DNA from: Candidatus Woesearchaeota archaeon
GTDB taxonomy: Archaea; Nanobdellota; Nanobdellia; Woesearchaeales; GW2011-AR9
Direction: 5' to 3'
NCBI GenBank assembly: GCA_018664115.1
Contig: JABJOX010000004.1
Coordinates: forward strand, 10,089 to 74,088
Length of the DNA: 64,000 nucleotides
Shown here: positions 1-64,000 of the stretch, one piece after another
How positions within the stretch are numbered: position 1 is the first letter of the stretch
How the letters are laid out: each line of letters opens with the position of its first letter
Translations under genes and position numbers: made by a program
The notes under the pieces: model-generated
Seen by the model: the letters and a program-made list of their open reading frames with translations, nothing else
The model's database searches: none
Told to the model about the DNA's origin: nothing

Positions 1-1181
1 ATGGATTCGCTCCGTTAGAAACACCAATCATAGAACGTTACGAAACTTTGGCCGCAAAATTTGCTGCTGGAGAAAGTTCAGATATCATGAAAGAAACATT
101 TACCTTAACTGATCAAGGAAAAAGAAATCTGGGGTTACGATTTGATTTAACTGTTCCTTTAGCCAGATTTATCGCGATGAATCCAACTTTAAAAATGCCT
201 TTCAAACGTTTTGAGATGGGCGTTGTTTTCAGAGACGGACCAATTAAAGCTGGCAGAGTAAGACAGTTCTGGCAATGTGATGTTGATACAATAGGATCAA
301 AATCTATGTTAGCCGATGCAGAAATTCTTGCCGCTATTGATACCGGTTTTAACAAACTAAAATTAGACACAGTCATTAAAGTCAATAACAGAAAGTTACT
401 AAACGGAATTTTAGAACAAGCAAAAATTGAAGATAAAGAAACTGCGATAACTTCCATTGATAAGTTAGCTAAGATTGGAGTGAAAGGAGTTACAGATGAA
501 CTTCTTCAGAAAGGTTTCCAAAAGAAACAAATCACTGCAATTTTCAAATTAATTCAAGAAAACATTTCTTTAGCGAAACTAAAAAAACAAATCAAGACTG
601 AAGAAGGTCAAGAAGGAATTAAAGAATTGGAAGAATTATTTACTTACTTGAGAAACATGGGCATTAAATCAGTTAAGTTTGACGTTTCTCTGGCCAGAGG
701 TTTAGCTTACTATACCGGAACAATCTTTGAAGCGTTCATGAAAAAAGGTAAAATCACTTCTTCGTTAGCTGCTGGTGGAAGATGGGATAAAATGATTGGC
801 GACTTTATGGGTGGTAATAGAATTGTTCCTGCTGTTGGCGGTTCGTTCGGAATTGTTCCTATCATTGAATCGATTAAAGAGAAAGAACAGTTAACCAAAA
901 AAACTCTTGCTCAAGTTTTAGTAATCCCCATTAATACGCAAAAAGAATCTTTACAAATTGTTGAACAGTTGAGAAAAGAAAATATTAATGCTAGTTTAGA
1001 TCTTAACGGCAGAGGAATGAGTAAGAATTTACAATATGCCAACGCTTTAGGTATTCCATATGCTATTATCATCGGTAGCGATGAACTAAAGAAAAATAAA
1101 GTTCTTTTAAGAGATATGGTTACTGGGGACCAGAAATTGCTTGCTTTGAAAAGTGTGGTTACAAAACTAAAACAACAATGA
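1..1181 (+). CDS. hisS: Histidyl-tRNA synthetase, 5'-truncated at window edge. The reading frame is open from nt 3 (GFAPLETPIIERYETL...); the track start at 48 is internal.
   Basis: Class II aaRS motifs seen in translation: LRFDLTVPLARFIA (motif 2 region), AAGGRWDKMIGDF, GGSFGIVPI (motif 3), anticodon-binding C-terminal domain. The ORF continues upstream to position 3 with no stop. Confidence 0.85.
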   Translation, partial: GFAPLETPIIERYETLAAKFAAGESSDIMKETFTLTDQGKRNLGLRFDLTVPLARFIAMNPTLKMPFKRFEMGVVFRDGPIKAGRVRQFWQCDVDTIGSKSMLADAEILAAIDTGFNKLKLDTVIKVNNRKLLNGILEQAKIEDKETAITSIDKLAKIGVKGVTDELLQKGFQKKQITAIFKLIQENISLAKLKKQIKTEEGQEGIKELEELFTYLRNMGIKSVKFDVSLARGLAYYTGTIFEAFMKKGKITSSLAAGGRWDKMIGDFMGGNRIVPAVGGSFGIVPIIESIKEKEQLTKKTLAQVLVIPINTQKESLQIVEQLRKENINASLDLNGRGMSKNLQYANALGIPYAIIIGSDELKKNKVLLRDMVTGDQKLLALKSVVTKLKQQ

Positions 1182-1360
1182 ATAATCCTCAAAAACTAAA
1201 ATTAACTGGATACTTTATTCTAGCGATCTTAATTGCCAACTTAATTCTTTTTGCTTTAAGATTAATCAACTGGATAACTTTCTGGGGAGTAATTCTTCTC
1301 GGATTCTTGTTTGTTTGGAAAGTATTACCAAAACTAAAACATAAACTCTCCATTAAATAA
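1178..1360 (+). CDS. Small hydrophobic protein (60 aa), hypothetical
   Basis: ORF with two predicted TM-like hydrophobic stretches and a 4-nt overlap with the hisS stop. No recognisable motif. Confidence 0.3.
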   Translation: MNNPQKLKLTGYFILAILIANLILFALRLINWITFWGVILLGFLFVWKVLPKLKHKLSIK

Positions 1361-1393
1361 ATACTTATAAGTAATTCATTTTTCACTTTAAAT

Positions 1394-1639
1394 ATGCCTA
1401 AACAAATAGCTTTACTGTACAGGGACCTGTTAAAAGATTATGTTGTTAATGAACGAGGTAATTTAATTTATGAACCTAGAAACTCTGAAATCTTTCCAGA
1501 ACTAAATGAAGCAAGAAATTATATTCTGAAAAATTATGGTGGTAAGAAAACAAGAATTTTGATTGATGATCATTGTTTGGAAGAAGGCGGTTCAGAATTA
1601 GAAAAAAAACTTAAGAAAGCAAAAATTAAGATTGAATAA
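1394..1639 (+). CDS. Hypothetical protein (81 aa)
   Basis: ORF only, lysine-rich C-terminus. Confidence 0.3.
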   Translation: MPKQIALLYRDLLKDYVVNERGNLIYEPRNSEIFPELNEARNYILKNYGGKKTRILIDDHCLEEGGSELEKKLKKAKIKIE

Positions 1640-1641
1640 TC

Positions 1642-2535
1642 TTACTCTTCATACCAAGTAGTCACAACAGGTTTCTCGAAAACAATTACTGTATGTTCTG
1701 CTTGTGAAACCATTCCACGATTTTGATCAAACAAGGGTGGGTGTTCTTCAACACAATTAGCTCTTTTTAACATTCGTAAAGCGAAATTAGTTTTTGCACT
1801 GCCAAACTCTTTTTCTAACCATCTTTTAGCAAAAGGCAAACCATTATTTTTTTTCAATTCAATTAAAACTTTCCTTGAAATCGGATCTCTAACTCCGGAA
1901 TCGTTAGTTAATGTAAAAACTGTTGCTGGTGAACTTTCTTGCACAATCCCTGCTCCAGTAGAAGCGAAAGGTTCAATCGCAATTACATCGCCCTCTTTTA
2001 ACACATTCTCATTACCATTGTCAAAGTTTGGAACTGATGGAGGGACATGAATTTGATATTCGCCTAATCCATGACCAGATAAATTTTTTACTGGTGCAAA
2101 ACCATAATTGGTAATTGTATCATGAATAATTCCTCCTATTTCACCAAGAGTAACTCCCGGCTTAATTATTTTCAAAGCATTATTCAAAGCGTCACGACTC
2201 GCTTTAACTAAATCTGAATGTTCGCCAGATAAATCTACAGTTAAAGCATTATCAGCAATAAAACCATCAAGATGGACACCCACATCCAATTTAATAATCT
2301 GATCAGACAAAACAGTCTCATCATTTAAATCTGAACAGGAATGGGCTGCAAATTCGTTTAATGAAATCTGAGCTGGAAAAGCTGGCTTCCCACCTAATTC
2401 AACAATCTTCTCTTCAACGGCGTCAAGAATTTCAATTACTTTTGCTCCTTTAACGATTAAAGATTTTCCGTAATGTAAAGCTTCTGAGGCAATCTTGCCA
2501 GCATCAATGTACTTTTGTAAAGTTTTCTCATCCAT
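1642..2535 (-). CDS. map: Methionine aminopeptidase, type II (archaeal/eukaryotic type)
   Basis: About 297 aa, with the pita-bread metalloprotease pattern typical of archaeal MetAP2 (N-terminal MDEKTLQKYIDAGKIASEAL..., internal D/H/E metal ligands). Confidence 0.85.
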   Translation of the reverse strand: MDEKTLQKYIDAGKIASEALHYGKSLIVKGAKVIEILDAVEEKIVELGGKPAFPAQISLNEFAAHSCSDLNDETVLSDQIIKLDVGVHLDGFIADNALTVDLSGEHSDLVKASRDALNNALKIIKPGVTLGEIGGIIHDTITNYGFAPVKNLSGHGLGEYQIHVPPSVPNFDNGNENVLKEGDVIAIEPFASTGAGIVQESSPATVFTLTNDSGVRDPISRKVLIELKKNNGLPFAKRWLEKEFGSAKTNFALRMLKRANCVEEHPPLFDQNRGMVSQAEHTVIVFEKPVVTTWYEE

Positions 2536-2610
2536 TTTTATTGATTAATCTTTATTTGTTTTAAATGTTTTGTCAAAAGCTTTATAACTAACTACTATTC
2601 AGGAAGTAAA

Positions 2611-2976
2611 ATGACTGATCCAAATAAAAATTACCAACTAGAAAACATGGCTAAAAATTGTGAAACTCCAGAGATTTATGATAATCTTAAATCTCATCGT
2701 GGAACCATTGGTTACGAAGCTTTATCTATTGCTTTTGAAGCTTCTCAACAAAGAAATGAATCTTTATTAGGTAAGGCATTAGATTTAGTTCGAGATTATA
2801 CTTCTTTGAATGGAATGACTATGCCTAATAATTTACCTGCTGAATTATATCTAAATTTAACTTTTAATGAGTTTACTAAAAGAAAAAAATCCTCAAAGAA
2901 AAGAAATTTGGAAGATAAATGTTCAACATTAGGGACAGTAAGAAAAAATAATCGTTTCAGATTAAATCATTTTTAA
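2611..2976 (+). CDS. Hypothetical protein (121 aa)
   Basis: ORF diverging from map. A TATA-like ctttataa lies about 25 nt upstream of the ATG, suggesting a leaderless mRNA. Confidence 0.4.
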   Translation: MTDPNKNYQLENMAKNCETPEIYDNLKSHRGTIGYEALSIAFEASQQRNESLLGKALDLVRDYTSLNGMTMPNNLPAELYLNLTFNEFTKRKKSSKKRNLEDKCSTLGTVRKNNRFRLNHF

Positions 2977-2981
2977 TTTTT

Positions 2982-3743
2982 TTAATTAAAAAATTCTTTT
3001 AATTTATTTAACGTATCTTCAGGATTATTAACTGCGATACAATCAACGACTTTGGAAGCAGCAAAATCGTTTCCTCCAGGATGTAATTTATCACCAAAGA
3101 AGATTATCTCTGAATGATCTATTCCTCGATGTTCAGCAAACTTTCTGATACCCCATTCTTTATCAAAACCTTTCTTGGTTATATCTACGGAGGTTGTCCC
3201 ACCAATTTTCATGTGATACTTCTCAGAATCTAAATGCTTTTTCAAAAACTCAATCCATTCTAATCTTATTTTTCCATCAGGATCATAAACTGCTTTCATT
3301 TCACTAGAAGCATGTCTACCAATAGCAGACAAAGTTATTTGTGAATCTCGGTCTTGTACTTGATCTTCTTTAGTAGTCATTGATTGAATGTTATAATTTG
3401 AAATTAGTTTATCAAAAGCATTAATAATCTCTTTCTTCTCATCATCTGAAAGAGAATATTTATAGATTACTTCAACAGAATTATCATTTTTCACAAACGT
3501 ATAATTTGTTCCTGTCGTTCCTAAAATATGATGTTCTTTCTTTAATTTTGAAGAAATCATCCTTTGTAAACTTTCACTTTTTGTTCCACTGATGAAAGCG
3601 AAACTAAAACCAGCATCAACTAATCTAGAAATTTCAAAAGCCATCTCATCAGAAATTAATTGACAACTTTCACAAATAGTATCATCAACATCAGCAATGA
3701 TGACTTTCTTCTCATTAGAATTGATATTTTCTACGATTGGCAT
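2982..3743 (-). CDS. Eukaryotic-type phosphomannomutase (HAD-IIB family)
   Basis: N-terminal DVDDT (a DxDxT HAD motif I variant) and C-terminal FFGDKLHPGGNDF, which matches the PMM signature FFGDKTxxGGNDxE. Confidence 0.7.
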   Translation of the reverse strand: MPIVENINSNEKKVIIADVDDTICESCQLISDEMAFEISRLVDAGFSFAFISGTKSESLQRMISSKLKKEHHILGTTGTNYTFVKNDNSVEVIYKYSLSDDEKKEIINAFDKLISNYNIQSMTTKEDQVQDRDSQITLSAIGRHASSEMKAVYDPDGKIRLEWIEFLKKHLDSEKYHMKIGGTTSVDITKKGFDKEWGIRKFAEHRGIDHSEIIFFGDKLHPGGNDFAASKVVDCIAVNNPEDTLNKLKEFFN

Positions 3744-3745
3744 TT

Positions 3746-4483
3746 TTATAACAATGGCCTATAACTATGATAAGCGTGTTGATATTTATCTAAAGTGTCA
3801 GTAGGAAACCATTGATTTTTATGGATATGTGCAGATATTTCTCCTAACGGTGCAATTTTTTCAAAACAATCTTTTTCCATGGAAGACTTTCCTTCTGGCA
3901 GAATTTTAAGACATTCGGGTTCAATAATAAACCCGCCCGCGTTAATCAAATTGCTTGGCGCTTCTTCCCGTTGAGGTTTTTCAACGAAACTAATAATCTT
4001 ATTTTCTTTCAAAGTAGCTACTCCGAAATTTTCTACATCTTCTCGAGGAGTTAAAGCCATTGTTACTTGCGGTGCATCTCGTAAAAAATCTTTATACATA
4101 GTATTCAAATCAATGTCCATTAAGTTATCTCCCCATAATAAAGCGAATGGTTTTACTAATCCAGCAGCAGCTTGTTTAATTGCTCCTCCAGTTCCAAGTG
4201 GTTCAGTTTCAATGGAATAAGAGATATTTACTCCTAAATGGGATCCATCTTTGAAATGTTCTTTGATGTCTTCTGCTCTGTAACCTACAGAAAGGATAAC
4301 ATTTTTCACACCATACTTTCTTAAATTATCGATGATGTGTTCGATAATTGGTTTGTCTTGAATGGGTAATAATGGTTTAGGTGTTTTATCAGTTAATGGC
4401 CTTAACCTTGTTCCCAGTCCTCCTGCCAGAATAATTGCCGTTTCTATCATTTTATATTTTCCCTCTTTTTGTGTGTTAATCAA
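3746..4483 (-). CDS. Sugar-phosphate nucleotidyltransferase (mannose-1-P guanylyltransferase / glucose-1-P thymidylyltransferase-like). The true start is likely the internal Met of MIETAIILAGG.
   Basis: AIILAGGLGTRLRPLT N-terminal G-x-G-T-R-L motif of the NTP_transferase family. Adjacent to PMM, giving a GDP-mannose supply pair. Confidence 0.8.
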   Translation of the reverse strand: MINTQKEGKYKMIETAIILAGGLGTRLRPLTDKTPKPLLPIQDKPIIEHIIDNLRKYGVKNVILSVGYRAEDIKEHFKDGSHLGVNISYSIETEPLGTGGAIKQAAAGLVKPFALLWGDNLMDIDLNTMYKDFLRDAPQVTMALTPREDVENFGVATLKENKIISFVEKPQREEAPSNLINAGGFIIEPECLKILPEGKSSMEKDCFEKIAPLGEISAHIHKNQWFPTDTLDKYQHAYHSYRPLL

Positions 4484-4534
4484 AATGATTCTTTCTCTTT
4501 TTTAAAGGGTTATGGAATAAGAATCAAGAATTAA

Positions 4535-4553
4535 CAGAAACTTTTATAAATAG
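4535..4553 (+). promoter_or_regulatory. Archaeal-type BRE/TATA box (cagaaa / ttttataaata) about 20-25 nt upstream of the 5S rRNA 5' end
   Basis: Purine-rich BRE-like element followed by an 8-10 nt TATA-like element, spaced appropriately from the 5S start. Confidence 0.4.
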
Positions 4554-4568
4554 CTCCAAGAAATAGCT

Positions 4569-4686
4569 TAATGGACGGCCATAGGGGCGCGGTTCACCTG
4601 TTCCCATTTCGAACACAGAAGTTAAGAGTGCCTCCGTACCGGGGTGTACTGCGTTTTTGCGCGGGAAATCCAGTAAGCTGTCCACT
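4569..4686 (+). rRNA. rrf: 5S ribosomal RNA (about 118 nt), stand-alone
   Basis: Sequence ggacggccataggggcgcggttcacctgttcccatttcgaacacagaagttaagagtgcctccgtaccggggtgtactgcg...gctgtccact. It carries the universal 5S loop motifs (CCCATTTCGAAC...GAAGTTAAG...GTACTG) and 5'/3' end complementarity (helix I). Confidence 0.85.
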
Positions 4687-4693
4687 CTTTTTT
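4687..4693 (+). terminator. Oligo-T tract (T7) immediately after 5S rRNA, an archaeal-type terminator
   Basis: ccactcTTTTTTTaatacc. Archaeal Pol III-like/RNAP termination occurs at T-runs. Confidence 0.35.
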
Positions 4694-4780
4694 TAATACC
4701 TCTCTTGCACAACACTTTTAAACACTTTTTCTTTAGTTTCTATTAATTAAATATATCATAATCAAAATAGGTGATCAAAA

Positions 4781-5521
4781 ATAAAAGCATTAATCTTAGC
4801 TGCAGGGTACGCAACTCGTTTATATCCTTTAACAGAGAATCAAGCAAAGCCTTTGTTAAAAGTGGCAGGAATACCTATTGTTGAACATATTTTAAAAAAA
4901 TTAGAAAAACTTGATACTATTAATGAAATTATTATTGTAACTAATAACAAATTTTATGGTCATTTTATGGTTTGGTTAAACGATTATTCTTGTTCTAAAA
5001 ATGTAAAAGTGATTAATGATGGTACAATTAGTAACGATGACCGTTTAGGCGCTGTAGGTGATATTAATTATATTCTTAAAAATCAAGAAATCAATGATGA
5101 TTTATTGGTAATTGCGGGAGATAATCTTTTCGGATTTGAAATCAACAATTTTCTTAACCATTTCCAGCAAAAAAATAGTTCCCTTGTTGCTTTACATGAT
5201 TTAAAAGATAAAGAAAAAATAAAAAACAAATTTGGTGTTGCTATCTTATGCGACCAATTATCTAAAGTGATTGACTTCGAAGAAAAACCAGCTGAACCAA
5301 AAAGTACTTTAGCAGCAACTGCTTGTTATGTCTTTCACAAAGAAGATTTAAAACATGTTGAAGCTGCAGTTGAAAATGGTAAAGCAGACAATCCTGGTGA
5401 TTTAGTTAAATATTTAGTAAAAGAATCCGAAGTTCATGGATTTGTTTTCGATCATCATTGGTTTGATATTGGTAGCATGGAAGGTTTAAAACAAGCAGAA
5501 GAGGTTTACAGAAAACTATGA
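4781..5521 (+). CDS. Sugar-phosphate nucleotidyltransferase (NTP_transferase family). The conserved N-terminus (KALILAAGYATRLYPLT) lies upstream of the first canonical start (TTG at 4853), so the gene probably starts at ATA 4781 or has a damaged start.
   Basis: In-frame translation from 4775 gives SKIKALILAAGYATRLYPLTENQAKPLLKVAGIPIVEHIL, the classic G-x-G-T-R-L nucleotide-binding N-terminus. No ATG/GTG/TTG occurs between the stop at 4772 and 4853. Confidence 0.7.
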   Translation: MKALILAAGYATRLYPLTENQAKPLLKVAGIPIVEHILKKLEKLDTINEIIIVTNNKFYGHFMVWLNDYSCSKNVKVINDGTISNDDRLGAVGDINYILKNQEINDDLLVIAGDNLFGFEINNFLNHFQQKNSSLVALHDLKDKEKIKNKFGVAILCDQLSKVIDFEEKPAEPKSTLAATACYVFHKEDLKHVEAAVENGKADNPGDLVKYLVKESEVHGFVFDHHWFDIGSMEGLKQAEEVYRKL

Positions 5522-7257
5522 ATTCAGAATCTTACATAATTAGAATTGGTGGAGAAGCAGGTTGGGGAATAGCTTCAGCAGCAGACATTATTGCTAAACT
5601 TTTCATTAAATTAAACTATCATCTTTTTTCAAGTAAAGAATATATGTCTCAAATTAAGAAAGGCCACAATTTCCATACTATTAGAATTTCTAAAAAAAAG
5701 ATTCATGCAGATATTGACAGAATTGATTTGCTTCTTGCTTTAGATCAAACTACATTTGATACTCATTATGATTTAGTTTCAAAAAATGGAATCATTATTC
5801 ATGATGATAAAATTAAAATTGATCCTCAACAATTAAAAAACAAGAATTTAATCCAGATCCCTTTAACCAAGATTGAAGAGAAACTTAAAGAAAAAAATAT
5901 TCATAATGCTGTCTTTTTAGGGGCTTTAGTAAAAGCAATCGGAATTGATTATGCTCTATTGAGAAAAATAATTAAAGAAAGGTTTGTAGGTAAAGAGAAT
6001 CTTGTTAGTAAATTACTTTTAGCAGCAAAAGAAGGTGATGATTCCGTTAATAAAGTTAAAGATTTTCCTCTTCAAGAAGAAAATCAAGAAACAAAAACCA
6101 TTCCGGATTTCTTAGATGGAAATGAAGCCATCTCTCAAGGAGCATTAAAAGCGGGGTTAACATTTCACGTTCAATATCCCATGACTCCGGTATCAGGAAT
6201 TCTTCATTATCTTGCTAAAGAAGCAACAAAAAATAAAAGTCTAACAATTATTCAACCGGAAGATGAGATTGCGGGAATAAATTTTGCTCTTGGTGCATCT
6301 TATGCTGGAGCAAGAACAATGACTGCAACCTCGGGTGGGGGATTTGCTTTAATGGTTGAATCTTTTGGTCTCGCTGGCGTAGCAGAAATCCCTTTAGTTT
6401 TAATTGAAGGGCAACGGCCTGGTCCAGGAACTGGATTGCCTACAAAAACTGAACAAGGTGATTTAAAATTTGTTTTATCTGCAGGAACAGGAGATTTTCC
6501 TAAAATAATAATCGCTCCTGAAACTGTTGAAGGCTGTTACACTGAAACAAAACGTGCATTTTATCTGACAGAGAAATATCAAATTCCTGTAATTGTTTTG
6601 GTTGATAAACATTTAGCAGAAAGTTCTAAAACTTTTAACTTAAATGAAGAAGAAAAGAATTTCACTTTTGATTACGAGCAAAAAATTAATACCATCAATC
6701 AAGTTGACTCTTCTAAACTAAATTCTGACGGACTATTCAAACGTTATGAGAAAGAAGAAACTCAAAGAACAATTCCCGGAACAGAAAATGGAATATACAC
6801 TTGTGCTGGAGATGAACATGATGAAGTGGGAGTGATTACTGAAAATAGAGATATTAGAAATCAAATGATGCAAAGAAGGATGAATAAACTCAATCTTATC
6901 AAAGAAGAACTTCCAGTTCCAACACTTATCGGACCCAATGATGCAGATTTAACAATTGTTTCTTGGGGAAGTAATCACGGAGCAATCATTGAAGCCATGG
7001 AACTCTTAAATTCTGAAGAAAAGAAAGTCAATTTCCTTTCCATAAAATATATGGCCCCTTTCCAAGAGAATGAAATTCAAACAATCTTAGAAAAAGCAAA
7101 AAAATTAATCATTATTGAAAATAATTATTCTGCCCAATTAGCAAATCTTATCAGAGAAAAGACTGGAATCAATATAAAAAACAAAATCTTACGTTCCGAT
7201 GGCAGAACATTTACTGTTGATGATATTTACAATCAAATAAAACAAAACCAAAAATAA
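5518..7257 (+). CDS. korA: 2-oxoacid:ferredoxin oxidoreductase, alpha subunit (gamma-alpha fused, two-subunit archaeal type)
   Basis: 579 aa with an N-terminal gamma-like domain (IIRIGGEAGWGIASAADII) and an alpha catalytic domain. ATGA overlap with the upstream gene and followed directly by the beta subunit. Confidence 0.8.
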   Translation: MNSESYIIRIGGEAGWGIASAADIIAKLFIKLNYHLFSSKEYMSQIKKGHNFHTIRISKKKIHADIDRIDLLLALDQTTFDTHYDLVSKNGIIIHDDKIKIDPQQLKNKNLIQIPLTKIEEKLKEKNIHNAVFLGALVKAIGIDYALLRKIIKERFVGKENLVSKLLLAAKEGDDSVNKVKDFPLQEENQETKTIPDFLDGNEAISQGALKAGLTFHVQYPMTPVSGILHYLAKEATKNKSLTIIQPEDEIAGINFALGASYAGARTMTATSGGGFALMVESFGLAGVAEIPLVLIEGQRPGPGTGLPTKTEQGDLKFVLSAGTGDFPKIIIAPETVEGCYTETKRAFYLTEKYQIPVIVLVDKHLAESSKTFNLNEEEKNFTFDYEQKINTINQVDSSKLNSDGLFKRYEKEETQRTIPGTENGIYTCAGDEHDEVGVITENRDIRNQMMQRRMNKLNLIKEELPVPTLIGPNDADLTIVSWGSNHGAIIEAMELLNSEEKKVNFLSIKYMAPFQENEIQTILEKAKKLIIIENNYSAQLANLIREKTGINIKNKILRSDGRTFTVDDIYNQIKQNQK

Positions 7258-7259
7258 AA

Positions 7260-8015
7260 ATGACAGAATTAAAAACATTCAATCGAACTGAAATCCCTAA
7301 CTGGTGTCCTGGTTGTGGTAACTTTGGCATTATTGCGGGTGTAAAAAAAACACTCGCGGAATTAGACTTTAAACCAGAAAATACTGTGTTAGTTTCCGGA
7401 GTAGGCTGTTTTGCCAAACTTCCTTATTGGGTAAAAGTCAATGGTTTCGTTGGTTTGCATGGCAGATCGCTTCCAGTTGCGCAAGGAATTAAATTAGCAA
7501 ATCAAAATTTAAACGTTATCGCTTTTGGTGGTGATGGTGATGGTTATGGGGAAGGTGGCAATCATTTCACTCACGCTTGTAGAAGAAATATTAATATGGC
7601 TTATTTTGTTCATAATAATGGCGTTTTCGGTTTAACTACGGGGCAATATTCTCCTGCTTCTGAGAAAGGAAGGAAAAGTAAATCCTCTCCATTAGGTTCA
7701 ACAGAAAAACCAGTTAATCCTCTTGCTTTAGCAATCTCTGCTGGGGCAACTTTTGTGGCTCGAACTTATGCTGGAAATTTGAAAGAAATGGTCGAGATCA
7801 TGAAGAAAGCAATTCTTCATGATGGTTTTGCTTTTGTAGATATTATTCAACCTTGTGTCACATTTAATCCACAACACTCATTTGATTATTATAATGATAA
7901 AGTCTATTATCTAGATGATAAACATGATTCAAATAATAAGCTGCAAGCTTTAGAAAAAGCTTTAGAATGGGAACAAGAAGAAAAGTTTGCTTGTGGTATA
8001 TTCTATCAGGAATAA
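7260..8015 (+). CDS. korB: 2-oxoacid:ferredoxin oxidoreductase, beta (TPP-binding) subunit
   Basis: CPGCGNFG...GVGC cysteine cluster and GGDGDGYGEGGNHF TPP-binding motif (GDG-x-GxG-xN). Confidence 0.85.
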   Translation: MTELKTFNRTEIPNWCPGCGNFGIIAGVKKTLAELDFKPENTVLVSGVGCFAKLPYWVKVNGFVGLHGRSLPVAQGIKLANQNLNVIAFGGDGDGYGEGGNHFTHACRRNINMAYFVHNNGVFGLTTGQYSPASEKGRKSKSSPLGSTEKPVNPLALAISAGATFVARTYAGNLKEMVEIMKKAILHDGFAFVDIIQPCVTFNPQHSFDYYNDKVYYLDDKHDSNNKLQALEKALEWEQEEKFACGIFYQE

Positions 8016-8045
8016 ATAGTGATTATAACAATAAGAAAATAAAAA

Positions 8046-9368
8046 ATGAAAATTAGTATTTTTGGAACTGGATACGTTGGACTGGTAACTGGAGCAAGTT
8101 TAGCTAACTTGGGCCACGATGTTTTATGTGTGGATATAGACCAAAAAAAGATTGATTTAATCAATTCTGGAGAAATGCCTTTCTATGAACCCGGATTGAA
8201 AGAATTAGTTTTAAAAAATAAAGAAAACAAAAGAATAACATTTTCAACTGATATAGAAAAAGCAGTTCATTTTGCTGAAGCCATTTTTAATTGTGTGGGT
8301 ACGCCAATGAAAGAAGATGGTTCTGCTGATTTAAGTTATGTTTTTGAAGTAGTTAAGAGTGTAGTAAAATATTCTGATCAATATAAATTATTAATCAATA
8401 AAAGTACTGTTCCCCCTGGGACGGCAAAGAAATGTCAAGAATTAATAACAATCACGAACCCAAACGCAGAAATAGATGTAGCTTCTAATCCTGAATTCTT
8501 AAAACAGGGTAATGCTGTTTATGATTTTAATCACCCCGATAAGATTGTGGTTGGAGCCCAATCAGAAAAAGCATTTCAATTAATGCGTAAAGTGTATCAC
8601 GGTTTAATCAAGACTTATATGCCAATTATTGAAACTAACTGGGAAACTTCTGAAATGATTAAATATGCCAACAATTCTTTTCTAGCAACTAAAATAAGTT
8701 TTATTAATGAAATTGCCAATATCTGTAATAAAGTTGGTGCTGATGTGAAAACAGTTTCTAAAGCCATTGGAAAAGATTATCGGATTAGTCCTAAATTTCT
8801 TAATGCGGGCATTGGTTATGGGGGAAGTTGTTTTCCTAAAGATGTTCAGGCGTTAATTAACACTGCAAAAAGCTACAATTATCAACCCCAATTCTTACAG
8901 CAAGTTGAAGAACTTAATGAGAGACAGAAAACTATTCTTGTTCCTCAAATCATTGATAAACTTAAAGAGATTAATGGCAACCAAGTTACTATTTGGGGAT
9001 TAACTTTCAAACCAAAAACTAGCGATTTACGAGGAGCGACATCATTGAAAATTATTGAGGAATTGATAGATAATGGATTTAAAGTAAATATTTATGATCC
9101 TATTGCGTTAGAAGAAGTAAGAACTATCTTCTCAGACAAAGTTACTTATTCTAATTCTGTAAAAGATTCCGTTGTTAATAGCAATTTAATTGTTCTTGTA
9201 ACCGAATGGGACGAATTTAGAAATGTTGATTTCTCAGAATTAGGAAAATCAATGAAAACCAAAATTCTCTTTGATGGCCGAAATATTTATGAACCAGAGA
9301 CTTTAAAAGAGAACGGATTTGAATATTATGGAGTGGGGAGGAAAAATAAAAATCAAAACTTTATTTAA
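8046..9368 (+). CDS. ugd: UDP-glucose 6-dehydrogenase (nucleotide-sugar dehydrogenase)
   Basis: N-terminal Rossmann FGTGYVGLVTGASLA and catalytic GGSCFPKD motif, 440 aa. Confidence 0.9.
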   Translation: MKISIFGTGYVGLVTGASLANLGHDVLCVDIDQKKIDLINSGEMPFYEPGLKELVLKNKENKRITFSTDIEKAVHFAEAIFNCVGTPMKEDGSADLSYVFEVVKSVVKYSDQYKLLINKSTVPPGTAKKCQELITITNPNAEIDVASNPEFLKQGNAVYDFNHPDKIVVGAQSEKAFQLMRKVYHGLIKTYMPIIETNWETSEMIKYANNSFLATKISFINEIANICNKVGADVKTVSKAIGKDYRISPKFLNAGIGYGGSCFPKDVQALINTAKSYNYQPQFLQQVEELNERQKTILVPQIIDKLKEINGNQVTIWGLTFKPKTSDLRGATSLKIIEELIDNGFKVNIYDPIALEEVRTIFSDKVTYSNSVKDSVVNSNLIVLVTEWDEFRNVDFSELGKSMKTKILFDGRNIYEPETLKENGFEYYGVGRKNKNQNFI

Positions 9369-9670
9369 TATTATTAAAAAAAATGCTAAATCTGTAATTG
9401 GAGTAGATATTGAAAGCTCAGATATAGAAATAATTAATGGAAACGTGAAAACTATTAAATTAAATAAGAAATTTTACATTATTGTGGCAGGAGATCTTAT
9501 TGAACAATTATGTTGTCCCAGACCATTTTTAAATAATATCTGTTTGCATTTAAAAGATAAAAGTTCAATGATTAGTGTTACTCTTAGAAGAAAAAGGAAT
9601 AAGTTTAATTATTTATTTAGACTTATATTTGCAAACCATTTTCTGATAGTGTGTCATAAAAAGAATAGGG

Positions 9671-10378
9671 GTGAAATCTTCTCAGATGAATGATAAAAGA
9701 ATCAGGCTTGCTATAACACCAAGACATTTAGAGAATAGAGATGGTGAATTTTTTTCAGTACAAAAGAATTATTTAGATTTTTGGTCTAGTTATGGTTATG
9801 AACTTATTTTAATACCATTTATTGAAGATATGGATTTTGAGTCATTTTTTAATGAGTTAGGTATAAAAGGATTATTAATTGCTGGGGGTTATAAATATTA
9901 TTCTGAAAAGATTAGGGGATTTGAACATAAAGTTATTTCAGCGGCTTTAAACAAAAAACTTCCAATTATTGGTGTTTGTTGTGGACTTTGGAGCATTAAT
10001 GGTTTTTTTGGAGGAAAATTAAAATGGAACGAAAGACATAGTAAAAGAAATATTAAATTTGTTTCTCATTTTCTTTATAATAAAATTCTTGGAAGAAAGT
10101 ATATTCCGAAACACAAAATATTTCTCACTGGTGATATAATTAATAAATGTGAAGCAGAAGTTAACAGTTATCATAGAAAAGTAGTTAGTAAACTTGGTGA
10201 TGGTTTAAAACCTTTTATTTTATCTGATGATGGTGAAATTGAGGGGATTTATAATCTTGAGAAAAAAATTATTGCGGTTCAGTTTCATTTTGAACATGGT
10301 AATTGTAGTAAGTGGCTAGAAATAGATTGTATAAATTATATTAATAATCTATTTAATTTTAAAAATAATGGTGAATAA
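9671..10378 (+). CDS. Class-I glutamine amidotransferase-like / peptidase C26 (gamma-glutamyl hydrolase-like) protein
   Basis: PIIGVCCGLWSINGFFGG (nucleophile Cys in G-x-C-x-G) and a C-terminal AVQFHFE (His/Glu). Sits inside the insertion flanked by duplicated ugd 3' ends. Confidence 0.65.
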   Translation: MKSSQMNDKRIRLAITPRHLENRDGEFFSVQKNYLDFWSSYGYELILIPFIEDMDFESFFNELGIKGLLIAGGYKYYSEKIRGFEHKVISAALNKKLPIIGVCCGLWSINGFFGGKLKWNERHSKRNIKFVSHFLYNKILGRKYIPKHKIFLTGDIINKCEAEVNSYHRKVVSKLGDGLKPFILSDDGEIEGIYNLEKKIIAVQFHFEHGNCSKWLEIDCINYINNLFNFKNNGE

Positions 10379-10424
10379 TTATAAATTGAAATTTTTTGTT
10401 ATAATTGAGATCTGTTTGAGGTTA

Positions 10425-10583
10425 TATTAAAATTATTTTCATAGGGTGTTGGGATTTTAGAATTATTGACTATTATGGATTTAAAAAATTAATGAGAAAT
10501 AAAGTTTTGTTTAATATCCAAAATATTTATAAACTAAACGCTTTAAAAGAGAATGGATTTGAGTATTGTGGGGTAGGGAGGAA
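10425..10583 (+). pseudogene. Decayed duplicate of the 3' end of ugd (about 50 codons). Its stop overlaps the ATG of the downstream glycosyltransferase (ATGA).
   Basis: 10521-10583 aligns to 9281-9344 at about 84% identity (aaatatttat.aac.a....ctttaaaagagaa.ggatttga.tatt.tgg.gt.gggaggaaa). Weaker similarity continues upstream to about 10440. It translates as ...NIYKLNALKENGFEYCGVGRK*, compared with the ugd C-terminus NIYEPETLKENGFEYYGVGRK. Confidence 0.6.
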
Positions 10584-11441
10584 ATGATAGTATCTATTGT
10601 GATTATTTTTGATGAATTGAGGAAAGAGAAGCTTAATCGACTAATTAATTCTTTTAAAGATCAATTAAATCAACACGAATCAGAAGTAATATTGGTCCAT
10701 GAATCTATAGAAAAAGATAACAGTTTACATTTACCAACAAATTTCAAATATTTTATAGTTCCTCCTAAAAGGGGGATAGCATTTAATCGGAATAAAGGCA
10801 TAGAATACTCTAAGGGGGAAATAATTGTTTTTATTGATGATGATTGTTGGGTTCAGGAGAAATGGTTATCTTCTTTACTTGAATCTTTTAATGATAACAA
10901 GACTTTAGTAACTACTAGTGGAACAAGAATTCCCAAATCTAATCTTGTTGGTAACTGTATTTCTGCTTTAGGTTTTCCGGGCGGTGGTAATTTGGGCTTT
11001 GAAAAAGTTTGGAAAGTTTCTAATGAGGGTTATACCAATCATCTTGCTGTTGGAAATTCTGCTCTTAATAGAAAAGTTTTTGAATTAGTTGGCACTTTTG
11101 ACGAAAGTATGACTTTTGGAGCTGAAGATGCAGAAATATCTTATCGTTTAGAAAAAGCAGGAATATTAATAAAATATGTCCCTAATGCTTACGCTTATCA
11201 TGAAGCGAGAACTACTTTATCTTCATTTTCAAGATGGCAGATAAGGAGAGGAAGAGCAAATTATTATTTTAAAAAGAAGGTGGGTAAAGTGGGTAGTTTT
11301 ATTAAATTACGTCTGTGGTCGACTAAGAATATTTTATCGGAAAATAAATTCAATTTAAGACTTCCTTTAATTTTAATATTGTTATCTTTTAGTTTTGTTT
11401 TACAACAGATGGGTTACATTTATGAGAGGTTTAAAAAATGA
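10584..11441 (+). CDS. Glycosyltransferase family 2
   Basis: VFIDDDCWVQEKW (DxD region), GT-A fold pattern and C-terminal TM segment. ATG at 10584 is preceded by GGGAGG. The track start at 10566 is an alternative upstream start. Confidence 0.8.
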   Translation: MIVSIVIIFDELRKEKLNRLINSFKDQLNQHESEVILVHESIEKDNSLHLPTNFKYFIVPPKRGIAFNRNKGIEYSKGEIIVFIDDDCWVQEKWLSSLLESFNDNKTLVTTSGTRIPKSNLVGNCISALGFPGGGNLGFEKVWKVSNEGYTNHLAVGNSALNRKVFELVGTFDESMTFGAEDAEISYRLEKAGILIKYVPNAYAYHEARTTLSSFSRWQIRRGRANYYFKKKVGKVGSFIKLRLWSTKNILSENKFNLRLPLILILLSFSFVLQQMGYIYERFKK

Positions 11442-12907
11442 AAGTAATATTAGTGAATCCAAGAATTTATGATGTACCTAATCATCCTTTAGGTATACTC
11501 TATATCGCTGGTTATTTAGAAAAAAATGGTTTTGAAGTTGAAGTAATAGATCCTAATTTTGATGAATCTGCAATCGAAATTGCAAAAAAAATAATCTCTC
11601 TCAACCCCGACGTGGTTGGGATTAGTACAAGAACTCCACAATTTGATCATGCTAAAAATATTGCCTCTCATCTAAAATTATCTTCTGATATTCCAATTGT
11701 TTTTGGGGGTCCACATCCAACAGTTCTTCCTCAAGAAGTATTAAAAGAAAATTGTATTGATTTTGTAGCTATTGGTGAAGGCGAAATAACTTTTTCGGAA
11801 CTTTGTGAAGCTTTGAAAGAAAATAAGGGATTTAAGGATGTAAATGGTATAGGTTATAAAAAAAACGGAGAACTAATCTTTACAGAATCAAGGGAATTAA
11901 TTCCAGATTTAGATTCAATACCTTTCCCTGCAAGACATCTTCTTCCTTCAAAATGGTACTTTGCCCCTCCTAGAATAAGGGGGATATGGACAAAAAGCAC
12001 CGCTACTATTATGGCTTCAAGAGGTTGTCCATATCGGTGTATTTTTTGCGGAAGCCACCGTATTTTTGGAAGAAAAACTAGATTTAGATCTCCAGAGAAT
12101 ATTATTGAAGAACTTAAACATTTAAGAAATAAATACCATATTGATGCGGTCTGGTTTGCTGACGATACTTTCACACTTCACCCCGCTTGGGTAACCAAAC
12201 TTTGCAGTTTAATAAAACAGCAAGGGTGGAACGATTTTAAGTGGGTAGCGCAAGCAAGAGTTAATACTGTTAGTTATGAATTACTTAAAACAATGAAATC
12301 TGCGGGATGTGTGCAAATAGATTTTGGTGTTGAATCTGGTTCGCCAAAAGTGCTAAAAATATTAAAAAAAGATATAACACCTGAAAAAGTAATTGAGGCT
12401 TTTAATATTGCTAAAAAAGCAGGATTGCTTAGATATACTAGTTTTATTATAGGAACTCCGGGAGAAAAAGAAGAAGATTTGAGATTAACATTTAAACTCT
12501 TAAAAAAAATAAAACCTGATTATGTGGATTTTTATTTTATGACGCCTTATCCAGGTACAGAAGTTTACCAAATTGCAAAAGAATTAGGTGTTTTTGAAAA
12601 AGGTGTTTCTTTTAATAAATGGCTTCTTGGAAAACACAGTGATAAGCCAGTTATGTGTACAGATTTGTCTGAAAAAAAAATTATTGAATGGAGATCAAAA
12701 TTGTACAACGCCAGTTTTATTAGGAATTATAAAACTTTGATGAGAAATCCTTCTTTTATATTTGGGGGGTTGATGATAGCTTTTAAAGGAATTGGTGGTT
12801 TAAGAAAAGGATTAGGCCGTTTTTTTAAAACTGGCAAAATAGATAGTATTTTTGTAGAATTATTAGTAAATTATCGTATGAAAACAAAAAAACAATTTTA
12901 TAAATAA
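11438..12907 (+). CDS. Cobalamin (B12)-binding radical SAM protein (class B radical SAM, putative methyltransferase)
   Basis: N-terminal B12-binding Rossmann-like region (GILYIAGYLEKNGFEVEVIDPN) and radical SAM CxxxCxxC (ASRGCPYRCIFCGS). Confidence 0.8.
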   Translation: MKVILVNPRIYDVPNHPLGILYIAGYLEKNGFEVEVIDPNFDESAIEIAKKIISLNPDVVGISTRTPQFDHAKNIASHLKLSSDIPIVFGGPHPTVLPQEVLKENCIDFVAIGEGEITFSELCEALKENKGFKDVNGIGYKKNGELIFTESRELIPDLDSIPFPARHLLPSKWYFAPPRIRGIWTKSTATIMASRGCPYRCIFCGSHRIFGRKTRFRSPENIIEELKHLRNKYHIDAVWFADDTFTLHPAWVTKLCSLIKQQGWNDFKWVAQARVNTVSYELLKTMKSAGCVQIDFGVESGSPKVLKILKKDITPEKVIEAFNIAKKAGLLRYTSFIIGTPGEKEEDLRLTFKLLKKIKPDYVDFYFMTPYPGTEVYQIAKELGVFEKGVSFNKWLLGKHSDKPVMCTDLSEKKIIEWRSKLYNASFIRNYKTLMRNPSFIFGGLMIAFKGIGGLRKGLGRFFKTGKIDSIFVELLVNYRMKTKKQFYK

Positions 12908-12909
12908 AA

Positions 12910-13794
12910 ATGCAAAAAGTAAATCCTTTGATAAGTGTTATAATCCCCTCATATAATTCAGAAAGATTTATCTCAAAATGTTTATTTTCTTTATTATCTC
13001 AAAAAGTTGATTTTGATTATGAAATCATTGTTGTTGATAGTTCAAAAGATAACACTTCAGAAATAATAAAAGATAAATTTCCTTCCGTTAAACTTATCCA
13101 CTTAAAAGAACAAACCTTGCCGGGAGCGGGAAGAAATATAGGGATTTCAGAAGCTAAAGGTAAAATAATAGCATTTACGGATTCTGATTGTATTGTTAAT
13201 AATAATTGGCTCCAAACCGCTTTAGAAAGTATTAATAAGGGGTATAGTGTTGTTGGTGGATCTGTTAAAAACGCAAATTCACAGACACTAATTAGTATTG
13301 CTGATTACTTCCTTACATTTAACGAATTTCTTCCTACAATGCCAAAGAGAGAAGTTTTATTTATGCCCACATGTAACCTTATTTGTAAAAAAGAAGTTTT
13401 TGAAGATATCGGTGGTTTTCCTCCCCATTTAGCAGCAGGTGAAGACACTATTTTTAATTATAAAGCTTCCAAGAAGTATAAATTATTATTTAATCCAAGA
13501 ATAAAAATTAGTCACAATAATCGTGATTCTTTTAAAAAATTCTTTAAACATCATTATAATTTTGGATTACATGCAGCATTACTTCGAAAAAAATATAAAT
13601 TACCAGGTAATATATTTGTTAAATATCCCCCTTTGATTGTGTTAATTCCTTTTGTTCGTTTTTTTTTAATATCTTTAAGAATGGTCCGTTGGAATTGGAA
13701 AATGTTACCTTCTTTTATTGTTAGTTCTCCATTAATTTTCATTGGAATATTGATTTGGAGTGTGGGTTTTATGAAAAACATGTGGTGGTCTTAA
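12910..13794 (+). CDS. Glycosyltransferase family 2
   Basis: ISVIIPSYNSERFISKCL...TDSDC (DxD), GT2 pattern. Confidence 0.8.
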   Translation: MQKVNPLISVIIPSYNSERFISKCLFSLLSQKVDFDYEIIVVDSSKDNTSEIIKDKFPSVKLIHLKEQTLPGAGRNIGISEAKGKIIAFTDSDCIVNNNWLQTALESINKGYSVVGGSVKNANSQTLISIADYFLTFNEFLPTMPKREVLFMPTCNLICKKEVFEDIGGFPPHLAAGEDTIFNYKASKKYKLLFNPRIKISHNNRDSFKKFFKHHYNFGLHAALLRKKYKLPGNIFVKYPPLIVLIPFVRFFLISLRMVRWNWKMLPSFIVSSPLIFIGILIWSVGFMKNMWWS

Positions 13795-13853
13795 TAACAC
13801 AATAAAATCATTTCATCATAAGTTTTTTAAATGATACCCTCTGCAATCAATAA

Positions 13854-15035
13854 ATGCGAAGATCCTATCTTAATTTGTTGAAATACTATTTTATTAAAAA
13901 TCCTAAAACCCCTATCCAATTAATTCATTTTGTAACTTCAAAATGCAATGCTAAATGTAAACATTGTTTTTTTTGGAGTAAACTTAATTCTAAAGATGAA
14001 TTATCTTTAGAAGAGATAGATAAATTTAGTAAAAGTTTACCTGATTTGATTATTTTAAACATAAGCGGCGGTGAACCTTTTATTCGTCAAGACTTTGCAG
14101 AAATAATAAAAACTTATTATCGTAATACTCCGGTTAAAGAAGTAGCTGTTCCGACTAATGGTACTTTTACAAGTAAAATTGTAAAAGATTGTATTGACAT
14201 TTTAGAAAATTGTCCTGATTTAAATTTAAATGTGGTTATTTCTCTTGACGGCCCTGAAAATATTCATGATGAGATTAGGCAAGTTAATGATTGTTTTAAT
14301 ATGGCAATTAAAACTTTTAATGAATTAAAATTATTACAAAAAAAATATTCTCACCTGCAACTTTCAGTAATTTCAACTTTAACTTCTATTAATCAGGATA
14401 AATTAGAAGAATTCCATAGTTATGTTAAAAATGTAATGAAACCAGATGTTTTTGGGCTAAATTTAATTAGGGGAGAAGCAAGGGTGATGAATTTATTTGG
14501 AGTTGACTTAAATAAGTATAAACTTTTTTTCCAACTTCAATCTAAATCTTCTAAAAAAGGAATTAAATCTATAATTAGAGATTATATGAATAAATTAAGA
14601 ACTGGAATGATAATAAAGACTATAGAAAATAAAAAATTTATCATTCCTTGTAAAGCAGGAAGTTTGATGGCGGTAATATATGAACAAGGAGAGGTATATC
14701 CTTGTGAACTTTTAAATAATAAATCTTTAGGTAATATTAAAGATTTCAATTATAATTTTAAGAAATTATGGGCGTCACAAAAAACTAAAGAGACTTGTAA
14801 GTTTATTAGAGAGACAAAATGTTATTGTACCCATGAATGTTTTCAGAGGTTTAATATTATTTATAATCCAAAATTTATCACTAAACATGCTAGTAAAGCA
14901 ATATTCAGAAAATCAAAAATAATTAATGCTCTTAAAATCAATTATGAAGAGAAAAATAATCAGCAAGAGATGGTTGAAATAGGACAATTAAGAGGAGTAA
15001 GACATGATTACAAAGAAAATTACAAAGAAAAATAG
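13854..15035 (+). CDS. Radical SAM protein with C-terminal SPASM/twitch-like Cys cluster
   Basis: FVTSKCNAKCKHCFF (CxxxCxxC) plus downstream Cys-rich stretch CKAG...PCELL...CKF...CYCTHECF. Confidence 0.75.
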   Translation: MRRSYLNLLKYYFIKNPKTPIQLIHFVTSKCNAKCKHCFFWSKLNSKDELSLEEIDKFSKSLPDLIILNISGGEPFIRQDFAEIIKTYYRNTPVKEVAVPTNGTFTSKIVKDCIDILENCPDLNLNVVISLDGPENIHDEIRQVNDCFNMAIKTFNELKLLQKKYSHLQLSVISTLTSINQDKLEEFHSYVKNVMKPDVFGLNLIRGEARVMNLFGVDLNKYKLFFQLQSKSSKKGIKSIIRDYMNKLRTGMIIKTIENKKFIIPCKAGSLMAVIYEQGEVYPCELLNNKSLGNIKDFNYNFKKLWASQKTKETCKFIRETKCYCTHECFQRFNIIYNPKFITKHASKAIFRKSKIINALKINYEEKNNQQEMVEIGQLRGVRHDYKENYKEK

Positions 15036-15101
15036 GGTGGTTTAGAAAATTAATAATTTTTTAAATCAGTTTATTTTCATATCAAATAGATTTAATTATT
15101 T

Positions 15102-16019
15102 ATGTCTCTGATTATAATAATCTTTATAAATTACCTATTAATCATAACACTAATGTTACATAAACTTATGAATAAATATAATCGGTTTTCATTATTTCGT
15201 TATTTATATCATGGTTTTTTCCGGTTGTACTGTGATCATGTTAGTGATTACGTGATGATATCTTTTCCTAAAAGTGGCCATACTTGGTTAAGAGTTATGC
15301 TTGCCAAAGCATTTTCACTTCATTATGGTCTTTCTTCTCTTAATCTTGATCTTATTTTAATGGCAAAAGAAAAAAAAGGGATTCCAAAAATTGCTATTTA
15401 TCATGAAATATCTCCATTATTCTCAGTTAACTTCAGTTTAAAAAATAAAAAATTTTTGGGTTCATACGCAGAATCTGAAAAGGTTTTCATACGCACTCCT
15501 CTTAAAAAGAAAAAAATTATTTTTCTTGTACGAGACCCCAGAGATGTTGTAGTGTCGTTATTTTTTCATTTGACAAAGCGAAACAATTTTTATTTTAGAA
15601 ATGAGATGTCTCATTTTCTTAAAGAACCATTTAGTCTTACTAAAATCTTAAATTATATGAATCTTTGGTGTAAGGAAATGCAACGACGCCCAAATGAATT
15701 TTTATTTATTCGTTATGAGGATATGAAAACAAATACTGCAGAACAGTTAAGAAGAGTATTAGATTTCTTGGAAATAAATGTATCATATGATATTTTGAAT
15801 GAAGCTGTTGCTTTTGGTTCAATTGATAACATGCGTAAGATGGAAAAATGCAATTTGTTTGCCGATTATCGTTTGCAAGCAAAAAATCCAAGTGATCCTG
15901 AATCTTATAAAGTAAGAAAAGCTAAAGTGGGTGGTTATACTGATTATTTAAATCCTCAAGACTTGGAATATATAAATTTACGAATAAGTAAAGAGCTAAA
16001 TTCTGTATTTGGATATTAA
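15102..16019 (+). CDS. PAPS-dependent sulfotransferase with N-terminal membrane anchor
   Basis: 5'-PSB motif ISFPKSGHTWL (PKSGTTW-like) and 3'-PB motif VRDPRDVVVS (RDPxDxxVS). Hydrophobic N-terminus MSLIIIIFINYLLIITLML. Confidence 0.8.
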   Translation: MSLIIIIFINYLLIITLMLHKLMNKYNRFSLFRYLYHGFFRLYCDHVSDYVMISFPKSGHTWLRVMLAKAFSLHYGLSSLNLDLILMAKEKKGIPKIAIYHEISPLFSVNFSLKNKKFLGSYAESEKVFIRTPLKKKKIIFLVRDPRDVVVSLFFHLTKRNNFYFRNEMSHFLKEPFSLTKILNYMNLWCKEMQRRPNEFLFIRYEDMKTNTAEQLRRVLDFLEINVSYDILNEAVAFGSIDNMRKMEKCNLFADYRLQAKNPSDPESYKVRKAKVGGYTDYLNPQDLEYINLRISKELNSVFGY

Positions 16020-17455
16020 CTTGATTTTTTTAAAATTGATTTTACTAATTTTAGGTCTTTGATTGTGATTTCATTTAGAATTATGAGAATTAAAAAATAA
16101 GTTATTAACCATACCCCATAGTGGATTAATAGTTTCCACCCTGAAGAAATAGTTCTTGTTGCCATTATATAAATAATGAATGAGGATATAACAATTCTAA
16201 TGAATGACTTAGCAGTTATAATGACGGTTCTAAATCTTTTATATATGTAAATTAATGATAATAAAACACTTAAAATTGCAGTTATTAATAATGAGATGGC
16301 AGCTCCAATGGCGCCGTATATTGGGACAAAGATTAATGTAAGGGTGAGAGATAAGAATACACCTATCGTGGTTATAATTAGATCTATATTTGGTTTTCCT
16401 GCCCCATTGATTATAGAAGCGAATACTCTAAAAATAGAAAAGCAAGTTGTACTTATAATTAATATACTTAGAATGGCCCCCGCTGATACAAATGAGGAGG
16501 TATAAAAAAAGGTTACTAATTCATCTGCCGTTGTTGCAACAATAATCATGATCGGGGTGATAAGAAGTAGTAAATATCTTGTTGATTGACGAATGTATTT
16601 TTGAATTAGTTTATTGTTTTTTTCCGAAATGGCTTTTGAGATTGAAGGCATTAAAGTGAGGGATAAAGGTTGAAAAATAAGAAAAGAAACATTTGATAAT
16701 GCTGCAGCAGCGGTATAGAATCCAATTAAAGAATAATCTATACCTAAAAGTTTTAGAATGAATGGATTTGCGTTTTTAATAATTGTAAAGTTAATTGCAG
16801 TTAAAGTAATTGGTATTGAAAAATTAATGAGTTTTTTATTTTTAAATTCTCCAGTTGATTTCATTTTATCTTTAAGATAATAATGGCTAAGCCATATTGT
16901 GAGTGTAACTGAAATAAAATAACCCACTAGTATCCCCCAAATCTTAAATCCCATTAATACAAAAAGGAAAACTAATCCCACTCGAAGAATATGATGAACA
17001 CTTTTGACAATGGATTGTTCAGCGAACATACGTAGACCATTTAGATATCCGTTTGTGTAGAGTGAACGAATAGCTATTGGAACAACCATTATTCCCATGA
17101 AAATTATATAATACGTGAGGGAAGAATCTTTTAGTGCTTTAGCAATTAGTTTGGAAAAAATAATGTAAATAAATCCAAAACTTAATGAAGAATAGAGTTG
17201 TAATCTAAAAGATTTTACAAAAATATTTTTAAGACCATTTTTAGATTCTGCGATAAATTTTGAGACCGATCTTGGAATTCCGGTGTTAAGAAATGAAGTA
17301 TTTAAAAGATAAAGAGACATAAGTACGCCAAATATACCATAAATTTCCGAACCCAAAATTCTTCCAATTCCAATATTAATACTATAATTTGCGAGAACCG
17401 CTAGGAACTGAGCAATTATTAAATATGCAGTTCCACTAGCCAATTTTTTCTTCAT
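16016..17455 (-). CDS. Polysaccharide/oligosaccharide flippase (Wzx-like, MOP superfamily)
   Basis: 479 aa, about 12-14 predicted TM helices, with a Wzx-like layout. Confidence 0.7.
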   Translation of the reverse strand: MKKKLASGTAYLIIAQFLAVLANYSINIGIGRILGSEIYGIFGVLMSLYLLNTSFLNTGIPRSVSKFIAESKNGLKNIFVKSFRLQLYSSLSFGFIYIIFSKLIAKALKDSSLTYYIIFMGIMVVPIAIRSLYTNGYLNGLRMFAEQSIVKSVHHILRVGLVFLFVLMGFKIWGILVGYFISVTLTIWLSHYYLKDKMKSTGEFKNKKLINFSIPITLTAINFTIIKNANPFILKLLGIDYSLIGFYTAAAALSNVSFLIFQPLSLTLMPSISKAISEKNNKLIQKYIRQSTRYLLLLITPIMIIVATTADELVTFFYTSSFVSAGAILSILIISTTCFSIFRVFASIINGAGKPNIDLIITTIGVFLSLTLTLIFVPIYGAIGAAISLLITAILSVLLSLIYIYKRFRTVIITAKSFIRIVISSFIIYIMATRTISSGWKLLIHYGVWLITYFLILIILNEITIKDLKLVKSILKKSS

Positions 17456-18327
17456 TTTTTAGCAAGAAAAATAACTGCGTTTCCAAAACTGAATGGTCGT
17501 TTTTTAGAATCACTCCATTTTTGTAATTTTAATGATAGTTTTCTTGGAAGTATACTATAGTTACTATAAAATCCTCCTGCTCCACATCTACAAATAGTGA
17601 AACCAGCTTTTTTAATGAGAAATCTTAAACGTTTTGGTGTTATCAAGTTTTTTCGAGGAAGTTTTGTTTTTTTAATTAATCTGAGTTTTTTTTTACTTTT
17701 AAGATTGAATATAATGGCTATGAACAGAATCCAGTTTAAAATAAATGTATTTCTGATATAGAACTCATATTTCCCCCCAGTAATAATTGTGTAAATGACT
17801 TTAAATAATCCGAAAGGATTATCAAGATAATGTAACCCATAAAGATTTTCTTGACCGATGATAAAATATCCTCCTCTTTTAAGAACACGCTTTGCTTCAC
17901 GAAGACATTGCAATGGTGATTCCATATATTGCAAGAACCCTATGCCAAATACAACATCAAAGTAATCATCTTTAAATTGTAAATTTTTTGCATCCCCCAC
18001 ATTGAGACTAAATTTACCTTCAGTATTCGTAACTTTATAACAATTTTTTCTTGCAATTTTACAAAGGGTTTCTGAAATATCAATACCATGAAGATAATAA
18101 CCTTTTCTTATAATTTTAGCTGAAGTTATTCCTGCTCCAAATCCCAGTTCCAGAATTTTTGATTTTTGTGGCATGTTAAGGCTATCTAAAAATTTTATAA
18201 CCTTTTGTTCTCTTGCTTTTAGTCTTAAACCCTGAAAATCTTCTTTATAATAATAATCTTCCCATTTTGATTGTTGATCTGAATTCCACCAATCTTCCGA
18301 ACTCTTTTGATTTATATTTGAATCCAT
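17452..18327 (-). CDS. Class I SAM-dependent methyltransferase
   Basis: ILELGFGAGITSAKI (motif I, GxGxG) ... DVVFGIG. Overlaps the flippase by 4 nt. Confidence 0.75.
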   Translation of the reverse strand: MDSNINQKSSEDWWNSDQQSKWEDYYYKEDFQGLRLKAREQKVIKFLDSLNMPQKSKILELGFGAGITSAKIIRKGYYLHGIDISETLCKIARKNCYKVTNTEGKFSLNVGDAKNLQFKDDYFDVVFGIGFLQYMESPLQCLREAKRVLKRGGYFIIGQENLYGLHYLDNPFGLFKVIYTIITGGKYEFYIRNTFILNWILFIAIIFNLKSKKKLRLIKKTKLPRKNLITPKRLRFLIKKAGFTICRCGAGGFYSNYSILPRKLSLKLQKWSDSKKRPFSFGNAVIFLAKK

Positions 18328-18895
18328 AATTTAATTATCACTCCATAATACTTTAATTTATTGTTTTTATTTTTTGTTTGAAAGTTTAGTTATTAATTTA
18401 TTTATAATTAATATGGTTCTTTTATCTGTTTTAAGTTACTTTTTGAATTTATTGACTTTATTTGTTTTTCTTAAAACAAATAATCCCTTACTTTTTAGTA
18501 TTTTTCCCATAATATCTCTATTTTTTGTCGGTTTAAAAATATTATGTAACTATCAAGTTAAGTTTCTAATTTTACACTAAAAAGTTAAATTGGTATTACA
18601 GAGATTCCTTTAAGAGATATCTTTTTATTGTACCATTTCTGATACTTCTTTAGTGTTTCGAATAACTATTCTAAGAATATCTTTAAGTAGTTAAGAAACT
18701 CTTCTGCAATATTCCGGATTGTTCTTTCAACTTTTTATTTACCTTATGGATAATACGAGTGAGCAAATATTGGTTCTATATCATAGGCTTTGCATAATTT
18801 CTCCTATTTTTCATTTTTTAAAAATGTATACCTCAAAAGTTTACTTAATAAATTCACAACATTTTTAAAGTAACAATTTTTTACTAAAAATAGAT

Positions 18896-19615
18896 ATGGA
18901 TCAAAAAAAACATATTATAACTATAGATGGTTCAGGTTGGACTGGCAAATCTTCTACTGCAAAAGCATTAGCAAGAATTCTTAACTTTAAGCATATTAAT
19001 ACAGGCTCAATGTTTAGGGCTGTAGCTTGGAAAGCAAAACAATTAGGTGTTTTATTAGAAGACAATCAGGAAATAATAAAAATTACTAAAAATATGGTGA
19101 TTAACTTTAGAATAGAAAATAATTCTCAGCAGATTTTTGTTGATGGAGAAAATATAACTGCATTTTTATTATCTTCTTCATTGGTACCTTTAGCAGGAAA
19201 AGTTGCTCAAATTCCCGAAGTAAGAAAAGTTCTTTTGGAGCTTCAAAGGAAAATGGCAAAGGAAGGAAATGCTATCTTCGAAGGAAGAGACATGGGAACA
19301 GTTGTTTTTCCTAATGCTGATTGGAAATTTTATCTTGAAGCGTCTGTGCCTATTAAGATTAAAAGATTTCTGAAGATGCTTTCAAATGAAGAAAAAAATA
19401 AATATACTCTTGAAGAAGTAAAAAAGATAATAGAAGAAACAGACGAAAAGGATAAAAATAGAGAATTTGCTCCATTAAGAAAACCAAACAACGCAATCTT
19501 TTATGATAATAGTGAAAGTCCAACCCCTGAACAAGATGCAATTGTATTATGGTATTATATCACCCATCAAAAAGAAATTATTGATAATGCTTTAATTTTA
19601 CAATCTAGATTATGA
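18896..19615 (+). CDS. cmk: Cytidylate kinase (bacterial-type CMP kinase)
   Basis: ITIDGSGWTGKSSTAKALARILNFKHINTGSMFRAVAWKA. This matches the Cmk N-terminus pattern IDGPxGxGKxT...LDTGAMYRAVA. Confidence 0.75.
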   Translation: MDQKKHIITIDGSGWTGKSSTAKALARILNFKHINTGSMFRAVAWKAKQLGVLLEDNQEIIKITKNMVINFRIENNSQQIFVDGENITAFLLSSSLVPLAGKVAQIPEVRKVLLELQRKMAKEGNAIFEGRDMGTVVFPNADWKFYLEASVPIKIKRFLKMLSNEEKNKYTLEEVKKIIEETDEKDKNREFAPLRKPNNAIFYDNSESPTPEQDAIVLWYYITHQKEIIDNALILQSRL

Positions 19616-20328
19616 ATGAAACAAAAACATTAACAACAAAAGAACTTAGAGTTAAAGGAAGAAAAAAATGCTGGAGTCCATCCCAACGTTTTTGGATGGA
19701 AGTTTCTCTTTATTTAACTACACCGTTCTTAAGAACTTCCATTACTCCTAATATGATTACTGTTACTTGGATTATTTTAGAGATTTTTGCATTTTATCTT
19801 TTTACTTTGGGCGAATATTGGATTAATGTTCTAGCTGTAATTTTGTTCAATTTTATTGCATTAATTGGGGATCATATTGATGGTAATCTTGCAAGGATGA
19901 AAGAAAAGTTCAGTTTACTGGGACCTTATTTAGAGCAGTTAGGAATTTTCTTTGGTACACCTTTAATTTTTCTAGGATTAGCGATTGGAAATTATTTTCG
20001 TTATCAAAATTTTCTTTTTTTAATAATTAGTCTTGTAGGGGTATTGTTTTGGCTCTTTGAGAAGATTATTAGAATAAATCCTGTTTGGTTCAGTGAGAGG
20101 CAAGAAGAAATAGTAAAGAAGTTTTACGTTAAAGCATCATTTAGATCCGCTTCAAAGACAAGAATATTTTTTGAGATATTTCGTAGAGGGCAACCTTTTA
20201 ATTTCCTTTTCTTTTGTGTTGTTTTTGATTATACTCAACTTGCATCTTTGGTATATTCTTTTCTTTTCCTTTTTGAGTTTTGTAGAAAACTTTATATTAA
20301 TATAAAGAATCTAAATAAAAAAGTGTAA
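19612..20328 (+). CDS. CDP-alcohol phosphatidyltransferase-like integral membrane protein (divergent motif)
   Basis: GDHIDGNLAR...LLGPYLEQLG fits the D-x2-D-G-x2-A-R part of the CDP-OH phosphotransferase signature. Multi-TM, 238 aa, ATGA overlap with cmk. Confidence 0.5.
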   Translation: MNETKTLTTKELRVKGRKKCWSPSQRFWMEVSLYLTTPFLRTSITPNMITVTWIILEIFAFYLFTLGEYWINVLAVILFNFIALIGDHIDGNLARMKEKFSLLGPYLEQLGIFFGTPLIFLGLAIGNYFRYQNFLFLIISLVGVLFWLFEKIIRINPVWFSERQEEIVKKFYVKASFRSASKTRIFFEIFRRGQPFNFLFFCVVFDYTQLASLVYSFLFLFEFCRKLYINIKNLNKKV

Positions 20329-20385
20329 AGATGCATGATTTGAATTCTAACTTTTTCTTTTATAATATCTCAAAAAAATTTATCA

Positions 20386-21108
20386 TTAAAAATCGTCTAC
20401 TTGTGAAAATACAGATTTTTCATTAGCAATATATTGGGTAATTATTTTTCTTACTAGTTCTAGAAAAAAGAATAAAGTATAGAGGATTAATGTGTAGTTT
20501 GGGTATCCAAAAACAACTCCCCAAAACAAAATATTGAAAAAGTGTTCTAGTCTAAATAGGGCAAAAACATTATAAATTAGTTTATGTTGGAATCTTAAAA
20601 GAGACTTTTTCCCAGTATCACTAATTAAGTTTCTTTGTTCTTTTGGATACCACATTGGATTAAGCGTTATTGCTTTATTCAGTAAAAAGAATATTACTGC
20701 TAAGATTCCGTAGAGCAAGTAAATTGCATTATTATACCACCGAAATACTCCAATTGAAAATGTAAGTAATAAAATTGAGTTGGCAAGATAGTGACCAAGC
20801 TGATCAAGGTAAATTCCATTAATGGAAAATTGTTTTCTATAACGGGCAACAATGCCATCACTACAATCTATAATAAAGAATGCTTGAAAAAATATAAGGG
20901 AGATAATCATAGTTAATTGATCTCCTGTTGCTAGAAATAATGCCGAAATTATTTGTCCAATAATCCATATTATTGTAATTTGATTCGGAGTTAAAGGAGT
21001 ATAAAGAAATAACTTTGCTGGATAATAAGCTAAATTATTCATCAACCGATAAATTGGGTCTCCTCTCTTTGCATTTGCTTTTTCTTTAAGCTCACGAATC
21101 GTCGGCAT
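20386..21108 (-). CDS. CDP-alcohol phosphatidyltransferase-like integral membrane protein (paralog, convergent)
   Basis: IIDCSDGIVARYRKQFSINGIYLDQLG gives D-x2-D-G-x2-A-R...G-x3-D. Multi-TM, 240 aa. Confidence 0.55.
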   Translation of the reverse strand: MPTIRELKEKANAKRGDPIYRLMNNLAYYPAKLFLYTPLTPNQITIIWIIGQIISALFLATGDQLTMIISLIFFQAFFIIDCSDGIVARYRKQFSINGIYLDQLGHYLANSILLLTFSIGVFRWYNNAIYLLYGILAVIFFLLNKAITLNPMWYPKEQRNLISDTGKKSLLRFQHKLIYNVFALFRLEHFFNILFWGVVFGYPNYTLILYTLFFFLELVRKIITQYIANEKSVFSQVDDF

Positions 21109-21176
21109 TTTTATATGTTTATTGCTTTCTTTTAAATATTTTCCGAAATAAGGAACATTTTTTAGAGTAAATTAAT

Positions 21177-23978
21177 TTATTGTCCTTTTAAGAATAATAT
21201 TAATTGATTAACACTTTCATTTAAACTAATTTGTTGGGTTTCTAACTTTATGTCTGGACTATCTGGAATTTCATAAGGATTACTTTCTGCAACACCAATA
21301 AAATTATTAATTTCTCCGGCTAATGCTTTTTTGTAAAGTCCTTTCGTATCCCGCCTGATACATTCATCTAAGGAAGCATTGATGAATAGTTCTTTGAAGT
21401 TTTCTCCAACAATTAAACGGACCATCGTCCGATCTTCTTTGTAAGGAGAAATTATTGGTACTAAAACAAAATCATTATTTGCTGCTCTTTCTTTAGCTAA
21501 TTCCGCAATCAAACGATTATTTTCTCTTATATCCTCTCTAGAGAATCCAAGATCTTTGTGTAACGTATCTCTAACAACATCACCATCAAGAATTTCAACT
21601 TTATTTCCAAGACTTTCAAGTTTCTTTTTAAGTTCTAAAGCAATTGTTGTCTTTCCAGATCCAGACAAGCCTGTAAACCAGATTACTTTTCCTTCTTTGT
21701 TAGATATGTTATTTATTTTATTATATTCATTATTTTCATTTGGCTCAACTTTCTTCATTTCTTCTCTAACAAAAACTTCTTCTCCATTTTTAATACTTTC
21801 AACAATTAAACTGGAGACTTCTGGACGCATAAACCACTCTGGTGGAACTTGACCCAATTCAAATCTTTTTCTTGCTTCTGTTCCACTAATATGAAGCGGT
21901 TCTAACTCTTCGCCACTCTCCGTTTCTTTTTCGTGGACATGATGATTCAATTTATCCGAGTAGAATACTTTTCCATATTTTATAGGCTTAATCCCGATTT
22001 CAGGAAACTTATCAAAGATTTGATGCGAAGCATTAGGATGGTAGTAATCGCCTACACCTGTATGATCTCTCCCAACAATAAAATGGCTACACCCAAAATT
22101 TTTCCTGCAGAGAGCAGTAAATATAGCTTCTCTGGGACCAGCATAACGTGAGAATGTTGAAAATGTTGAAAATACTACTTTATTTTTTGGATAAATATTT
22201 TTCATCATTTCTTCATAACTTTTAATTATAAATTTAGAATTATAATCCCCAACTTTCTTTTTCCCAATAATGGGGTGAACAAATAATCCATCACAATTTT
22301 CTTTTTTCATTGCATCTAATTGAATGAACTCATGACCGCGATGAATAACATTTCTAGTATGGAAACCCACTATTTTAACCCACCCTCGATCTTCAAATAA
22401 TTTTCTGACTTGCTTTGGAGTTAGTTCATATTCTTTATGTTCAGATTCTCTTCTTTTAATCAAATTAATTTTTCCTCCAAGCAAAACAGGTTTCATATTA
22501 AAGACTATTTTTGCCCCAGGATGATTTTTATCATCAGTACAATACAATTTACTGATTACTTCTTCTTTATCATAATTATACTTTTCTTTAACTTTCATCG
22601 TTGCAACAATTTCATTCTTATCATTGGTTAAAATAATAGTTTCATCTAAATCAATTTGACTAGCAATCTCTTCAGAAACATCTAAAGTTACTGGTAATGG
22701 CCATACAACCCCATTTTTAAGTTTCATATGATCTAAGATCCCTTGAAAATCTTCTTTACCCATAAAACCTTCAATCGGACTAAATGTCCCAATAGCTATC
22801 TGTTCTACATCCATTAATTGTTCAGCATTCAATTTAATCTTTTTTAAAGAGTTTACATTTTCTGGAATCTCTTTGACAAATCTTTCAACTAATTTTCCTC
22901 CGTGTGGTTCAATTAAAGAACTAGTTTGAGAATTATCAGAGAGGTATTCATGATGGCTAATATTCTCAATATCATCGACATACTTTGAATGTTCAATCAG
23001 TTTATTTAACATATTAACACATTCCATTGGGTTTTCACCAATGGCTGTTTCTGCAGAAAGGATTAACCCACTTGCTCCGTCAATTATTGTATTTATTACA
23101 TCATTAACTTCTGCCCTAGTTGGTTTTTTATTAACAATCATAGATTCTAAAAGATTAGTTGCAATATATACAGGAGTATTTCTTTCTTTGGCTTTTTTAA
23201 GAATAATCTTTTGAATCAGAGGTATTTTTTCAATGGGGACTTCTTTACTCATATCTCCCCGATCCATCAATACAGCATCAGATTTCTCAATAATTTTATC
23301 AATGTCATGTAGTGATTCTTCTGCTTCAACTTTAGAAATAATATACATAGCATTATTAGTTACTTTCCTAACTTCATCAAGATCTTGGCTTTTTCTGACA
23401 AAGGACAAAGCTAAATGGCCAATCCCCTCTTCTAGCCCAATATTGATTGATTGTTTATCCTTTTCAGATAATACTGGTAAATGATAAACTTTATTGTTTC
23501 CAGGACTAACAATTACTGCTTTATTGTTTCCTAAATTACCTTCAGTCATTATTCTTGCAGAAATGTATCCCTCTTTAATAGTTGAAATATCAGAAATTTT
23601 AAGTATTAATGTATCAAAATCTACAAAAAGTAAATCACCTGTCTCTAATTGTTCTAAAATGTGCCCTGGAGTTAAACAGATCTCTTTTTTGTTTCCTATA
23701 ATTTTATTGCCATAAATTTTAATAATCTCGCCTTCATTATAATGGATGATTTTCTCCTCTAAATCACCAGTTCTTATTTGTGACCCCTCTGTATCAATAA
23801 TAAATGGAATATCAACTTTCTTTGCAATTTTAATGAAATATCTCAAGTCTTCAATACTAGAATGAGACATATTAATTCTAACAAAATCTACGCCCTTATC
23901 TTTTATTTTTTTCAAATCTTCTTCAGTATTTGTTGCTGGACCTAAAGTAACAATAATCTTAACATTTTTTTCTTCCAC
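21177..23978 (-). CDS. Tri-domain protein: pyruvate-kinase-like TIM-barrel domain + ATP sulfurylase + APS kinase (PAPS synthase with N-terminal PK-like module)
   Basis: N-terminal: KIIVTLGPATNT...VRINMSHSS...DTEGSQIRTG...ISKVEAEES...MDRGDMS...IATNLLESM (PK barrel motifs, no C-terminal regulatory domain). Middle: LIEPHGGKLV...GFHTRNVIHRGHE...GRDHTGVG...ISGTEARK (ATP sulfurylase). C-terminal: VIWFTGLSGSGKTTIA...ILDGDVVR (APS kinase P-loop). Confidence 0.85.
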   Translation of the reverse strand: MEEKNVKIIVTLGPATNTEEDLKKIKDKGVDFVRINMSHSSIEDLRYFIKIAKKVDIPFIIDTEGSQIRTGDLEEKIIHYNEGEIIKIYGNKIIGNKKEICLTPGHILEQLETGDLLFVDFDTLILKISDISTIKEGYISARIMTEGNLGNNKAVIVSPGNNKVYHLPVLSEKDKQSINIGLEEGIGHLALSFVRKSQDLDEVRKVTNNAMYIISKVEAEESLHDIDKIIEKSDAVLMDRGDMSKEVPIEKIPLIQKIILKKAKERNTPVYIATNLLESMIVNKKPTRAEVNDVINTIIDGASGLILSAETAIGENPMECVNMLNKLIEHSKYVDDIENISHHEYLSDNSQTSSLIEPHGGKLVERFVKEIPENVNSLKKIKLNAEQLMDVEQIAIGTFSPIEGFMGKEDFQGILDHMKLKNGVVWPLPVTLDVSEEIASQIDLDETIILTNDKNEIVATMKVKEKYNYDKEEVISKLYCTDDKNHPGAKIVFNMKPVLLGGKINLIKRRESEHKEYELTPKQVRKLFEDRGWVKIVGFHTRNVIHRGHEFIQLDAMKKENCDGLFVHPIIGKKKVGDYNSKFIIKSYEEMMKNIYPKNKVVFSTFSTFSRYAGPREAIFTALCRKNFGCSHFIVGRDHTGVGDYYHPNASHQIFDKFPEIGIKPIKYGKVFYSDKLNHHVHEKETESGEELEPLHISGTEARKRFELGQVPPEWFMRPEVSSLIVESIKNGEEVFVREEMKKVEPNENNEYNKINNISNKEGKVIWFTGLSGSGKTTIALELKKKLESLGNKVEILDGDVVRDTLHKDLGFSREDIRENNRLIAELAKERAANNDFVLVPIISPYKEDRTMVRLIVGENFKELFINASLDECIRRDTKGLYKKALAGEINNFIGVAESNPYEIPDSPDIKLETQQISLNESVNQLILFLKGQ

Positions 23979-24092
23979 TTTTTTCCCTCTTAATTAGTAT
24001 TAAAATTCAGTGAAGAATTAGTTTAAAAACATTATGGAAGATAAGAATCAAAGATAGATTGCTCTGGTTTTTTTTATTTTCCTCCATTTTTT

Positions 24093-24794
24093 TCACTTCT
24101 CCCAAAACAATTCTCTATTTACAAAAGCTCTCACTAATTTATCATTAAAAGCAGTATCACCTAATTTTATTCTTTCTGGGTGCCAAGTTACTGCTGCAAT
24201 TGGATAATCCGGATGATAAGCAGCTTCTATTGTTTCATCACTAGAACAGACAGCAAACGCTTTTAATTGCGAAGATAATATTTCGGGAAGAATTGCTTGG
24301 TTATGATAGGAATTCACTAAAACTTTTTCCAAGCCAAAAAATTTTTTAGTTTGATCATCAGTTAAAATAACCTCATGTTCGGCGGCCACATGTTTAACTT
24401 GGCTGTTTGTTTCATCTTTTATACTTTGTAATAAACTACCAGCAAAATGAACATTAAGATAATGTAACCCCCGACAAATACCTAAGATAGGAAGTTTTTT
24501 TTCAATTGCGTAATCGACAATTGCTTTCTCAGTTCTCTCCCGATCTAATGACCATTTGTTAGGAAATTTCATTTCTTGTCCGTACAAGCTGGGATGGACT
24601 CCGTTACCTCCGGTTAGAATTACACCTTCAACACCTAACTCTTCTAAATATTCTGCTGGATTTTCTAAAGAATTAGGAATTGGCACTAAAGTAATTCCAA
24701 ATTTAGGATAATATTGAGTATATTCTGTTTCCAGGATATCAACTGTTCCACCATATTCTGTTTCCAGTTGTTTTGTAGTAATTGCAACTCTCAT
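24093..24794 (-). CDS. Class-I glutamine amidotransferase-like / peptidase C26 (gamma-glutamyl hydrolase-like)
   Basis: KKLPILGICRGLHYLNV (Cys nucleophile) and NSYHNQAI (His). Paralog of 9671-10378. Start is 2 nt after the stop of the 1515-aa gene. Confidence 0.7.
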   Translation of the reverse strand: MRVAITTKQLETEYGGTVDILETEYTQYYPKFGITLVPIPNSLENPAEYLEELGVEGVILTGGNGVHPSLYGQEMKFPNKWSLDRERTEKAIVDYAIEKKLPILGICRGLHYLNVHFAGSLLQSIKDETNSQVKHVAAEHEVILTDDQTKKFFGLEKVLVNSYHNQAILPEILSSQLKAFAVCSSDETIEAAYHPDYPIAAVTWHPERIKLGDTAFNDKLVRAFVNRELFWEK

Positions 24795-24795
24795 T

Positions 24796-27700
24796 TTAAT
24801 CTAATAAGTTCAAATCAATAAACTTTTTAATTTCTCCGTTTTCAGTCCATTTAAGTGCATTTTCATAATCTTCATTTGTGTCAAATTCCATCCATCCCCG
24901 TTGAATCTTATTAGCCATTACTGTCCATCCATTATCAATCCAACTTTGAAGAAGATTAGTCATATTAATTTTTCTTACTGGCTTCCCATCAATTAAAGGT
25001 GTATCCCAATGTGAAGCTTTGATTTTCCTCCAGTGTTCCAAGACTTTTGGAACAAAATTTTTAGAGATGAAAGTTAAACTTGCATCTCTGCCATGTAATC
25101 TAGCTTCGTCAATAACATTTTCCTCTCCAATCTCAATAATAGAACCGTCTGGATTTAAAGTACAAGATTCAGAATCTTCTTTCCAATCACCATTACGGGC
25201 GGTCCAATAATCTTTATAATCAACATCAATTGCCTTACTAAGACTGAAATTTTCTTCCATAATTTGTTTAATAACTTTTGGTTCATGAATTGTGTCTGCG
25301 TAAGCAATTAATATGTCGCTACTGCCATCAAATTCTGCTTCTGCACAGAACAAAGAAGCAACCATATTTGTATTTTCCCAATCAGGATTATTATAATATT
25401 TAATTCCTGGGAAATTTATCTTTTCTGCGTTGAAACCGCGGACAATAGAGATATCAGTAAGGCCGGCTTTTTGAAATGTTTCAATTTGTCTTTGGAGAAG
25501 CGGTTTTCCTGCTAAAGGCAGTAATCCTTTCGGAAGAATTTCTGTATATTTATGTAATCTAGAACCTCGTCCAGCAGCCAAAATTATTACTTTCATTTTT
25601 TTATTCTTTAGTGTTTCATTTTCTTTATCTTCTTTTTTTTCATTACCTTTCAAAGTAGTAATCGGTCTAACCTGCAATAAATGTAGTTCATTATTATAAT
25701 AACACCATTCGCATTCAATTTCTTTGCCATAATCTTGCCGTAAACTTTCTCCTAATTGAACTAACTCTTTAATCTCATCTTCGTTAAGCACTCTGCCAGT
25801 CTTTTTAGAAACTTCTAATGACCCATCCATAATATAGGAGTAAGCTTCCCTTTCTTCATTAATTATATTAGCTTCAATTTCACTCCCATTGATAAAATAT
25901 TGATCAGGTTTGACTTTACCGGATACCACCGATTCACCAACACCAAAATTTGCATCAATCCAAATTCCTTCTTTCAAACTATCGCTAGGGTTTTGTGAGA
26001 ACAAAACCCCTGCTTTTTCACTTTGCAGAAATTCTTGTATAACAACAGAAATGTAAAACTTTTCTTGACTTATTCCTGATTGGTGAGCATAAAGCAAAAC
26101 ATTTTCTTTAAATGCAGAAGCAATACATTCTTTAATTGCTGAAAACAAGCTTTTTTCTTCTATTCCTAAGAGGGTCTTGAATTGGCCAGCAAAACTTGCT
26201 TTACTAGAATCTTCACTAGAGGCTGAACTTCTTACTGCTACCGCTTTTGTGTTTAATTGTTTAAACTGACCCAAAACTTCATTCTTGAATTCGTCGCTAA
26301 ATTGATAATCATTCACAAACTTTCGTAATGCTTTTAATTTTTCTTGTGATTGTTCTGGATAATTAAAATCAATGATGTAATCTTCTTTGTCGTTTAAGAA
26401 TGAATTAATAATTTGGTCATAAGCTCTTCTTGTTACGCTAAACGCTTTTGGAACATTATATCTCATCGAACATTTGGCAAGATTCTTTCCTTTCCCCCCT
26501 ACCAAAGAATATTCCTCTTCATTTATCTCATTTAGACTTGATGTGTATGGGATGCTTCTTAGAAAAAGACTTTTTTTAATTGTTATGAGGGGTTCTTTTT
26601 TATCTTCTGTTTTCTTTAAATCTATACCCTGAATATTTTTGGCTTTAAATTCTTCTGTTTCTCTTTTAGTTAATTTTCTAACAAATTTGTTATAAGTATC
26701 CACTTCAATAAAATCTCCTGTTTTAAAGAAACGTGTTGAGATTCTCGTTCCAACTAAACAAGGGATATTTAATTCTCTGGAAATAATTGCTGCGTGGCTG
26801 GTTATTCCACCTTCATCTGTAATTATTCCTTTAGTTTTGTGAAGAATGGAAACCATTGCTGGATGAGTCATTGTTGTAATATAAATGTCATCAGAGGTCA
26901 TTTCTTTTTTTGTTTTCATTAGCGATTTAATACTATCATCAGTTACTACTAAAGCTCTCCCTTTAACTCTTCCTAAATTTCCGACATCTCCACTTAACCC
27001 TTTAAGATTTTCTGGGATAGTATTAACTTCTTTTGAGTATTTTGGAATAAAGCTATACTCGGTAGATTCTGGGGATATTTCTATGTTAAAATATTGTAAT
27101 CTTTTCTTAACTTCTTCAGGAGTTAGTTTCTTATTTTCTTCTAAGAAATCTTTAACATCTTTTATCCTATAAGAAAACAAAAAGTCTTCAATATTCAGCT
27201 CTAATCTTTTTGCTATCTCTTTGAATAAACCTAAGAATAATAATTCATAACCTGCCCAGATATTTTTATTCTCTAACCTTATCAAAGCAATCTCTTGTAG
27301 ATAAAGGCATAGTTCTTTTAGTTTATTTGAACTTTGTCTGGCAAGACATTCTTCCTGTTTTTGCTTTAGAATCTTGCTTTCATTTATTGTTTTATTAATT
27401 TCATTTTCTAATTCTTGTGCATTAGTCTCGGAAATTTCGTTTTCTAAAAATTGATTGATAATTTCCCATGAATATGTGTTGATAAATCTCCAAGAATATT
27501 TTAATGCATACTCTTTAATGGCTTTTGGACCAACATTTATTTCCCTAATCAGTTTTAATTTGTCTTTTTTTTCTTTCAAAAATAAATCTTCTTTTGTTGG
27601 TGTTGTTAATAATTGTAATAACTCTTCTTTATTATCTGCAATAATCAAGGAAAGAATTCTGTCTTTTACTGCTTTTGTTGGTTCTTCTCGAGAGTATGGA

Positions 27701-29343
27701 AAGAATGAACCATTTTCCATCACTAAATTTATCAGTTGATTATAAATGGGAAATAGTTCTTTATTTGTTTTTAAAATATAATTGATATTTTTGTTTTTTT
27801 CATAAAATGAGAAAAACTTGGCGATTTGTTTTTTATTTTCTTCGACTACCTTTTCCTGTTCACTTTTATTGATTAATTTAAACCCTTCATAATTCCAGCG
27901 TTTAATATCTTCTTGATCAAAATAAACGGTGTGGTGTTTATCTCTAACTTCTGTAAAGATTTTCCCAATAATACTGTTACCAATTTGTTCCGGGAACATT
28001 ATGTATCTTAATGTGTGACATTCCAATGATTGTAATGATGTTGTTCCACCCCAACCATGGTATAAACTTGTAAATAAAGGTTTAACTTGAAAGATAATTA
28101 TTTCATTATTATTATCAATTACGAATTCAATCTTTAACTCTACTCTTGGAATTAATTCTTCAATTTCTTTTACTGCAAAGAATATTTGTTCGGCTTCTGG
28201 AAATAATTGAAACTCTCCTTTGAGTTTTACTTCCTCTAGATTCGAAACATTAATTGTCCCTTTACTTTCTTCTGCGATTGTTTCATCATTTTTACTTAGA
28301 GATGTGTAACTATAATTGATGATATATTTATTAGGATTATTTTTAATCAGGGCTGAACCTACCAGTTTAATATTGTTTGTTTGATTTTGCACCAATACTT
28401 GATGGAAAGAACTTTCTGGCGCTTTATTTTTATAAGAAGCGATGGTTTCATTAATTGCTTCTTCTACCTGAAGATTATCTTTTGGCTCTACATCCAACAA
28501 ACTTTTAAAACAACCACTTAACGTTCTTTCAGTCTGTTCATCAATTACAGAACTCCTAACCACAATTTTTTCTGGAAATTCTTCTTTAATTTTTTCCAAT
28601 ATTTGTTTTTTATCATTTTTCCAATCATTAATGGTAAAAGAAAACAGTTTTTCTACCTTTGATTTAGTTAAAATGGGTTGGAGTGTTTTTAATGTATCTG
28701 CTTTAGTTGAAATGATGTTTTTGTTTTTCCATTCTTTAGCAAAGTTTTCTTTTGTTTCATTATCCTCTTTATTTTCTTTAATTACTGAAGCAAAATGTTT
28801 AATATCCTTAAACTTATCTTTGTTTTCTAATAAGTAATTTATAATTTTAAAATTTGATAATCGTGAATAATAAGGGTGTTGTAATAATTTTCCACCAATA
28901 CTTTTAATGTACTCTGCTCCTGGAATATCTCCCCAGTTATCACCATGAATCAGAATTATTTCTGCATCTGGATATTCTTCATGGATTTTTTGCAGATTAT
29001 CTGTGGGGTCTCGATGATATTGAACTAAAACTCGATCTACAACTTTTAAATTTTCAATTACTGCTTTCCTTTCTTTTAAGTTTGAGATGGGCTTAACCCT
29101 ATATTCTTCCACTGCTTCATCAGTAAAAACCCCTATAATGTTATAATCAGAGACAGACTTAGCAAATTGGATAGACTGCAAATGCCCATAATGAAATAAA
29201 TCTCCTACTACTCCCACATAAGAGATCCGTTTAATTCCCGACTTTTTAATTTCTACATAATCTCCCTCTTGCATTTCAGAATTTTTAGGGATAGTTACAC
29301 ATAACTGATCATTAGATTTATTTTTCCATACAACTCTTTTCAT
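24796..29343 (-). CDS. Giant (1515 aa) multidomain enzyme: N-terminal HIGH-motif cytidylyltransferase + PEP-utilising phosphohistidine domain + PPDK/PEP-synthase ATP-grasp (PPDK_N) domain + MobA/GlmU-like NTP-transferase domain + uncharacterised C-terminal region
   Basis: N-terminal: VGVVGDLFHYGHLQSIQFAK (TagD/ECT-like HxGH). About aa 770-880: GLSGDVGNLGRVKGRALVV...GGITSHAAIISRELNIPCLVG (PEP-utilisers mobile domain). About aa 900-1150: VPKAFSVT...AVAVRSSASSEDSSKASFAGQFKT (PPDK_N hallmark). About aa 1200-1330: MKVIILAAGRGSRLHKYTEILPKGLLPLAGKPLL (NTP_transferase). Confidence 0.8.
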   Translation of the reverse strand: MKRVVWKNKSNDQLCVTIPKNSEMQEGDYVEIKKSGIKRISYVGVVGDLFHYGHLQSIQFAKSVSDYNIIGVFTDEAVEEYRVKPISNLKERKAVIENLKVVDRVLVQYHRDPTDNLQKIHEEYPDAEIILIHGDNWGDIPGAEYIKSIGGKLLQHPYYSRLSNFKIINYLLENKDKFKDIKHFASVIKENKEDNETKENFAKEWKNKNIISTKADTLKTLQPILTKSKVEKLFSFTINDWKNDKKQILEKIKEEFPEKIVVRSSVIDEQTERTLSGCFKSLLDVEPKDNLQVEEAINETIASYKNKAPESSFHQVLVQNQTNNIKLVGSALIKNNPNKYIINYSYTSLSKNDETIAEESKGTINVSNLEEVKLKGEFQLFPEAEQIFFAVKEIEELIPRVELKIEFVIDNNNEIIIFQVKPLFTSLYHGWGGTTSLQSLECHTLRYIMFPEQIGNSIIGKIFTEVRDKHHTVYFDQEDIKRWNYEGFKLINKSEQEKVVEENKKQIAKFFSFYEKNKNINYILKTNKELFPIYNQLINLVMENGSFFPYSREEPTKAVKDRILSLIIADNKEELLQLLTTPTKEDLFLKEKKDKLKLIREINVGPKAIKEYALKYSWRFINTYSWEIINQFLENEISETNAQELENEINKTINESKILKQKQEECLARQSSNKLKELCLYLQEIALIRLENKNIWAGYELLFLGLFKEIAKRLELNIEDFLFSYRIKDVKDFLEENKKLTPEEVKKRLQYFNIEISPESTEYSFIPKYSKEVNTIPENLKGLSGDVGNLGRVKGRALVVTDDSIKSLMKTKKEMTSDDIYITTMTHPAMVSILHKTKGIITDEGGITSHAAIISRELNIPCLVGTRISTRFFKTGDFIEVDTYNKFVRKLTKRETEEFKAKNIQGIDLKKTEDKKEPLITIKKSLFLRSIPYTSSLNEINEEEYSLVGGKGKNLAKCSMRYNVPKAFSVTRRAYDQIINSFLNDKEDYIIDFNYPEQSQEKLKALRKFVNDYQFSDEFKNEVLGQFKQLNTKAVAVRSSASSEDSSKASFAGQFKTLLGIEEKSLFSAIKECIASAFKENVLLYAHQSGISQEKFYISVVIQEFLQSEKAGVLFSQNPSDSLKEGIWIDANFGVGESVVSGKVKPDQYFINGSEIEANIINEEREAYSYIMDGSLEVSKKTGRVLNEDEIKELVQLGESLRQDYGKEIECEWCYYNNELHLLQVRPITTLKGNEKKEDKENETLKNKKMKVIILAAGRGSRLHKYTEILPKGLLPLAGKPLLQRQIETFQKAGLTDISIVRGFNAEKINFPGIKYYNNPDWENTNMVASLFCAEAEFDGSSDILIAYADTIHEPKVIKQIMEENFSLSKAIDVDYKDYWTARNGDWKEDSESCTLNPDGSIIEIGEENVIDEARLHGRDASLTFISKNFVPKVLEHWRKIKASHWDTPLIDGKPVRKINMTNLLQSWIDNGWTVMANKIQRGWMEFDTNEDYENALKWTENGEIKKFIDLNLLD

Positions 29344-29432
29344 GATAAAAACCTCTACTAGTGAGACTAGTACAATTCATTTCTTTAAATAATTAATATA
29401 TAAGCTTTATTTAACAAAAGTATAGAACGGGT

Positions 29433-30320
29433 TCATTTATGTAACATATCAGCAAAAAATCCAAATAAAATGATTTGAATTCCTGTTAACATTAAAAGCA
29501 TACTTAAAATCACTCTGGGAATTCCACCAACGACTCCTGTAAGAATAAAAGTGATGGTGATGTAAATACCCAACAGAAATCCCAATAGAAAAAAAATCCC
29601 ACCAATCTGCCCAAAAAACTTTAATGGTTGATAATCACGATAAATCCTGAATATATTTATCCAAGCTTTAATTGCATACTGGAACGGATTATTAAATAAT
29701 CTACTTTCTCTGGTTTTTCTACAAACAATTGGTACTTCACAGATTTTAAAACCTTGTTTAGCTGCTTTAATAATTTGTTCTTGAGTATAAGTAAATGTAT
29801 TAATGTAATTTATGTCTCTGGCAACTTCTGCAGTAAATGCACGATAACCAGTTGTGGAATCAGTGATTTTAACTTTAGTTAAAGAACTAATCACTTTAGC
29901 AAAAGCCAGATTTCCAATCTTTTTGAGAAACGGCATATGTTTAATGTTTCTCTTAAATCTACTACCTAAAACAAGTTCATAACCAGATTTAACTTTTTCA
30001 ATCATTTCGGGAATATGTTGTGGATGATATTGTCCATCAGCATCAGTATGGACAATAATGTCTGCTTTTCTTTTTAGGCACTCTTGCATCTCTTTTTTGA
30101 AAGTTTCCGCTAAACCCAAATTTCTTCTGTTAGAAACCACTATTGCTCCATCTTTTTCTGCAACTTCTTTTGTTCTATCTTTAGAACCATCATTAAGAAT
30201 CAAGAATTCGTATTTATAATTCGTATTACTCATTACCTCTTTAATCTCTTCTAAAACACGAGGTAATGTTTTCTCTTCATTATATGCTGGTATGGAAATA
30301 ATTATTTTCATTGGTTTCAC
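29433..30320 (-). CDS. Polyprenyl-phosphate glycosyltransferase (GT2, Dpm1/GtrB/ArnC-like) with C-terminal TM helices
   Basis: IIISIPAYNEEKTLPRVLEEI...LILNDGSKD...HTDADGQYHP and two C-terminal TM segments typical of GtrB/ArnC. Confidence 0.8.
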   Translation of the reverse strand: MKPMKIIISIPAYNEEKTLPRVLEEIKEVMSNTNYKYEFLILNDGSKDRTKEVAEKDGAIVVSNRRNLGLAETFKKEMQECLKRKADIIVHTDADGQYHPQHIPEMIEKVKSGYELVLGSRFKRNIKHMPFLKKIGNLAFAKVISSLTKVKITDSTTGYRAFTAEVARDINYINTFTYTQEQIIKAAKQGFKICEVPIVCRKTRESRLFNNPFQYAIKAWINIFRIYRDYQPLKFFGQIGGIFFLLGFLLGIYITITFILTGVVGGIPRVILSMLLMLTGIQIILFGFFADMLHK

Positions 30321-30366
30321 TTCTTACTCATTTTAATATTTGAATTATAAAGATATAGCTTTTTCA

Positions 30367-31803
30367 TTAGATACTTTCCTCATTGTGAGTGTGGGCTTTA
30401 ACAAGATTGTAAAGTAACATTGTAACCGTCATTGGTCCGACTCCTCCTGGAACAGGAGTAATAAACGAAGTTTTTTCTTTAACATTCTCAAAATCAACAT
30501 CTCCAACAATCTTACCTTCTTCTGTTCGGTTCATACCCACATCAATGATTATTGCTCCTTCTTTAACCATTTCTGCAGTGAGTAATTTTTCTTTACCTAC
30601 TGCAACAACAATTATGTCTGCAGTTTTAGTATGTTCAGCAATATCTTTAGTTCTACTATGGGCCATGGTTACAGTAGCATTTTTCATTAACATCAATTGA
30701 GCCATTGGTTTTCCGACAATATTACTTCTCCCAATAATAACAGCTTTTTTTCCTTCTAAATCGAGATTGTAGTGTTCAATCATTTTCATTATTCCGTAAG
30801 GTGTAGCAGGAATCATATCTTTCTCTTCATCAGACAATCCTAAGAAAATTTTGCCCATATTTATGGGATGAAAACCATCCACATCTTTTTTCGGATTAAT
30901 ACTATCAATCACTTTATTCTCATTAATTTGTTTTGGTAATGGTAATTGGACAATAAATCCGTCAACATTTTCATCTTTATTTAGCTTCTCAATCAAACCC
31001 AACAATTCACTTTCTTTTGTTTCTTCATTTAGTTTGTAATGTCGCGCTTTTACTCCAATCTTTTCAGCAGTTTTAAGTTTTTTTTTAATATAAATTTTAG
31101 ATGCCGAATTTTCTCCTACAGAAACAATTGCCAATGTTGGTTTGTCTTTTAGCTTTTTTACTTTTTCTTTAAGTTCTATTAATATTCTCTCAGATACTTC
31201 TTTTCCCGATAATAATGGTCTCATTTTATTTTCTTTTTTATTCTGATTAGTTTTAATAATCCTCTTTTCTGTTATAATATAATCCACCGGCACATCATGG
31301 CTTTTAACTTTTATGGAATCAACTATCTGGAAATCGTAAGCAATTCCCACTTTAATTCCTTTAAAATCTTTAAGAAATCGGTCATAATAGCCTAAACCAT
31401 GACCCAATCTATTTCCAGCTAAATCAAAAGCAACTCCAGGAACAAAAACAATGTCAACCTCTTCTTTATTAATCTCTAAACAATTTTTCTTTGGTTCCAT
31501 GATTTCAAATGCGCCTTCTTCCAAATCTTCACTTAAATTATTTATTTGATAGATTTTCATTGAAAAATCATCTTTATTTGTTTTTGGAAGAATTACTTTT
31601 TTTACTTGGAAATTTAATAACGAATTCATTAAACCATTCAAGTTAGCTTCATTTCCTTTTTGATAATAGAACATTGTTGAATTAGATTGATTGAAAAAAG
31701 AAAATGAGGATATTCTTTCTATAATCTGTTTACTTTTTAACATTACTTCTTCATCACTCATAGAATCTCTTTCTAACTTAATATTTTCTCTTAATTCTTT
31801 CAT
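30367..31803 (-). CDS. folD: Fusion: 5-formyltetrahydrofolate cyclo-ligase (N-terminal) + bifunctional methylene-THF dehydrogenase/methenyl-THF cyclohydrolase FolD (C-terminal)
   Basis: N-terminal half has the MTHFS motif GNRLGHGLGYYDRF. C-terminal half MRPLLSGKEVSERI...VGENSASKIYIKKK...DGFIVQLPLP...GGVGPMTVTML matches FolD. Confidence 0.8.
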   Translation of the reverse strand: MKELRENIKLERDSMSDEEVMLKSKQIIERISSFSFFNQSNSTMFYYQKGNEANLNGLMNSLLNFQVKKVILPKTNKDDFSMKIYQINNLSEDLEEGAFEIMEPKKNCLEINKEEVDIVFVPGVAFDLAGNRLGHGLGYYDRFLKDFKGIKVGIAYDFQIVDSIKVKSHDVPVDYIITEKRIIKTNQNKKENKMRPLLSGKEVSERILIELKEKVKKLKDKPTLAIVSVGENSASKIYIKKKLKTAEKIGVKARHYKLNEETKESELLGLIEKLNKDENVDGFIVQLPLPKQINENKVIDSINPKKDVDGFHPINMGKIFLGLSDEEKDMIPATPYGIMKMIEHYNLDLEGKKAVIIGRSNIVGKPMAQLMLMKNATVTMAHSRTKDIAEHTKTADIIVVAVGKEKLLTAEMVKEGAIIIDVGMNRTEEGKIVGDVDFENVKEKTSFITPVPGGVGPMTVTMLLYNLVKAHTHNEESI

Positions 31804-31916
31804 TTTTAACTTAAACGAACAAAATCACTTTAAAAACTTATGATACATTAACTTTAATATATTAATCACTCTTCCAAAAAGTATATAAAATAAAAGATTA
31901 GGGTTTCTTTGAAGAA

Positions 31917-32693
31917 ATGGAAAAAGAAATAGAAAAAACAATAGAAAAAGAAATAGTGAAAGATATAGGGAAAGAAGTAGATCATTCAGAAATCGAAGTT
32001 TCAGTTATATTTCCTACCTATAACGAAGCAGAAAACATAATCCCATTAATTCAGAGAACACAACAAGCTTTAGTTAATCATTCTAAAGAAATTATTATTG
32101 TTGATGATAACAGTCCTGACCTTACCTGGAAAATTGCAGAAGATTTAAACTCTTTTGATGTAAAAGTAATTAGGAGATTAGAAGATCGAGGTTTAGTCAA
32201 ATCAATTTCAAATGCCATCAAAGAAGCAAAGGGTAAATATGTTGTTTGGATGGATGCCGATCAATCAATGCCTCCAGAATTAATTCCGCGAATGTTACAG
32301 AAATTTAATAATTATGATATTGTTGTTGGTTCAAGATATGCTAAAGGCGGTAAAGATAAACGGCCTTTGTTAAGGGTTGTATCAAGTAGATTTATCAACG
32401 TTTTTACTAATATCATCCTTAACTTTAATGTGTTGGATTATGATAGTGGTTTTATTGCTGCAAAAAAAGATCTTCTTGAAAATATCACTCTTTCTGATTC
32501 TGCTTATGGAGAGTATTGTATCGAGTTTCTTTATGCTGCAGGAAAGAAAGGTTACAAAATCAAAGAAGTAGGATATCCTTTTGTTGATAGAAGAGCCGGA
32601 CAATCAAAAACTGCTGATACTTTATCTGGCCTTTTCAAGTATGGGATGTTATATCTGAAAAGAATAATTGAACTGAGATTTAAAAAGATTTAA
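31917..32693 (+). CDS. Polyprenyl-phosphate glycosyltransferase (GT2, Dpm1/ArnC-like, soluble-type)
   Basis: VSVIFPTYNEAENI...IIVDDNSPDLTWKIA...VWMDADQSMPPE. Paralog of 41765-42493 (shared IIVDDNSPDLTWK). Confidence 0.8.
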   Translation: MEKEIEKTIEKEIVKDIGKEVDHSEIEVSVIFPTYNEAENIIPLIQRTQQALVNHSKEIIIVDDNSPDLTWKIAEDLNSFDVKVIRRLEDRGLVKSISNAIKEAKGKYVVWMDADQSMPPELIPRMLQKFNNYDIVVGSRYAKGGKDKRPLLRVVSSRFINVFTNIILNFNVLDYDSGFIAAKKDLLENITLSDSAYGEYCIEFLYAAGKKGYKIKEVGYPFVDRRAGQSKTADTLSGLFKYGMLYLKRIIELRFKKI

Positions 32694-32726
32694 TTTTTAC
32701 AAAAGTTATCATTTGATAAACAAAAG

Positions 32727-33575
32727 ATGAAAGATATTATCGTTTTCACTCAGAATACAATGGCTTCTATAGTGGCTACAAGAGAAGTCTTAATAAATAA
32801 TTCAGACAGAATCAAAGCAATTGTCCTTGCCAGTCAATTTAAAGGAGAATCATTTACTGATCAACTAAAAGTTGCCTATAAACTTACAAAAAAATCTTCG
32901 TTTAGTTTTTTCTTTTACAAGTTATTAGAATCAAAAGTTTATAACTATCTTTTGTGGGGTCATAAATTAATAAAAACAAAAAATTATCAAAATGATTCTG
33001 CTAAAACTATTGAAGATCTCGCGGGCCAATATAATATTCCTATCATTAAAACAACCAACCTTAGTGATAATGATTTCTTAATTAACATTAAAGAATTAAA
33101 TCCAACATTTGTACTTTGTTTAGTGGCACAAATTTTGAGAAAGAATGTTTTTGAAACTCTTGGCAATAAGTTAATTAATGCTCATGGTTCTTATCTCCCA
33201 GAATATAGGGGTGCCGCTCAATATTTCTGGTATTTATTTAATGGGGATCGGCAATATGGGGTGACTGTTCATTTTATGGAAGCTGGATTGGATACTGGAG
33301 ATATTATTTTTCAAAGAAAATTTGATTATAATCAAAATGTCTCGATGTATGAATTACATCATAAATTAGCTACTTCATTTGGTTTTATGTTAAATGAGTT
33401 TATCAATAATTATGCTAATGACAATGACGACGATCATAATAATGAACTGATCTCATTTAAACAAGATGAAGAAAAAGCTACGATGACTAGGATGCCCACC
33501 AAAGAAGATTTTAGTCAGTTAAAGAAAAAAGGAAACAAGTTAATAACTTTTAAAGATTTTTTTAAATATATATAA
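32727..33575 (+). CDS. N10-formyl-THF-dependent formyltransferase (Fmt/ArnA-N/VioF-like sugar N-formyltransferase)
   Basis: Formyl_trans_N motifs: INAHGSYLPEYRGAA (H...SLLP..RG) and HFMEAGLDTGDII (catalytic Asp). Confidence 0.8.
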   Translation: MKDIIVFTQNTMASIVATREVLINNSDRIKAIVLASQFKGESFTDQLKVAYKLTKKSSFSFFFYKLLESKVYNYLLWGHKLIKTKNYQNDSAKTIEDLAGQYNIPIIKTTNLSDNDFLINIKELNPTFVLCLVAQILRKNVFETLGNKLINAHGSYLPEYRGAAQYFWYLFNGDRQYGVTVHFMEAGLDTGDIIFQRKFDYNQNVSMYELHHKLATSFGFMLNEFINNYANDNDDDHNNELISFKQDEEKATMTRMPTKEDFSQLKKKGNKLITFKDFFKYI

Positions 33576-33595
33576 TACATACAAAAAGGTGAACT

Positions 33596-35065
33596 ATGAA
33601 TTTGGAAAAAAATAAGAAAATTGTTTATTTGATTTTATTTCTAATTGTAATTTTAGGTGCCACCTTACGTTTTTATGATTTAAATACAGAATCTTTATGG
33701 ACAGATGAGATGGTTTCTTTGAACCACCTTAATAAAAATAGTCTTAAAGGGTTGGTTGATTCTGTTATTTACATGGAGTTAATGCCTCCCGGTTATTTTA
33801 TTATCTTAAAAGGATGGGTGGATATTTTTGGCAATACTGAATTTTCTTTAAGATTCTTATCTGCTTTTTTTGATAGTCTATCCATCATCTTAATTTATCT
33901 TTTTGGGGCAAGACTTTTTAATAAGAAAGTGGGCCTAATTAGTGCTTTAATTTTCTCAACAACAATGTTACAAATTGTCTATGCTCAAGAAGCAAGGCCT
34001 TATGCTTTATTTGGGTTTTTAGTTTTGCTTTCAACTTACTTGTTTGTTATTTTGTTCAAGAATCCTCTCAACAAAAGAAAGAAATTTTCTCTTCTGTTTG
34101 GCTATTCATTAGTAAATGCCTTACTACTATATACTAACTACATGGCTTTATTTGTAATTATTTTCCATTCTTTAATTTTATTTCTTTATTACAAGAAAAA
34201 CAAATCTTACCTGAGTTTAAAAAATCACTTTTCTTCGGCAATAATTTCAATCATTCTCTTTATTCCCGGATTGCAAATATTATTTATTCAAACAATGATT
34301 CGACATCCCAGTTTACAAGAAAGTTTAATTTTAAGGGGTGTACCAGTTTTCTTAAGTAACTTAGGTGTCGGTTTTTATTTACTCCCGTTAATTTTACTTT
34401 TATTATTTACGTTCATCATTTTCATTTTATTTAGAAAATATTCATTTAAAATGCCTAAAAATAAAACATTTATTTGGGTTACATTTATTTCTTTAGCACT
34501 TATTAGTATTGCTCATTTATTTTTAATAGATACCATCACAAGATCTTTTGCTTTAGTAAGACATTCTTTTTTTATTATTCCTTTTTTTTATATTGTAATT
34601 GCAAAAGCAATTAGTTTATTAAAATCAAAGAGAACTCAAACAACAATTGTTTTTTTAATCTTAATTTTTAACCTTTTTACTCTAACTATATATTACCATG
34701 AAACTACCAAAGCCCCCTGGGATAAAGCAGTAATCAAAATTAAAGAACATTCTTCAAGTAAACCTTTGATTTTATTTGATCGTTCTGGTTCTAACATTCT
34801 TTTGTTCGATTATTATTGGAATCATGAATTGTATAGTAAATATGACCAGATTAAGCTTACTTGGGAAAATAAAAGAGAACTAATGAAAATAGATGAGTCT
34901 CAACTATTTAATTTATTAAATCAGAAAAAAGAATTCTGGCTTGTTTCTTCAAGAAATATAAAAACTGGCGATTATTATGTTAATTTATTGAAAGATAAAT
35001 ATAACTTAATTTATTCGGAAAGTTATAAAGAATTAGATTTATATTATTACAATTCTATAATTTGA
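33596..35065 (+). CDS. GT-C fold membrane glycosyltransferase (ArnT/PMT-like, GT83/GT39-like)
   Basis: 489 aa polytopic protein with an acidic motif in the first extracytoplasmic loop (LWTDEMVSL) and a hydrophilic C-terminal domain. Follows ArnC-like and formyltransferase genes. Confidence 0.6.
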   Translation: MNLEKNKKIVYLILFLIVILGATLRFYDLNTESLWTDEMVSLNHLNKNSLKGLVDSVIYMELMPPGYFIILKGWVDIFGNTEFSLRFLSAFFDSLSIILIYLFGARLFNKKVGLISALIFSTTMLQIVYAQEARPYALFGFLVLLSTYLFVILFKNPLNKRKKFSLLFGYSLVNALLLYTNYMALFVIIFHSLILFLYYKKNKSYLSLKNHFSSAIISIILFIPGLQILFIQTMIRHPSLQESLILRGVPVFLSNLGVGFYLLPLILLLLFTFIIFILFRKYSFKMPKNKTFIWVTFISLALISIAHLFLIDTITRSFALVRHSFFIIPFFYIVIAKAISLLKSKRTQTTIVFLILIFNLFTLTIYYHETTKAPWDKAVIKIKEHSSSKPLILFDRSGSNILLFDYYWNHELYSKYDQIKLTWENKRELMKIDESQLFNLLNQKKEFWLVSSRNIKTGDYYVNLLKDKYNLIYSESYKELDLYYYNSII

Positions 35066-35146
35066 TTATTTCTTTTATATCTTCTAATTTAATTAACTTT
35101 ATATACTCTTAATAACATAGATTCATTTAATTTAAAAAAAGAAAAA

Positions 35147-37099
35147 ATGGTTAGTATAATAACAATTATTTTGTTTTTCTTGTATACTTGGGGCTTAGGT
35201 TTTACAGTCACCTATTTCGTAAAACAATCTGAAAATACTTTAGAAAGACATTTGATGAATATTGGGATTGGTTTAGGTGTTTTCGCAATATTATCAATCA
35301 TTCTTAACTTTTTTCGAGTTCCATTGGATTGGAAAATATTTTTGGTTTTGAGTTTAATCATTCCGGTTTACGATTTAATTAAGAAGTATAAGAATAAACA
35401 ATTGTCTTTTCCAAATTTTAAATTAACTAAATCAAATCTTGCAATTTTGATTGTACTCTTAATTTTCTTAACTTCTTTTTACATTTATACTAAAGGTGCT
35501 TTTAGTTATCCTTATTTAGAAGATGAAGACCCTTGGGGCCATGCTATTGGAGTAAAATATGTTGCATTAGAAAAAGATGCTTATGACCCTCCATTAATTG
35601 GCGAGGACCTTCAGGGACAAGATTTAGTTCTTTCTTATATTGATCCTTATCCCCCCGCTTATGACGTTTTTTTAGGAATATTGCATCAAACATCTCCAGA
35701 TTTGACTTGGACCATGAAATTTTTTAATGCTTTAATAATTTCTTTGGGTTTCATTTTTTTCTTTTTTTTTGCCTGGCAATTTATAGGAAATAGGAATAAA
35801 GCTTTATTTGCAACTTTTATTTTGGCAGCAATTCCTTGTTATTTAAGCCATTTTATCTGGGCACATTCATTGGTTGTCACATTATTTTTTCCGACAATGT
35901 ACGCTTTTGAAATGATTAAAAAAGATAGAAAGTGGATGTTTGTTGCTTTAATTCTGGTTGCTGCAATTTGGGTTTCTCAAAATTTATCACAACCAATAAA
36001 AATCACAATGATGATTCTATTATATTTAATTGTTATTTCTATAGTTCAAAAGAAATTTTTCACAAAAGGTTTTATTGCTTTATTTGGAGGTATGATTTTG
36101 TCCCAAGTTTGGTGGGGCGCCATGGTGAAAAAATATACATTAAAAGGTTTTATTAGAATTTGGCAGGGGAATTTGTTAGATTCTGGAGGAACTTCTTCTT
36201 CAACTTTGATTAGCTTATCTAACAAACTCATTTCTGTTCTTCAATCAATCGTTAATCCTGGGGGAAGTGGATCAAGAGCTTATCTTTTTAATGATTTTTT
36301 TATTGCTAAATCTCAAAATATGATTAATAATCCAATCGGTGTTGGGATTGTTATTTCATTATTGGTTTTAATAGGATTTATCTTTGTAATCTGGAAACAC
36401 AAATCTGCTATTGTTAAATCAAAACAGACTTGGGTTATTGTTACTTTATTTTGGTTAATTTTCACTTTTTGGGGTGTAAATGGCCAAACTTTTCCTATCT
36501 CTGTTGCTCGAGGACCTTTTAGGATTTGGATGTTAATGGCTATTCCAATTGCTTTAATTTCTGTTGAAGGGTTGTACTTTGTTAAAGCATTATTCAAACA
36601 AAAACATTTGAAAATTTTAGTTGTAATTTTAGTTGTTACTGGAATTATTTTTACTTCCGCTCAACAAAAATATGAACATAATACTTCTATTTGGCCAACT
36701 TCTGGTTCTTATTCTGGTGCTCATCAGTCTGAACCTTTTGAATATGGTTTGTGGTTCAATTCAATTCCAGATACCACTTCTGTTTTTACATATTCTCCCC
36801 GAGATAAATTAACTATTGGTTATGGAAAATATAGTTGTGCTTGGTGTCAAAACATTTTGGATTTTAGAGAAAACATACTACATGAAAATGCAGAAGAACT
36901 TCATCAATTTTTAAAAGAAAATCAATATCAATTTTTAATAATTAATGCTCGAATGGAAAATAAATATTTCAAGGGTATATTTGGAGAAGAAGAAACAAAT
37001 AAATTGCTTCAAGTTCGTTATAATGAAATAATCAATTCGGAACTTTTTATTCCGGTTTATCAAAAAGAAAATATGTTTGTGGTGTTTGAAGTAAAATGA
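35147..37099 (+). CDS. Large polytopic membrane protein, putative GT-C-like glycosyltransferase
   Basis: 650 aa, more than 12 TM segments, acidic loop motif YPYLEDEDPWGH after the third TM, hydrophilic C-terminal domain. Confidence 0.4.
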   Translation: MVSIITIILFFLYTWGLGFTVTYFVKQSENTLERHLMNIGIGLGVFAILSIILNFFRVPLDWKIFLVLSLIIPVYDLIKKYKNKQLSFPNFKLTKSNLAILIVLLIFLTSFYIYTKGAFSYPYLEDEDPWGHAIGVKYVALEKDAYDPPLIGEDLQGQDLVLSYIDPYPPAYDVFLGILHQTSPDLTWTMKFFNALIISLGFIFFFFFAWQFIGNRNKALFATFILAAIPCYLSHFIWAHSLVVTLFFPTMYAFEMIKKDRKWMFVALILVAAIWVSQNLSQPIKITMMILLYLIVISIVQKKFFTKGFIALFGGMILSQVWWGAMVKKYTLKGFIRIWQGNLLDSGGTSSSTLISLSNKLISVLQSIVNPGGSGSRAYLFNDFFIAKSQNMINNPIGVGIVISLLVLIGFIFVIWKHKSAIVKSKQTWVIVTLFWLIFTFWGVNGQTFPISVARGPFRIWMLMAIPIALISVEGLYFVKALFKQKHLKILVVILVVTGIIFTSAQQKYEHNTSIWPTSGSYSGAHQSEPFEYGLWFNSIPDTTSVFTYSPRDKLTIGYGKYSCAWCQNILDFRENILHENAEELHQFLKENQYQFLIINARMENKYFKGIFGEEETNKLLQVRYNEIINSELFIPVYQKENMFVVFEVK

Positions 37100-37353
37100 A
37101 TGAAAAAATAAATTTATGGCAAAAAGGATTGTTGATTGCGTTATATGGTTTAATTATTTTAATGGTTATATTTTCAATTGGAGCTACAAAAAATCTTGGT
37201 GAAGATGGCTATAACAATTGTATTCAAAAAAAATGTGATAAAAAAGGAGAAGATTTTTGTCATAAATTTAGAGAAATAAATAATTGTTGTTTAGGTGCGG
37301 GAGGAAATGTTGCTCAATCAAATAGTGGTTTAATTTGTATTTTTGATAAATAA
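37096..37353 (+). CDS. Small membrane-anchored cysteine-rich protein (85 aa)
   Basis: N-terminal TM helix followed by 8 Cys in 50 residues (CIQKKCDKKGEDFCHKF...NNCCLGAGG...LICIF). ATGA overlap with the upstream gene. Confidence 0.4.
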   Translation: MNEKINLWQKGLLIALYGLIILMVIFSIGATKNLGEDGYNNCIQKKCDKKGEDFCHKFREINNCCLGAGGNVAQSNSGLICIFDK

Positions 37354-37405
37354 ACATAATATATAAATTAAAGCTTTATAAAAAATAAAATCATTAAACT
37401 GTAAT

Positions 37406-39133
37406 ATGAGATTTAATAAAAATAATTTTTACTTGATCTTAATTTTTTTGTTAGCATTAGTTATAAAAATAATTACTGCTTTTTATACTCCTCTTGATAC
37501 TGATGAAATGATTTATTCTCTTATTCCTCTTAATATCATTTCTGCAGAAAGATTAGGTAATGTTTTTCAATCTCATCTTTATTTTTATTTTGCAGATATT
37601 GGATACCAAATCGCAGGGGGTTTAAGTCCTTTTACAGCAAGGTTACCTTCGATTATTTTTGGTTCTTTTTTGGTATTTATTATATACCTGGTTGCTTTTA
37701 ATTTGTTTAAGAATAGAAAGGTTGCATTAACTTCTTCTTTTTTGTTTGCGCTTTCTGGATATGTGATTAGATACAATATTGAAACTGATATGCCCGCATT
37801 TTTTTTCAGCCTGTTAAGTATTTTATTTTTTATAAAAGGTTTACGTGGAGACTATAGAAATTTTTATTTATCCTCATTATTTCTTGCTTTTAGCGTACTT
37901 ATTAAAAATATTGTGCTTATATTTATTCCCGTATATTTACTCATTTTGATATTTTATTATTTTAAGAAGAAAACACCCCATTTAACTTTGAATAAAGCAA
38001 TTAAAGAATTATTTTTTAATAAGAAAATAATTTTGAGATCTCTCATATGTTGTAGTATATTTGTTTTAATTATATCACCCGTATTAATATATAATTATCT
38101 GATTTACAAATATAATGGATTTACAGATATTTATTTTGCTTCTTTTGGATTTGGAAAAGATCTTTATAGTAGTATTCAAAATAAACCTTGGAATTTATTA
38201 AAATTGACGGCTTCTGCTTCCAATTTTATTGTTAATTTTTTTAAGAAAGATGGAATTATTTTTATTTTTGGTTTATTTGGGGCTTTTTTTTCTTTTCGGA
38301 AAAATAAATATTTTACCTCTTTACTTTTACTTTCTTTAGTTACATTATTTGTTTTTGTTGGTGGAATTACTGGTGTTGGTTCTCACGCTCTTTGGGTTCC
38401 TATAGTATTAAGTATTTTTTCTGGTTATTCGTTAGTGTTAATTTCTAAAAAAGTTTCATCATTTTTTAATATTAAATTCTTTCTCAAAGGAATCTTAGTC
38501 ATTGCTTTAATACTTAGTATTTTTTCTATTAAAGAAGTAGTTGAATTGAGTAATCATTCTAGTACTCTTCAACTTTGGGATGTGGTTCACGAACAGATTC
38601 CTTCTAATGCAATTGTGGTTATGGATCCTCGTATTTATCGAGGATCATATGCTTGGGTTTTTAATGACCGAGATTATCTTGAAGGAACTCAATTCTTTAC
38701 TTTTTTAGAATATATTGAAAGTTCTTCTGAGGAGAAACAGAATATTCCTTTTTATTATATTGAGTGTAGGCCGGGAAGCTATTGTGGATGGAAGCCAGAA
38801 GATTTTAATAATATTGAAAGTTATAGTAAACAGTTAAGTGAATTTCTATTGCCAAAAATGAAGAAAATAGCAGAAATAAAATCAGAACATAATTATTGGA
38901 TTTATCAAGGTACAATTCTTGCACCAAAATTTGTTCATGAATCAATTATTAAACCGGAATTTTGGTTTTATCCAGTTGGGTGGTGGAAAAATAGTCAAAT
39001 TATTGATGATTACAATCCTGTTGGAATAGACATTTTATTTAATAAATTTGGATTTGTAATTTTTTATCTTACTGTTTTTTGTTCTTTATTAACTATTTTC
39101 TTTGTAATTTACTTAGTAATCACGGAAAAATGA
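37406..39133 (+). CDS. GT-C fold membrane glycosyltransferase (ArnT/PMT-like), paralog of 33596-35065
   Basis: 575 aa polytopic. First-loop motif YTPLDTDEMIYSL parallels LWTDEMVSL of the 489-aa protein. Confidence 0.55.
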   Translation: MRFNKNNFYLILIFLLALVIKIITAFYTPLDTDEMIYSLIPLNIISAERLGNVFQSHLYFYFADIGYQIAGGLSPFTARLPSIIFGSFLVFIIYLVAFNLFKNRKVALTSSFLFALSGYVIRYNIETDMPAFFFSLLSILFFIKGLRGDYRNFYLSSLFLAFSVLIKNIVLIFIPVYLLILIFYYFKKKTPHLTLNKAIKELFFNKKIILRSLICCSIFVLIISPVLIYNYLIYKYNGFTDIYFASFGFGKDLYSSIQNKPWNLLKLTASASNFIVNFFKKDGIIFIFGLFGAFFSFRKNKYFTSLLLLSLVTLFVFVGGITGVGSHALWVPIVLSIFSGYSLVLISKKVSSFFNIKFFLKGILVIALILSIFSIKEVVELSNHSSTLQLWDVVHEQIPSNAIVVMDPRIYRGSYAWVFNDRDYLEGTQFFTFLEYIESSSEEKQNIPFYYIECRPGSYCGWKPEDFNNIESYSKQLSEFLLPKMKKIAEIKSEHNYWIYQGTILAPKFVHESIIKPEFWFYPVGWWKNSQIIDDYNPVGIDILFNKFGFVIFYLTVFCSLLTIFFVIYLVITEK

Positions 39134-39201
39134 TCGTTAAAATACTTTGTTGATTCTTAAAGAAGATTTTTTTTGCTGTAATTTAAAGTTTAATTATTAA
39201 G

Positions 39202-39948
39202 TTATTTTCTTTCGCGATTATCTTCTTTTACAGTAGCTATTGCAAAAAGCCGATCTCCAATAGGAAAAATAAAATGATTTTCAAGATATTTATACCACCA
39301 ATACATTAGTTTGTTAACGATAGGATTTAGTTTTTCATAAGGGTACTCGTCTTTTTTTGTGATCTTTAAATAAATACTTGCAAAAAGCATTAAGAAGTTA
39401 TAATATTTAAGTTTAATATCTTTATATCCTGCGGATTTTAATTTAAGATATAACATTTTTTTTGTATAGCGTCTAACATGACCAATACGCCGATCCCTTT
39501 CGGTGAATAAACAATTAAATGTTGGTTTATCAGTTATCATAATTTTACCATTATGTTTTAATAGCCTTCTAGCTGCTGCCATCATTGCGACATCATCTTC
39601 AATATGCTCAAGAACACCAGCAAATAGTATTCCATCAAACTTATCTTTAGTTTCAAATTCTTCTATTCTCTTAATCTCAAAATTAATTTGAATACCATTT
39701 TCTTCTGCTTTTTTTTTAGCTAAAGCAATTAAAGGTTCACTAACATCTATTCCCGTAACATCAAATCCACTTTTAGCTAAATGCACTGTTACTTTTCCAA
39801 GACCACAACCAACATCAAGGACACGATTTATATTTTCTTTTTTAAGAATTTTAGCAATAATTTTAGCTCGTTGTTCATTATAAAAAGGTGTTTCTTTATC
39901 TAAACTCATCTCTGCAAGTTCAGTTTCATGTTGCTCTTTTTCATTCAT
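39202..39948 (-). CDS. Class I SAM-dependent methyltransferase
   Basis: VLDVGCGLGKVTVHLAKSGFDVTGIDVSE (motif I/II), GILFAGVLEH. Confidence 0.8.
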   Translation of the reverse strand: MNEKEQHETELAEMSLDKETPFYNEQRAKIIAKILKKENINRVLDVGCGLGKVTVHLAKSGFDVTGIDVSEPLIALAKKKAEENGIQINFEIKRIEEFETKDKFDGILFAGVLEHIEDDVAMMAAARRLLKHNGKIMITDKPTFNCLFTERDRRIGHVRRYTKKMLYLKLKSAGYKDIKLKYYNFLMLFASIYLKITKKDEYPYEKLNPIVNKLMYWWYKYLENHFIFPIGDRLFAIATVKEDNRERK

Positions 39949-40147
39949 GGTTTTTTCTTCCTAAGTTAAAGTATTTAAATTTATTGGTTTAATCGTTTAT
40001 GTTTTTAGGAAGAGAAAAGAACATTTTGATTCTTAATATCTTCTCCATTCCCACAACCTTTTTATATAAAGATTGGATTGAGACTTTATTGATTAGGATA
40101 TTTATTAAAACATTAGTGTAAAGATCAATTAAAATTGGCAGTTTAAA

Positions 40148-40618
40148 GTGGAAAATTCAATAGAAAGAATTGAACGTAATGGTAAGATTCTCGCAATTGT
40201 TACTCGAGCAAAAGCATTGCAAGAATTGGAACAATCTGGTAAAAGCATGCTATTTGTTAGTCCGGACGAATTTTCATTTCAAGTTGGAATACATAATCGA
40301 CCAAAGGGCGATATTTGCACTCCTCATGTCCATATTCCTTTCTCTCAACTTACAAACTTTCCAGTGCAAGAATTTTTTTATATAATCTCAGGTAGTGTTA
40401 AAATTGATATTTATAATCCTGATGATAACAATTATGATCTTAAAGTTTCTGAAGTAACAATCAATGAGGGAGATTCTATAATTCTTAATTGTGGCCATGG
40501 CTTTACTTTCTTGGAAGATAATACTAAAGTGATTGAATTGAAACAAGGCCCTTATCGGGGCCGAGAGAACGAGAAACGAGATGTTAAAGAAACAAATAAA
40601 GAAGGTGATTACATATGA
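40148..40618 (+). CDS. Cupin-fold protein, putative NDP-sugar 3,4-ketoisomerase (FdtA/QdtA/WxcM-like). GTG start.
   Basis: About 150 aa with a cupin-like His pattern (TPHVHIPF...GHGFTF). Its stop overlaps the start of the DegT aminotransferase (ATGA). FdtA-FdtB-like gene order. Confidence 0.5.
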   Translation: MENSIERIERNGKILAIVTRAKALQELEQSGKSMLFVSPDEFSFQVGIHNRPKGDICTPHVHIPFSQLTNFPVQEFFYIISGSVKIDIYNPDDNNYDLKVSEVTINEGDSIILNCGHGFTFLEDNTKVIELKQGPYRGRENEKRDVKETNKEGDYI

Positions 40619-41781
40619 GTCAAGATTTTATCCCTGTTTGTGAACCCACTCTGAGTGGAAATGAATTAAAATATGTTACTGAAGCTGTGCAAACTGGTTG
40701 GATTTCTTCCGGCGGATCTTTCTTAAAACAGTTTGAAGAAAAGTTTGCTGCTTATTGTGGTGTCAAACATGGAATTAGTTGTACAAATGGAACAACTGCT
40801 TTACATTTGGCGATTGAAGCTTTGGGTATTGGTAAGAGTGATGAAGTTATTACTCCTACATTTACCATGGCTGCCTCTTCCAATGCGATCATTTATTCAG
40901 GGGCTAAACCCGTACTTATTGATTCTGAATTAGATACTTGGAACATGGACATCAATAAGATTGAAGAAAAAATTACCGAGAAAACAAAAGCAATCATGGT
41001 GGTCCATACTTATGGCCATCCTGTTGATATGGATAGAGTAAAAGAAATTGCTGACAGATACAATTTGTTTATTATTGAAGATGCTGCTGAAGCGCATGGT
41101 GCCGAATATAAAGGAAGAAAAGCTGGCAGTTTAAGCGATGTGGCTTGTTTTAGTTTTTATGCTAATAAAATTATTACTACTGGAGAAGGTGGGATGGTTA
41201 TTACAAACAATGACAAAATTGCCGAAGAAGCCAGAAAATTAAGAAACCATTATTTTGGCGAACCAAGATTTTTGCATCAGAAAGTAGGATATAATCATCG
41301 CTTGACAAATCTTCAAGCAGCTATTGGTCTTGCTCAAGTTGAGAAATTAGATGATTATGTTGGGATGAGAAGAAATAATGCTCATCTTTACAATGAACTG
41401 CTTAAAGATGTTCCAGGGATAACTTTACCGCCAGAAAAAGATTGGGCCAAGAATGTTTATTGGATGTATGGAGTTTTAGTACAACCAGAATTTGGAATGA
41501 CTATGCCCGAACTTTGTAAAAAATTAAAAGAAAGAGGAATTGATACTAGAACTTTCTTTATTGGGATGCATAAACAACCTGCTTATTTTGGCGATGATCC
41601 AAGATTTCCTGACACTACTGGAAATTATCCCGGTTCAGATGAATTAGAAGCTAAAGGATTCTATTTGCCTTCTACTAGCCATTTAACTAATAAGCAAATA
41701 ATTTTCATTGTTAATCAGATAAAAGAGATTCAGGAAGATAATAGAGAAAGGAATAGAGAAGAGAATGCAACTAAACAATAA
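40615..41781 (+). CDS. DegT/DnrJ/EryC1/StrS-family PLP-dependent sugar aminotransferase (ArnB/FdtB-like)
   Basis: GWISSGGSFLKQFEEKFA...NGTTALHLA...HTYGHP...FSFYANKIITTGEGG (PLP-Lys region). Confidence 0.9.
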   Translation: MSQDFIPVCEPTLSGNELKYVTEAVQTGWISSGGSFLKQFEEKFAAYCGVKHGISCTNGTTALHLAIEALGIGKSDEVITPTFTMAASSNAIIYSGAKPVLIDSELDTWNMDINKIEEKITEKTKAIMVVHTYGHPVDMDRVKEIADRYNLFIIEDAAEAHGAEYKGRKAGSLSDVACFSFYANKIITTGEGGMVITNNDKIAEEARKLRNHYFGEPRFLHQKVGYNHRLTNLQAAIGLAQVEKLDDYVGMRRNNAHLYNELLKDVPGITLPPEKDWAKNVYWMYGVLVQPEFGMTMPELCKKLKERGIDTRTFFIGMHKQPAYFGDDPRFPDTTGNYPGSDELEAKGFYLPSTSHLTNKQIIFIVNQIKEIQEDNRERNREENATKQ

Positions 41782-42493
41782 TCTTAACGAATTTAAAGTT
41801 TCTGTAGTTCTTCCTTCTTATAATGAAAGAGATAGTATTGTAGAAGCGATTAATCGAATCAACAATGCTGTTGGTGAGCAATTATTAGAAATTATCATCG
41901 TTGATGACAATTCTCCTGATTTAACTTGGAAATTGCTTGAAGAACTAAATCATCCAAAAGTAAAACTTATTCGTAGAATTAATGAAAAAGGTTTAGCTTC
42001 ATCTTTAGATGATGGGATCAGAGCTGCTCAGGGTGATGTAATTGTTTGGTTAGATGCTGATTTAGGATTATCTCCAGAAGAGATTCCGGGCTTGGTATCT
42101 CAATTAAATAAATATGATGTTGCGATTGGTTCGAGGTATGTTAAAGGTGGTAAAGACCCTCGACCAGCATTTAGAGTTTTTGTTAGCATTCTAATAAATC
42201 TTTATGCAATGACTTTTTTAGGTTTTGGAGTGAGAGATTATACTTCTGGATTTGCTGCTGTCCGCAAAGAAGTGTTTGATAAAGTTCATTTTTCTAGGAA
42301 AGGTTTTGGAGAATATTTCATTGATTTTGCTTACAAATCAAAAAAAGCAGGATATAAAATTATTGAAATGCCTTGCGTTTATCAAGTTCGTTCTGGCGGA
42401 GTATCTAAATCAGATGGTGATTTAGGAACATTATTTAGCTTGGGAAAAGATTATGGTTTAAGAGTCTTAAAATTAAGATTTGGAAAAGATTAG
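41765..42493 (+). CDS. Polyprenyl-phosphate glycosyltransferase (GT2, Dpm1/GtrB-like)
   Basis: VSVVLPSYNERDSI...IIVDDNSPDLTWKLL...VWLDADLGLSPEE. Immediately followed by a GtrA-like gene. Confidence 0.8.
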   Translation: MQLNNNLNEFKVSVVLPSYNERDSIVEAINRINNAVGEQLLEIIIVDDNSPDLTWKLLEELNHPKVKLIRRINEKGLASSLDDGIRAAQGDVIVWLDADLGLSPEEIPGLVSQLNKYDVAIGSRYVKGGKDPRPAFRVFVSILINLYAMTFLGFGVRDYTSGFAAVRKEVFDKVHFSRKGFGEYFIDFAYKSKKAGYKIIEMPCVYQVRSGGVSKSDGDLGTLFSLGKDYGLRVLKLRFGKD

Positions 42494-42495
42494 CT

Positions 42496-42930
42496 TTGGT
42501 TAAAAATATGAATTACACAAAAAGCAATGAATTAGGTCAAAATTATTTTAATCCTAAGATATTAAACTCAAACTATTTTCGTTATTTTAAATTTTTAATT
42601 GGCGGAGGATTAAGTTTACTTTTAAATTTATTTATCACTTTTATTTTAACCGAATATGTTCATATTTGGTATATGGCTTCATTTGCAATTGCTTTAGGCA
42701 TGGAAATATTTTTTTTATTTTTATATCACTCTGTAATCACATTTAAGAAAAAAGGTAATTTTATTTTATTTTTTCTTATCATCTTATTTATCAGCGACTT
42801 AAATTGGATTTTAGTTTATTTAACTACTGAATTATTAAATTGGCACTATTTATTTGCCATTGTAATTGTTGCGGGCACTGTTTCAATTATTAATTTTCTA
42901 TTTAACAAATATTTTGTCTTTAAAGTGTGA
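42496..42930 (+). CDS. GtrA-family small membrane protein (4 TM)
   Basis: 144 aa, 4 hydrophobic helices, FKFLIGGGLS...NFLFNKYFVF typical of the GtrA family, paired with a GtrB-like GT2. Confidence 0.7.
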   Translation: MVKNMNYTKSNELGQNYFNPKILNSNYFRYFKFLIGGGLSLLLNLFITFILTEYVHIWYMASFAIALGMEIFFLFLYHSVITFKKKGNFILFFLIILFISDLNWILVYLTTELLNWHYLFAIVIVAGTVSIINFLFNKYFVFKV

Positions 42931-43006
42931 AACTTTCCTAAATATTCTTTTTAAGTGTTAGAGAACAGAAAACTTTATAATATTTAGATAAGGGTATGTC
43001 TTTAAT

Positions 43007-44308
43007 ATGGACAATCAACAAAACGAGGTTGGAAATGAGACTAAATTAAGTCCTGATAATCAAATCCCTACTGCTTATACTACAAGAACAACTTGCCGAG
43101 TTTGTAATTCAGATAAGTTAACATTCTTATTCACTCTTGGAGATCAATACATTAACGATTTCCCAAGAAAAGAAGATTTTCACAAACTTAGAAAAGCACC
43201 TTTAGAAATGATTTTTTGTGAGAACTGTTCATTAGTACAATTGAAACATACTGCTCCTCAAGAATTGCTTTATACTGGTTTTTATTGGTACAAGTCTGGC
43301 GTTACAGAAACGATGATTAAAGCGCTTAAAGAGATCGCTAATCTTGCTGAACAAAGATTCAATCTTCAGTCTGGTGACGTTATGCTTGACATCGGCAGTA
43401 ATGATGGCACTCTTTTGCGACAATTTACTGTTCCGGGATTAATCACTGTTGGTGTAGAACCAGCAACTAATTTGGCTGAGGAAGGTAGCAAAGGAATAAC
43501 TCATTTAATTAACGATTTTTGGATTTATGATAAATATTTTTCCGTTGTGGGCAAGAAAGCTAAAGTAATTACAGCTTTAGGCATGTTTTATGATATGGAA
43601 GACCCTAATCAATTTATTGCTGATGCTGAAAAAGCTTTAACTGATGATGGCGTTTTCATTGCGCAATTAATGTGCCTAAAAAACATGTTGGATAGTAATG
43701 ATGTGGGCAATATTTGTCACGAACATTTAGAATATTATTCTTTTGCTTCTCTTGAATATCTTTTCGGACAGAACGGTTTAGAAATTTTTGATATTGAAAT
43801 AAATAATGTTAATGGTGGTAGTTACAGGTTATATGCAAAAAAGAAAGGTGCAATGATCAATATTCCAGAAGGGGCTGCAGAAAGAATAGCTCAAGTTAAA
43901 GAAGAAGAAAAAGACTTTCAGGATAAGAAAGTTTATCAAGATTTTTTTCAGAGATTAGAAGATAATAAGAAGAGATGTGTTGATTTTATCAAACAGGAAA
44001 CTGCTAAAGGCAAGAAAGTTTGGGTTTTTGGCGCTTCTACTAAAGGCAATGTTATTTTACAATATTATGGTTTAGATGATTCATTGATTACTGCTGCTTC
44101 TGAACGAAGTCCTTGGAAATTTGGACGATATACGGTAGGAACAAATGTCCCTATTGTTTCAGAAGAAGAAGCTAGGAAAGCTCAACCTGATTATTTTTTA
44201 GTATTACCTTATGCTTTTTTTAATGAGATGTATGCTCGTGAAACAGAATGGAGACTAAAAGGTGGGAAATGGATTGTTCCTTTACCAGAATTTAGAGTTG
44301 TTGATTAA
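43007..44308 (+). CDS. SAM-dependent methyltransferase of the NDP-hexose C-methyltransferase (TylCIII-like) architecture
   Basis: N-terminal putative Zn-ribbon (CRVCNSD...CENC), SAM motif LDIGSNDGTLL and a long C-terminal domain, 433 aa. Confidence 0.6.
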   Translation: MDNQQNEVGNETKLSPDNQIPTAYTTRTTCRVCNSDKLTFLFTLGDQYINDFPRKEDFHKLRKAPLEMIFCENCSLVQLKHTAPQELLYTGFYWYKSGVTETMIKALKEIANLAEQRFNLQSGDVMLDIGSNDGTLLRQFTVPGLITVGVEPATNLAEEGSKGITHLINDFWIYDKYFSVVGKKAKVITALGMFYDMEDPNQFIADAEKALTDDGVFIAQLMCLKNMLDSNDVGNICHEHLEYYSFASLEYLFGQNGLEIFDIEINNVNGGSYRLYAKKKGAMINIPEGAAERIAQVKEEEKDFQDKKVYQDFFQRLEDNKKRCVDFIKQETAKGKKVWVFGASTKGNVILQYYGLDDSLITAASERSPWKFGRYTVGTNVPIVSEEEARKAQPDYFLVLPYAFFNEMYARETEWRLKGGKWIVPLPEFRVVD

Positions 44309-44310
44309 AA

Positions 44311-45946
<1,636 letters not shown>

Positions 45947-46013
45947 TTTTTTCTTACTAACAAATAGTTATTGTTTCAAAAGATTTATAAACTAAAAGTT
46001 TTCTAATTAATTT

Positions 46014-46460
46014 ATGGTTGAACACTCTAAAAAACACGATGTTTGTGGATATATTCGAAGAATATCTGGAATGGATGATAAATTAGAAGAATTCTTAACA
46101 AGTACTGAAAGAGAACAGTATAATACCCGTAGACAAAGAAAAGGTGTAAACAAAATTGCTAAAGAAGTATTTAAAGACTGTGGGTTGGGATATCAACTGA
46201 ATAGATGTTTTGGATATCCAGCAAATAATACTCGGATTTTACCTTTAGATGATCTTGCTAAAGTTTTGTATCAAGTTGGTGTTGCTTCATCTGTTGAAGA
46301 AGGAAAAGAAATTATTCCTGAACTTACTAAACTTCCTGAAAACACATTAAAATTTAGGGAGGGTGGTCCTCGCTTACTTTTTAAAGAAGCAACTACTTCA
46401 AATGGTTTAGAAGGAGAAGTGAAGTATGGGGTAGTAATAAGTTCAGACCATCTCGAATAA
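46014..46460 (+). CDS. Hypothetical protein (148 aa)
   Basis: ORF only. Confidence 0.35.
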   Translation: MVEHSKKHDVCGYIRRISGMDDKLEEFLTSTEREQYNTRRQRKGVNKIAKEVFKDCGLGYQLNRCFGYPANNTRILPLDDLAKVLYQVGVASSVEEGKEIIPELTKLPENTLKFREGGPRLLFKEATTSNGLEGEVKYGVVISSDHLE

Positions 46461-46497
46461 ATTATCATTAAAGAAACATTCTATGAGGTAAATAAAA

Positions 46498-47448
46498 ATG
46501 ACAAATACAAATGATTTTCAAGTTGAAGAAGTAAACTATTTTGATTATGTAACGACGGTACCTATAATTGAAAAACGGTTAAGAAAAAGTTTATCAAGAG
46601 AACTTATTAGTCATTGGTGTGTTGATCACATGTTCACAAAAGAGGGATTATGTGCAGCTAATCCTGATGACATTTCTCAATCAAGAGACTTTCAATGGCA
46701 TATTGATAATGTTATTAATCCTCTGGTGAAGAGTGGAGAGATTAGTGATGGTAGTGATTCTCCATTTGATGATCGGAAATTAAGATATAATACTCCAACA
46801 CTTATTCCATTATCATCAGTCAGAGATCGAACTTCATTTACCTTACCTTTTGGAATAACTCACTACAAAGCTTTCCAAGCCGATCAAAATAGAAGTGATG
46901 AAGAAAATTTAGCTCTTCAAAAGAGAGGTGAAGAATTGTTTGGTGATAAATACGCTTTCTTTTCCAGAGCACCAGGAATTGCTGTTCTTCCCATAACTAA
47001 AGAAGGTTCTGTTTTTATTGGAGAAAGAACAAATGAAGATGCTAAAGGGTTACTAAATGCAGTTGCCGGACATTTAAAATATCGTCATCCAGAAAAAGTT
47101 GATTTGAATGAAGATTTATTAGCAGAAATGGAAGAAGAGTTTGGATTATTAGAATCCTCTTTGATTGAACGTCCATTTTTTGCTGGTGTTTATTCAAATC
47201 CAATTAAAGGCGATTTAGATTTCACTTATATTGCTCAAACAGATGCTCCTGATGAGTACTTTTCTTCAGGTAGATGGATGGAAAAAGTTTCTGAAAGAGA
47301 ACATAAACCTTTAATTCAATTAAGTTCAATGAGTGATGTTCAACGTATATTAGATACTGGTAAAGTGCCAGATGGTAGAGAATTTGATATCATGTACTCT
47401 ACTCGTGGAGCTTTAATGAGTCTTAAACCAGGAGAATTAAGAGACTAA
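46498..47448 (+). CDS. Hypothetical protein (316 aa) with a weak Nudix-box-like segment (…AEMEEEFGL)
   Basis: GHLKYRHPEKVDLNEDLLAEMEEEFGL loosely resembles GX5EX7REUXEEXGU with altered spacing. Its position between the gmd paralogs recalls gmm, but the match is weak. Confidence 0.35.
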   Translation: MTNTNDFQVEEVNYFDYVTTVPIIEKRLRKSLSRELISHWCVDHMFTKEGLCAANPDDISQSRDFQWHIDNVINPLVKSGEISDGSDSPFDDRKLRYNTPTLIPLSSVRDRTSFTLPFGITHYKAFQADQNRSDEENLALQKRGEELFGDKYAFFSRAPGIAVLPITKEGSVFIGERTNEDAKGLLNAVAGHLKYRHPEKVDLNEDLLAEMEEEFGLLESSLIERPFFAGVYSNPIKGDLDFTYIAQTDAPDEYFSSGRWMEKVSEREHKPLIQLSSMSDVQRILDTGKVPDGREFDIMYSTRGALMSLKPGELRD

Positions 47449-47454
47449 TAATCT

Positions 47455-48261
47455 TTGATAGTAATGAAACAAATAAAATCAATTTTGGCCGACGCCGATG
47501 GTACTCTGATCGAAGGAGGAAAGTTTCATAACTTTCCCGAAGAATTAAAAAGAGCTATCGCTGATATCCGTTCTGATGGAGTATTATTCAACTTAGCTTC
47601 TGGGAGACCTTTCTTTGAACAAGAGATTCTTTATGACCTTCTGATTGGAGATGAGAACAAAAACCCTCAAGAAGGGATCCTTTATGAGGGGTCATCATTA
47701 AAATTGTTTGATAGAGATGAACCTTTTGTTCTCGGGGGTTTAACTAAAGAACAAGTTCAAGATATTAAAACTTTTATTACAAAACATAATTTGTGCGATG
47801 GATTAGTTCCACAATCTAATAACGAGAAATATGAAACTCAAACTGGTTATGTGACTCCAACATTTATTTCTGATGGGAAAACTGATTCAGTTTTATTACA
47901 GAGCAGATTCCCAGCAACTAAAGATACAATTGAATCACAGTTCCCATACGCAGAAGTTTCTATGTCTGCCGATGCAATTGATGTTTTTGCGAGAGGTGTA
48001 ACCAAAGCCAAACCAACCGCAAAATATTCTCAAGTTACGGGCATTCCTTTAGATCAGATTGCCGTATTTGGCGATTCTGGGAACGATATGCCTATGTTTG
48101 AGGTTGTTGGTAAAGAAGGCGGATTAACTGTCTATGTGGGGACAAATCCAGAACAAGAAGAAACTATTCGATCTTACAAACATCATTTCATTCCAGAACA
48201 ACGGGGACCTTTAGGAGCCGTGAAAGGGATAGAATACATTTTAAAATTAAATAAAGAATAA
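47455..48261 (+). CDS. HAD-superfamily hydrolase, subfamily IIB (Cof-like sugar phosphatase)
   Basis: ILADADGTLIEG (motif I DxDGT) and VFGDSGNDMPMF (motif IV GDxxNDxxM). Confidence 0.7.
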   Translation: MIVMKQIKSILADADGTLIEGGKFHNFPEELKRAIADIRSDGVLFNLASGRPFFEQEILYDLLIGDENKNPQEGILYEGSSLKLFDRDEPFVLGGLTKEQVQDIKTFITKHNLCDGLVPQSNNEKYETQTGYVTPTFISDGKTDSVLLQSRFPATKDTIESQFPYAEVSMSADAIDVFARGVTKAKPTAKYSQVTGIPLDQIAVFGDSGNDMPMFEVVGKEGGLTVYVGTNPEQEETIRSYKHHFIPEQRGPLGAVKGIEYILKLNKE

Positions 48262-48275
48262 AAATTAAAAAACTT

Positions 48276-49409
48276 TCAACCTTTCAACAACTTTTTCCAA
48301 GTAGATTTCTTTTTCTTTCCTGCTAATTTCTTCCCACCAATTGCAGCCGCTTCTCTCTTAGCATCCCTGGTAACATTCCGAGCAATAACATCCATTCCAT
48401 GCGGGAAACTTGGCGCGTCCCAAGGGAAATTTTCTCCAGAAGTAAATTTCTTCCATAATCTCAAATCAGATTCTACCATCATTTTTACAAGTTCTTTAAA
48501 TTTAATTTCTGCTTCCCAACCAAGTACATCTCTCGCCTTTCTTGCATCTCCACATAATTGATGAACTTCCATTGGTCGATGTAATTTTTGGTCAGATTTA
48601 ACATATTTTTTCCAGTCTAAACCAACAACTTTGAATGCTTCTTCTGCAAATTCTCCTACAGAATATGTTTCCCCAGTAGCAATAACAAAATCATCTGGTT
48701 TATCATGCTGCATCATCATCCACATCATCTTAACAAAATCTCCAGCATAACCCCAGTCTCGTTTAGCGTCTAAATTTCCAAGAACTAATTCTTTTTGTAA
48801 TCCTAATTTGATCTTTGCTACAGAGTTAGTGATTTTTCTAGTAACAAACTCTAATCCTCTGAGTGGACTTTCATGATTAAATAAAATTCCATTACAAGTG
48901 AAGATTCCATAAGAATGACGATAAATTTTTGTCATGTGATAAGCATGCAATTTTGCTGCCGCATAGGGTGAGTTTGGCATCATTGGTGTTCTTTCATCTT
49001 GTGGACATTCTTTTGCTCCTCCAAACAGTTCTGAGGTAGATGCCTGATAAAATTTGATGTTTTTATTCAAATGCCTAATAATTTCTAAAAAACGAGTTGC
49101 TCCACTTGCATCAATTTCTGTTGTGTGTAAAGGCTGATCAAATGATGCTCCAACAAAACTTTGCGCAGCTAAGTTATAAATCTCGTCTGGATTGGAAACA
49201 GTAACCGCTTCTAATAATGAGGACATATCGCTTAAGTCAGCAGGAATCAAAGTAATTTTTTTCAATATGCCTAAATGTTGTAATCGCCAAAAGTTTGGTG
49301 AAGAAGTTCTTCGATAAGTTCCGTAAACTTTGTATCCTTTGCTTAATAATAATCTTGCTAAATATGGCCCATCTTGGCCAGTAATTCCCGTAATTAATGC
49401 TCGTTTCAT
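48276..49409 (-). CDS. gmd: GDP-mannose 4,6-dehydratase (second paralog) with Lys-rich C-terminal tail
   Basis: ALITGITGQDGPYLARLLLSKGYKVYGTYRRTS...NLAAQSFVGASF. The C-terminus AAAIGGKKLAGKKKKSTWKKLLKG is atypical. Confidence 0.85.
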   Translation of the reverse strand: MKRALITGITGQDGPYLARLLLSKGYKVYGTYRRTSSPNFWRLQHLGILKKITLIPADLSDMSSLLEAVTVSNPDEIYNLAAQSFVGASFDQPLHTTEIDASGATRFLEIIRHLNKNIKFYQASTSELFGGAKECPQDERTPMMPNSPYAAAKLHAYHMTKIYRHSYGIFTCNGILFNHESPLRGLEFVTRKITNSVAKIKLGLQKELVLGNLDAKRDWGYAGDFVKMMWMMMQHDKPDDFVIATGETYSVGEFAEEAFKVVGLDWKKYVKSDQKLHRPMEVHQLCGDARKARDVLGWEAEIKFKELVKMMVESDLRLWKKFTSGENFPWDAPSFPHGMDVIARNVTRDAKREAAAIGGKKLAGKKKKSTWKKLLKG

Positions 49410-49538
49410 GGTATTAATTGTCTGGGGAATGAGCGTTTAAAAAGCTTCTGGAACACTGAAATCATTACTAGAGAATATAAATGATGATTGTTAGAAGATA
49501 GTATCAATAACTTTAAAAAGTCTCATTTGAAGTTTTAA

Positions 49539-51026
49539 TTGATGGCTAATTATACAAAAAAAGCAATAAAAGGGGCAGGGATAACTTTAATCATGAGCAT
49601 TCTTGCTGCAGTTGTTGCTTATGTTACCAGAATAATTTTAGCAAGGAATCTTGGTCCTTATGAGTATGGGTTGTTTTCGGCAGTCTTCACTTTTATTATC
49701 TTCTTACTTTTTTTTCGTGATTTAGGATTGAGACAATCTTTATCAAAACATATTGCTGAATTTAAAGCAAAACAGGATTACAATCAAATAAAAACTGCTA
49801 TTAATGTAGTTCTCTTATTCCAACTATTTAGCTCATTAATGTTTGTTTTGATACTTTATTTCTTATCAGATTATCTCGCCATCAATTACTTCAAAGACAT
49901 CAATGCTTCTTTAGTATTAAAAATCTTTTTGCTTTATGTTCTTTTTAGTATTTTCTTTATTGTTTTGAAAGGAATTTTTCAGGGCTTCCAGAAAATGTTT
50001 TTTTTCTCTTCAGTTGAGTTTTCTAAGAATCTTATAATTCTAATATCTGTTTTAATTCTTTTTAAATTTGGATTTACTTTGCTTGCTCCCATCATTGCTT
50101 ATGCTTTAGTTAGCTTAATCCTTTTCATGATTTATTTTTATCCAGCATTAAAGATGTCACAATACTTTAAACATAACATTATCAATTTTAAAATCACTAC
50201 AAAAAAAGTTGTTTTGTTTGGGATACCTCTGTTGGCAGCTTCTTTTGCAGGAAAAATTATTGGTTATATTGATACTTTACTTCTTACTTATTTTGGAACC
50301 TTGACAGAAGTCGGGGTTTATAATGTTGTTTTGCCAACAGCACTAATTTTACTCCTTTTTGGCAGGTCTATTTCCGCAATCATTTTTCCCATGGCATCAG
50401 AATTGTGGGCTAAGAAAGATTTAAAAAGAATCAATGAAGGATTACGTTTAATTCATAAGTATTCATTCATCATTTTAACTCCCATAATATTTTCAATTTT
50501 AGTTTATTCTCAGATAATAATCAGAACATTTTTTGGTTCGGAATATGAATCTGGATATTTGGCGATGCAAATTCTATTAGTTGGAATGGCATTTTTTATC
50601 GTTGCGATGATTAATAATCAAGTTATTTCTGCTCTTGGTGAACCTAAATATGTAGCAAAGATAATTGCGGTCGCAGCATTTCTTAACATTGTTTTAAATC
50701 TATTTTTAATCCCAAAATACAGCATTAATGGTGCGGCTATAGCTACTTCCATCAGTTATTTTTTAATCTTATTTCTTTCTATGATCAAACTAAAGAAATT
50801 AATTAGAACAAAAATCCCTTCATTGATTTGGATTAAACAATTTATTTTAGCAGTTCTGTTTGTCATTGTCGTTATAATGGTAAAAAGTAATTTATCAGTT
50901 AACATTTATTTAGAAATCATAACTTCTGTTTTGTTTGCTAGTTTAATCTATTTTATAACTACTTATCTTTTTGGTTTAATTAACATTAAAGAAATAAAGT
51001 ATTATTTGAGGATATTAAGAAAATGA
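49539..51026 (+). CDS. Polysaccharide flippase (Wzx-like, MOP superfamily), second copy
   Basis: 495 aa, about 14 TM, Wzx-like. Confidence 0.7.
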   Translation: MMANYTKKAIKGAGITLIMSILAAVVAYVTRIILARNLGPYEYGLFSAVFTFIIFLLFFRDLGLRQSLSKHIAEFKAKQDYNQIKTAINVVLLFQLFSSLMFVLILYFLSDYLAINYFKDINASLVLKIFLLYVLFSIFFIVLKGIFQGFQKMFFFSSVEFSKNLIILISVLILFKFGFTLLAPIIAYALVSLILFMIYFYPALKMSQYFKHNIINFKITTKKVVLFGIPLLAASFAGKIIGYIDTLLLTYFGTLTEVGVYNVVLPTALILLLFGRSISAIIFPMASELWAKKDLKRINEGLRLIHKYSFIILTPIIFSILVYSQIIIRTFFGSEYESGYLAMQILLVGMAFFIVAMINNQVISALGEPKYVAKIIAVAAFLNIVLNLFLIPKYSINGAAIATSISYFLILFLSMIKLKKLIRTKIPSLIWIKQFILAVLFVIVVIMVKSNLSVNIYLEIITSVLFASLIYFITTYLFGLINIKEIKYYLRILRK

Positions 51027-52330
51027 GCGTTATCAATATGATTAAAGATGTACTTGAGAAACTTAACACAAATAATCTTTCTTATTGCATTCTAAGAAAC
51101 TATGACTTTTTATTAGAAAACAGAGCCCCAATAAAAGATTCTGAAAGAAGTATTGATTTGGTTGTTGCAGAAAATGATTATCTTAGATTCTCAAAAATCT
51201 TAAAGTCATTTGGTTTTAGAAAAAGAAAACAACAATTCTCACTTAAACATAAAGCCTTCTTTAAAATTAACGAAAATTTGGATGTAATCAGTTTTGACGT
51301 TCAAGTAGGAGGCGTGCATTGGAACGACATGTGTTATCTTGAAGAAAAAATTATTCTAAAGAACAGACTCAAAAAATCTTTCTTTTACATCCCACATGAT
51401 AATGATACTTTTGTGATGCTTCTTGTCCATTCCATTTTAGGTAAAAGATATTTTAAACCGGAATACCAGAAAATATTGCTTAACTTAATCTCTATTGTTG
51501 ATTACGATTATGTAAAAAAAGAATTATCTAGAATATTTAATAAAAATATTGCGGAAAAACTATTTAAATTAATAAAAGAAGATAACTTTGAAAAAATAGA
51601 TTGTTATCCACTTATATTTTTTTACATTATCAAGAAACCAAAAAACTTTTTCATTTTTACCACTTTATCCTGGCGTTATTTCCTGCAAAGAAAAAATCCT
51701 TTTCGAATTGGACCATTGATTAGTATTCTTGGTCCTGATGGCTCAGGAAAATCTACCCTAGTTAGAGAATTGAATAATCATCTTGTTCAACAAAACAGAA
51801 AAACTTCGCTGATTTATACTGGCAGAGGAAGAGACCATATTTTGCCAATCACTCATTTGGGTAGATCCTATAAAAAGAAAGAAAAAGATTCTTATGGAGA
51901 TAAAGAAAAACAATTGACAAATAAAACTTCATTTAAAACAAAGTTACTTTATACTTTTGCTGCCCCCGTTTTTACTTTGGATCTTTATCTCAGATACTGG
52001 TTAAGAATTTTTCCACAAAGATTTAAGAAAAAGATAGTAATTACTGACAGATATTGTTCAGACATCATTTTAATGAGAAATGTTCCATTCTTCTTTAAAA
52101 GATTTCTTTTAAGTTTGTTTCCAAAACCCACTATTTCAGTTTATCTTCATAACGACGCAGAAATACTTCATCAAAGAAGACCAGAAGAACCAGTTATGGA
52201 ATTAGATAGGCAAATGAATATTTTCAGAAAGTTTAATTATTCTTTAACTTTAAAAACTGATGATAAAAATTTGACTAAGGAAAAAAGTATTAATTATATT
52301 TTCTCTAAACTTCTTCGTGATTGGCGTTAA
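51023..52330 (+). CDS. Two-domain protein: N-terminal uncharacterised nucleotidyltransferase-like region (NTP_transf_5-like) + C-terminal P-loop NTPase/kinase-like domain
   Basis: C-terminal Walker A ILGPDGSGKSTLV. The N-terminal region (YCILRNYDFL...IDLVV) resembles uncharacterised nucleotidyltransferase families by eye only. Confidence 0.45.
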   Translation: MSVINMIKDVLEKLNTNNLSYCILRNYDFLLENRAPIKDSERSIDLVVAENDYLRFSKILKSFGFRKRKQQFSLKHKAFFKINENLDVISFDVQVGGVHWNDMCYLEEKIILKNRLKKSFFYIPHDNDTFVMLLVHSILGKRYFKPEYQKILLNLISIVDYDYVKKELSRIFNKNIAEKLFKLIKEDNFEKIDCYPLIFFYIIKKPKNFFIFTTLSWRYFLQRKNPFRIGPLISILGPDGSGKSTLVRELNNHLVQQNRKTSLIYTGRGRDHILPITHLGRSYKKKEKDSYGDKEKQLTNKTSFKTKLLYTFAAPVFTLDLYLRYWLRIFPQRFKKKIVITDRYCSDIILMRNVPFFFKRFLLSLFPKPTISVYLHNDAEILHQRRPEEPVMELDRQMNIFRKFNYSLTLKTDDKNLTKEKSINYIFSKLLRDWR

Positions 52331-52340
52331 TAATATTAAT

Positions 52341-53462
52341 TTAATTTTTTTTATCTTTTAATAATTCTTCATATAATTCAATAAATTGTTGAGTTATTTT
52401 CTCAACAGAGAATTCTTGTGATTTCTGATATGCTTTTTCAACCATCTCCAAATCAGGATTTTTTAAAGCATAAATAATTGTTTCTTGAAGAGATTCGACA
52501 TTTCCTGGCTTGGCCATAAAAACACAACCATCTGCAATTTCTCTTAGCTCAGGCAAATCTGTTGTTACAACTGGAGTTTTACATGCCATTGCTTCAAGTA
52601 AGCAAGAAGGATTTCCTTCAGTTCCTTCTAAATGTGGATAAGGTAAGATAACTAAGTCTGCCATGGCCACATAATCTTCTATTTTTACTTCTTCTGCAAT
52701 AAAATTAATTTGTCTTGCGAACCCTTTCATTTCAAGATAAGATTTGTATTTTAAAGAATAAGTAAAATTTCGTGGAATGCAAATAAATATGTTTTTTTCA
52801 TGTTCTTCCAATATTTTAGGTATTGCTTTTATAAGAATATTTGACCCTTTTATTTCCCATAGTGCTCCATAGTATAAAATTATTTTATTTCCTTCGTACC
52901 CATACTTCCTTTTTAAGGAAAGCCTTTTCAGAGGCATGAACTTATTATGATCAATAAATGATCTCACAACTCTTATCTTATCTTTTGGAACACCTTTTTT
53001 GATTAGTTTATCAGCATGAACATTTGTTGAAACAGTAACAAAATCTGCATATTTTAATAACCAGTAACATGAATTTGCAATATAGCTTATAAATTTATTT
53101 TTTTTCTTAATTTTTATATCCCTTATTATTGGATACGATTTTAAAGTATGTACTAATAATGGTTTTTTTGTGAACAGTTTTGTTAAAAGACTTCTTATAA
53201 ATAATGCAGGTGAGGAACTAACGCTGTAAATAATATCAATTTTTTTTTCTTTTCTCAGGAGAAAAGCTGGGCTGAATAATGTATGTAGGAATCCATTTTT
53301 GAATTCAATTATTGGAATATTTTTTGTATCGATGGTATGCCCTTTTTTCCCGATTATTTTTACATTATGTCCTTTTTCAATTAATTCTTGAGCAAGTTCT
53401 ACTGTTGTAAGAGAAGTAGCTTCTTTTTTCATTAGTCCAGTAGCAAGTATGATGATATTCAT
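52341..53462 (-). CDS. Glycosyltransferase family 4 (GT-B, group 1)
   Basis: EGNPSCLLEAMACKTPVVTTDLPELREI (E-x7-E motif region of GT4). Confidence 0.8.
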   Translation of the reverse strand: MNIIILATGLMKKEATSLTTVELAQELIEKGHNVKIIGKKGHTIDTKNIPIIEFKNGFLHTLFSPAFLLRKEKKIDIIYSVSSSPALFIRSLLTKLFTKKPLLVHTLKSYPIIRDIKIKKKNKFISYIANSCYWLLKYADFVTVSTNVHADKLIKKGVPKDKIRVVRSFIDHNKFMPLKRLSLKRKYGYEGNKIILYYGALWEIKGSNILIKAIPKILEEHEKNIFICIPRNFTYSLKYKSYLEMKGFARQINFIAEEVKIEDYVAMADLVILPYPHLEGTEGNPSCLLEAMACKTPVVTTDLPELREIADGCVFMAKPGNVESLQETIIYALKNPDLEMVEKAYQKSQEFSVEKITQQFIELYEELLKDKKN

Positions 53463-53592
53463 TTTATTTACAATTTAAATCCATCTTATAACCTAAATCC
53501 TCTTTTTCTCTTATTAAAAGAATATTGGAACTATGTTCATTATTGAACAATATTCCGAAAGTCTTTTAAATAATATTGAATAATAAAAAATC

Positions 53593-54132
53593 ATGCCTAT
53601 TAGTCCTAAAACAGTCAGTAAAATAACTCGCGTTGGTCTTTTAAATAGAATTTTTGGGAATATTTATTTGGGGTTAAGATTGTTTTATCAAGAAATGAAA
53701 TGCGCTGAATTTCGTAAAAAATATAATATTCATCCCTCATTTCGTTTTAATGGTCCAGGAACAATTTTCTATGGTGCTGGAAAAATATTTGCTGGTGAGA
53801 ATTCTTATATTGGGCGTTATAGTGCAATTTCTACATCTAAAGGAAATAAGGTGATTATAGGGAAAGGATGTGCTATTAGTCATTTTGTGATGATGTATAC
53901 TACATCAAGAAAAACTAATCAAGATTTTTCTCAGGTTCCGCACCAACAAGAGTTTGGAGATATTATTATTGGACCTTATACCTGGATTGGCGCTCGTGTT
54001 TTTATTAAACACGGTGTGACTATTGGAAAGAATTGCGTAATTGGGGCTAATAGTGTAGTGACAAAAGATATCCCTGATTTTTCTGTTGCTGTTGGTTGTC
54101 CAGCTAGAGTTGTGAAAAAGATAATTATTTAA
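53593..54132 (+). CDS. Left-handed beta-helix (hexapeptide-repeat) acyl/acetyltransferase
   Basis: Hexapeptide repeats WIGARVFIKHGVTIGKNCVIGANSVVTKDIP. Confidence 0.75.
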   Translation: MPISPKTVSKITRVGLLNRIFGNIYLGLRLFYQEMKCAEFRKKYNIHPSFRFNGPGTIFYGAGKIFAGENSYIGRYSAISTSKGNKVIIGKGCAISHFVMMYTTSRKTNQDFSQVPHQQEFGDIIIGPYTWIGARVFIKHGVTIGKNCVIGANSVVTKDIPDFSVAVGCPARVVKKIII

Positions 54133-54790
54133 TTATTTCTCTAATCAACATAAAAGTCTCTGCAGCTTCTAAACATACTTCATTTCCACGTTGTATGGCT
54201 TTTATTTCAGCTCCTTTTAATGATCGTGGATGAGGATATTCTCGCAATTCTGATTTATATAATGACATTGCTTCCCCTTTCTTTGCTAACTCTTGTGAGA
54301 TGTCAATATAAATATTAGGTATAAATGGTGTTGTATATGGTGATGATTGCTCAGTTTCACTTATAACTTCATAACTAAATATTTTTTTAATAAATGGGTT
54401 TATTTTTGGTTTAGCTGCAATTAAAGCACATTGAAAAGTTATTTGATGGTCTTTATGTAAATCCCCTTGATGTGGTATAAATAACTCGTTTGGTTGACAT
54501 TCTTCAATAATTTCTTTTAATTTATGATTAATTTCGTTTTGAGGTACGACATCTAGACTAGCAGCGATAAAATCACAAAAGAATACTTTTTTTATTCCAA
54601 TTAAATTTGCTACTCTTAGGACTTCTTTTCTCTTTTCTTCCAGGACTTCTTTTCCATAGTAAGTTTCTTCTCCTTTAGTCATAATACAAAGAAAAACTTC
54701 ATTTCCTGCTTTAATATTTTTAATTATTGTCCCTCCACAGCCAAGAACTTCGTCATCGGGATGGGGTGCAATTACAAGTATTTTTTTCAT
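54125..54790 (-). CDS. PIG-L/LmbE-family N-acetyl-sugar deacetylase
   Basis: ILVIAPHPDDEVLGCGGTI (PIG-L signature HPDDE) ... HKDH. Confidence 0.85.
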   Translation of the reverse strand: MKKILVIAPHPDDEVLGCGGTIIKNIKAGNEVFLCIMTKGEETYYGKEVLEEKRKEVLRVANLIGIKKVFFCDFIAASLDVVPQNEINHKLKEIIEECQPNELFIPHQGDLHKDHQITFQCALIAAKPKINPFIKKIFSYEVISETEQSSPYTTPFIPNIYIDISQELAKKGEAMSLYKSELREYPHPRSLKGAEIKAIQRGNEVCLEAAETFMLIREIIK

Positions 54791-55485
54791 TAGTAAAATC
54801 CTCCTGAATTTTTAATTATCTCTTTGCTTTCCTTTCCTTTGTTAAAGAGGAGATCAATAATCCCCATATTTGGAAAAAAATTATTATTATCACTGAATCT
54901 TTGTTCATATTGAGGATGTTCAAACCGCTGGTATACCAAAGAGATTCCTGCTTTATTAAATAAATTTTCATCTATATATCCTTTACTTCCTGGTCCGGAT
55001 ATGTAGGTGTTGGCATTGATTGATTTACAAATGTTTATTAATCTTTCATTAGATTTACCACTGATTTTTAATGATGATTCAGTTACGATTTTTATGTTTA
55101 TTCCTAGGTATTCTAATAAGTATTTAATAAGTTCTAAATCTAATTCATGTAATGTTAAGCTTTCTTTGTTTATTATTTTTTTTATTTTCGGAAAAATTTC
55201 ATTAAAATGGGGTGAATTTTTATAATAACATTCAATTGACTTAAGATGTTTTTTTCTCCAAGGTAGCTTATTATTTATTTTAATGTTTTTAATGATTTTA
55301 CTTTCTTTAATAAGAGGTATTGTTAACCACATATATCCATTTGGAGTTATAATTTTATTTCGATGTATAAATCCTTCTTTATTAAACTCAGTGTTATCCA
55401 TAACTACATAAACATCAGCCAATGATAATTTGTGGAAAAAACCAATGTAAGGGAAGTACTGTGGTTGATGTATTACTATTCTCAT
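54790..55485 (-). CDS. WbqC-like family protein
   Basis: MRIVIHQPQYFPYIGFFHKLSLADVYVVMDNTEFNKEGFIHRNKI...GYMWLTIPL matches the characteristic WbqC-like N-terminus. Confidence 0.65.
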   Translation of the reverse strand: MRIVIHQPQYFPYIGFFHKLSLADVYVVMDNTEFNKEGFIHRNKIITPNGYMWLTIPLIKESKIIKNIKINNKLPWRKKHLKSIECYYKNSPHFNEIFPKIKKIINKESLTLHELDLELIKYLLEYLGINIKIVTESSLKISGKSNERLINICKSINANTYISGPGSKGYIDENLFNKAGISLVYQRFEHPQYEQRFSDNNNFFPNMGIIDLLFNKGKESKEIIKNSGGFY

Positions 55486-55492
55486 CTTCTTT

Positions 55493-57217
55493 TCATTTTA
55501 AGTATGATTTAATTATTAGTTGACATATTTTAGTTGTTGCTTTTCCGTCAATTAGTTGTTGTCCTTTTTTTGACATTTCTCTTCGGGTTTCTGTATTTAA
55601 TATCAAGTTTCTTAGTTTCTCTTCTGCTTTACTTATAGTCCATTCATTCTTGTGTCCTAAATATATACTTACTCTTGCATCTTCAAAGGCCTTTGCAAAG
55701 AATTGCTGGTGATCATCATGATTAAAATCATAGGAAGCTGTTAAGCATAAGGTAGGAACACCACATCTCGCAAATTCATACAACACATTTCCACCGCCAG
55801 ATATGCCAATATCTGCTTTAATCATTAATTCTTTTATTTCTTTGACATTATGTAATATTGTGGTATTATCCACTGATTGATAAGTTTCAATTACTTCTTT
55901 TCTGTTTTGTTCACTTATTCCTGGTCCAAGAACCAAAGTAAAATTTTGTTCTGGAAATTTTTCAATTACTTCTTTTAACTTTAAAATCTGGAAACATTGA
56001 TCACCCCCACCTAATAAAACTAGAATCTCTTTAACATCTTCAACTATCTTTGTTGATACATCTTCAAATCCTTTCCTTAATGGCATGTAATTCAAACCCG
56101 AATAGTAGTTAGACTTTGTATTAGAAAAGTTTATTGGGAATGAGTTGATTATAAGGTCTCCTCTAACATTTCTTTCTTTCTCACTGTCGATGAATCTGAC
56201 TCTTAATGATTTACCAAATCTCTCGGAACTTGTATCATCTAAGTATTTTCTTAAATCAGTCACAATAATATCTGGATCTTCTTTAATTATTGATTCTTTG
56301 ATTTTTTCAGCAGGTAAAGAGGAATATCCATATTCATTCAGGAAGTTTCTTGCTTCTTCATTTGAAAAGAATAATATTTCTACTTTTGGTAACATTTCTC
56401 TTAATGATTCACAAATAGTAATACCTCTATATATGTGGCCCATACCTATTTCACCATCTCCATCAGCTCTCACAAATATTTTCAATCTTTTTTTTAAAAT
56501 TATTTCTGGATTAGCGCGTAAAGTTGAGAGAAGGTCTTCAGTTTTATAATAACCATTGTTAACCGGTGTTGTCATATCTACAATTGTTTTCATAAAGTCA
56601 AAATCATCTTGGGTGTCAATAGCAAAACTTATTCTAAAACTTCTTTTTTCTTTAGGAACACTAACCTGTAATATTTTATATTTATCTGGGTGTTGAAGTA
56701 TCCACTCGTCGAGATGTTCACGATGTTCATCGGTTTTAGCTAGTTGAACAGATTCTTTAAATGCTTTACGTGAGATAACTTCTGCTCCGCAAGGAAGCCC
56801 TTCCAAATGATAATAATTAGTACTTAAGTCGCAACCCTCTTTCTCGTGTGCTTCAATCAGGTTGTCAATCTCTTCATAGTCTAGGAAAGGCGAATCAGCA
56901 CAAACTCTAACAATGTTAACAAATTCAGGATTAAGATTTTCAACTATATCATTAAATCTTTCTAAGACGTTATCTTCAGATCCAAAATGTATATTTACTC
57001 CCAATTTTTGAGTAACATTTTCAAGAACCTTATTTTTCTGATCTTTAGAAGTGGCAAGGCAAATTTTATCAATTCTTTTACATCTCTGTAAGATGCTTAA
57101 GGCATGTTCAACAATGGGTTTTCCTCCGATTTCCATCATAATCTTATTTGGTAACCTAGTTGAACCCATTCTTGCTTGGATAATTGCAATTGTTTTTCTG
57201 GGATTATTAGTATACAT
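55493..57217 (-). CDS. Fusion: acylneuraminate/pseudaminate cytidylyltransferase (PseF/NeuA-like) + PseG-like UDP-sugar hydrolase (MurG-like GT-B)
   Basis: N-terminal AIIQARMGSTRLPNKIMMEIGGKPIVEH (CTP_transf_3). After about aa 245: KIFVRADGDGEIGMGHIYRGITI (PseG-like start) and a C-terminal GT-B half. Confidence 0.75.
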   Translation of the reverse strand: MYTNNPRKTIAIIQARMGSTRLPNKIMMEIGGKPIVEHALSILQRCKRIDKICLATSKDQKNKVLENVTQKLGVNIHFGSEDNVLERFNDIVENLNPEFVNIVRVCADSPFLDYEEIDNLIEAHEKEGCDLSTNYYHLEGLPCGAEVISRKAFKESVQLAKTDEHREHLDEWILQHPDKYKILQVSVPKEKRSFRISFAIDTQDDFDFMKTIVDMTTPVNNGYYKTEDLLSTLRANPEIILKKRLKIFVRADGDGEIGMGHIYRGITICESLREMLPKVEILFFSNEEARNFLNEYGYSSLPAEKIKESIIKEDPDIIVTDLRKYLDDTSSERFGKSLRVRFIDSEKERNVRGDLIINSFPINFSNTKSNYYSGLNYMPLRKGFEDVSTKIVEDVKEILVLLGGGDQCFQILKLKEVIEKFPEQNFTLVLGPGISEQNRKEVIETYQSVDNTTILHNVKEIKELMIKADIGISGGGNVLYEFARCGVPTLCLTASYDFNHDDHQQFFAKAFEDARVSIYLGHKNEWTISKAEEKLRNLILNTETRREMSKKGQQLIDGKATTKICQLIIKSYLK

Positions 57218-57219
57218 TT

Positions 57220-58263
57220 TTATGTCCGTTCAGTAATATCTTTCCACCTGATGAAGTCATCTTTTGCAATATCCTTATTAACTTTAGCACCTAGTATGGC
57301 CTCGTAATGTTGGGGCCAAATTCCTTTTCCTGGTCTTTTCACAATAGTATTATTTTCAGTAAGAACTTCACCTTTTTTGATATCTCTCCAGGCAATAAAG
57401 CTTTTTCTGAATCCTTTGGCAGTCTTTTTTTCTCCATCTAGTATTTTCTTTTCTGCTGAACCCAAAGCAGCTTCTGCTATTCTAATGCCTTTACACATTT
57501 CTCTGAATTCATTTGGTTCTAAAGCAAAGAAAGTGTCTGTCCCTGGGTCATTTCTGGAAAGGCAAAAATGTTTCTCAATCATATTTGCACCAATTGCAGC
57601 CGCAGCAATTGGTGTATAGATGTCTGCTGTATGATCTGAAAAACCAACTGGAACGCTAAAAGCAAGTTTATACATTTCCATTACTCTTAAATTTGCATCT
57701 TTGGGGTCATTCGGATAAATAGAAGTTGTTTGAAATAATAAGATGTCTTTGTTTCCTTCTTCCTTAATTGCCTCAATTGCCATTGAAATTTCTGTCATTG
57801 TTGAAATTCCAGTTGACATGAAGATGGGTTTACCTTTTCGTGCAATATACTTTAAAAGAGGGATATTTGTGATTTCGTCTGCGCCAGTTTTGTAGGCATC
57901 GGTCCCTAATTCTTCTAGAAAATCAGTTGTTTCTCGACAACTTGGTGTGGAAAATATAATCATTCCATTTTCTCTAGCGTAATCAAAAATTTGTTGATGT
58001 GACTCTTTATTTACTTCAAATTTTTTACACACCTGGTATTGGTCAATTTCTCCAAGGCCTTTTACTTCAAATCTGGATTGTGGTTGGGCAATCTTATCTG
58101 CAAAGTAAGTTTGTAGTTTTATGGCATCTGCACCAGCGTCTTTTGTATAATCTATCATTTTTTTAGCTTGCTCAATAGTCTCATAATTCCCACCTATTTC
58201 AGCTATTATAAAAATAGGTTGATTTGGTCCAATTATTCTATTAACAACAGTGACTTGTTTCAT
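57220..58263 (-). CDS. Nonulosonic acid synthase (NeuB/PseI/LegI family) with C-terminal SAF domain
   Basis: IAEIGGNYETIEQAKKMIDYTKDAGADAIKLQT (NeuB signature) and a C-terminal antifreeze-like domain (KKGEVLTENNTIVKRPGKG). Confidence 0.85.
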   Translation of the reverse strand: MKQVTVVNRIIGPNQPIFIIAEIGGNYETIEQAKKMIDYTKDAGADAIKLQTYFADKIAQPQSRFEVKGLGEIDQYQVCKKFEVNKESHQQIFDYARENGMIIFSTPSCRETTDFLEELGTDAYKTGADEITNIPLLKYIARKGKPIFMSTGISTMTEISMAIEAIKEEGNKDILLFQTTSIYPNDPKDANLRVMEMYKLAFSVPVGFSDHTADIYTPIAAAAIGANMIEKHFCLSRNDPGTDTFFALEPNEFREMCKGIRIAEAALGSAEKKILDGEKKTAKGFRKSFIAWRDIKKGEVLTENNTIVKRPGKGIWPQHYEAILGAKVNKDIAKDDFIRWKDITERT

Positions 58264-58350
58264 TTTAATCTCTTTTATTTAAAATTTTTCATTTAAATAT
58301 TTTATGAATAAGAATACTATTTTTTTAACAATAGACTTTTCATAATTCAT

Positions 58351-59493
58351 TTAAACTATTTTTTTAATCAATTTTTCGTTTCTAATGTTGCTTTCATCAA
58401 GATGACCGCCTTTCTTTTTTATTTCTTTCATATTTTTAAATTCAAAACCTAAGTCTCCACTGACAACTTCCCGACCACTAATTTTAACTTTTATTGTTTT
58501 TCTCCTATCGCCATCAAAACATTCAGTGCAAGCTTTTAACTTTAATCTTTCACTTTTTAATATTAATTTACGAACTTCTTTTAATTCTTTGCCGAGCCAT
58601 ATTTCTTTAATTGTTTGTTTATTTAAATCTCCAACATAATTACGATCATTGAAATCATTAATGCATTGAACAACTTTACCATTCCAGCAAATAACCATCC
58701 TTTGCCAAGGTACTGGGCAAAAGTAGTAAGGATTTTGATCTTTATTTTTAAGACTATGATCTTGTGTATCATTAACAGCAATTTCATCAACTATTGGGCC
58801 TAATGCATTATAAAACTCTTCAGGATTGTCTTTTATTGCTGAAAATACTGATTGAACTTTTAGAATTGGTTTTTTGGTTCCTTTTTCTTTTTTAATTCTT
58901 TGAATAGTTTTTAATCTTTTTAAAGATTCTTCATATTTAGCAGGGTCTCTGATGGCTTCATAAACTTTACCAGTGCCATCAAAGGAATTTGTAATCCAAT
59001 CAACTCCAGCGTCTACTAGTTTTCTAGACATTTCTTCACTCATATTTAGACCATTTGTAAGGAAAGAAACTTCTTTAATGCCTTTTATTTTAGCATATTT
59101 TATCATATCAACCACTTTTGGATGAATTAGGGGCTCACCCCTCCAACTGAGACGGATAGAATAAACTTTATTTTTTGATGCTTCATCAATAATCTTAGTA
59201 AATAATTCCCACCTCATAAAACCCATTGTTTTATCTTTAAAATTAAATTGTTTTTTCCAGATATTATCTCTATAACACATTGGACATTTCATATTACATG
59301 AATTTGTTGTTTCGAGATCTAAATGGTCTGGGAATTTAGGTAAAATTTTTAATTTTGGATAGATATGCCACTTAATCCTGTTTTTTATAAAAGGAATCAT
59401 GTGGCCTCTACCTCTATTGATAATAAATTTAAGTTTAGTTTTCCAATCAGTAACACTATATTGCATTGAGTGTTTTTTATTATTTATATCCAT
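58351..59493 (-). CDS. Radical SAM protein with SPASM-like C-terminal Cys cluster
   Basis: LETTNSCNMKCPMCYRD (CxxxCxxC) and C-terminal CPVPWQRMVICWNGKVVQC...CTEC. Confidence 0.75.
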   Translation of the reverse strand: MDINNKKHSMQYSVTDWKTKLKFIINRGRGHMIPFIKNRIKWHIYPKLKILPKFPDHLDLETTNSCNMKCPMCYRDNIWKKQFNFKDKTMGFMRWELFTKIIDEASKNKVYSIRLSWRGEPLIHPKVVDMIKYAKIKGIKEVSFLTNGLNMSEEMSRKLVDAGVDWITNSFDGTGKVYEAIRDPAKYEESLKRLKTIQRIKKEKGTKKPILKVQSVFSAIKDNPEEFYNALGPIVDEIAVNDTQDHSLKNKDQNPYYFCPVPWQRMVICWNGKVVQCINDFNDRNYVGDLNKQTIKEIWLGKELKEVRKLILKSERLKLKACTECFDGDRRKTIKVKISGREVVSGDLGFEFKNMKEIKKKGGHLDESNIRNEKLIKKIV

Positions 59494-59575
59494 TTGATAT
59501 TAACTTCCATATTAATGATTTTATTACTTTGATTGTTTAGGTTTTACTTATAAAAGTTGTTGAAAAATACTTTTT

Positions 59576-59935
59576 TTAAATTTCATTCTCTTTGATAAAA
59601 ACAACTTTAGTTCCAATACTCTTTTCAATTTGTTTTTTCCGTTGAAGTAAAGCATCAAGAATAGGTTGTTCATATTTTTCACTATAAATTTTCATGAAAA
59701 TTGGGCTTGGTTGTCTAGAGTTAGTTATTACATTTCGGAGATGAAACAAATCTTTTTCAGTTTCTCCTTTTTTTTTGAGAAAGTAGCAAGGGCGACCCGA
59801 TCCAAACAACTTTTTTTCCACTTTAGTTTTAATTTCGATTCTAAGTGTTTTTTCAACTTCAGATGAAAATTCATTTAAGATTGTTAAAAATTTTATATTT
59901 TTTTCTTTTAGTTCATTTAATTCTTTAAATGTCAT
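59576..59935 (-). CDS. Hypothetical protein (119 aa)
   Basis: ORF with a 4-nt overlap with the upstream gene in the same operon. Confidence 0.35.
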   Translation of the reverse strand: MTFKELNELKEKNIKFLTILNEFSSEVEKTLRIEIKTKVEKKLFGSGRPCYFLKKKGETEKDLFHLRNVITNSRQPSPIFMKIYSEKYEQPILDALLQRKKQIEKSIGTKVVFIKENEI

Positions 59936-61050
59936 ATTGTCACCTTTTTGGCTTTAAGTATCATGAAGCCACCTTCTAGGTCTTCTATTTTATCTAAATA
60001 TACTTCAAACATTTTTTTAATAACCGGTATCCATATTTCTTTCATAGTTTTTCCTAAATCTTTATTTTTGTATTCATCATATTTTTTTATAATATCTACA
60101 GAGAAAGCTCTAGTCCCAATATCAAAGAGTTTAATGAGGTCAGGAGAGGCATAGGTAATTACTTTTTCTAAAATAAATCCTGCTCTTTGTAATTCATCTT
60201 TCCATTCTTCTAGTGACTTTTGGGTTGCGCTATAAACAGATCTTCCACGATCATAATTTACAAACAGTTGTGCTTTTTTTAGATCATTTTTTTCTTCTAA
60301 CTTTTTAGCTTCATTAATGAAGAAAAGATTTTTTTTAAATTTGTTATTTGGGGTTGTTAGGATAAGTTGGCCATCTTTTTGTAGGACTCTATTCACTTCT
60401 TTTAGGATTGGTTGTACATTTTCAAAATCTTTTATTACATTTGAATATACTGTTCTGAATGTTTTTGAAAGATAAGGTAAGTTATGGATGTCACCTTCTA
60501 ATATCTCTTTATACGTATTAAGCATTTGAGCTTTTTTTACTAAACTTTTTTTGATATCAATGCCGGAAGAAATTTTCTCCTCAATTTGATTGGTTAAAAT
60601 AGGGTGATATTCTTCTCCAACGTTATCATAAATATCTTTTTTGTCTAGTTTTACACCCTGAAATGTATCAAACTCTAAAGAAAATTTGTTTCCCTTTGCA
60701 ATTGATAAATTAATCCCATCCCCACATCCGAGATCTAGTAGTGGTTCTTGTAAACAATCCCACTCTTTAAGTATTTCTGCTTCAATTGTTCTCCAAACAG
60801 CTGTTTCTGGACGAAGCCAGTAGACATTAAGATACTGGTCAAAGAAAAGTGAATCAATGATTTGTTTTTTCTTTTCAATTACTTTTTTTTTCTTTTTAGC
60901 AACAACATTCAATAACAATGAAAGAATGAAATCCTTATCTTCTTCAGTATAATCTGAAATTTTTCGAATATTTACTGGACTAACACATTTCTTACAGAAA
61001 AGAACAGTGTTTTCATTTTCTTCTTCACAAACCGAACATTTTTCAAGCAT
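59932..61050 (-). CDS. SAM-dependent methyltransferase with N-terminal Zn-ribbon
   Basis: CSVCEEEN...CKKC (CxxC...CxxC) and LLDLGCGDGINL (motif I). Stop at 59932 forms ATGA with the downstream gene start at 59935. Confidence 0.55.
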   Translation of the reverse strand: MLEKCSVCEEENENTVLFCKKCVSPVNIRKISDYTEEDKDFILSLLLNVVAKKKKKVIEKKKQIIDSLFFDQYLNVYWLRPETAVWRTIEAEILKEWDCLQEPLLDLGCGDGINLSIAKGNKFSLEFDTFQGVKLDKKDIYDNVGEEYHPILTNQIEEKISSGIDIKKSLVKKAQMLNTYKEILEGDIHNLPYLSKTFRTVYSNVIKDFENVQPILKEVNRVLQKDGQLILTTPNNKFKKNLFFINEAKKLEEKNDLKKAQLFVNYDRGRSVYSATQKSLEEWKDELQRAGFILEKVITYASPDLIKLFDIGTRAFSVDIIKKYDEYKNKDLGKTMKEIWIPVIKKMFEVYLDKIEDLEGGFMILKAKKVTI

Positions 61051-62620
61051 CTTCTCTTCCTCTTTGCATAAACTCTTTAATCGAATTAATTATTAAATCT
61101 AATTCTTCTTTAGGTATTCCCGGATACATTGGTAATGTTAAAATTCTGTTTGATATCTCTTCAGTTTTTGGAAGTTCCCCTTTTTTACATTTTTTTTTTT
61201 GATAAAATTTTGTAAGATGAATTGGTGAATAATAAATTCTGCTCATTATTTTATTTTCTGTCAAATGTTTTTGTAATTTGTCTCTGTTTTCTTTATTTTT
61301 TAATTTGATGGTGTACATTTGATAAAAATGATTAGAATTTAAATATGGTTTTGGAACTTCAATATCTTTAAACTCACTTAATTTTTGATTTAGATATGAT
61401 GCGCTACTAATTCTTGATTGCATAATTTCATTGAAATGATTAAGTTGTGATGACCCTAATGCAGCATTCATTGAAGACATACGAAAATTATGCCCCACTT
61501 CAAGATATTCCATCTCATCAGTTGTAGAAAAATAATCTTGACCATTATCAACTCTTCCATGGGATCGTATAAGTTTCATTTTTTCGTATAGATGTTGAGA
61601 ATCAGTAATAACTGCTCCCCCTTCACCAGTTGTAATTAGCTTGTTTTGACAGAAACTTAAGATTGATGCAATACCAAAAGTTCCGCACAATTTTCCATTT
61701 TTTCTGACACCCAATGAATGAGCATTATCTTCTAAGAGATGGATGTTATGTTTGTTTGCAATTTCTTTTAATTTCTCAATATCTTTTGAAACGCCACCAG
61801 CGTAATGTAAAGCTACAATTGCTTTGGTGTTTGCTGTAATCTTTCTTTCAACATCTTCTGCATCCAATCCTAATGTTTCTTCTTCAGACTCGGCAAATAT
61901 TGGAATTCCTCCAGCAAGAATAATGGCATTAGCAGTGGCAATAAATGTAAATGAAGGTACAATAACTTCTTTTCCTTCAACTCCAATTGCTTTATACATC
62001 GCAAAGAGGGCAGAAGTGCCAGAATTGAATGTTAAAGCATATTTGACTCCATTAAATTCAGCTAATTTTTTTTCAAATTCTTCTATTTCCGGTCCTGCAG
62101 CCCAATGCGTCCCTCTTCTGATTACTTTATTTACGGCTTCTACATTATCTTCTGACCATTCTGTTTTGAACAAAGGAATCTTCCATTGATTTGTTTTTTT
62201 AATTTCTCCCCCATTATTGTTGTTCATTATTTTTTTCAAAAATTTAGCAGGGCTACCAATCCAAACTTCATTTGCAGGAATATCTTTATTAACAAAACTC
62301 ATTGCCCCAACGATAGAATTCTCTCCTATAGTGATTCCTGGCATGACCACGCAATGTGAACCTAATGAACTATTTTTTTCTAAAATTATTTTTCCTTTTT
62401 TATTGTCAATATCTGTTCTTGAATAAAGTGAACAATGTGAACCAATCTTGACATTTTCCCCAATGGAAATACTTTCAGAAGCATCAAGTAATGAAAAAGC
62501 CCCAATGTCGGTGTTTCTACTTAATTTTAAGTTCTCTTTATGAAGCACTAACCAATTATATTTATTAAGTTCTCTATTTTTTATCTCTGGTTGTTGCCAA
62601 TTATTGTTTTCGTCATCCAT
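61043..62620 (-). CDS. Fusion: hexapeptide-repeat sugar N-acetyltransferase (PglD/PseH-like) + DegT-family aminotransferase (PglE/PseC-like)
   Basis: N-terminal left-handed beta-helix repeats (IGSHCSLYS...LGSHCVVMPGITIGENSIVGAMSFV). C-terminal DegT motifs (HWAAGPEIEEFEKKLAEF...NSGTSAL...SFCQNKLITTGEGG). Also contains an A11 homopolymer at 61190-61200. Confidence 0.8.
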   Translation of the reverse strand: MDDENNNWQQPEIKNRELNKYNWLVLHKENLKLSRNTDIGAFSLLDASESISIGENVKIGSHCSLYSRTDIDNKKGKIILEKNSSLGSHCVVMPGITIGENSIVGAMSFVNKDIPANEVWIGSPAKFLKKIMNNNNGGEIKKTNQWKIPLFKTEWSEDNVEAVNKVIRRGTHWAAGPEIEEFEKKLAEFNGVKYALTFNSGTSALFAMYKAIGVEGKEVIVPSFTFIATANAIILAGGIPIFAESEEETLGLDAEDVERKITANTKAIVALHYAGGVSKDIEKLKEIANKHNIHLLEDNAHSLGVRKNGKLCGTFGIASILSFCQNKLITTGEGGAVITDSQHLYEKMKLIRSHGRVDNGQDYFSTTDEMEYLEVGHNFRMSSMNAALGSSQLNHFNEIMQSRISSASYLNQKLSEFKDIEVPKPYLNSNHFYQMYTIKLKNKENRDKLQKHLTENKIMSRIYYSPIHLTKFYQKKKCKKGELPKTEEISNRILTLPMYPGIPKEELDLIINSIKEFMQRGREDA

Positions 62621-62622
62621 TT

Positions 62623-63561
62623 TTAATAATTCTCCGGATTTGAAGCAATTTCTTTTGCTACTTGAGTTAATCCATCTTTAACATTTACCTTCGCTTTAAA
62701 TCCCAATAATTGTTCAGCTTTAGTAGTATCTGCTTGTCTTCTGGTAACTAATACTTCACGATCTCTAAAAATGGGTTGGATATCTTTGTCAAGTGCTTGG
62801 ATAATTATTTGTGCTAGTTGTGCTATAGATGTACTGATGCCAGTTCCTACATTGAAAACTTCATTGACTGCTTCAGATTCCATGGCGGCAATATTGGTTT
62901 GAACAACATCTGAGACATGAGTAAAATCCATTGATTGATTTCCTTTACCATCGATTATTGGTGACTCATTATTTATAATTCTCTGGATAAAATGAGTTAC
63001 AACAGTAGTATAATAAGCATGAGCAGCTTGTCTTTCTCCGTAAACATTATAGTAACGTAAGGAATTGTATTTTAATCCTTTTGTTGCTAAATGTTGAAGT
63101 AAATGTTCACAATATAATTTTGCAGCCCCATATGGTTCTTTAGGATAAAGTTGGTCCTCCTCGTGCATAGGTAATCTCTTTGGGTCACCATAAACGCTTG
63201 ATGAAGAAGAGAAAATAACTCTTTTCACACCATGATCAAGGGCAGATTTAAAGATGTTATAAGAACCTTGAATGTTAACTCCTAAACAATCATCTGGAGA
63301 TTTTACACTCGCTTGAATATGAATTGCTGCTGTATGAAAAACATAATCAACGTTTTTCATAGCTAAATCTACAATGTCTTTGTTCCTAATATCTCCTTCA
63401 ATAAATTCTACTTTCCCTTCATCAATTAAATATTGTATAGTTGACTTCTTTCCTTTTATTAATGAGTCCAAAACTTTTACATTTATTCCTTTTTTAACTA
63501 AAGCTTCAACTAAATGACTGCCTATAAAACCAGCCCCTCCTGTTACTAATGCTGCTGTCAT
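62623..63561 (-). CDS. NAD-dependent NDP-sugar epimerase/dehydratase (extended SDR, GalE/WbpP-like)
   Basis: ALVTGGAGFIGSHLVEALV (GxxGxxG), YGAAKLYCE (YxxxK). Confidence 0.85.
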   Translation of the reverse strand: MTAALVTGGAGFIGSHLVEALVKKGINVKVLDSLIKGKKSTIQYLIDEGKVEFIEGDIRNKDIVDLAMKNVDYVFHTAAIHIQASVKSPDDCLGVNIQGSYNIFKSALDHGVKRVIFSSSSSVYGDPKRLPMHEEDQLYPKEPYGAAKLYCEHLLQHLATKGLKYNSLRYYNVYGERQAAHAYYTTVVTHFIQRIINNESPIIDGKGNQSMDFTHVSDVVQTNIAAMESEAVNEVFNVGTGISTSIAQLAQIIIQALDKDIQPIFRDREVLVTRRQADTTKAEQLLGFKAKVNVKDGLTQVAKEIASNPENY

Positions 63562-64000
63562 ATTATCACCCTCTTAATATTATATAATGATTCTTCCAAC
63601 GGTTTGAAAATAAAACCGCATTCTTGTTCTGTAAAAGTACAATCTAATGAATTGTTCTTAGACCGATAACTTTTTTCTTCACTTTTTTTTATAATCACTA
63701 AATTAGTATTAAAACTAAAAAATTTAGCTACCTCTATAGTAAAATCATAAATAGACCTCGTTTTTCCTCCTGCATGAAAAATTCCTGTTTTCTCTTTTTC
63801 AATAATGTTTTTTGTAAGTAGTGCCACATCTTGTACAAAAACTGGACTTTTAATCTGGTCAAAGTGAGCTGTAAATATATCTCCTACTGAGAGCGCATCA
63901 TAAATATAATTAAAAATGGTTTTGTGTTGATATTTTTTTGGTAATCCAAAAATAAGGCACGGCCTTATAATCACATGATTCTTCAATTTTCTAATTATAT
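63558..64000 (-). CDS. SDR-family NDP-sugar reductase, C-terminal portion (RmlD / dTDP-4-dehydrorhamnose reductase-like). The gene runs off the window end.
   Basis: The reading frame stays open to nt 64000. C-terminal GIFHAGGKTRSIYDFTIEVAKFF resembles the RmlD C-terminus (G.YHL.g.g.tSWyDFA). Confidence 0.5.
   Translation of the reverse strand, partial: IIRKLKNHVIIRPCLIFGLPKKYQHKTIFNYIYDALSVGDIFTAHFDQIKSPVFVQDVALLTKNIIEKEKTGIFHAGGKTRSIYDFTIEVAKFFSFNTNLVIIKKSEEKSYRSKNNSLDCTFTEQECGFIFKPLEESLYNIKRVII

Follow-up and report, generated by a model that had tools for sequence, protein, structure and literature searches.

[quoted passage not shown] The illegitimate joint of such events usually shows 3–10 nt of microhomology. 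Gene remnants are recognized markers of recent events in O-antigen clusters, as reviewed for E. coli (PMC7685785). The window analyzed here (the whole stretch of DNA under study, 64,000 nucleotides) comes from a DPANN archaeon that bears the NCBI label Woesearchaeota/Nanoarchaeota. We know of no competence or transfer route for these archaea. The glycan-biosynthesis island of the window carries a scar of the known kind, now documented for DPANN archaea as well; it is of modest interest and is made up of the following features.

8046–9368, forward strand: predicted intact UDP-glucose 6-dehydrogenase gene (ugd), 440 codons, with three UDPG_MGDP_dh Pfam domains and TIGR03026.
8952–9344, forward strand: low-divergence ugd tract in common with the relative L085, read as a homologous-recombination tract.
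9213–9344, forward strand: repeat copy 1 (c1), made up of the 44 sense codons at the end of the intact ugd.
9344–9346, no strand: left junction (J1), the last ugd sense codon AAA joined to methyltransferase codon ~29–30.
9328–9693, forward strand: methyltransferase remnant (MT'), derived from a class I SAM methyltransferase of small size (~180 aa).
9686–10378, forward strand: predicted intact class I glutamine amidotransferase-like/peptidase C26 gene (GATase), 230 aa, assigned with Pfam.
10379–10452, forward strand: AT-rich spacer containing the right junction (J2, about 10440–10452), with no ugd homology above chance.
10453–10587, forward strand: repeat copy 2 (c2), a ugd pseudogene of which the final 44 codons and the stop remain, and whose TGA overlaps the ATG of the next gene.
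10584–11441, forward strand: GT2 glycosyltransferase (GT2a; Pfam Glycos_transf_2), a backbone gene found directly 3' of ugd in relatives.

The two copies of the ugd 3' end align without gaps over 132 nt (9213–9344 with 10453–10584) at 75% identity. Identity is 84.4% in the last 64 nt (9281–9344 against 10521–10584) and 66% in the first 68 nt, so that the repeat of about 84% reported in the original prediction is borne out and is longer than was stated. Weaker homology had also been proposed back to about 10440; it does continue to 10453, but no DNA homology to ugd above chance was found 5' of that position. A protein-level hint further upstream (CWD-FR compared with EWDEFR) was rejected, its DNA score falling below those of shuffled sequences. 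Two ways in which the repeat might be spurious had been named, similarity within the AT-rich background and misassembly. The local alignment of c1 with c2 scores 66, where the best of 1036 tiles of the window (both strands) reaches 22 and the best of 500 shuffled sequences 19, and so stands clear of the background. Seven contigs, drawn from ENA, NCBI, JGI, and Logan assemblies, match the window at 100% identity wherever they overlap 7000–13000; four span all 6 kb, and three span 3.4–5.3 kb, up to their own contig ends. The contig is present in samples such as ERZ27250217, JGI 3300028177 and 3300028188, and SRR7265442. Because seven independent assemblies agree completely across the region it is not an assembly artefact, and a collapse of c1 and c2 during assembly is impossible because the copies are only 75% alike.

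Translated in the ugd frame, c2 reads DFRIIDYYGFKKLMRNKVLFNIQNIYKLNALKENGFEYCGVGRK and ends in a TGA (10585–10587) that overlaps the GT2a ATG at 10584, just as first described. It is 75% identical to both c1 and L085, against 55–64% to the ugd of distant relatives, and the stretch LKENGFEY is common to c2 and the c1/L085 sub-lineage. By these resemblances c2 is a remnant of a ugd from the same sub-lineage as c1 and L085. An origin in a distant "backbone-type" ugd was rejected, as c2 groups with c1 and L085. A three-taxon count places 3 changes on the branch of c1, 30 on that of c2 and 3 on that of L085, a near-trichotomy, and c1 and c2 have only one derived site in common that sets them apart from all three of the close relatives. 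At third positions c2 differs from c1 and L085 at 11–12 of 44 sites (25–27%). The 30 changes of c2 are spread 9/12/9 over the codon positions and biased from GC to AT (16:7), and the GC content of c2 is 24% compared with 32% for the intact copy. Seventeen positions are conserved in 80% or more of 23 relatives; every one of them is present in c1 and 13 are present in c2, from which the conserved DGRN motif (FDGRN) is lost, DGR having become NIQ. No Pfam family matches c2, which lacks the three domains of the UDP-glucose/GDP-mannose dehydrogenase family, and the NCBIfam TuaD model matches it (E 2e-4) at model positions 389–431 only. By these marks c2 is a remnant and not a gene, and the evenly spread changes, the lost DGRN, and the lowered GC support the earlier view of it as a decayed ugd 3' end. 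The decay is neutral apart from the ~44 nt before the GT2a start: only 3 changes fall in the last 44 nt, while the 88 nt before them carry 27 (p=0.002), an approximately four times slower rate. These ~44 nt, which contain GGGAGG, are probably still used for translation initiation of GT2a.

The gene order of relatives identifies the junction that c2 retains. Orthologues of GT2a (56–65% identical) occur throughout Woesearchaeota/Nanoarchaeota, and the backbone order in the clade is NTP-transferase, ugd, GT2a, GT2b. The ugd stop and GT2a start overlap as ATGA in 9 of 22 distant relatives, and the two genes are adjacent in 7 more; a methyltransferase or GATase at this junction was found in none of the 22, nor in L085. 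Judged by this comparison, the ATGA at the end of c2 preserves the ancestral ugd–GT2 junction, as the original prediction had held. The close relatives, with ugd 91, 88, and 85% identical, carry an epimerase–GT2x cassette after ugd; in these three, GT2a and the methyltransferase–GATase module are absent from that position. In the six distant relatives where other inserts occupy the junction (L010, L014, L015, L024, L029, and L035), no ugd remnants were found.

In the intact ugd, PF03721, PF00984, and PF03720 all score above their cut-offs and TIGR03026 gives 470 bits (cut-off 190), on which basis 8046–9368 is predicted to encode a UDP-glucose 6-dehydrogenase. Codons 1–433 (8046–9344) are ancestral, the nearest homologues being 433 aa long and ending in GRK. 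The translation confirms the reported C terminus GRKNKNQNFI, whose last seven codons (NKNQNFI, 9345–9365, followed by TAA) come from methyltransferase-derived DNA in another frame; ugd has this tail because the methyltransferase remnant is fused out of frame to its last sense codon. Gene order in the closest relative, L085 (91% identity in ugd), follows that of the window through NTP-transferase, POR alpha/beta, and ugd at 79–89% DNA identity, and in blastn this collinearity stops exactly at 9344 (L085 11299). The ugd gene is a mosaic relative to L085, near-identical only in its last ~390 nt (about nt 901–1299). The tract at 8952–9344 contains 11 mismatches in 393 nt compared with 131 in the remaining 906 nt, and third positions differ at 9 of 133 sites (7%) in the tract and at 91 of 300 (30%) upstream (Fisher p=1.3e-8). 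Set against L088 and L089, the gene gives no such drop in divergence, which makes the drop specific to the window–L085 pair. Given this drop, we read the last ~390 nt as a homologous-recombination tract that ends at the junction; its right end coincides with J1. On this reading, the trace of homologous exchange lies to the left of the insert, within the 3' end of ugd.

The DNA between the two copies is a two-gene methyltransferase–GATase module with a truncated methyltransferase, and not one gene plus non-coding DNA. The 300 bp of AT-rich non-coding sequence that had been placed after ugd proved to be a truncated methyltransferase gene with an open frame (9345–9685). An alignment with 16 full-length homologues reveals that MT' lacks the first ~28 codons, including the SAM-binding motif I VLDIGS, and ~43–50 internal codons. 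Its frame is still open and ends in an 8-nt overlap with the start (ATG) of the GATase. Elsewhere in DPANN archaea (L075–77 and L079), this methyltransferase and a C26/GATase1 gene stand side by side as a conserved module and likewise overlap by 8 nt. In tblastn, the L079 methyltransferase matches window positions 9331–9669 with E 2e-25, and the phmmer matches of MT' are proteins of 176–200 aa whose alignments start at their residue ~25. MT' gives a weak NCBIfam UbiG match, no Pfam family passes, and the glycine-rich SAM motif I of class I SAM-dependent methyltransferases is missing. It keeps 17 of 23 family-conserved positions (74%), where the 16 full-length members range over 71–96%. The methyltransferase was destroyed because the last ugd codon is joined out of frame to its codon ~29. 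The 121-aa "hypothetical" ORF of several assemblies should therefore be annotated as a dead methyltransferase, and the ugd tail as foreign.

The placement at J1 was read off codon by codon against the methyltransferase genes of L075 and L079. A microhomology GGAG(G)AAA is possible there, as read from methyltransferase genes only ~40–50% identical. J2 joins the spacer, ~70 nt past the GATase stop, to ugd codon ~390. With joints between ugd and methyltransferase codon ~29 and between spacer and ugd codon ~390, at least one illegitimate joint is required and homologous recombination alone is insufficient. An insertion by homologous recombination, as originally proposed, thus holds in part: it is supported by the mosaic tract shared with L085 in the ugd 3' end, but the joints need at least one illegitimate event besides. 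A transposon or IS insertion was considered and rejected. No transposase ORF was found in 9345–10452, and the duplication is 132+ nt and not short. The one inverted repeat at the edges of the insert (28 nt, 79%) is of chance level, as 6 kb of sequence contain 19 other pairs that match at least as well. The window contains no tRNA, its sole Rfam match being a 5S rRNA. The insert (GC 22–28% compared with 30–33%) is only slightly more AT-rich, which is not diagnostic.

The second gene of the module scores above the Pfam gathering score for both PF00117 (61.6 bits) and PF07722 (61.3 bits). It keeps the catalytic Cys (GVCCG) and His-x-Glu (QFHFE), which align with GICRG and QWHPE of PDB 7d4r; scores and motifs together assign the predicted product of 9686–10378 to the class I glutamine amidotransferase/peptidase C26 family. 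Homologues of 56–64% identity occur in other DPANN glycan loci, and the gene next to it in relatives is usually that of a CDP-alcohol phosphotransferase or of a small methyltransferase. Campylobacter jejuni Cj1417 is a gamma-glutamyl-CDP-amidate hydrolase of the O-methyl phosphoramidate pathway (PMC11800397). Like Cj1417, the inserted GATase is a C26/GATase1 protein with Cys, His, and Glu residues encoded in a surface-glycan locus. Unlike Cj1417, it lies far under the equivalog cut-off and has those other genes as neighbours: its best NCBIfam match is NF045546 (Cj1417; E 8e-15), at 55.4 bits against a cut-off of 250, and membership of this equivalog was rejected. It is ~27–33% identical to the other C26 gene of the window. 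The window also has Cj1416/Cj1418-like domains and a closer Cj1417-like paralogue.

The scar would thus bring together homologous exchange near the end of ugd and joints of illegitimate origin. The anatomy, the ancestral junction, the mosaic tract, the place of the breakpoint, and the neutral decay are shown by the comparisons above. The route that we favour, with a probability of about one half, is recombination with homology on one side only, that is, homology-facilitated illegitimate recombination, and we infer the direction, number of events, and donor as follows. The starting arrangement would be the backbone NTP-transferase–ugd–GT2a–GT2b, with the ugd stop and GT2a start as ATGA. Incoming DNA from a related strain would pair through the ugd 3' end, leaving the ~390-nt tract that is still mosaic, and an illegitimate joint would attach its non-homologous far end to a point within the 3' part of the resident ugd. 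Through this step the last ~135 nt of ugd would be duplicated or left behind, and the methyltransferase–GATase module would come to lie between ugd and GT2a; the ugd remnant would then decay neutrally, save for the ~44 nt before the GT2a start. Several observations weigh against this route. If c2 were the displaced resident end, background and decay together predict a third-position difference of ~35–41% compared with the observed 25–27%, so that displacement is mildly disfavoured (estimated p~0.02–0.07, on small counts), and the flat 9/12/9 distribution suits decay from an identical copy better. The route also costs one further event, a ugd–MT' fusion that already existed in the donor, and the tract may belong to an unrelated exchange, for example one in which the L085 lineage swapped its own downstream cassette. 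Neither a donor nor a pre-insertion genome was found among the searched relatives: no ugd match lies between 91% and 100% identity, and the nearest homologues of the window GT2a and GATase are only 65% and 64% identical.

The even spread of the c2 changes and the near-trichotomy of c1, c2, and L085 (3, 30, and 3 changes) are what pure decay from an identical copy would give, and they lend some weight to a tentative alternative, a one-step insertion with target duplication. Here c1 and c2 would have been identical at birth and the L085 tract would be a separate event. The segment from methyltransferase codon ~29 to ~70 nt past the GATase would have been inserted at the ugd stop through two illegitimate or microhomology joints, for example by template switching, with the last ~135 nt of ugd re-copied. 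One event would account for both joints, and the possible GGAG(G)AAA microhomology at J1 fits it. Against it, the coincidence of J1 with the end of the recombination tract is left unexplained, a duplication of 135 nt is unusual for simple end-joining, and a single site derived jointly in c1 and c2, to the exclusion of all three of the close relatives, is little for copies born identical.

Gene order in L075 (ugd–epimerase/GT2x–MT–GATase) and in relatives of the POR-bearing sub-lineage (ugd–epimerase–GT2x(–MT)) suggests another history, which we regard as unlikely. In an ancestor with two ugd genes, these would have headed neighbouring clusters, ugd–epimerase–GT2x–MT–GATase (as in L075, L085, and L090) and ugd–GT2a–GT2b. 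Two deletions would then have fused the clusters, one running from the stop of the first ugd into the methyltransferase as far as codon 29, the other beginning just past the GATase and ending at codon ~390 of the second ugd. J1 does resemble a deletion junction relative to the L075-like order, and MT' has a further internal deletion. A recent in-lineage duplication of ugd and at least two deletions would be required, a tandem ugd pair occurs in this island in no sampled genome, and c2 is equally close to L085 and c1. Chance similarity or an assembly artefact (a chimeric join or collapsed repeat) might be thought of in a 30% GC genome, where short AT-rich repeats of 70–80% identity are frequent, but it is already refuted by the score of 66 against a background maximum of 22, the in-frame homology with its TuaD profile match, the ATGA junction common to relatives, and the complete identity of seven assemblies from four sources.

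It seems to us improbable that both remnants are kept for being now useful in a very compact genome. The ugd remnant may act as a leader for GT2a, with GGGAGG two bases 5' of the ATG and a putative 31-codon upstream ORF that begins with the ATG at 10492 and ends in the ATGA overlap. MT' may be a putative relay of translational coupling from ugd to the GATase, its frame starting inside the ugd 3' end and stopping in the 8-nt overlap with the GATase start. The slower change in the last 44 nt of the ugd remnant gives this idea limited support. In simulations, a 115-codon MT' frame stays open with a probability of roughly 1–10% under 10–25% neutral change; this persistence is only suggestive, because the result hinges on the amount of decay assumed. 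If the idea is true, pseudogene fragments would have been exapted as coupling spacers.

The locus provides a base-level, comparatively supported example of how hypervariable surface-glycan islands are remodelled in uncultured, host-dependent DPANN archaea. The conserved left arm, which runs up to the stop codon of ugd, would serve as a recombination anchor, after which cassettes vary by lineage, and new modules could be spliced in through illegitimate joints with gene fragments left behind. The same logic is known in bacterial O-antigen, capsule, and toxin loci, and a known principle is therefore extended and no new one introduced. As in the Rhs/CDI loci and T6SS arrays, a conserved upstream gene anchors the homology, the far end is illegitimate, and the old 3' end is left downstream. 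In contrast to those systems, the setting is a glycan-biosynthesis island in a DPANN archaeon with a single event and no array, and c2 may be a true duplicate and not a displaced allele. With bacterial O-antigen and capsule clusters the locus shares a variable polysaccharide region, conserved flanking genes, and truncated genes at the sites of exchange, whereas it differs from them in being an archaeal island without an IS or H-repeat element and in the age of its ugd remnant, which is old, with ~23% neutral change on its branch.

The last 44 sense codons of the intact ugd gene recur at 10453-10584 as a 132-nt ungapped repeat of 75% identity, within which the final 64 nt are 84% identical, as originally predicted, and the initial 68 nt 66%. 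Its local alignment score of 66 compares with maxima of 22 over 1036 other window tiles (both strands) and 19 over 500 shuffles, and upstream of 10453 no alignment to ugd exceeded chance. The features at this site are the following:

8046-9368 (+), intact ugd, ending in repeat copy 1 (9213-9344) and a short tail
9328-9693, methyltransferase remnant
9686-10378, GATase gene (class I glutamine amidotransferase-like/peptidase C26)
10453-10587, repeat copy 2, a ugd 3' remnant
10584-11441 (+), GT2 glycosyltransferase gene GT2a

Translated in the ugd frame, as had been proposed, copy 2 reads DFRIIDYYGFKKLMRNKVLFNIQNIYKLNALKENGFEYCGVGRK and ends in a TGA that overlaps the GT2a ATG at 10584; the NCBIfam TuaD model matches it at positions 389-431 only (E 2e-4). 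An identical ugd protein is found on seven contigs from four assembly sources (ENA, NCBI GCA_018662135.1, JGI and Logan), all of them matching the window at 100% over whatever part of 7000-13000 they cover. Chance similarity and the assembly artefact considered in the original prediction are excluded, the latter also because the copies are merely 75% alike.

Copy 2 is 75% identical to copy 1 and to ugd of the closest relative, L085, 72% to L088, 70% to L089 and 55-64% to ugd of backbone-type relatives, and LKENGFEY is common to both copies and L085. When branch changes were counted among copy 1, copy 2 and L085, copy 1 had 3 private changes, every one at a third position, L085 had 3 and copy 2 had 30, the latter spread 9/12/9 over codon positions with a GC-to-AT bias of 16:7; GC content is 24% in copy 2 versus 32% in copy 1. 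The identities, the shared motif and the flat codon-position spread identify copy 2, in keeping with its predicted decay, as a descendant of a ugd from the same sub-lineage, decayed in the absence of protein-level selection. Decay is uneven: the first 88 nt hold 27 changes and the final 44 nt hold 3 (p=0.002). We infer that this spared end, which adjoins the GT2a start and includes GGGAGG, still serves GT2a expression.

Scanning genomes with a GT2 profile yielded 31 archaeal loci, the homologues being labelled Woesearchaeota or Nanoarchaeota by their sources (DPANN archaea), and the order NTP-transferase, ugd, GT2a, second GT2, often with a radical-SAM/SPASM gene, is kept. Among the 22 loci with both ugd and GT2a, nine have the exact ATGA stop/start overlap (e.g. 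L028, ...ggggtaggaaggaaATGA), seven space the genes by -8 to +37 nt, and six hold 0.8-2.9 kb of other DNA between them. A GATase or methyltransferase was present at this junction in 0 of the 22, and no ugd remnant was found in the six loci with other inserts. With ugd directly on GT2a, free of the insert, in many relatives, the comparison shows the ATGA junction kept by copy 2 to be the ancestral one, as predicted. A B12-binding radical SAM gene (11438-12907, +) lies with clean ATGA-type junctions between GT2a and the further GT2 gene GT2b, which adjoin each other in many relatives; it looks like another lineage-specific insertion, a scarless one. The NTP-transferase gene of the island is closely preceded by a 5S rRNA gene (4571-4686, +; Rfam 66.9 bits), and the 64-kb window contains no tRNA genes.

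The 300 bp after ugd, originally taken for AT-rich non-coding DNA, belong instead to an ORF (9328-9693) homologous to ~180-aa class I SAM methyltransferases. In the relatives' loci L075-77 and L079, such a methyltransferase gene immediately precedes the GATase homologue, its stop overlapping the next start by the same 8 nt, and the L079 protein matches window 9331-9669 by tblastn (E 2e-25). An exhaustive phmmer search with the remnant gave 76 further matches (E<=1e-3), most of 160-250 aa, with alignments starting at about residue 25-60 of the matched proteins. Relative to 16 full-length members, the remnant is without the N-terminus, including SAM motif I (VLDIGS), and ~43-50 internal residues, and conserved residues are replaced (FD to FY, EH to EQ, NPG to CPR). 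At the left junction (...GGG AGG AAA / (A)ATA AAA ATC AAA ACT TTA TTT) methyltransferase codons directly follow the last sense codon of ugd, and the 7-residue ugd tail NKNQNFI is thus methyltransferase DNA in another reading frame; comparison with distant homologues suggests a possible microhomology here, GGAG(G)AAA.

The GATase gene is intact, with Pfam GATase and Peptidase_C26 both above cut-off, Cys and His-x-Glu motifs that align with PDB 7d4r, 56-64% identity to homologues, and retention of 101 of 124 positions where two relatives agree. The predicted GATase1-like insert therefore stands, but as a two-gene methyltransferase-GATase module with a dead methyltransferase rather than as one gene plus filler. 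To its best NCBIfam match, gamma-glutamyl-CDP-amidate hydrolase, the GATase scores 55 bits where the cut-off is 250, and it is not a member of that family.

Two CDP-alcohol phosphotransferase-family paralogues occupy 19612-21108, of which one (20386-21108, -) shares 56-58% identity with a gene that L078 and L081 carry divergently beside their GATase homologue; L080 and L082-84 have CDP-OH_P_transf genes at that same position. Judged by these relatives, ~10 kb appear to lie between the GATase gene and its most frequent partner in this genome. A second C26/GATase gene (24093-24794; best NCBIfam match again gamma-glutamyl-CDP-amidate hydrolase, its 80 bits short of the 250-bit cut-off) adjoins an ORF of 1515 aa within 24093-29343 (-) with CTP_transf_like, PEP-utilizers, PPDK_N and NTP_transf_3 domains, whose PPDK-type domains recall Cj1418 (glutamine kinase) and whose nucleotidyltransferase domain recalls Cj1416; the trio recurs in L078 in the form of separate genes. 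With these genes a DPANN archaeon could modify glycans by a phosphoramidate-type (MeOPN-like) pathway. A 933-aa fusion of pyruvate-kinase barrel, PUA_2/ATP-sulfurylase and APS kinase (21177-23978, -) and a sulfotransferase gene elsewhere in the island (15102-16019, +) together point to PAPS being made for the sulfation of glycans; these genes also occur in L075, there with APS kinase as a separate ORF.

The ugd search returned proteins at identities of 91%, 88% and 85%, each 433 aa long and tail-less. Their contigs (L085-89) have the window's arm of NTP-transferase, POR alpha/beta and ugd and continue past the ugd stop with an epimerase and then a different GT2 (39% identical to GT2a). The window/L085 alignment runs at 79-89% DNA identity from ~3755 to exactly 9344, with none beyond. 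Third-position divergence between these ugd genes is 91/300 in nt 1-900 versus 9/133 in nt 901-1299 (Fisher p=1.3e-8), mismatches thinning out at ~8952 (29 in 250 nt before, 11 in 393 nt after), and other pairs have no such drop (window-L088 41% versus 41%, window-L089 43% versus 44%, others likewise). This pattern identifies the ugd 3' end as a homologous-recombination tract ending where the genomes' homology ends; the ugd stop is thus the border at which a conserved anchor gives way to a swappable region.

Within ugd, a 100-nt patch (8346-8445, +) is 69% identical to L085 versus 83-94% on either side; it could reflect either a further small recombination patch or a loop that evolves fast. 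The POR genes (5518-8015, +; 2-oxoacid:ferredoxin oxidoreductase alpha and beta) lie between NTP-transferase and ugd in the window, L085, L089 and L090; NTP-transferase and ugd adjoin each other in more distant relatives, and ATP-citrate-lyase-like genes occupy the POR-equivalent place in L075 and lie just downstream of ugd in L079. In L085 a LAGLIDADG_2 homing-endonuclease-like ORF (5542-6582) separates the 5S region from the NTP-transferase gene, and L078 has a DDE transposase fragment (10144-10623) near its GATase homologue; mobile elements therefore occur in relatives' islands, not at the scar.

The anatomy of the scar, its ancestral junction and an exchange tract ending at the left junction are established, and the original reading is supported once the insert and its joints are corrected as described here. 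Cassette insertion by homologous recombination, as first proposed, holds for that tract but not for all joints, at least one of which must be illegitimate, given the cuts at methyltransferase codon ~29 and ugd codon ~390. We favour, at a probability of about 0.5, recombination with one-sided homology, in which the exchange would fall in the ugd 3' end, with its tract ending at the left junction, and the resident ugd 3' end would stay downstream as copy 2. Somewhat against this route, copy 2 seems too similar to copy 1 and L085 for a background-diverged resident allele, its third-position divergence being 25-27% versus an expected ~35-41% (an estimate from small counts). That similarity, together with the flat codon-position pattern, which suits a true duplicate better than a displaced allele, keeps alive one-step insertion with target duplication as a less probable alternative. 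A history in which deletions fused two clusters is less parsimonious and improbable.

For Rhs and T6SS loci, the one-sided-homology mechanism favoured here has been put forward as the source of orphaned 3' fragments (PMC5361080). Gene remnants account for 9 of 68 anomalies in the O-antigen gene clusters of 178 E. coli serogroups, anomalies read as marks of a relatively recent event (PMC7685785). The ugd scar is not a new kind of thing: like those E. coli remnants it lies at a polysaccharide-locus junction, a recognised category to which it adds a new, well-resolved DPANN case.

What the first reader, a model, noticed from the sequence alone, without database searches (positions are those of the whole stretch)
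11438..15035. Three radical-SAM enzymes (one cobalamin-dependent, two SPASM-like) distributed through a glycan island
A B12-binding class-B radical SAM (11438-12907) and a SPASM-type radical SAM (13854-15035) are interleaved with two GT2 genes and followed by the sulfotransferase. A third SPASM-like radical SAM is at 58351-59493 beside the nonulosonic-acid genes. Class-B enzymes typically methylate unactivated carbons (for example in aminoglycoside/fosfomycin sugars). SPASM enzymes do epimerisation, dehydrogenation or C-C/C-S crosslinks. Radical chemistry on a cell-surface glycan in an archaeon would be unusual and is unexplored.
Basis: partly seen in the sequence, partly recalled or inferred. 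Interest (0 to 1): 0.6.

Follow-up and report, generated by a model that had tools for sequence, protein, structure and literature searches.

The report
Radical-SAM enzymes embedded in glycan clusters
A small archaeon (Woesearchaeota) carries three iron-sulfur "radical" enzymes wired into its cell-surface sugar gene clusters; each belongs to an unstudied, widespread enzyme family that always travels with sugar-building genes, pointing to untested radical chemistry on surface glycans.

Summary
The window has exactly three radical-SAM (rSAM) genes, at the stated coordinates, inside sugar-biosynthesis operons of a Ca. Woesearchaeota genome. None is a housekeeping rSAM, and none reaches any NCBIfam cutoff. 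rSAM1 (11438-12907) has a cobalamin-binding domain plus an rSAM core. Its close relatives (>=43% identity) lie in glycan clusters in 5/5 independent loci. It is absent from the closest syntenic clusters, so it is a variable decoration. rSAM2 (13854-15035) has an abridged SPASM domain (5 conserved Cys, not 7). It forms a conserved unit with the upstream GT2: a glycosyltransferase is directly adjacent in 53/65 related loci, and natural GT2-rSAM2 fusion proteins exist (7/7 tested). rSAM3 (58351-59493) is a BtrN-like twitch enzyme with one auxiliary cluster, not a SPASM enzyme. It sits in a cassette, rSAM3-NeuB-CMP-transferase/PseG-WbqC-PIG-L, whose gene order is the same in rhizobia. The chemistry is inferred only: radical tailoring of glycan or nonulosonic-acid intermediates. 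The pattern is not rare. It recurs in DPANN, CPR, and the Lawsonia and Brachyspira plasmids, but I found no characterisation. Verdict: new variants of a known kind, and moderately interesting enzyme-discovery leads.

The parts
8046..9368 (+). UDP-glucose/GDP-mannose dehydrogenase; first gene of glycan operon 1
   Evidence: PF03721/PF00984/PF03720, E 3.5e-66. It recurs upstream of GT2-GT2...rSAM2 in the closest relatives L006, L096 and L097.
9671..10378 (+). Class-I glutamine amidotransferase / peptidase C26-like protein
   Evidence: PF00117 1e-16, PF07722 1.4e-16. Best NCBIfam hit is gamma-glutamyl-CDP-amidate hydrolase at 55 bits, below the 250-bit cutoff.
10566..11441 (+). GT2 glycosyltransferase A; overlaps the rSAM1 start by 4 nt
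   Evidence: PF00535 1.4e-15. One C-terminal TM-like segment and a -4 nt gap to rSAM1.
11438..12907 (+). rSAM1: cobalamin-binding-domain radical SAM enzyme (class-B architecture); a variable glycan-tailoring enzyme
   Evidence: PF02310 plus PF04055. C197/C201/C204 are invariant in the family. The N-terminus aligns with the cobalamin domains of OxsB, TsrM, TokK and CysS. Relatives at >=43% identity lie in glycan clusters in 5/5 independent loci. It is absent from the closest syntenic clusters.
12910..13794 (+). GT2 glycosyltransferase B; conserved partner of rSAM2
   Evidence: PF00535 9.3e-31. Two C-terminal TM-like helices at 235-289. It is the best window match for 49/68 of the GTs adjacent to rSAM2 relatives. 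Fused to rSAM2-like domains in P0374, P0380, P0381, P0417, P0420, P0437 and P0484. It resembles glycan-elongating GT2s in the PDB.
13854..15035 (+). rSAM2: radical SAM enzyme with an abridged SPASM/twitch-like C-terminal domain; core member of a GT2-rSAM2-Wzx module
   Evidence: PF04055 plus a weak PF13186 hit. Invariant C31/C35/C38 and C266, G279, C284, C323, C325, C329; C120 in >=90%. AF2 model pLDDT 87.6. The fold is equidistant from CteB, SkfB, anSME and BlsE, with TM 0.45-0.57. GT2 is present in 31/33 loci, and a GT is directly adjacent in 53/65. 1031 family representatives at E<=1e-30.
15102..16019 (+). Sulfotransferase with an N-terminal membrane anchor; a variable decoration
   Evidence: PF00685 4.7e-28. 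TM-like segment at residues 1-24. No homologue was found in any of the 170 related loci scanned.
16016..17455 (-). Wzx-type polysaccharide flippase
   Evidence: PF01943 8.1e-23. A Wzx gene directly follows rSAM2 in the closest relatives.
17452..18327 (-). Class I SAM-dependent methyltransferase
   Evidence: PF08241 7.1e-21. An MTase is present in 52% of rSAM2 loci.
21177..23978 (-). Pyruvate-kinase-barrel + ATP sulfurylase + APS kinase fusion; the likely PAPS supply for the sulfotransferase
   Evidence: PF00224, PF14306, PF01747 and PF01583. NCBIfam sulfate adenylyltransferase 428 bits, above its 387 cutoff; apsK 188 bits, above 139.
58351..59493 (-). rSAM3: BtrN-like twitch-domain radical SAM enzyme of the nonulosonic-acid cassette
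   Evidence: PF04055 plus PF13186. Invariant C65/C69/C72 plus exactly four auxiliary Cys, C258, C276, C321 and C324. All four align with the corresponding Cys of BtrN's C-terminal twitch region, which are its auxiliary-cluster ligands as I recall the published structure. AF2 model pLDDT 86.8; the top fold match is BtrN at TM 0.73-0.76. NulO genes are adjacent in 6/6 orthologue-level loci.
57220..58263 (-). NeuB/PseI-type nonulosonic acid synthase
   Evidence: PF03102 1.7e-78. NeuB_NnaB 320 bits and PseI 313 bits, both below their cutoffs.
55493..57217 (-). CMP-NulO synthetase-like (PseF-like) + PseG-like fusion
   Evidence: PF02348 2.4e-30 plus PF04101. PseG 98.6 bits. The N-terminal half hits the N-terminal half of TIGR04321 spiro-SPASM.
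54790..55485 (-). WbqC-like protein
   Evidence: PF08889 3.4e-73. It holds the same position in the rhizobial cassettes.
54125..54790 (-). PIG-L family de-N-acetylase
   Evidence: PF02585 2.3e-25. Conserved in L009, L010, L011, L173, L176 and L178.
59576..59935 (-). 119-aa ORF of unknown function between the MTase and rSAM3
   Evidence: No Pfam or NCBIfam hit.
59932..61050 (-). SAM-dependent methyltransferase of the NulO island
   Evidence: PF08241 6.2e-11. MTases also accompany rSAM3 in L009, L010, L173 and L178.
61043..62620 (-). Hexapeptide acetyltransferase + PseC-like aminotransferase fusion
   Evidence: PF01041 5.2e-105 plus PF00132. PseC 285 bits, LegC family 238 bits.
62623..63561 (-). 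SDR 4,6-dehydratase/epimerase (LegB/PseB-like)
   Evidence: PF01370 1.3e-58. LegB 173 bits, PseB 73 bits, both below their cutoffs.

Best explanation
All three genes encode real radical-SAM enzymes that are dedicated tailoring enzymes of cell-surface glycan biosynthesis in a Woesearchaeota (DPANN) archaeon. Each uses a 5'-deoxyadenosyl radical to activate a C-H bond that ordinary NAD- or PLP-dependent sugar enzymes cannot reach.

(a) rSAM2 works as a physical and functional unit with the upstream membrane-anchored GT2 (12910-13794) and the Wzx flippase. The GT2 adds a sugar to the lipid-linked oligosaccharide on the cytoplasmic face of the membrane. rSAM2 then modifies that residue before flipping. 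The chemistry is inferred to be epimerisation, oxidation or decarboxylation, with one auxiliary cluster as an electron conduit and spare conserved Cys as possible H-atom donors.

(b) rSAM3 is a BtrN-like twitch enzyme. It acts on an intermediate of a pseudaminic/legionaminic-type nonulosonic acid pathway. The most likely reaction is abstraction of the H-atom geminal to a hydroxyl, followed by export of one electron through the single auxiliary [4Fe-4S] cluster. This would give a ketone, which can then be epimerised, aminated or methylated.

(c) rSAM1 is a cobalamin-domain rSAM that serves as an optional, strain-variable decoration. It is either a C-methylase of an unactivated sugar carbon or an HpnJ/AprD4-like rearranging or dehydrating enzyme acting on a sugar.

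Shown: domain architecture, cluster-ligand conservation, predicted folds, and conserved gene neighbourhoods and fusions. Inferred: substrates and every chemical step.
For: Identity: Pfam domains and CxxxCxxC motifs, with invariant cluster Cys across 34-40 homologues per family.

Not housekeeping: every NCBIfam equivalog is far below its cutoff.

rSAM2-GT2 unit: GT2 is present in 31/33 related loci with >=6 kb of flank. A GT is directly adjacent (<=300 nt) in 53/65 loci. The adjacent GT is on the same strand in 56/68 cases and is most like GT2_12910 in 49/68. By comparison, only 12/57 distant B12-rSAM loci have an adjacent GT. Natural GT2(N)-rSAM2(C) fusions were found in 7/7 long homologues tested, and there is one rSAM2-PF03706 membrane-domain fusion. 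In the 62-72% identity relatives the core UDPG-DH-GT2-GT2...rSAM2-Wzx-MTase is conserved. There is no RRE/PqqD domain, and the rSAM core starts at about residue 25.

rSAM3: exactly four invariant auxiliary Cys align with the corresponding Cys of BtrN's twitch region. BtrN is the top sequence hit (E 7.7e-20 with the family profile) and the top fold hit (TM 0.73-0.76). NulO-pathway genes are adjacent in 6/6 orthologue-level loci from a 5.6-Mb bacterial chromosome, Thaumarchaeota, SAR202, two rhizobial replicons and an IMG/VR contig, and NeuB itself is present in 5/6. The gene order rSAM3-NeuB-CMPtr-PseG-like-WbqC-PIG-L is identical in the window and in rhizobia. The window already encodes all six Pse-type functions, so rSAM3 is an extra. 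The NCBIfam spiro-SPASM family fuses a cytidylyltransferase-like domain to an rSAM/SPASM domain, and rSAM3 and the PseF-like domain each hit their own half of it.

rSAM1: PF02310 at 96 bits. The N-terminus aligns to the Cbl domains of OxsB, TsrM, TokK and CysS. Loci L001, L002/3, L005, L171 and L172 are all glycan clusters, and L171 repeats the rSAM1-then-GT2 arrangement with a 2-nt gap (genes at 8001-9467 and 9470-10378). The nearest characterised sugar-acting relatives are HpnJ (188 bits) and AprD4 (160 bits with the profile). It is absent from the closest syntenic clusters.

Independent bacterial examples: Lawsonia plasmid 1 and the Brachyspira virulence plasmid.
Against: No reaction, substrate or product is shown for any member of the three families.

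For rSAM1, relatives at <=42% identity are heterogeneous: 27/57 have a GT nearby. The best-scoring Nitrospirota clade sits beside a PqqD-rSAM-MTase fusion (RiPP-like), so the glycan-linked clade is narrow and rests on five loci plus the window. No partner gene is conserved.

Cobalamin binding cannot be read from sequence, and AprD4, the closest solved relative, matches only through the rSAM core.

For rSAM2, the adjacent GT2s share only a median 29% identity with GT2_12910, so orthology is approximate. The UDP-Glc dehydrogenase association holds only in the closest relatives (2/33 overall). All fold matches are generic, with TM about 0.5. SPASM/twitch enzymes are more often peptide maturases.

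For rSAM3, BtrN acts on an aminocyclitol, not a nonulosonic acid. Identity is 17-18%, and rSAM3 has about 100 extra residues.
Confidence: 0.72

Rival explanations
1. The SPASM/twitch enzymes (and possibly rSAM1) are peptide (RiPP) maturases. The neighbouring GT2s would then glycosylate a peptide or a redox-cofactor-like product, as in the mycofactocin system (MftC rSAM plus MftF GT2) or SunS-type glycocins. They would not build a surface glycan.
For: Most characterised SPASM enzymes are peptide maturases. The top fold hits of rSAM2 are CteB, SkfB, anSME and SuiB. The best NCBIfam hit of GT2_12910 is MftF (114 bits), and rSAM2 aligns almost full-length to MftC (68 bits). rSAM1 relatives at 40% identity in Nitrospirota sit beside a PqqD-rSAM-MTase fusion, and ApyD (a RiPP enzyme) is rSAM1's top NCBIfam hit.
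Against: All of these scores are far below the family cutoffs (114 vs 280; 68 vs 265; 206 vs 750). rSAM2 and rSAM3 have no RRE/PqqD domain. No other mycofactocin gene (MftA, B, D or E) was annotated among the window ORFs of >=100 aa; ORFs small enough to encode MftA were not scanned. The intergenic gaps next to the rSAMs are 2-66 nt, too short for a precursor gene. The operons carry Wzx flippases, NDP-sugar enzymes and NulO genes. rSAM2 is fused to a membrane GT2 or a flippase-like TM domain.
Confidence: 0.08
2. The enzymes act on lipids, either the polyprenyl/dolichyl carrier or scavenged membrane lipids, rather than on the sugar. Precedents would be Tes/GDGT-MAS, GrsA, the ladderane B12-rSAM and the hopanoid methylases.
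For: rSAM1 hits the lipid-biosynthesis B12-rSAM TIGR04072 (144 bits) and HpnR (117 bits). rSAM3 and rSAM2 hit Tes/GDGT-MAS weakly. rSAM2 is fused to membrane domains. PF03706 flippase-like genes neighbour rSAM1 relatives in L001 and L005. Two CDP-alcohol phosphatidyltransferase genes lie at 19612-21108.
Against: All of these scores are well below their cutoffs. No lipid-biosynthesis genes recur in the neighbourhoods, whereas GTs, NDP-sugar enzymes and NulO genes do. The rSAM3 cassette is made up entirely of soluble nucleotide-sugar enzymes. By general knowledge, DPANN and CPR organisms largely lack lipid synthesis.
Confidence: 0.1
3. They are housekeeping or defence rSAMs that merely lie near sugar genes by chance. 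Candidates would be cofactor biosynthesis (MoaA, NirJ/Ahb, BchE-like), tRNA/rRNA modification, or viperin-like antiviral enzymes.
For: There is generic similarity of the rSAM core to MoaA, NirJ/AhbD, BchE, MiaB/RimO and pVip.
Against: Every such family is far below its curated cutoff; for example MoaA scores 53 vs 325, NirJ 71 vs 515, BchE 197 vs 481, and pVip 46-51 bits on the core only. The neighbourhood with GT or NulO genes is conserved across phyla and even across domains, and gene fusions exist. The genes overlap or abut the sugar genes in one operon.
Confidence: 0.03
4. On chemistry only: rSAM1 is a classical class-B C-methyltransferase (GenK/Fom3-like), rather than a rearranging or dehydrating enzyme.
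For: Most characterised Cbl-rSAMs are methylases. Full-length alignments exist to PhpK-type (151 bits), Mmp10-type MJ_0865 (147 bits), HpnR (117 bits) and RiPP C-methylases (109 bits). Several paralogous B12-rSAMs occur per cluster in relatives (4 in L008, 3 in L007), which resembles site-specific methylase sets. From memory only, and not verifiable in the held library, a C-methylated uronic acid was reported in the Methanothermococcus thermolithotrophicus N-glycan.
Against: Higher scores go to ApyD, BchE and HpnJ (206, 197 and 188 bits); BchE and HpnJ are not methylases as far as I know, and ApyD's reaction was not checked. AprD4 is the closest solved structure. The window already has a TylC3-type sugar C-methyltransferase and several class I MTases.
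Confidence: 0.35

Closest known systems
BtrN (2-deoxy-scyllo-inosamine dehydrogenase, butirosin pathway; PDB 4M7T/4M7S), the founding twitch-domain rSAM
   Same: rSAM3 shares the CxxxCxxC core plus a C-terminal beta-hairpin/helix domain. Its four Cys align one-to-one with the four Cys of BtrN's twitch region, which are its auxiliary-cluster ligands as I recall the structure. BtrN is the best sequence and fold match. Both sit in carbohydrate pathways next to aminotransferases.
   Different: Identity is only 17-18%. rSAM3 is about 100 aa longer, with a conserved N-terminal helical extension. Its context is nonulosonic-acid biosynthesis, not aminocyclitol biosynthesis. The substrate and reaction are untested.
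HpnJ with HpnI/HpnK (hopanoid cyclitol-ether side chain: GT2, PIG-L/YdjC-type deacetylase, B12-rSAM ring contraction of a lipid-linked glucosamine; roles as I recall them, not checked here)
   Same: rSAM1 aligns over nearly the full HpnJ model (188 bits; residues 53-432 vs model positions 65-438 of 472). Both have the B12-domain rSAM architecture, are encoded next to GT2 genes, and presumably act on a sugar already attached to a lipid-linked acceptor.
   Different: The score is far below the 578-bit cutoff. No hopanoid genes are present. The organism is an archaeon. The reaction is unknown.
AprD4 (apramycin C3 deoxygenation, rSAM diol-dehydratase; PDB 6FD2)
   Same: It is the closest solved structure to rSAM1's rSAM core (E 2.6e-28 with the single sequence; 160 bits with the family profile). 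It acts on a carbohydrate.
   Different: The match covers residues 153-390 only. As I recall it, AprD4's N-terminal domain does not bind cobalamin, whereas rSAM1's N-terminus is a strong PF02310 match. NF033070 scores 108 bits against a 500-bit cutoff.
Class-B cobalamin-dependent rSAM methylases acting on sugars or small molecules (GenK, Fom3, TokK, TsrM, CysS, Mmp10)
   Same: The two-domain architecture is the same. The N-terminal domain aligns to the cobalamin domains of TokK, TsrM, CysS and OxsB.
   Different: No methylase family cutoff is met. Similarity is lower than to BchE and HpnJ. Methyl transfer is untested.
SPASM/twitch subgroup enzymes anSME, SkfB, CteB, BlsE, MftC
   Same: rSAM2 shares the partial TIM barrel plus a C-terminal Cys-rich domain with the CX12GX4C element. 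The fold matches have probability 1.0.
   Different: Only five of the seven SPASM Cys are conserved, and the motif is CxCx3C in place of CX2CX5CX3C. TM-scores are about 0.45-0.57 to all of them, so none is close. There is no RRE. The enzyme is paired or fused with a GT2.
Uncharacterised rSAM genes in bacterial glycan loci: the Brachyspira hyodysenteriae ~36-kb plasmid (PMC4267127), Lawsonia intracellularis plasmid 1, and phase-variable rSAMs listed for Campylobacter fetus (PMC6321876)
   Same: rSAM genes are interleaved with glycosyltransferases, NDP-sugar enzymes and methyltransferases. The Brachyspira copies are distant rSAM3 relatives (25-27% identity). Lawsonia has a B12-rSAM at 32% identity to rSAM1.
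   Different: These are different families, or only distant members. None has a known function, so they show that the pattern recurs but do not explain it.
NCBIfam TIGR04321 spiro-SPASM protein (cytidylyltransferase-like domain fused to rSAM/SPASM)
   Same: rSAM3 matches its C-terminal half (51 bits), and the PseF-like domain encoded two genes downstream of rSAM3 (after NeuB) matches its N-terminal half (46 bits). This is a Rosetta-stone link between CMP-sugar activation and a SPASM-type rSAM.
   Different: Both scores are far below the 250-bit cutoff. The family itself is uncharacterised.

Membership tests
Radical SAM superfamily (PF04055) | CxxxCxxC motif that ligates the SAM-binding [4Fe-4S] cluster, within a (partial) TIM-barrel core | tested here: met
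   All three ORFs hit PF04055 above the gathering score and carry the motif. The three Cys are invariant in each family alignment.
Class B (cobalamin-dependent) radical SAM enzymes: rSAM1 | N-terminal Rossmann-like cobalamin-binding domain (PF02310) preceding the rSAM core | tested here: met
   PF02310 at 96.3 bits against a 32.1-bit cutoff, residues 15-122. The domain aligns with the Cbl domains of OxsB, TsrM, TokK and CysS.
Class B (cobalamin-dependent) radical SAM enzymes: rSAM1 | Actual cobalamin binding, and methyl transfer yielding SAH plus 5'-dA | not testable with these tools
   This needs purified protein, UV-vis/EPR spectroscopy and product analysis.
Named class-B equivalogs (BchE, HpnJ, ApyD, PhpK, Mmp10-type MJ_0865, HpnR, AprD4, BzaD): rSAM1 | Score at or above the curated NCBIfam cutoff | tested here: not met
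   Best scores: 206 vs 750 (ApyD), 197 vs 481 (BchE), 188 vs 578 (HpnJ), 151 vs 600 (PhpK), 147 vs 360 (MJ_0865), 108 vs 500 (AprD4).
SPASM domain rSAMs (two auxiliary clusters): rSAM2 | Seven-Cys motif CX9-15GX4C...CX2CX5CX3C...C | tested here: not met
   CX12GX4C is present (C266, G279, C284), but the second element is C323-x-C325-x3-C329 and no seventh conserved Cys follows. C315 is not conserved. Five C-terminal Cys are invariant, plus C120 at >=90%. The Pfam SPASM hit is only 24.3 bits.
SPASM domain rSAMs (two auxiliary clusters): rSAM3 | Seven-Cys motif for two auxiliary clusters | tested here: not met
   Only four auxiliary Cys are invariant: C258, C276, C321 and C324.
Twitch-domain rSAMs (BtrN type): rSAM3 | Abridged SPASM domain with four Cys ligating a single auxiliary [4Fe-4S] cluster | tested here: met
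   The four invariant Cys align with the C...GxxxxC and CxxC of BtrN. BtrN is the top fold match at TM 0.73-0.76 normalised to BtrN.
Twitch-domain rSAMs (BtrN type): rSAM3 | Two-electron oxidation of a secondary alcohol on a carbohydrate-like substrate | not testable with these tools
   This is inferred from fold and context only.
Peptide-modifying SPASM maturases (RiPP): rSAM2 and rSAM3 | An RRE/PqqD-like peptide-recognition domain and an adjacent precursor peptide gene | tested here: not met
   There is no PF05402 hit. The rSAM core starts at about residue 25 in rSAM2. The flanking gaps of 2-66 nt leave no room for a precursor gene.
Mycofactocin system (MftC/MftF) | MftC and MftF at equivalog score, with MftA/B/D/E genes present | tested here: not met
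   MftC scores 68 vs 265 and MftF scores 114 vs 280. No other Mft protein was annotated among the window ORFs of >=100 aa; smaller ORFs (MftA-sized) were not scanned.
Prokaryotic viperins (pVip) | A full-length match to the pVip models | tested here: not met
   Only core-region hits of 46-51 bits were found. NCBIfam viperin_w_prok scores 50 vs 180.
Pseudaminic/legionaminic acid biosynthesis cluster (context of rSAM3) | 4,6-dehydratase, aminotransferase, N-acetyltransferase, nucleotidase/hydrolase, NulO synthase and CMP-transferase | tested here: met
   All six functions are present by domain: 62623 (SDR), 61043 (hexapeptide transferase + PseC-like), 55493 (CTP_transf_3 + PseG-like) and 57220 (NeuB). 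No equivalog cutoff is reached, so which NulO stereoisomer is made is undetermined.

The most novel reading that the evidence does not exclude
The GT2-rSAM2 pair (and its natural single-chain fusions) is a previously unrecognised two-step machine, 'add a sugar, then edit it by radical chemistry', acting on lipid-linked glycans. It would produce residues such as epimers, keto- or deoxy-sugars, or C-C/C-S cross-linked units that no nucleotide-sugar pathway can deliver. The rSAM3 cassette would make a new, radical-derived nonulosonic acid variant shared by archaea and rhizobia. Together with multi-copy B12-rSAMs, this would define an anaerobic 'radical glycan tailoring' toolkit that is especially common in DPANN and CPR organisms.
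Probability: 0.35. Interest if true: 0.75.

Novelty: new variant of a known kind. Interest (0 to 1): 0.55.

Why it matters
Radical SAM chemistry on carbohydrates is well established for antibiotics (BtrN, DesII, GenK, AprD4, BlsE) and for hopanoids (HpnJ). I found no characterised example for cell-surface glycans or nonulosonic acids.

This work turns a vague 'rSAMs near GTs' remark into three concrete, testable enzyme-discovery targets.

- A large family, with at least 1031 representatives at 50% clustering, is genetically locked to a GT2 and sometimes fused to it.
- A BtrN-like enzyme sits in a NulO cassette that is conserved from Woesearchaeota to cultivable rhizobia, so genetics and NulO mass spectrometry are feasible today.
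- A cobalamin-type rSAM behaves as a strain-variable decoration.

Related clusters lie on plasmids of two pig pathogens, and in Brachyspira they correlate with virulence. The unknown glycan modification may therefore matter for host interaction, serotype diversity and phage or host recognition, and for how ultra-small symbionts build their surfaces under anoxia.

Tried and rejected
1. Subfamily assignment with NCBIfam gave no family at cutoff for any of the three, so no function could be transferred.

3. I hypothesised that GT2_12910 is a GtrB/ArnC/DPMS-type polyprenyl-phosphate GT, because it has a GT-A domain plus two C-terminal TM helices. I did not adopt this. The PDB sequence matches favour glycan-elongating GT2s, DPMS scores only 27 bits and GtrB is absent from the hits.

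4. I hypothesised that rSAM2 acts on glucuronic acid, like the decarboxylase BlsE, because a UDP-Glc dehydrogenase lies upstream. This is weak: the dehydrogenase co-occurs in only 2/33 loci overall.

5. A sulfotransferase-rSAM functional link is rejected. No sulfotransferase homologue was found in any related locus.

6. A scan of GTDB genomes for rSAM1 returned only 33-50% identity relatives with mixed contexts. That set the family boundary but gave no orthologues.

7. Phage collections contained no relatives of rSAM2 or rSAM3. The IMG/VR scan gave one orthologue-level locus (L178); the remaining hits were distant families.

8. Ten full-text literature searches found nothing characterising these families. 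The paper on the Methanothermococcus N-glycan (PMC7586221) is not held, so the C-methyl-sugar precedent could not be verified.

9. The defence-system reading (viperin) is rejected, because only weak core hits were found.

Full report
OBSERVATION. The ORFs exist exactly as described.

- rSAM1 (11438-12907, +, 489 aa) has a B12-binding domain (PF02310, 1.4e-27, residues 15-122) followed by a Radical_SAM core (PF04055, 1.4e-31) with the motif C197PYRCIFC.
- rSAM2 (13854-15035, +, 393 aa) has PF04055 (1.4e-14), a weak SPASM hit (PF13186, 4e-5) and the motif C31NAKCKHC.
- rSAM3 (58351-59493, -, 380 aa) has PF04055 (4e-16), SPASM (5.4e-12) and the motif C66NMKCPMC.

A motif scan shows these are the only three rSAM genes in the window. 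The gene order is UDP-Glc dehydrogenase, GATase, GT2, rSAM1, GT2, rSAM2, sulfotransferase. A Wzx flippase and a SAM methyltransferase converge from the other strand. The intergenic distances are -4, +2, +59 and +66 nt, which fits an operon. rSAM2 is identical over its full length, and rSAM3 over the 288 aa of the NCBI record (76% of the ORF), to NCBI proteins labelled Candidatus Woesearchaeota archaeon. GC content is about 30%.

THE WINDOW AS A WHOLE. Apart from a few housekeeping genes (HisRS, MetAP, POR, cytidylate kinase, FolD), almost the whole 64 kb is glycan biosynthesis. It contains:

- five GT2 and one GT4 glycosyltransferases;
- two Wzx flippases;
- an ArnC/ArnA/ArnT-like module;
- a TylC3-type sugar C-methyltransferase cluster;
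- a PAPS-synthesis fusion protein;
- a complete pseudaminic/legionaminic-type nonulosonic acid (NulO) island at 54-64 kb.

'Glycan island' is an accurate description.

NOT HOUSEKEEPING. Against NCBIfam's curated models, none of the three reaches any family cutoff.

- rSAM1's best scores are ApyD 206/750, BchE 197/481 and HpnJ 188/578.
- rSAM2's best are NirJ 71/515, AhbD 69/500 and MftC 68/265.
- rSAM3's best are the tungsten-cofactor maturase 120/380 and the N-terminal twitch family 92/170.

MoaA, MiaB/RimO, HemN-type and viperin families score far lower.

rSAM2 IS LOCKED TO A GT2. The family is large: 1031 cluster representatives at E<=1e-30. It is found in Woesearchaeota, Micrarchaeota, Nanoarchaeota, Patescibacteria, Wolfebacteria, Firmicutes and Leptospirales.

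I fetched 79 metagenomic loci, called ORFs, and annotated them with HMMs seeded from the window.

- A GT2 occurs in 31 of 33 loci that have >=6 kb of flank.
- A glycosyltransferase is immediately adjacent (<=300 nt) in 53 of 65 loci that have >=2 kb of flank.
- By contrast, distant B12-rSAM loci analysed the same way have an adjacent GT in only 12 of 57 cases.
- The adjacent GT is on the same strand in 56 of 68 cases, and in 49 of 68 it is most similar to the window's GT2 at 12910-13794.

Among long homologues, 7 of 7 tested are single-chain GT2(N)-rSAM2(C) fusions of 558-719 aa. Another homologue is fused to a PF03706 flippase-like membrane domain. GT2_12910 itself carries two C-terminal TM-like helices. 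By sequence it resembles glycan-elongating GT2s (chondroitin synthase, GalT1, TarS, PglI) more than dolichol-phosphate GTs.

In the closest relatives (62-72% identity) the core UDPG-DH-GT2-GT2...rSAM2-Wzx-MTase is conserved. rSAM1 and the sulfotransferase are missing from these loci. So rSAM2 is a core component, and the other two genes are variable decorations.

In the rSAM2 family, C31/C35/C38, C266, G279, C284, C323, C325 and C329 are invariant, and C120 is nearly so. C315 is not conserved. This is CX12GX4C followed by CxCx3C, which makes five of the seven SPASM cysteines. That is enough for one auxiliary cluster plus one or two spare thiols.

The AF2 model is confident (pLDDT 87.6). It matches CteB, SkfB, anSME, BlsE, SuiB, MoaA and EpeE about equally, at TM 0.45-0.57. 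It is therefore a distinct branch of the SPASM/twitch subgroup. There is no RRE domain and no room for a precursor gene, which argues against a RiPP role.

rSAM3 IS A BtrN-LIKE TWITCH ENZYME OF A NulO CASSETTE. In 34 homologues, exactly four auxiliary Cys are invariant. In a profile-to-PDB alignment they align with the C...GxxxxC and CxxC of BtrN (E 7.7e-20). BtrN is also the top fold match (E 9e-12, TM 0.73-0.76 normalised to BtrN), ahead of MoaA and DesII.

The family is about 352 aa long and is spread over Omnitrophota, SAR202, Thaumarchaeota, Nitrospinae, Elusimicrobia, Altiarchaeota and Proteobacteria.

All six orthologue-level loci outside the window carry NulO-pathway genes next to rSAM3. 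They are L009 (a 5.6-Mb bacterial chromosome), L010 (Thaumarchaeota), L011 (SAR202), L173 (Rhizobium sp. WYJ-E13), L176 (Neorhizobium galegae HAMBI 1141) and L178 (an IMG/VR contig). [quoted passage not shown] The gene order rSAM3-NeuB-CMP-transferase-PseG-like-WbqC-PIG-L is identical in the window and in the two rhizobial replicons.

The window already encodes all six canonical Pse-type functions. That makes rSAM3, the neighbouring MTase, WbqC and PIG-L tailoring extras.

NCBIfam's 'spiro-SPASM' family fuses a cytidylyltransferase-like domain to an rSAM/SPASM domain. rSAM3 and the nearby PseF-like domain (two genes downstream of rSAM3, after NeuB) each hit their own half of it. This is a weak Rosetta-stone link.

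A full-text search for 'radical SAM' together with 'nonulosonic' returned no papers. With 'pseudaminic' it returned nothing relevant.

rSAM1 IS A COBALAMIN-DOMAIN, VARIABLE DECORATION. Its N-terminal domain aligns to the cobalamin domains of OxsB, TsrM, TokK and CysS. Its core is closest to AprD4, a sugar diol-dehydratase.

Relatives at >=43% identity were examined in five independent loci, and all are glycan clusters: L001, L002/L003, L005, L171 and L172. L171 has the same rSAM1-then-GT2 arrangement, with a 2-nt gap.

Below about 42% identity the contexts become mixed. Of 57 such loci, 27 have a GT and 42% have another B12-rSAM. The best-scoring Nitrospirota clade lies next to a PqqD-rSAM-MTase fusion instead.

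No partner gene is conserved. Together with its absence from the closest syntenic clusters, this makes rSAM1 look like a portable tailoring enzyme.

The highest-scoring characterised families are ApyD, BchE and HpnJ. HpnJ acts on a lipid-linked glucosamine. Methylases (PhpK-type, Mmp10-type, HpnR) score lower. I therefore rate C-methylation at only about 0.35, alongside HpnJ/AprD4-like rearrangement or dehydration.

HOW COMMON, AND WHAT IS KNOWN. Clusters that combine several B12-rSAMs, SPASM-type rSAMs, GT2/GT4 genes, class I methyltransferases and often heptose-pathway genes occur in several places:

- marine Nanoarchaeota (L007);
- Patescibacteria (L008, with four B12-rSAMs);
- Lawsonia intracellularis plasmid 1.

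The Brachyspira hyodysenteriae plasmid carries several 'radical SAM domain proteins' (eight rows in the table excerpt I read) among GT1 and rhamnose genes. Their presence correlated with virulence (PMC4267127). The four copies that matched in my search are distant rSAM3 relatives. In Parabacteroides distasonis an rSAM2 relative is directly followed by a lipid-glycosylation GT.

So the arrangement is not unusual, but I found no biochemical characterisation.

MECHANISM (inferred). Each enzyme reductively cleaves SAM to generate a 5'-deoxyadenosyl radical, which abstracts a hydrogen atom from a sugar C-H bond.

- For rSAM3, by analogy with BtrN, the substrate radical alpha to a hydroxyl is deprotonated. 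One electron leaves through the single auxiliary cluster, giving a ketone on a NulO or 6-deoxyhexose intermediate. The neighbouring aminotransferase, methyltransferase or a reductase could then process it; net epimerisation is an alternative outcome.
- For rSAM2, the substrate is the residue installed by its GT2 partner on the lipid-linked glycan, before Wzx flipping. The outcome is undetermined: epimerisation with a conserved Cys as H-donor, oxidation or decarboxylation.
- For rSAM1, cobalamin either delivers a methyl group to the substrate radical or supports a rearrangement.

The architecture, the ligand sets, the predicted folds and the genetic coupling are shown. All substrates and products are inferred.

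VERDICT. These are new, uncharacterised variants within known rSAM subgroups. Two of the leads are unusually clean and testable: the GT2-rSAM2 unit and the cross-domain rSAM3-NulO cassette. Interest is moderate, at about 0.55.

Noticed in passing
window 21177-23978 (-): A 933-aa fusion of a pyruvate-kinase barrel (residues 3-320) with PUA_2, ATP sulfurylase and APS kinase. The sulfurylase and kinase parts pass their NCBIfam cutoffs and would supply PAPS to the sulfotransferase at 15102. I cannot explain the fusion to a pyruvate-kinase domain.
   Followed up: partly
window 24093-29343 (-): A 1515-aa giant protein (cytidylyltransferase-like + PEP-utilizer mobile domain + PPDK_N ATP-grasp + NTP_transf_3) lies next to a peptidase-C26 GATase. 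The GATase's best NCBIfam hit is gamma-glutamyl-CDP-amidate hydrolase (80 bits against a 250-bit cutoff). The set resembles the Campylobacter O-methyl-phosphoramidate genes Cj1416-Cj1418 (recalled from memory). It may be a phosphoramidate-type glycan modification pathway in an archaeon.
   Followed up: partly
window 30367-35065: An ArnC/ArnA/ArnT-like trio, GT2 (31917), formyltransferase (32727) and PMT_2 GT-C (33596), lies beside a 5-formyl-THF cyclo-ligase + FolD fusion (30367-31803, -). This suggests a formylated amino-sugar transferred from a lipid carrier.
   Followed up: no
window 40615-45946: A classical, non-radical branched-sugar cluster: DegT aminotransferase, GT2, GtrA-like protein, a TylC3-type NDP-hexose C-methyltransferase (PF08421 + PF08484, 43007-44308), GNAT and a 4,6-dehydratase. 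The organism therefore also C-methylates sugars by the keto-sugar route.
   Followed up: no
P0374, P0380, P0381, P0417, P0420, P0437, P0484 (homologues, not in the window): Natural single-chain GT2-rSAM2 fusion proteins of 558-719 aa, and P0164, an rSAM2 fused to a PF03706 flippase-like TM domain. At least 13 such long proteins appear among the top 150 family representatives.
   Followed up: partly
L175 (Lawsonia intracellularis plasmid 1, NC_008012) and the Brachyspira hyodysenteriae plasmids (H16-H24): Small plasmids of two pig-gut pathogens carry rSAM-rich glycan clusters. Lawsonia has a B12-rSAM, a second rSAM, five class I MTases (one directly after the B12-rSAM, four more after the second rSAM), GT2s and heptose-pathway genes. 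Brachyspira has four rSAM3-like copies. All are functionally uncharacterised.
   Followed up: partly
window 58351-59493 (-): NCBI's record for this protein (P0241) is 288 aa, 76% of the ORF. From the length difference, a start that late would lie downstream of the CNMKCPMC motif; I did not check the aligned coordinates. Close homologues (383 aa) and the AF2 model (residues 10-47 confidently helical) support the long ORF. The NCBI record is probably truncated or mis-started.
   Followed up: partly
window 35147-37099, 37406-39133, 46498-47448, 51023-52330, 59576-59935: Five sizeable ORFs (650, 575, 316, 435 and 119 aa) inside the glycan islands have no Pfam hit. The 119-aa ORF lies directly upstream of rSAM3.
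   Followed up: no
L004 (Nitrospiraceae chromosome CP070632) and L012-L016: The bacterial B12-rSAMs most similar to rSAM1 among GTDB species representatives (about 41% identity) sit next to an 803-aa PqqD + rSAM + methyltransferase fusion. This is an apparently RiPP-like system, distinct from the glycan-linked clade.
   Followed up: no
window 19612-21108: Two divergently oriented CDP-alcohol phosphatidyltransferase genes follow a cytidylate kinase, between the two sugar islands. They may attach a phospho-alcohol head group, as in teichoic-acid-like polymers or lipids.
   Followed up: no

Follow-up and report, generated by a model that had tools for sequence, protein, structure and literature searches.

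A predicted PAPS-dependent sulfotransferase in an archaeal glycan-biosynthesis island

Do DPANN archaea use the classical PAPS route to sulfate the glycans on their surface? This question was opened by a sulfotransferase gene, a further member of a known enzyme family, located in the DNA stretch that we analysed, the whole 64 kb of which (hereafter the window) is a glycan-biosynthesis island (Table 1). The window belongs to a Candidatus Woesearchaeota MAG, and deposited proteins identical to its own confirm the archaeal origin. To our knowledge, no archaeal PAPS-type sulfotransferase has been characterised so far. The only archaeal glycan sulfotransferases with experimental support, Agl30 and Agl31 of Halobacterium salinarum, were identified in 2025 as N-glycan sulfotransferases of a different, sulfatase/alkaline-phosphatase type, one of the pair being soluble and the other membrane-associated (PMC11980604). 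The remark in the preliminary description of the locus that the enzymes of archaeal glycan sulfation are poorly characterised was fair, but needs to be updated in this respect. In addition, a 2024 review noted Sulfotransfer_2 genes of Woese- and Pacearchaeota as still untested (PMC11625862). The gene in the window probably encodes a cytoplasmic O-sulfotransferase of about 288 aa that uses PAPS and acts on a surface glycan while this is still lipid-linked, before it is flipped.

Table 1. Features of the sulfotransferase locus, in order of their position in the window
Feature	Position	Strand	Basis or remark
GT2, B12-radical SAM, GT2 and radical SAM/SPASM genes, co-directional and upstream of the sulfotransferase	10566..15035	+	Pfam
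In-frame upstream extension of 17 codons, MSLIIIIFINYLLIITL	15102..15152	+	Read earlier as TM anchor; probably untranslated promoter DNA
TATA-like box TTTATAA	15123..15129	+	30 nt upstream of ATG 15153, inside the putative TM-coding stretch
Sulfotransferase CDS, most likely form	15153..16019	+	288 aa, start at Met18 of the long ORF; Sulfotransfer_1 match, NCBI and 33-contig calls, starts of closest homologs
5′-phosphosulfate-binding loop PKSGHTW (residues 56-62)	15267..15287	+	Aligns with PKSGTTW of 1q44, 8k9y and 3ckl
His101, candidate catalytic base	15402..15404	+	Conservation; position after strand 97-100 of the model
3′-phosphate-binding motif RDPRDVVVS (residues 144-152)	15531..15557	+	Aligns with RNPKDxxVS of solved plant/cytosolic SULTs
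RKAKVGG (residues 272-278)	15915..15935	+	Counterpart of the SULT RKGxxGDW 3′-phosphate loop
Wzx-type flippase	16016..17455	-	Pfam Polysacc_synt, E 8e-23
SAM methyltransferase, upstream of and overlapping the Wzx gene	17452..18327	-	Pfam Methyltransf_11, E 7e-21
Bacterial-type CMP kinase, 4-nt overlap with next gene	18896..19615	+	TIGR00017 cmk, 180 bits (cutoff 135.55)
CDP-alcohol phosphotransferase-family membrane protein	19612..20328	+	Pfam CDP-OH_P_transf, E 5.8e-9
Second CDP-alcohol phosphotransferase-family membrane protein	20386..21108	-	Pfam, E 2.1e-8; ortholog in L003
PAPS synthase fusion: pyruvate-kinase barrel, PUA_2, ATP sulfurylase and APS kinase, 933 aa	21177..23978	-	Pfam and NCBIfam
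CDP-X-forming module: 1515-aa cytidylyltransferase/dikinase/NTP-transferase fusion and Peptidase_C26 hydrolase	24093..29343	-	Pfam; phosphoramidate-pathway-like

Family, fold and cofactor site of the sulfotransferase

The 305-aa ORF at 15102..16019 on the plus strand was confirmed to be real. The profile search proposed in the preliminary description returned both of the expected families: Pfam Sulfotransfer_1 matched residues 49-299 with 98.7 bits (E 4.7e-28; profile positions 3-251 of 255), far above chance level and against a curated cutoff of 22 bits, and Sulfotransfer_3 was the second match (E 2e-14). Sulfatase or alkaline-phosphatase matches were absent from the Pfam search of the ORF, the fold being SULT-like instead. 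Indeed, the AlphaFold model (pLDDT 93.8, pTM 0.91) displayed the cytosolic-SULT fold, and a Foldseek comparison with the PDB gave sulfotransferases for all of the top 50 matches (probability 1.00), with no Golgi type II carbohydrate sulfotransferase among them.

Both motifs that had been read as the 5′-PSB and 3′-PB elements align to PAPS-binding positions of solved sulfotransferases. In phmmer pairwise alignments, PKSGHTW was matched column for column to the PKSGTTW loops listed in Table 1, and RDPRDVVVS was aligned to RNPKDMFVS. Among 106 homologs, G59 and W62 of the first motif and R144, D148 and S152 of the second were invariant, while K57 and T61 were at least 90% conserved. A third motif, RKAKVGG, aligned with RKGEIGGW of 1q44 (VRKAKVGGY versus FRKGEIGGW) and RKGKVGDW of 8k9y; here R272 was invariant and G277 and G278 were at least 90% conserved in the same homologs. 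W62 and Y205, by our reading equivalent to the residues with which SULTs contact the adenine, were conserved family-wide. The catalytic His of SULTs follows a strand, and in the AlphaFold model His101 likewise comes directly after strand 97-100. No exception to this residue occurred among 20 homologs, and among 106 its conservation was at least 90%. Sequence and model suggest it as a candidate catalytic base, while the phmmer pairwise alignment put the SULT His elsewhere. Sequence and model together show an intact PAPS cofactor site. With family match, motif alignment and fold in agreement, we read the gene, as had been predicted, as a genuine PAPS-type sulfotransferase with properly placed cofactor motifs, and it belongs to Sulfotransfer_1 (SULT-like).

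The resemblance to carbohydrate sulfotransferases that was also claimed did not hold up, as the nearest relatives by sequence and fold are cytosolic SULTs, plant SOTs and StaL/Teg-type enzymes rather than those of Golgi type II. With the cytosolic SULTs and plant SOTs (Arabidopsis 1q44, SOT16 8k9y, human SULT1B1 3ckl, SULT1E1) the enzyme has in common the Pfam family, the motifs PKSGxTW, RxPxDxxVS, YED and RKxxGxW, and the fold (Foldseek probability 1.00, TM 0.5-0.62), but only 15-22% identity. It is set apart from them by a conserved N-terminal helix of basic/aromatic character, by an insertion specific to its clade at about residues 103-133, where the model confidence is lower, and by its context, which is glycan biosynthesis instead of small-molecule metabolism. 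The Golgi type II enzymes (NDST, HS3ST, CHST) are likewise PAPS-dependent, contain PSB/PB motifs and act on glycans. However, their signal-anchor is genuine and conserved, and their catalytic domain is lumenal and receives its PAPS through a transporter, whereas the supposed anchor of the window enzyme is not conserved. Since PAPS is made in the cytoplasm, the catalytic domain of the latter must face the cytoplasm.

Gene neighbourhood and supply of PAPS

In line with the proposed embedding in an archaeal glycan island, the sulfotransferase is surrounded by glycosyltransferases, two Wzx-type flippases and sugar-nucleotide enzymes. The 3′ end of one flippase gene overlaps that of the sulfotransferase gene convergently by 4 nt, and the same pair was found in the related locus L086. 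The PAPS synthase that the preliminary description had located 5 kb away was confirmed as a 933-aa fusion at a distance of 5.2 kb. Its ATP sulfurylase (Pfam E 3.9e-75) and APS_kinase (E 1.2e-50) domains are accompanied by NCBIfam matches exceeding the cutoffs of TIGR00339 and TIGR00455, and the catalytic motifs HTRNVIHRGH, GRDHTG, GLSGSGKT and DGD are intact. Like the bifunctional PAPS synthases (Sat-CysC, NCBIfam PRK05537; animal PAPSS), it combines ATP sulfurylase and APS kinase, both with intact motifs, in a single chain; unlike them, it has an N-terminal pyruvate-kinase barrel that lacks the C-terminal domain of pyruvate kinase. The locus had been said to hold a complete sulfation system. 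This is correct for PAPS synthesis and transfer, but neither a CysQ/Inositol_P phosphatase nor a sulfate transporter was found in the window. Probing with proteins of the relatives, in which a CysQ-type phosphatase is fused to APS kinase, likewise gave no second sulfotransferase and no inositol-1-phosphate synthase in the window.

Among DPANN archaea and CPR bacteria, the fusion of pyruvate kinase with ATP sulfurylase is widespread, and it invariably lies in a glycan locus with a sulfotransferase beside it: more than 120 clusters related to the 933-aa protein were found in the two groups, the architecture of barrel plus PAPS synthase is common to many of their genomes, and the PK-Sat(-CysC) genes lie within Wzx/Wzy/GT loci beside sulfotransferases of three different families. 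A literature search retrieved nothing specific on a pyruvate kinase-ATP sulfurylase fusion, nor on DPANN in combination with sulfotransferases.

Orthologs of the sulfotransferase were compared in five distinct archaeal loci, namely the window, L001/L005, L003, L006 and L086. Within 10 kb of the sulfotransferase, genes for sulfate activation (PK-Sat, APS kinase or both) occurred in all five loci, as did a CDP-OH_P_transf homolog, and Wzx occurred in four. Only 2 of the best 80 genome loci were archaeal. Since tblastn revealed almost no neighbours shared between the window and 78 bacterial loci, the bacterial flanks were characterised by Pfam. Around 31 bacterial family members, these comprised mostly further sulfotransferases, GT4 glycosyltransferases and sugar-nucleotide enzymes, in counts that are lower bounds owing to naive ORF calling with many spurious ORFs. 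The uncharacterised bacterial Sulfotransfer_1/3 proteins of polysaccharide loci (from Chloroflexota, Cyanobacteria, Planctomycetota, Thioalkalivibrio and others) are 30-41% identical to the window enzyme over the whole catalytic domain, are similar in length, have no TM anchor and are clustered with glycosyltransferases and other sulfotransferases. The archaeal clade differs from them in its extra insertion and in its linkage to PK-Sat and CDP-alcohol phosphotransferases, which are mostly missing from the bacterial loci.

Acceptor and proposed course of the reaction

Because the acceptors of the nearest relatives with solved structures are small molecules or glycopeptide aglycones, the sequence alone gives no pointer to a carbohydrate acceptor. 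The earlier prediction of a sulfated glycan was nevertheless reinforced by the comparative gene context, that is, by the archaeal loci, the PK-Sat loci and the bacterial flanks, which make the glycan a predicted acceptor. In the mechanism that we propose, the enzyme would reside in the cytoplasm as a soluble or at most peripherally membrane-attached protein. Its 5′-PSB loop (P56-W62) is expected to hold the 5′-phosphosulfate, R144/S152 and R272/G277/G278 to hold the 3′-phosphate, and W62 and Y205 to contact the adenine. His101 would deprotonate the acceptor hydroxyl, and in-line sulfuryl transfer from PAPS would yield a sulfate ester and PAP, the removal of which would need a CysQ-type phosphatase, absent from the window. 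PAPS would come from the PK-PUA-ATP sulfurylase-APS kinase fusion, where the pyruvate-kinase barrel may use PEP to regenerate ATP from the ADP of the APS kinase. The putative active-site lysine of this barrel is K226, in an ISKVE motif. The most likely acceptor would be a lipid-linked oligosaccharide that the neighbouring GT2 enzymes assemble at the cytoplasmic face and that is perhaps also decorated with a phospho-substituent via the always co-located CDP-alcohol phosphotransferase. Once sulfated, the intermediate would leave the cytoplasm through the Wzx flippase whose gene overlaps that of the sulfotransferase convergently. Such an order of sulfation before flipping is that in Halobacterium, where the glycan is sulfated while dolichol-phosphate-bound (PMC11980604). 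With Agl30/Agl31 the window enzyme shares its proposed role, sulfation on the cytoplasmic side of a glycan that is still lipid-linked and not yet flipped; unlike these sulfatase-like proteins, it is a canonical PAPS-binding Sulfotransfer_1 enzyme.

Conceivable, if rather unlikely, is that the same enzyme and cofactor serve the product of the co-located CDP-alcohol phosphotransferase instead of a glycan. This could be a polar-lipid head group of the archaetidyl-inositol or -glycerol type (compare haloarchaeal phosphatidylglycerosulfate), or an inositol/glycerol-phosphate decoration or solute. The constant presence of a CDP-OH_P_transf homolog near the sulfotransferase, in five of five archaeal loci, speaks for this idea, and in two of them the genes are directly adjacent and co-directional: in L003 the phosphotransferase gene follows after 0 nt, with an inositol-1-phosphate synthase gene divergently adjacent, and L086 has the order CDP-OH_P_transf, P-loop kinase, sulfotransferase, with Wzx convergent. 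Moreover, the two phosphotransferases of the window had (archae)phosphatidylinositol-phosphate synthases and DIPP synthase as their best NCBIfam matches and AF2299 as their best PDB match. However, those NCBIfam matches reached only about 37 bits against cutoffs of 170-180, and the window lacks a detectable inositol-1-phosphate synthase. The convergent overlap with Wzx in the window and L086 and the location of the wider family and the PK-Sat fusion in polysaccharide loci also speak against this alternative. The tight link to the CDP-alcohol phosphotransferases, and in L003 to inositol-1-phosphate synthase, would suit a lipid head-group or phospho-alcohol acceptor just as well as a glycan.

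Start codon, sulfuryl donor and wider implications

The preliminary description had envisaged a membrane-anchored enzyme resembling carbohydrate sulfotransferases, which would be type II-like and start at ATG 15102; we now regard this reading as improbable. The extension is indeed hydrophobic (KD 2.92 over 17 aa), residues 2-19 being hydrophobic enough for a TM helix if translated and followed by basic residues, and AlphaFold placed a helix over residues 2-25. Furthermore, two JGI/MetaClust gene calls used the 305-aa form, and another TATA-like box lies at -42 of ATG 15102. Against this stands that only 1 of 120 family members has a hydrophobic N-terminus, that the two closest homologs, P0002 and P0009, begin at the Met18 position, and that NCBI and the gene calls on 33 contigs gave the 288-aa protein. 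No consistent Shine-Dalgarno sequence was found among the window's genes when it was looked for to choose among three candidate starts, and the geometry of TATA boxes was therefore used for this choice. A TTTAWAW motif was present at -36..-25 of the starts of 14 of the 52 window genes, compared with about 2% expected by chance. The canonical -30 spacing suits ATG 15153, and orthologs carry the same box at -29 in L001 and -30 in L006. A stop codon is located 3 codons upstream of ATG 15102, and a stop-free run of 17 codons upstream of a true start is estimated to arise by chance about 1 in 5 times at 27-30% GC. Contigs were also compared for polymorphisms breaking the extension, but the three independent contigs with the same locus were at least 99.99% identical and thus uninformative on this point. 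Most likely, then, the anchor reflects an over-extended start codon and the enzyme is not TM-anchored; that the long form is made as well, given the box at -42, is a minor possibility. As a practical correction, expression of the sulfotransferase should start at Met18 and leave out the spurious hydrophobic leader.

The neighbouring CDP-X-forming module raises a further alternative concerning the donor. The JGI name of its 1515-aa protein is L-glutamine-phosphate cytidylyltransferase, and the dikinase part matched PRK05849 partially (132 bits versus 501; 828 bits for the L086 ortholog). Its C26 protein had gamma-glutamyl-CDP-amidate hydrolase as best NCBIfam match, at 80 bits against a cutoff of 250. 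No separate APS-kinase-like kinase comparable to the CDP-amidate 3′-kinase of the Cj1415-Cj1418 pathway was found in the window, Cj1415 presumably being an APS-kinase homolog. The module was present with the sulfotransferase in three of the five archaeal loci, the window and two relatives, and directly adjacent to it in L001. The donor in Campylobacter MeOPN biosynthesis is CDP-phosphoramidate 3′-phosphate, made by Cj1415-Cj1418 (PMC11800397), and a sulfotransferase-fold enzyme could in principle move phosphoramidate from this PAPS analogue, 3′-phospho-CDP-amidate, rather than sulfate. We consider such a transfer, with the donor made by the glutamine-kinase-like/cytidylyltransferase/C26-hydrolase module, highly improbable: the module is absent within 10 kb in L003 and L006, whereas sulfate activation occurs in all five loci; the window's sole APS-kinase domain is the one fused to ATP sulfurylase; the presumed adenine contacts W62 and Y205 are conserved family-wide; and the bacterial relatives lie in ordinary clusters of sulfotransferases that lack this module. 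A RiPP or secondary-metabolite role, suggested by the adjacent radical SAM/SPASM genes, is unlikely, as there was no evidence of a precursor peptide and the upstream GT2 and radical SAM genes have homologs in L003, where the radical SAM gene also lies beside GT2.

Returning to the sulfated glycan, the locus offers, in compact and testable form, a soluble sulfotransferase of 288 aa, a PAPS synthase in a single chain, glycosyltransferases and a flippase. More tentatively, and with considerable doubt, the sulfotransferase might be part of a self-contained 'anionic surface decoration' cassette exchanged between DPANN and CPR, with the fusion of PAPS synthase and pyruvate-kinase barrel as its signature. 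If this were true, PEP would directly drive costly sulfate activation through the barrel, and ultrasmall episymbiotic cells would commonly bear sulfated glycans on their surface, to which some lineages would add phospho or phosphoramidate groups. In surveys of DPANN and CPR, genes for sulfate adenylyltransferase are assigned to sulfur cycling or sulfur metabolism (PMC8091004, PMC12153355); on the same premise, the 'sat' genes counted as sulfur-cycling capacity in such metagenomic surveys would serve glycan sulfation. For annotation, it is relevant that the sulfate adenylyltransferase gene here and in relatives forms a fusion with those of pyruvate kinase and APS kinase and has sulfotransferases as neighbours within glycan loci. 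Proteins identical to those of the window are deposited under Candidatus Woesearchaeota archaeon, and the sulfotransferase itself is recorded at NCBI as MBT4804615.1 (locus HON71_00415) under the name "hypothetical".

Family, PAPS motifs and fold of the sulfotransferase

The preliminary description had taken this gene for a PAPS sulfotransferase with PKSGHTW and RDPRDVVVS as its PAPS motifs, and had proposed a search against the Sulfotransfer_1 and Sulfotransfer_3 families. Both Pfam profiles matched: Sulfotransfer_1 over residues 49-299 with 98.7 bits (E 4.7e-28; gathering cutoff 22 bits) and Sulfotransfer_3 with E 2e-14. Among PDB sequences, phmmer matched 49 sulfotransferases, Arabidopsis 1q44 being the best (E 2.3e-13) and SOT16 also among the best; cytosolic SULTs, Teg12/14 and StaL ranked next. 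In these alignments PKSGHTW was paired with PKSGTTW, RDPRDVVVS with RNPKDMFVS, YEDM with YEEL/YETM, and VRKAKVGGY with FRKGEIGGW. An alignment of 106 family sequences showed G59, W62, R144, D148, S152 and R272 to be invariant, and K57, T61, H101, Y205-E206-D207, G277 and G278 to be conserved in at least 90%; W62 and Y205 are presumably the adenine-contacting residues. The AlphaFold model built from this alignment had a mean pLDDT of 93.8 and a pTM of 0.91, and all 50 of its best Foldseek PDB matches were sulfotransferases (probability 1.00, TM 0.5-0.62). Together, profile match, PDB alignments, conservation and model confirmed the protein as a sulfotransferase and the positions of both PAPS motifs. 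Alignment and model thus show an intact predicted PAPS site on a SULT fold, and by each feature testable here, direct activity apart, the predicted protein is a Sulfotransfer_1 member. An insertion at residues ~103-133, limited to the archaeal clade and absent from bacterial family members, was modelled with lower confidence (pLDDT 75-80) as a small beta-hairpin; it is a possible acceptor-specificity element.

The enzyme is unrelated to Agl30 and Agl31, the only archaeal glycan sulfotransferases with experimental support (PMC11980604). Sulfotransfer_2 genes of Woese- and Pacearchaeota were noted as uncharacterised in a 2024 review (PMC11625862), so the existence of sulfotransferase genes in such archaea is already on record.

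Start codon and putative membrane anchor

The enzyme had also been described as membrane-anchored, a label that should be dropped. Residues 2-19 of the long ORF (SLIIIIFINYLLIITLML) would form a TM helix if translated. A hydrophobic N-terminus was found in 1 of 120 family members, namely the 305-aa form of the window protein itself. The closest homologs, P0002 (65% identical, Woesearchaeota CG10, MLKVIKD...) and P0009 (67% identical, MLHKLKDKG...), start exactly at the position of Met18, from which the window protein reads MLHKLMNKY.... The Met18 start, giving 288 aa, is used in the NCBI annotation (MBT4804615.1, HON71_00415, "hypothetical protein") and in gene calls on 33 contigs, the 305-aa form being confined to 2-3 calls, all from JGI/MetaClust.

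A TATA-like box, TTTAWAW, lies at -36 to -25 of the start codon in 14 of 52 window genes (for example upstream of 13854, 18896, 29433(-), 37406 and 46014), against ~2% expected from its overall frequency, and no consistent Shine-Dalgarno signal was found upstream of the window genes' starts. This placement, which indicates that the archaeal transcripts here are mostly leaderless, can be used for start-codon correction throughout the MAG. The Met18 codon (ATG 15153) is preceded at -30 by TTTATAA (15123-15129), within the supposed TM-coding stretch, while ATG 15102 has a TATA-like box only at -42; in orthologs that come first in their transcription unit, the box precedes the Met18-equivalent start at -29 (archaeal locus L001) and -30 (L006). 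A stop codon lies 3 codons upstream of ATG 15102, and at 27-30% GC a stretch of 17 codons without a stop is not exceptional. Four independent lines (family N-termini, closest-homolog starts, gene calls and promoter geometry) therefore argue that residues 2-19 are not translated, and we consider it quite improbable that the TM-bearing form is real. With or without an anchor, the catalytic domain must lie in the cytoplasm, since PAPS is synthesised there. A Golgi-type anchored carbohydrate sulfotransferase was likewise rejected, as the anchor was unsupported and the nearest structures are cytosolic.

Sulfate activation, the pyruvate-kinase fusion and a candidate acceptor

Archaeal relatives of the sulfotransferase form a small clade (48-65% identity), and the remaining relatives are bacterial, from many phyla (30-41%); only 2 of the 80 best loci were archaeal in a one-genome-per-species GTDB set. 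Five distinct archaeal loci were compared (the window, L001/L005, L003, L006 and L086). Sulfate activation was present within 10 kb of the sulfotransferase in all five, as was, nearby, a homolog of the window's CDP-alcohol phosphotransferase-family protein; a Wzx flippase lay within 10 kb in four, and in three (window, L001 and L086) a large cytidylyltransferase-dikinase fusion preceded a Peptidase_C26 hydrolase. The PK-Sat fusion adjoins the sulfotransferase in L006. In L001/L002, L003 and L086 one chain combines APS kinase with an Inositol_P domain, and so a PAPS-making with a presumably PAP-degrading activity; no Inositol_P (CysQ/IMPase-family) domain was found within the window. The order in L086 is CDP-OH_P_transf, P-loop kinase and sulfotransferase, the last convergent with Wzx, and in L003 CDP-OH_P_transf and an NTP transferase lie immediately downstream, with a divergent inositol-1-phosphate synthase gene upstream. 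A Pfam scan of 101 flanking ORFs at 31 bacterial loci, in which naive ORF calling makes the counts lower bounds, had further sulfotransferases in the lead (Sulfotransfer_3 ×10, _1 ×9, _2 ×3, _4 ×2), with GT4 (×6), sugar-nucleotide epimerases/dehydratases and UDP-glucose dehydrogenase; one locus, L085, has six sulfotransferase genes in tandem, with GT10 and methyltransferases.

Features of the window and of related loci (aa, amino acids; coordinates within the window unless a locus is named)
Feature	Location	Strand	Content
5S rRNA gene	4571-4686	+	isolated, between sugar-nucleotide genes; Rfam 66.9 bits
2-Oxoacid:ferredoxin oxidoreductase	5518-8015		two subunits, between nucleotidyltransferase and UDP-glucose dehydrogenase within the glycan island
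Sulfotransferase ORF	15102..16019	+	305 aa
Archaeal-clade insertion	15408-15500
CMP kinase region	18896-21108		bacterial-type CMP kinase overlapping first of two CDP-alcohol phosphotransferase-family membrane protein genes
PK-Sat-CysC	21177..23978	-	933 aa; Pfam PK barrel (residues 4-321), PUA_2, ATP sulfurylase, APS kinase
CDP-X module	24093-29343	-	cytidylyltransferase + dikinase (PEP-utilizers/PPDK_N) + NTP-transferase fusion (1515 aa), then Peptidase_C26 hydrolase
Counterpart modules	L001 6316-9881; L086 4904-8532		cytidylyltransferase-dikinase/C26
APS kinase-Inositol_P (CysQ-like) fusions	L001/L002 11118-12440; L086 12247-13518; L003 20755-end
Formyl gene set	30367-35065		5-formyl-THF cyclo-ligase/FolD fusion adjoining GT2, formyltransferase, PMT_2 (GT-C) protein
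Putative membrane proteins	35147-37099; 37406-39133		650 and 575 aa; ~8-9 hydrophobic segments each, directly after GT-C gene
435-aa ORF	51023-52330		overlaps end of second Wzx gene
NeuB/CMP-transferase set	53593-63561		detailed separately in the text
Sugar-nucleotide genes	window		nucleotidyltransferases, PMM, UDP-glucose dehydrogenase
Glycosyltransferases	window		five GT2, one GT4, one GT-C (PMT_2)
Flippases	window		two Wzx
Modifying enzymes	window		aminotransferases, dehydratases, methyltransferases, radical SAM enzymes
PK-Sat locus, Paceibacterota			neighbour: Sulfotransfer_2 gene
PK-Sat locus, Sungbacteria			neighbours: Sulfotransfer_1 gene, Inositol_P/CysQ-type gene
PK-Sat locus, Nanoarchaeota	L092, NZBF01000010, 8735-12761		Sulfatase-family gene + GT2, then PK-PUA-Sat + separate APS kinase

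The PAPS synthase that had been placed in the island stands: besides the four Pfam domains, the 933-aa protein scored above cutoff with the NCBIfam equivalog-domain models for ATP sulfurylase and APS kinase, and its HTRNVIHRGH, GRDHTG, GLSGSGKT and DGD motifs are intact. Compared with canonical pyruvate kinase, its PK part retains most of the active-site motifs (RINMSHS, DTEGSQIRTG, ISKVE, DRGD, ATNLLESM) but not the C-terminal domain. More than 120 PK-PUA-Sat clusters (51-89% identity), with or without CysC, were found by database search in Woese-, Pace- and Nanoarchaeota and, among CPR, in Paceibacterota, Sungbacteria, Doudnabacteria, Yanofskybacteria and Minisyncoccia. All three loci sampled (L090, L091, L092) were Wzx/Wzy/GT clusters in which PK-Sat adjoins a sulfotransferase-type gene. 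The searchable literature yielded no description of a PK-ATP sulfurylase fusion; in DPANN/CPR surveys, sat appears under sulfur metabolism or sulfur cycling (PMC8091004, PMC12153355). This PK-fused PAPS synthase, common to DPANN and CPR, is the more unusual item than the sulfotransferase itself. The L092 Sulfatase-family protein is of the type of Hbt. salinarum Agl30/Agl31, and its place beside PK-Sat and APS kinase hints that those sulfatase-like 'sulfotransferases', too, may depend on APS/PAPS.

The predicted genes show a dedicated PAPS synthase and a conserved co-location of the sulfotransferase with sulfate activation, flippase and glycosyltransferases, making the sulfated glycan of the preliminary description a reasonable prediction with a candidate acceptor. 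This would be a lipid-linked oligosaccharide at the cytoplasmic face, with His101 as general base and export of the sulfated product by Wzx; the PK barrel would regenerate ATP from ADP using PEP, and PAP would be removed by a CysQ encoded outside the window. Sulfation before flipping has archaeal precedent, as the Halobacterium tetrasaccharide acquires its sulfate while still attached to dolichol phosphate (PMC11980604). A CDP-alcohol phosphotransferase is a constant partner, which suggests that a CDP-activated donor also supplies a phospho-substituent to this product. This partnership, seen at all five archaeal loci, would also suit sulfate being placed on that substituent or on a lipid head group, which we regard as rather unlikely.

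The CDP-X module resembles the Campylobacter O-methyl-phosphoramidate donor pathway (Cj1416-Cj1418), which leads to CDP-phosphoramidate, although the window scores fall below the family cutoffs. JGI annotates the 1515-aa protein as L-glutamine-phosphate cytidylyltransferase; the best NCBIfam match of the C26 protein is gamma-glutamyl-CDP-amidate hydrolase (80 bits, cutoff 250), and the L086 ortholog of the 1515-aa protein has a full-length PRK05849-family dikinase (828 bits, cutoff 501) fused to cytidylyltransferase. Since the final donor of the Campylobacter route is a PAPS analogue, CDP-phosphoramidate 3'-phosphate (PMC11800397), transfer of phosphoramidate instead of sulfate was considered; it is most improbable, because the module is missing from two of the five loci that all have sulfate activation, the sole APS-kinase domain of the window is fused to ATP sulfurylase, and W62 and Y205 are conserved throughout a family that otherwise occupies ordinary sulfation clusters.

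Origin and gene content of the window

Eight window proteins match deposits under Candidatus Woesearchaeota archaeon exactly, so the window belongs to a DPANN archaeon, and the sulfotransferase locus recurs across several samples, on at least 23 contigs. By predicted gene content, the 64 kb are almost wholly glycan biosynthesis. The sulfotransferase gene is the last in a run of genes of one direction (GT2, B12-radical SAM, GT2, radical SAM/SPASM) and is convergent with a Wzx gene, with a 4-nt overlap. The CMP kinase at 18896 scored above the cmk equivalog cutoff. The formyl gene set is reminiscent of bacterial Arn logic (formyl-aminoarabinose, lipid carrier, GT-C), with its own formyl-THF supply. 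The two putative membrane proteins after it had no match in a Pfam search and may be divergent GT-C/polymerase/oligosaccharyltransferase-like proteins. The 435-aa ORF likewise had no Pfam match; the C-terminal half of its product is 36% identical to the small dTMP-kinase-like P-loop kinase that L086 has between CDP-OH_P_transf and the sulfotransferase. The NeuB region also encodes a CMP-transferase fused to a GT28 C-terminal domain, PIG-L deacetylase, WbqC, a hexapeptide acetyltransferase-aminotransferase fusion, a dehydratase and a radical SAM/SPASM protein, and is a nonulosonic-acid gene set of legionaminic/pseudaminic type. Near the 5S rRNA gene there is no 16S or 23S gene, and the 64-kb window has no tRNAs. 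The first oxidoreductase gene and the NTP-transferase gene upstream of it share 4 nt.
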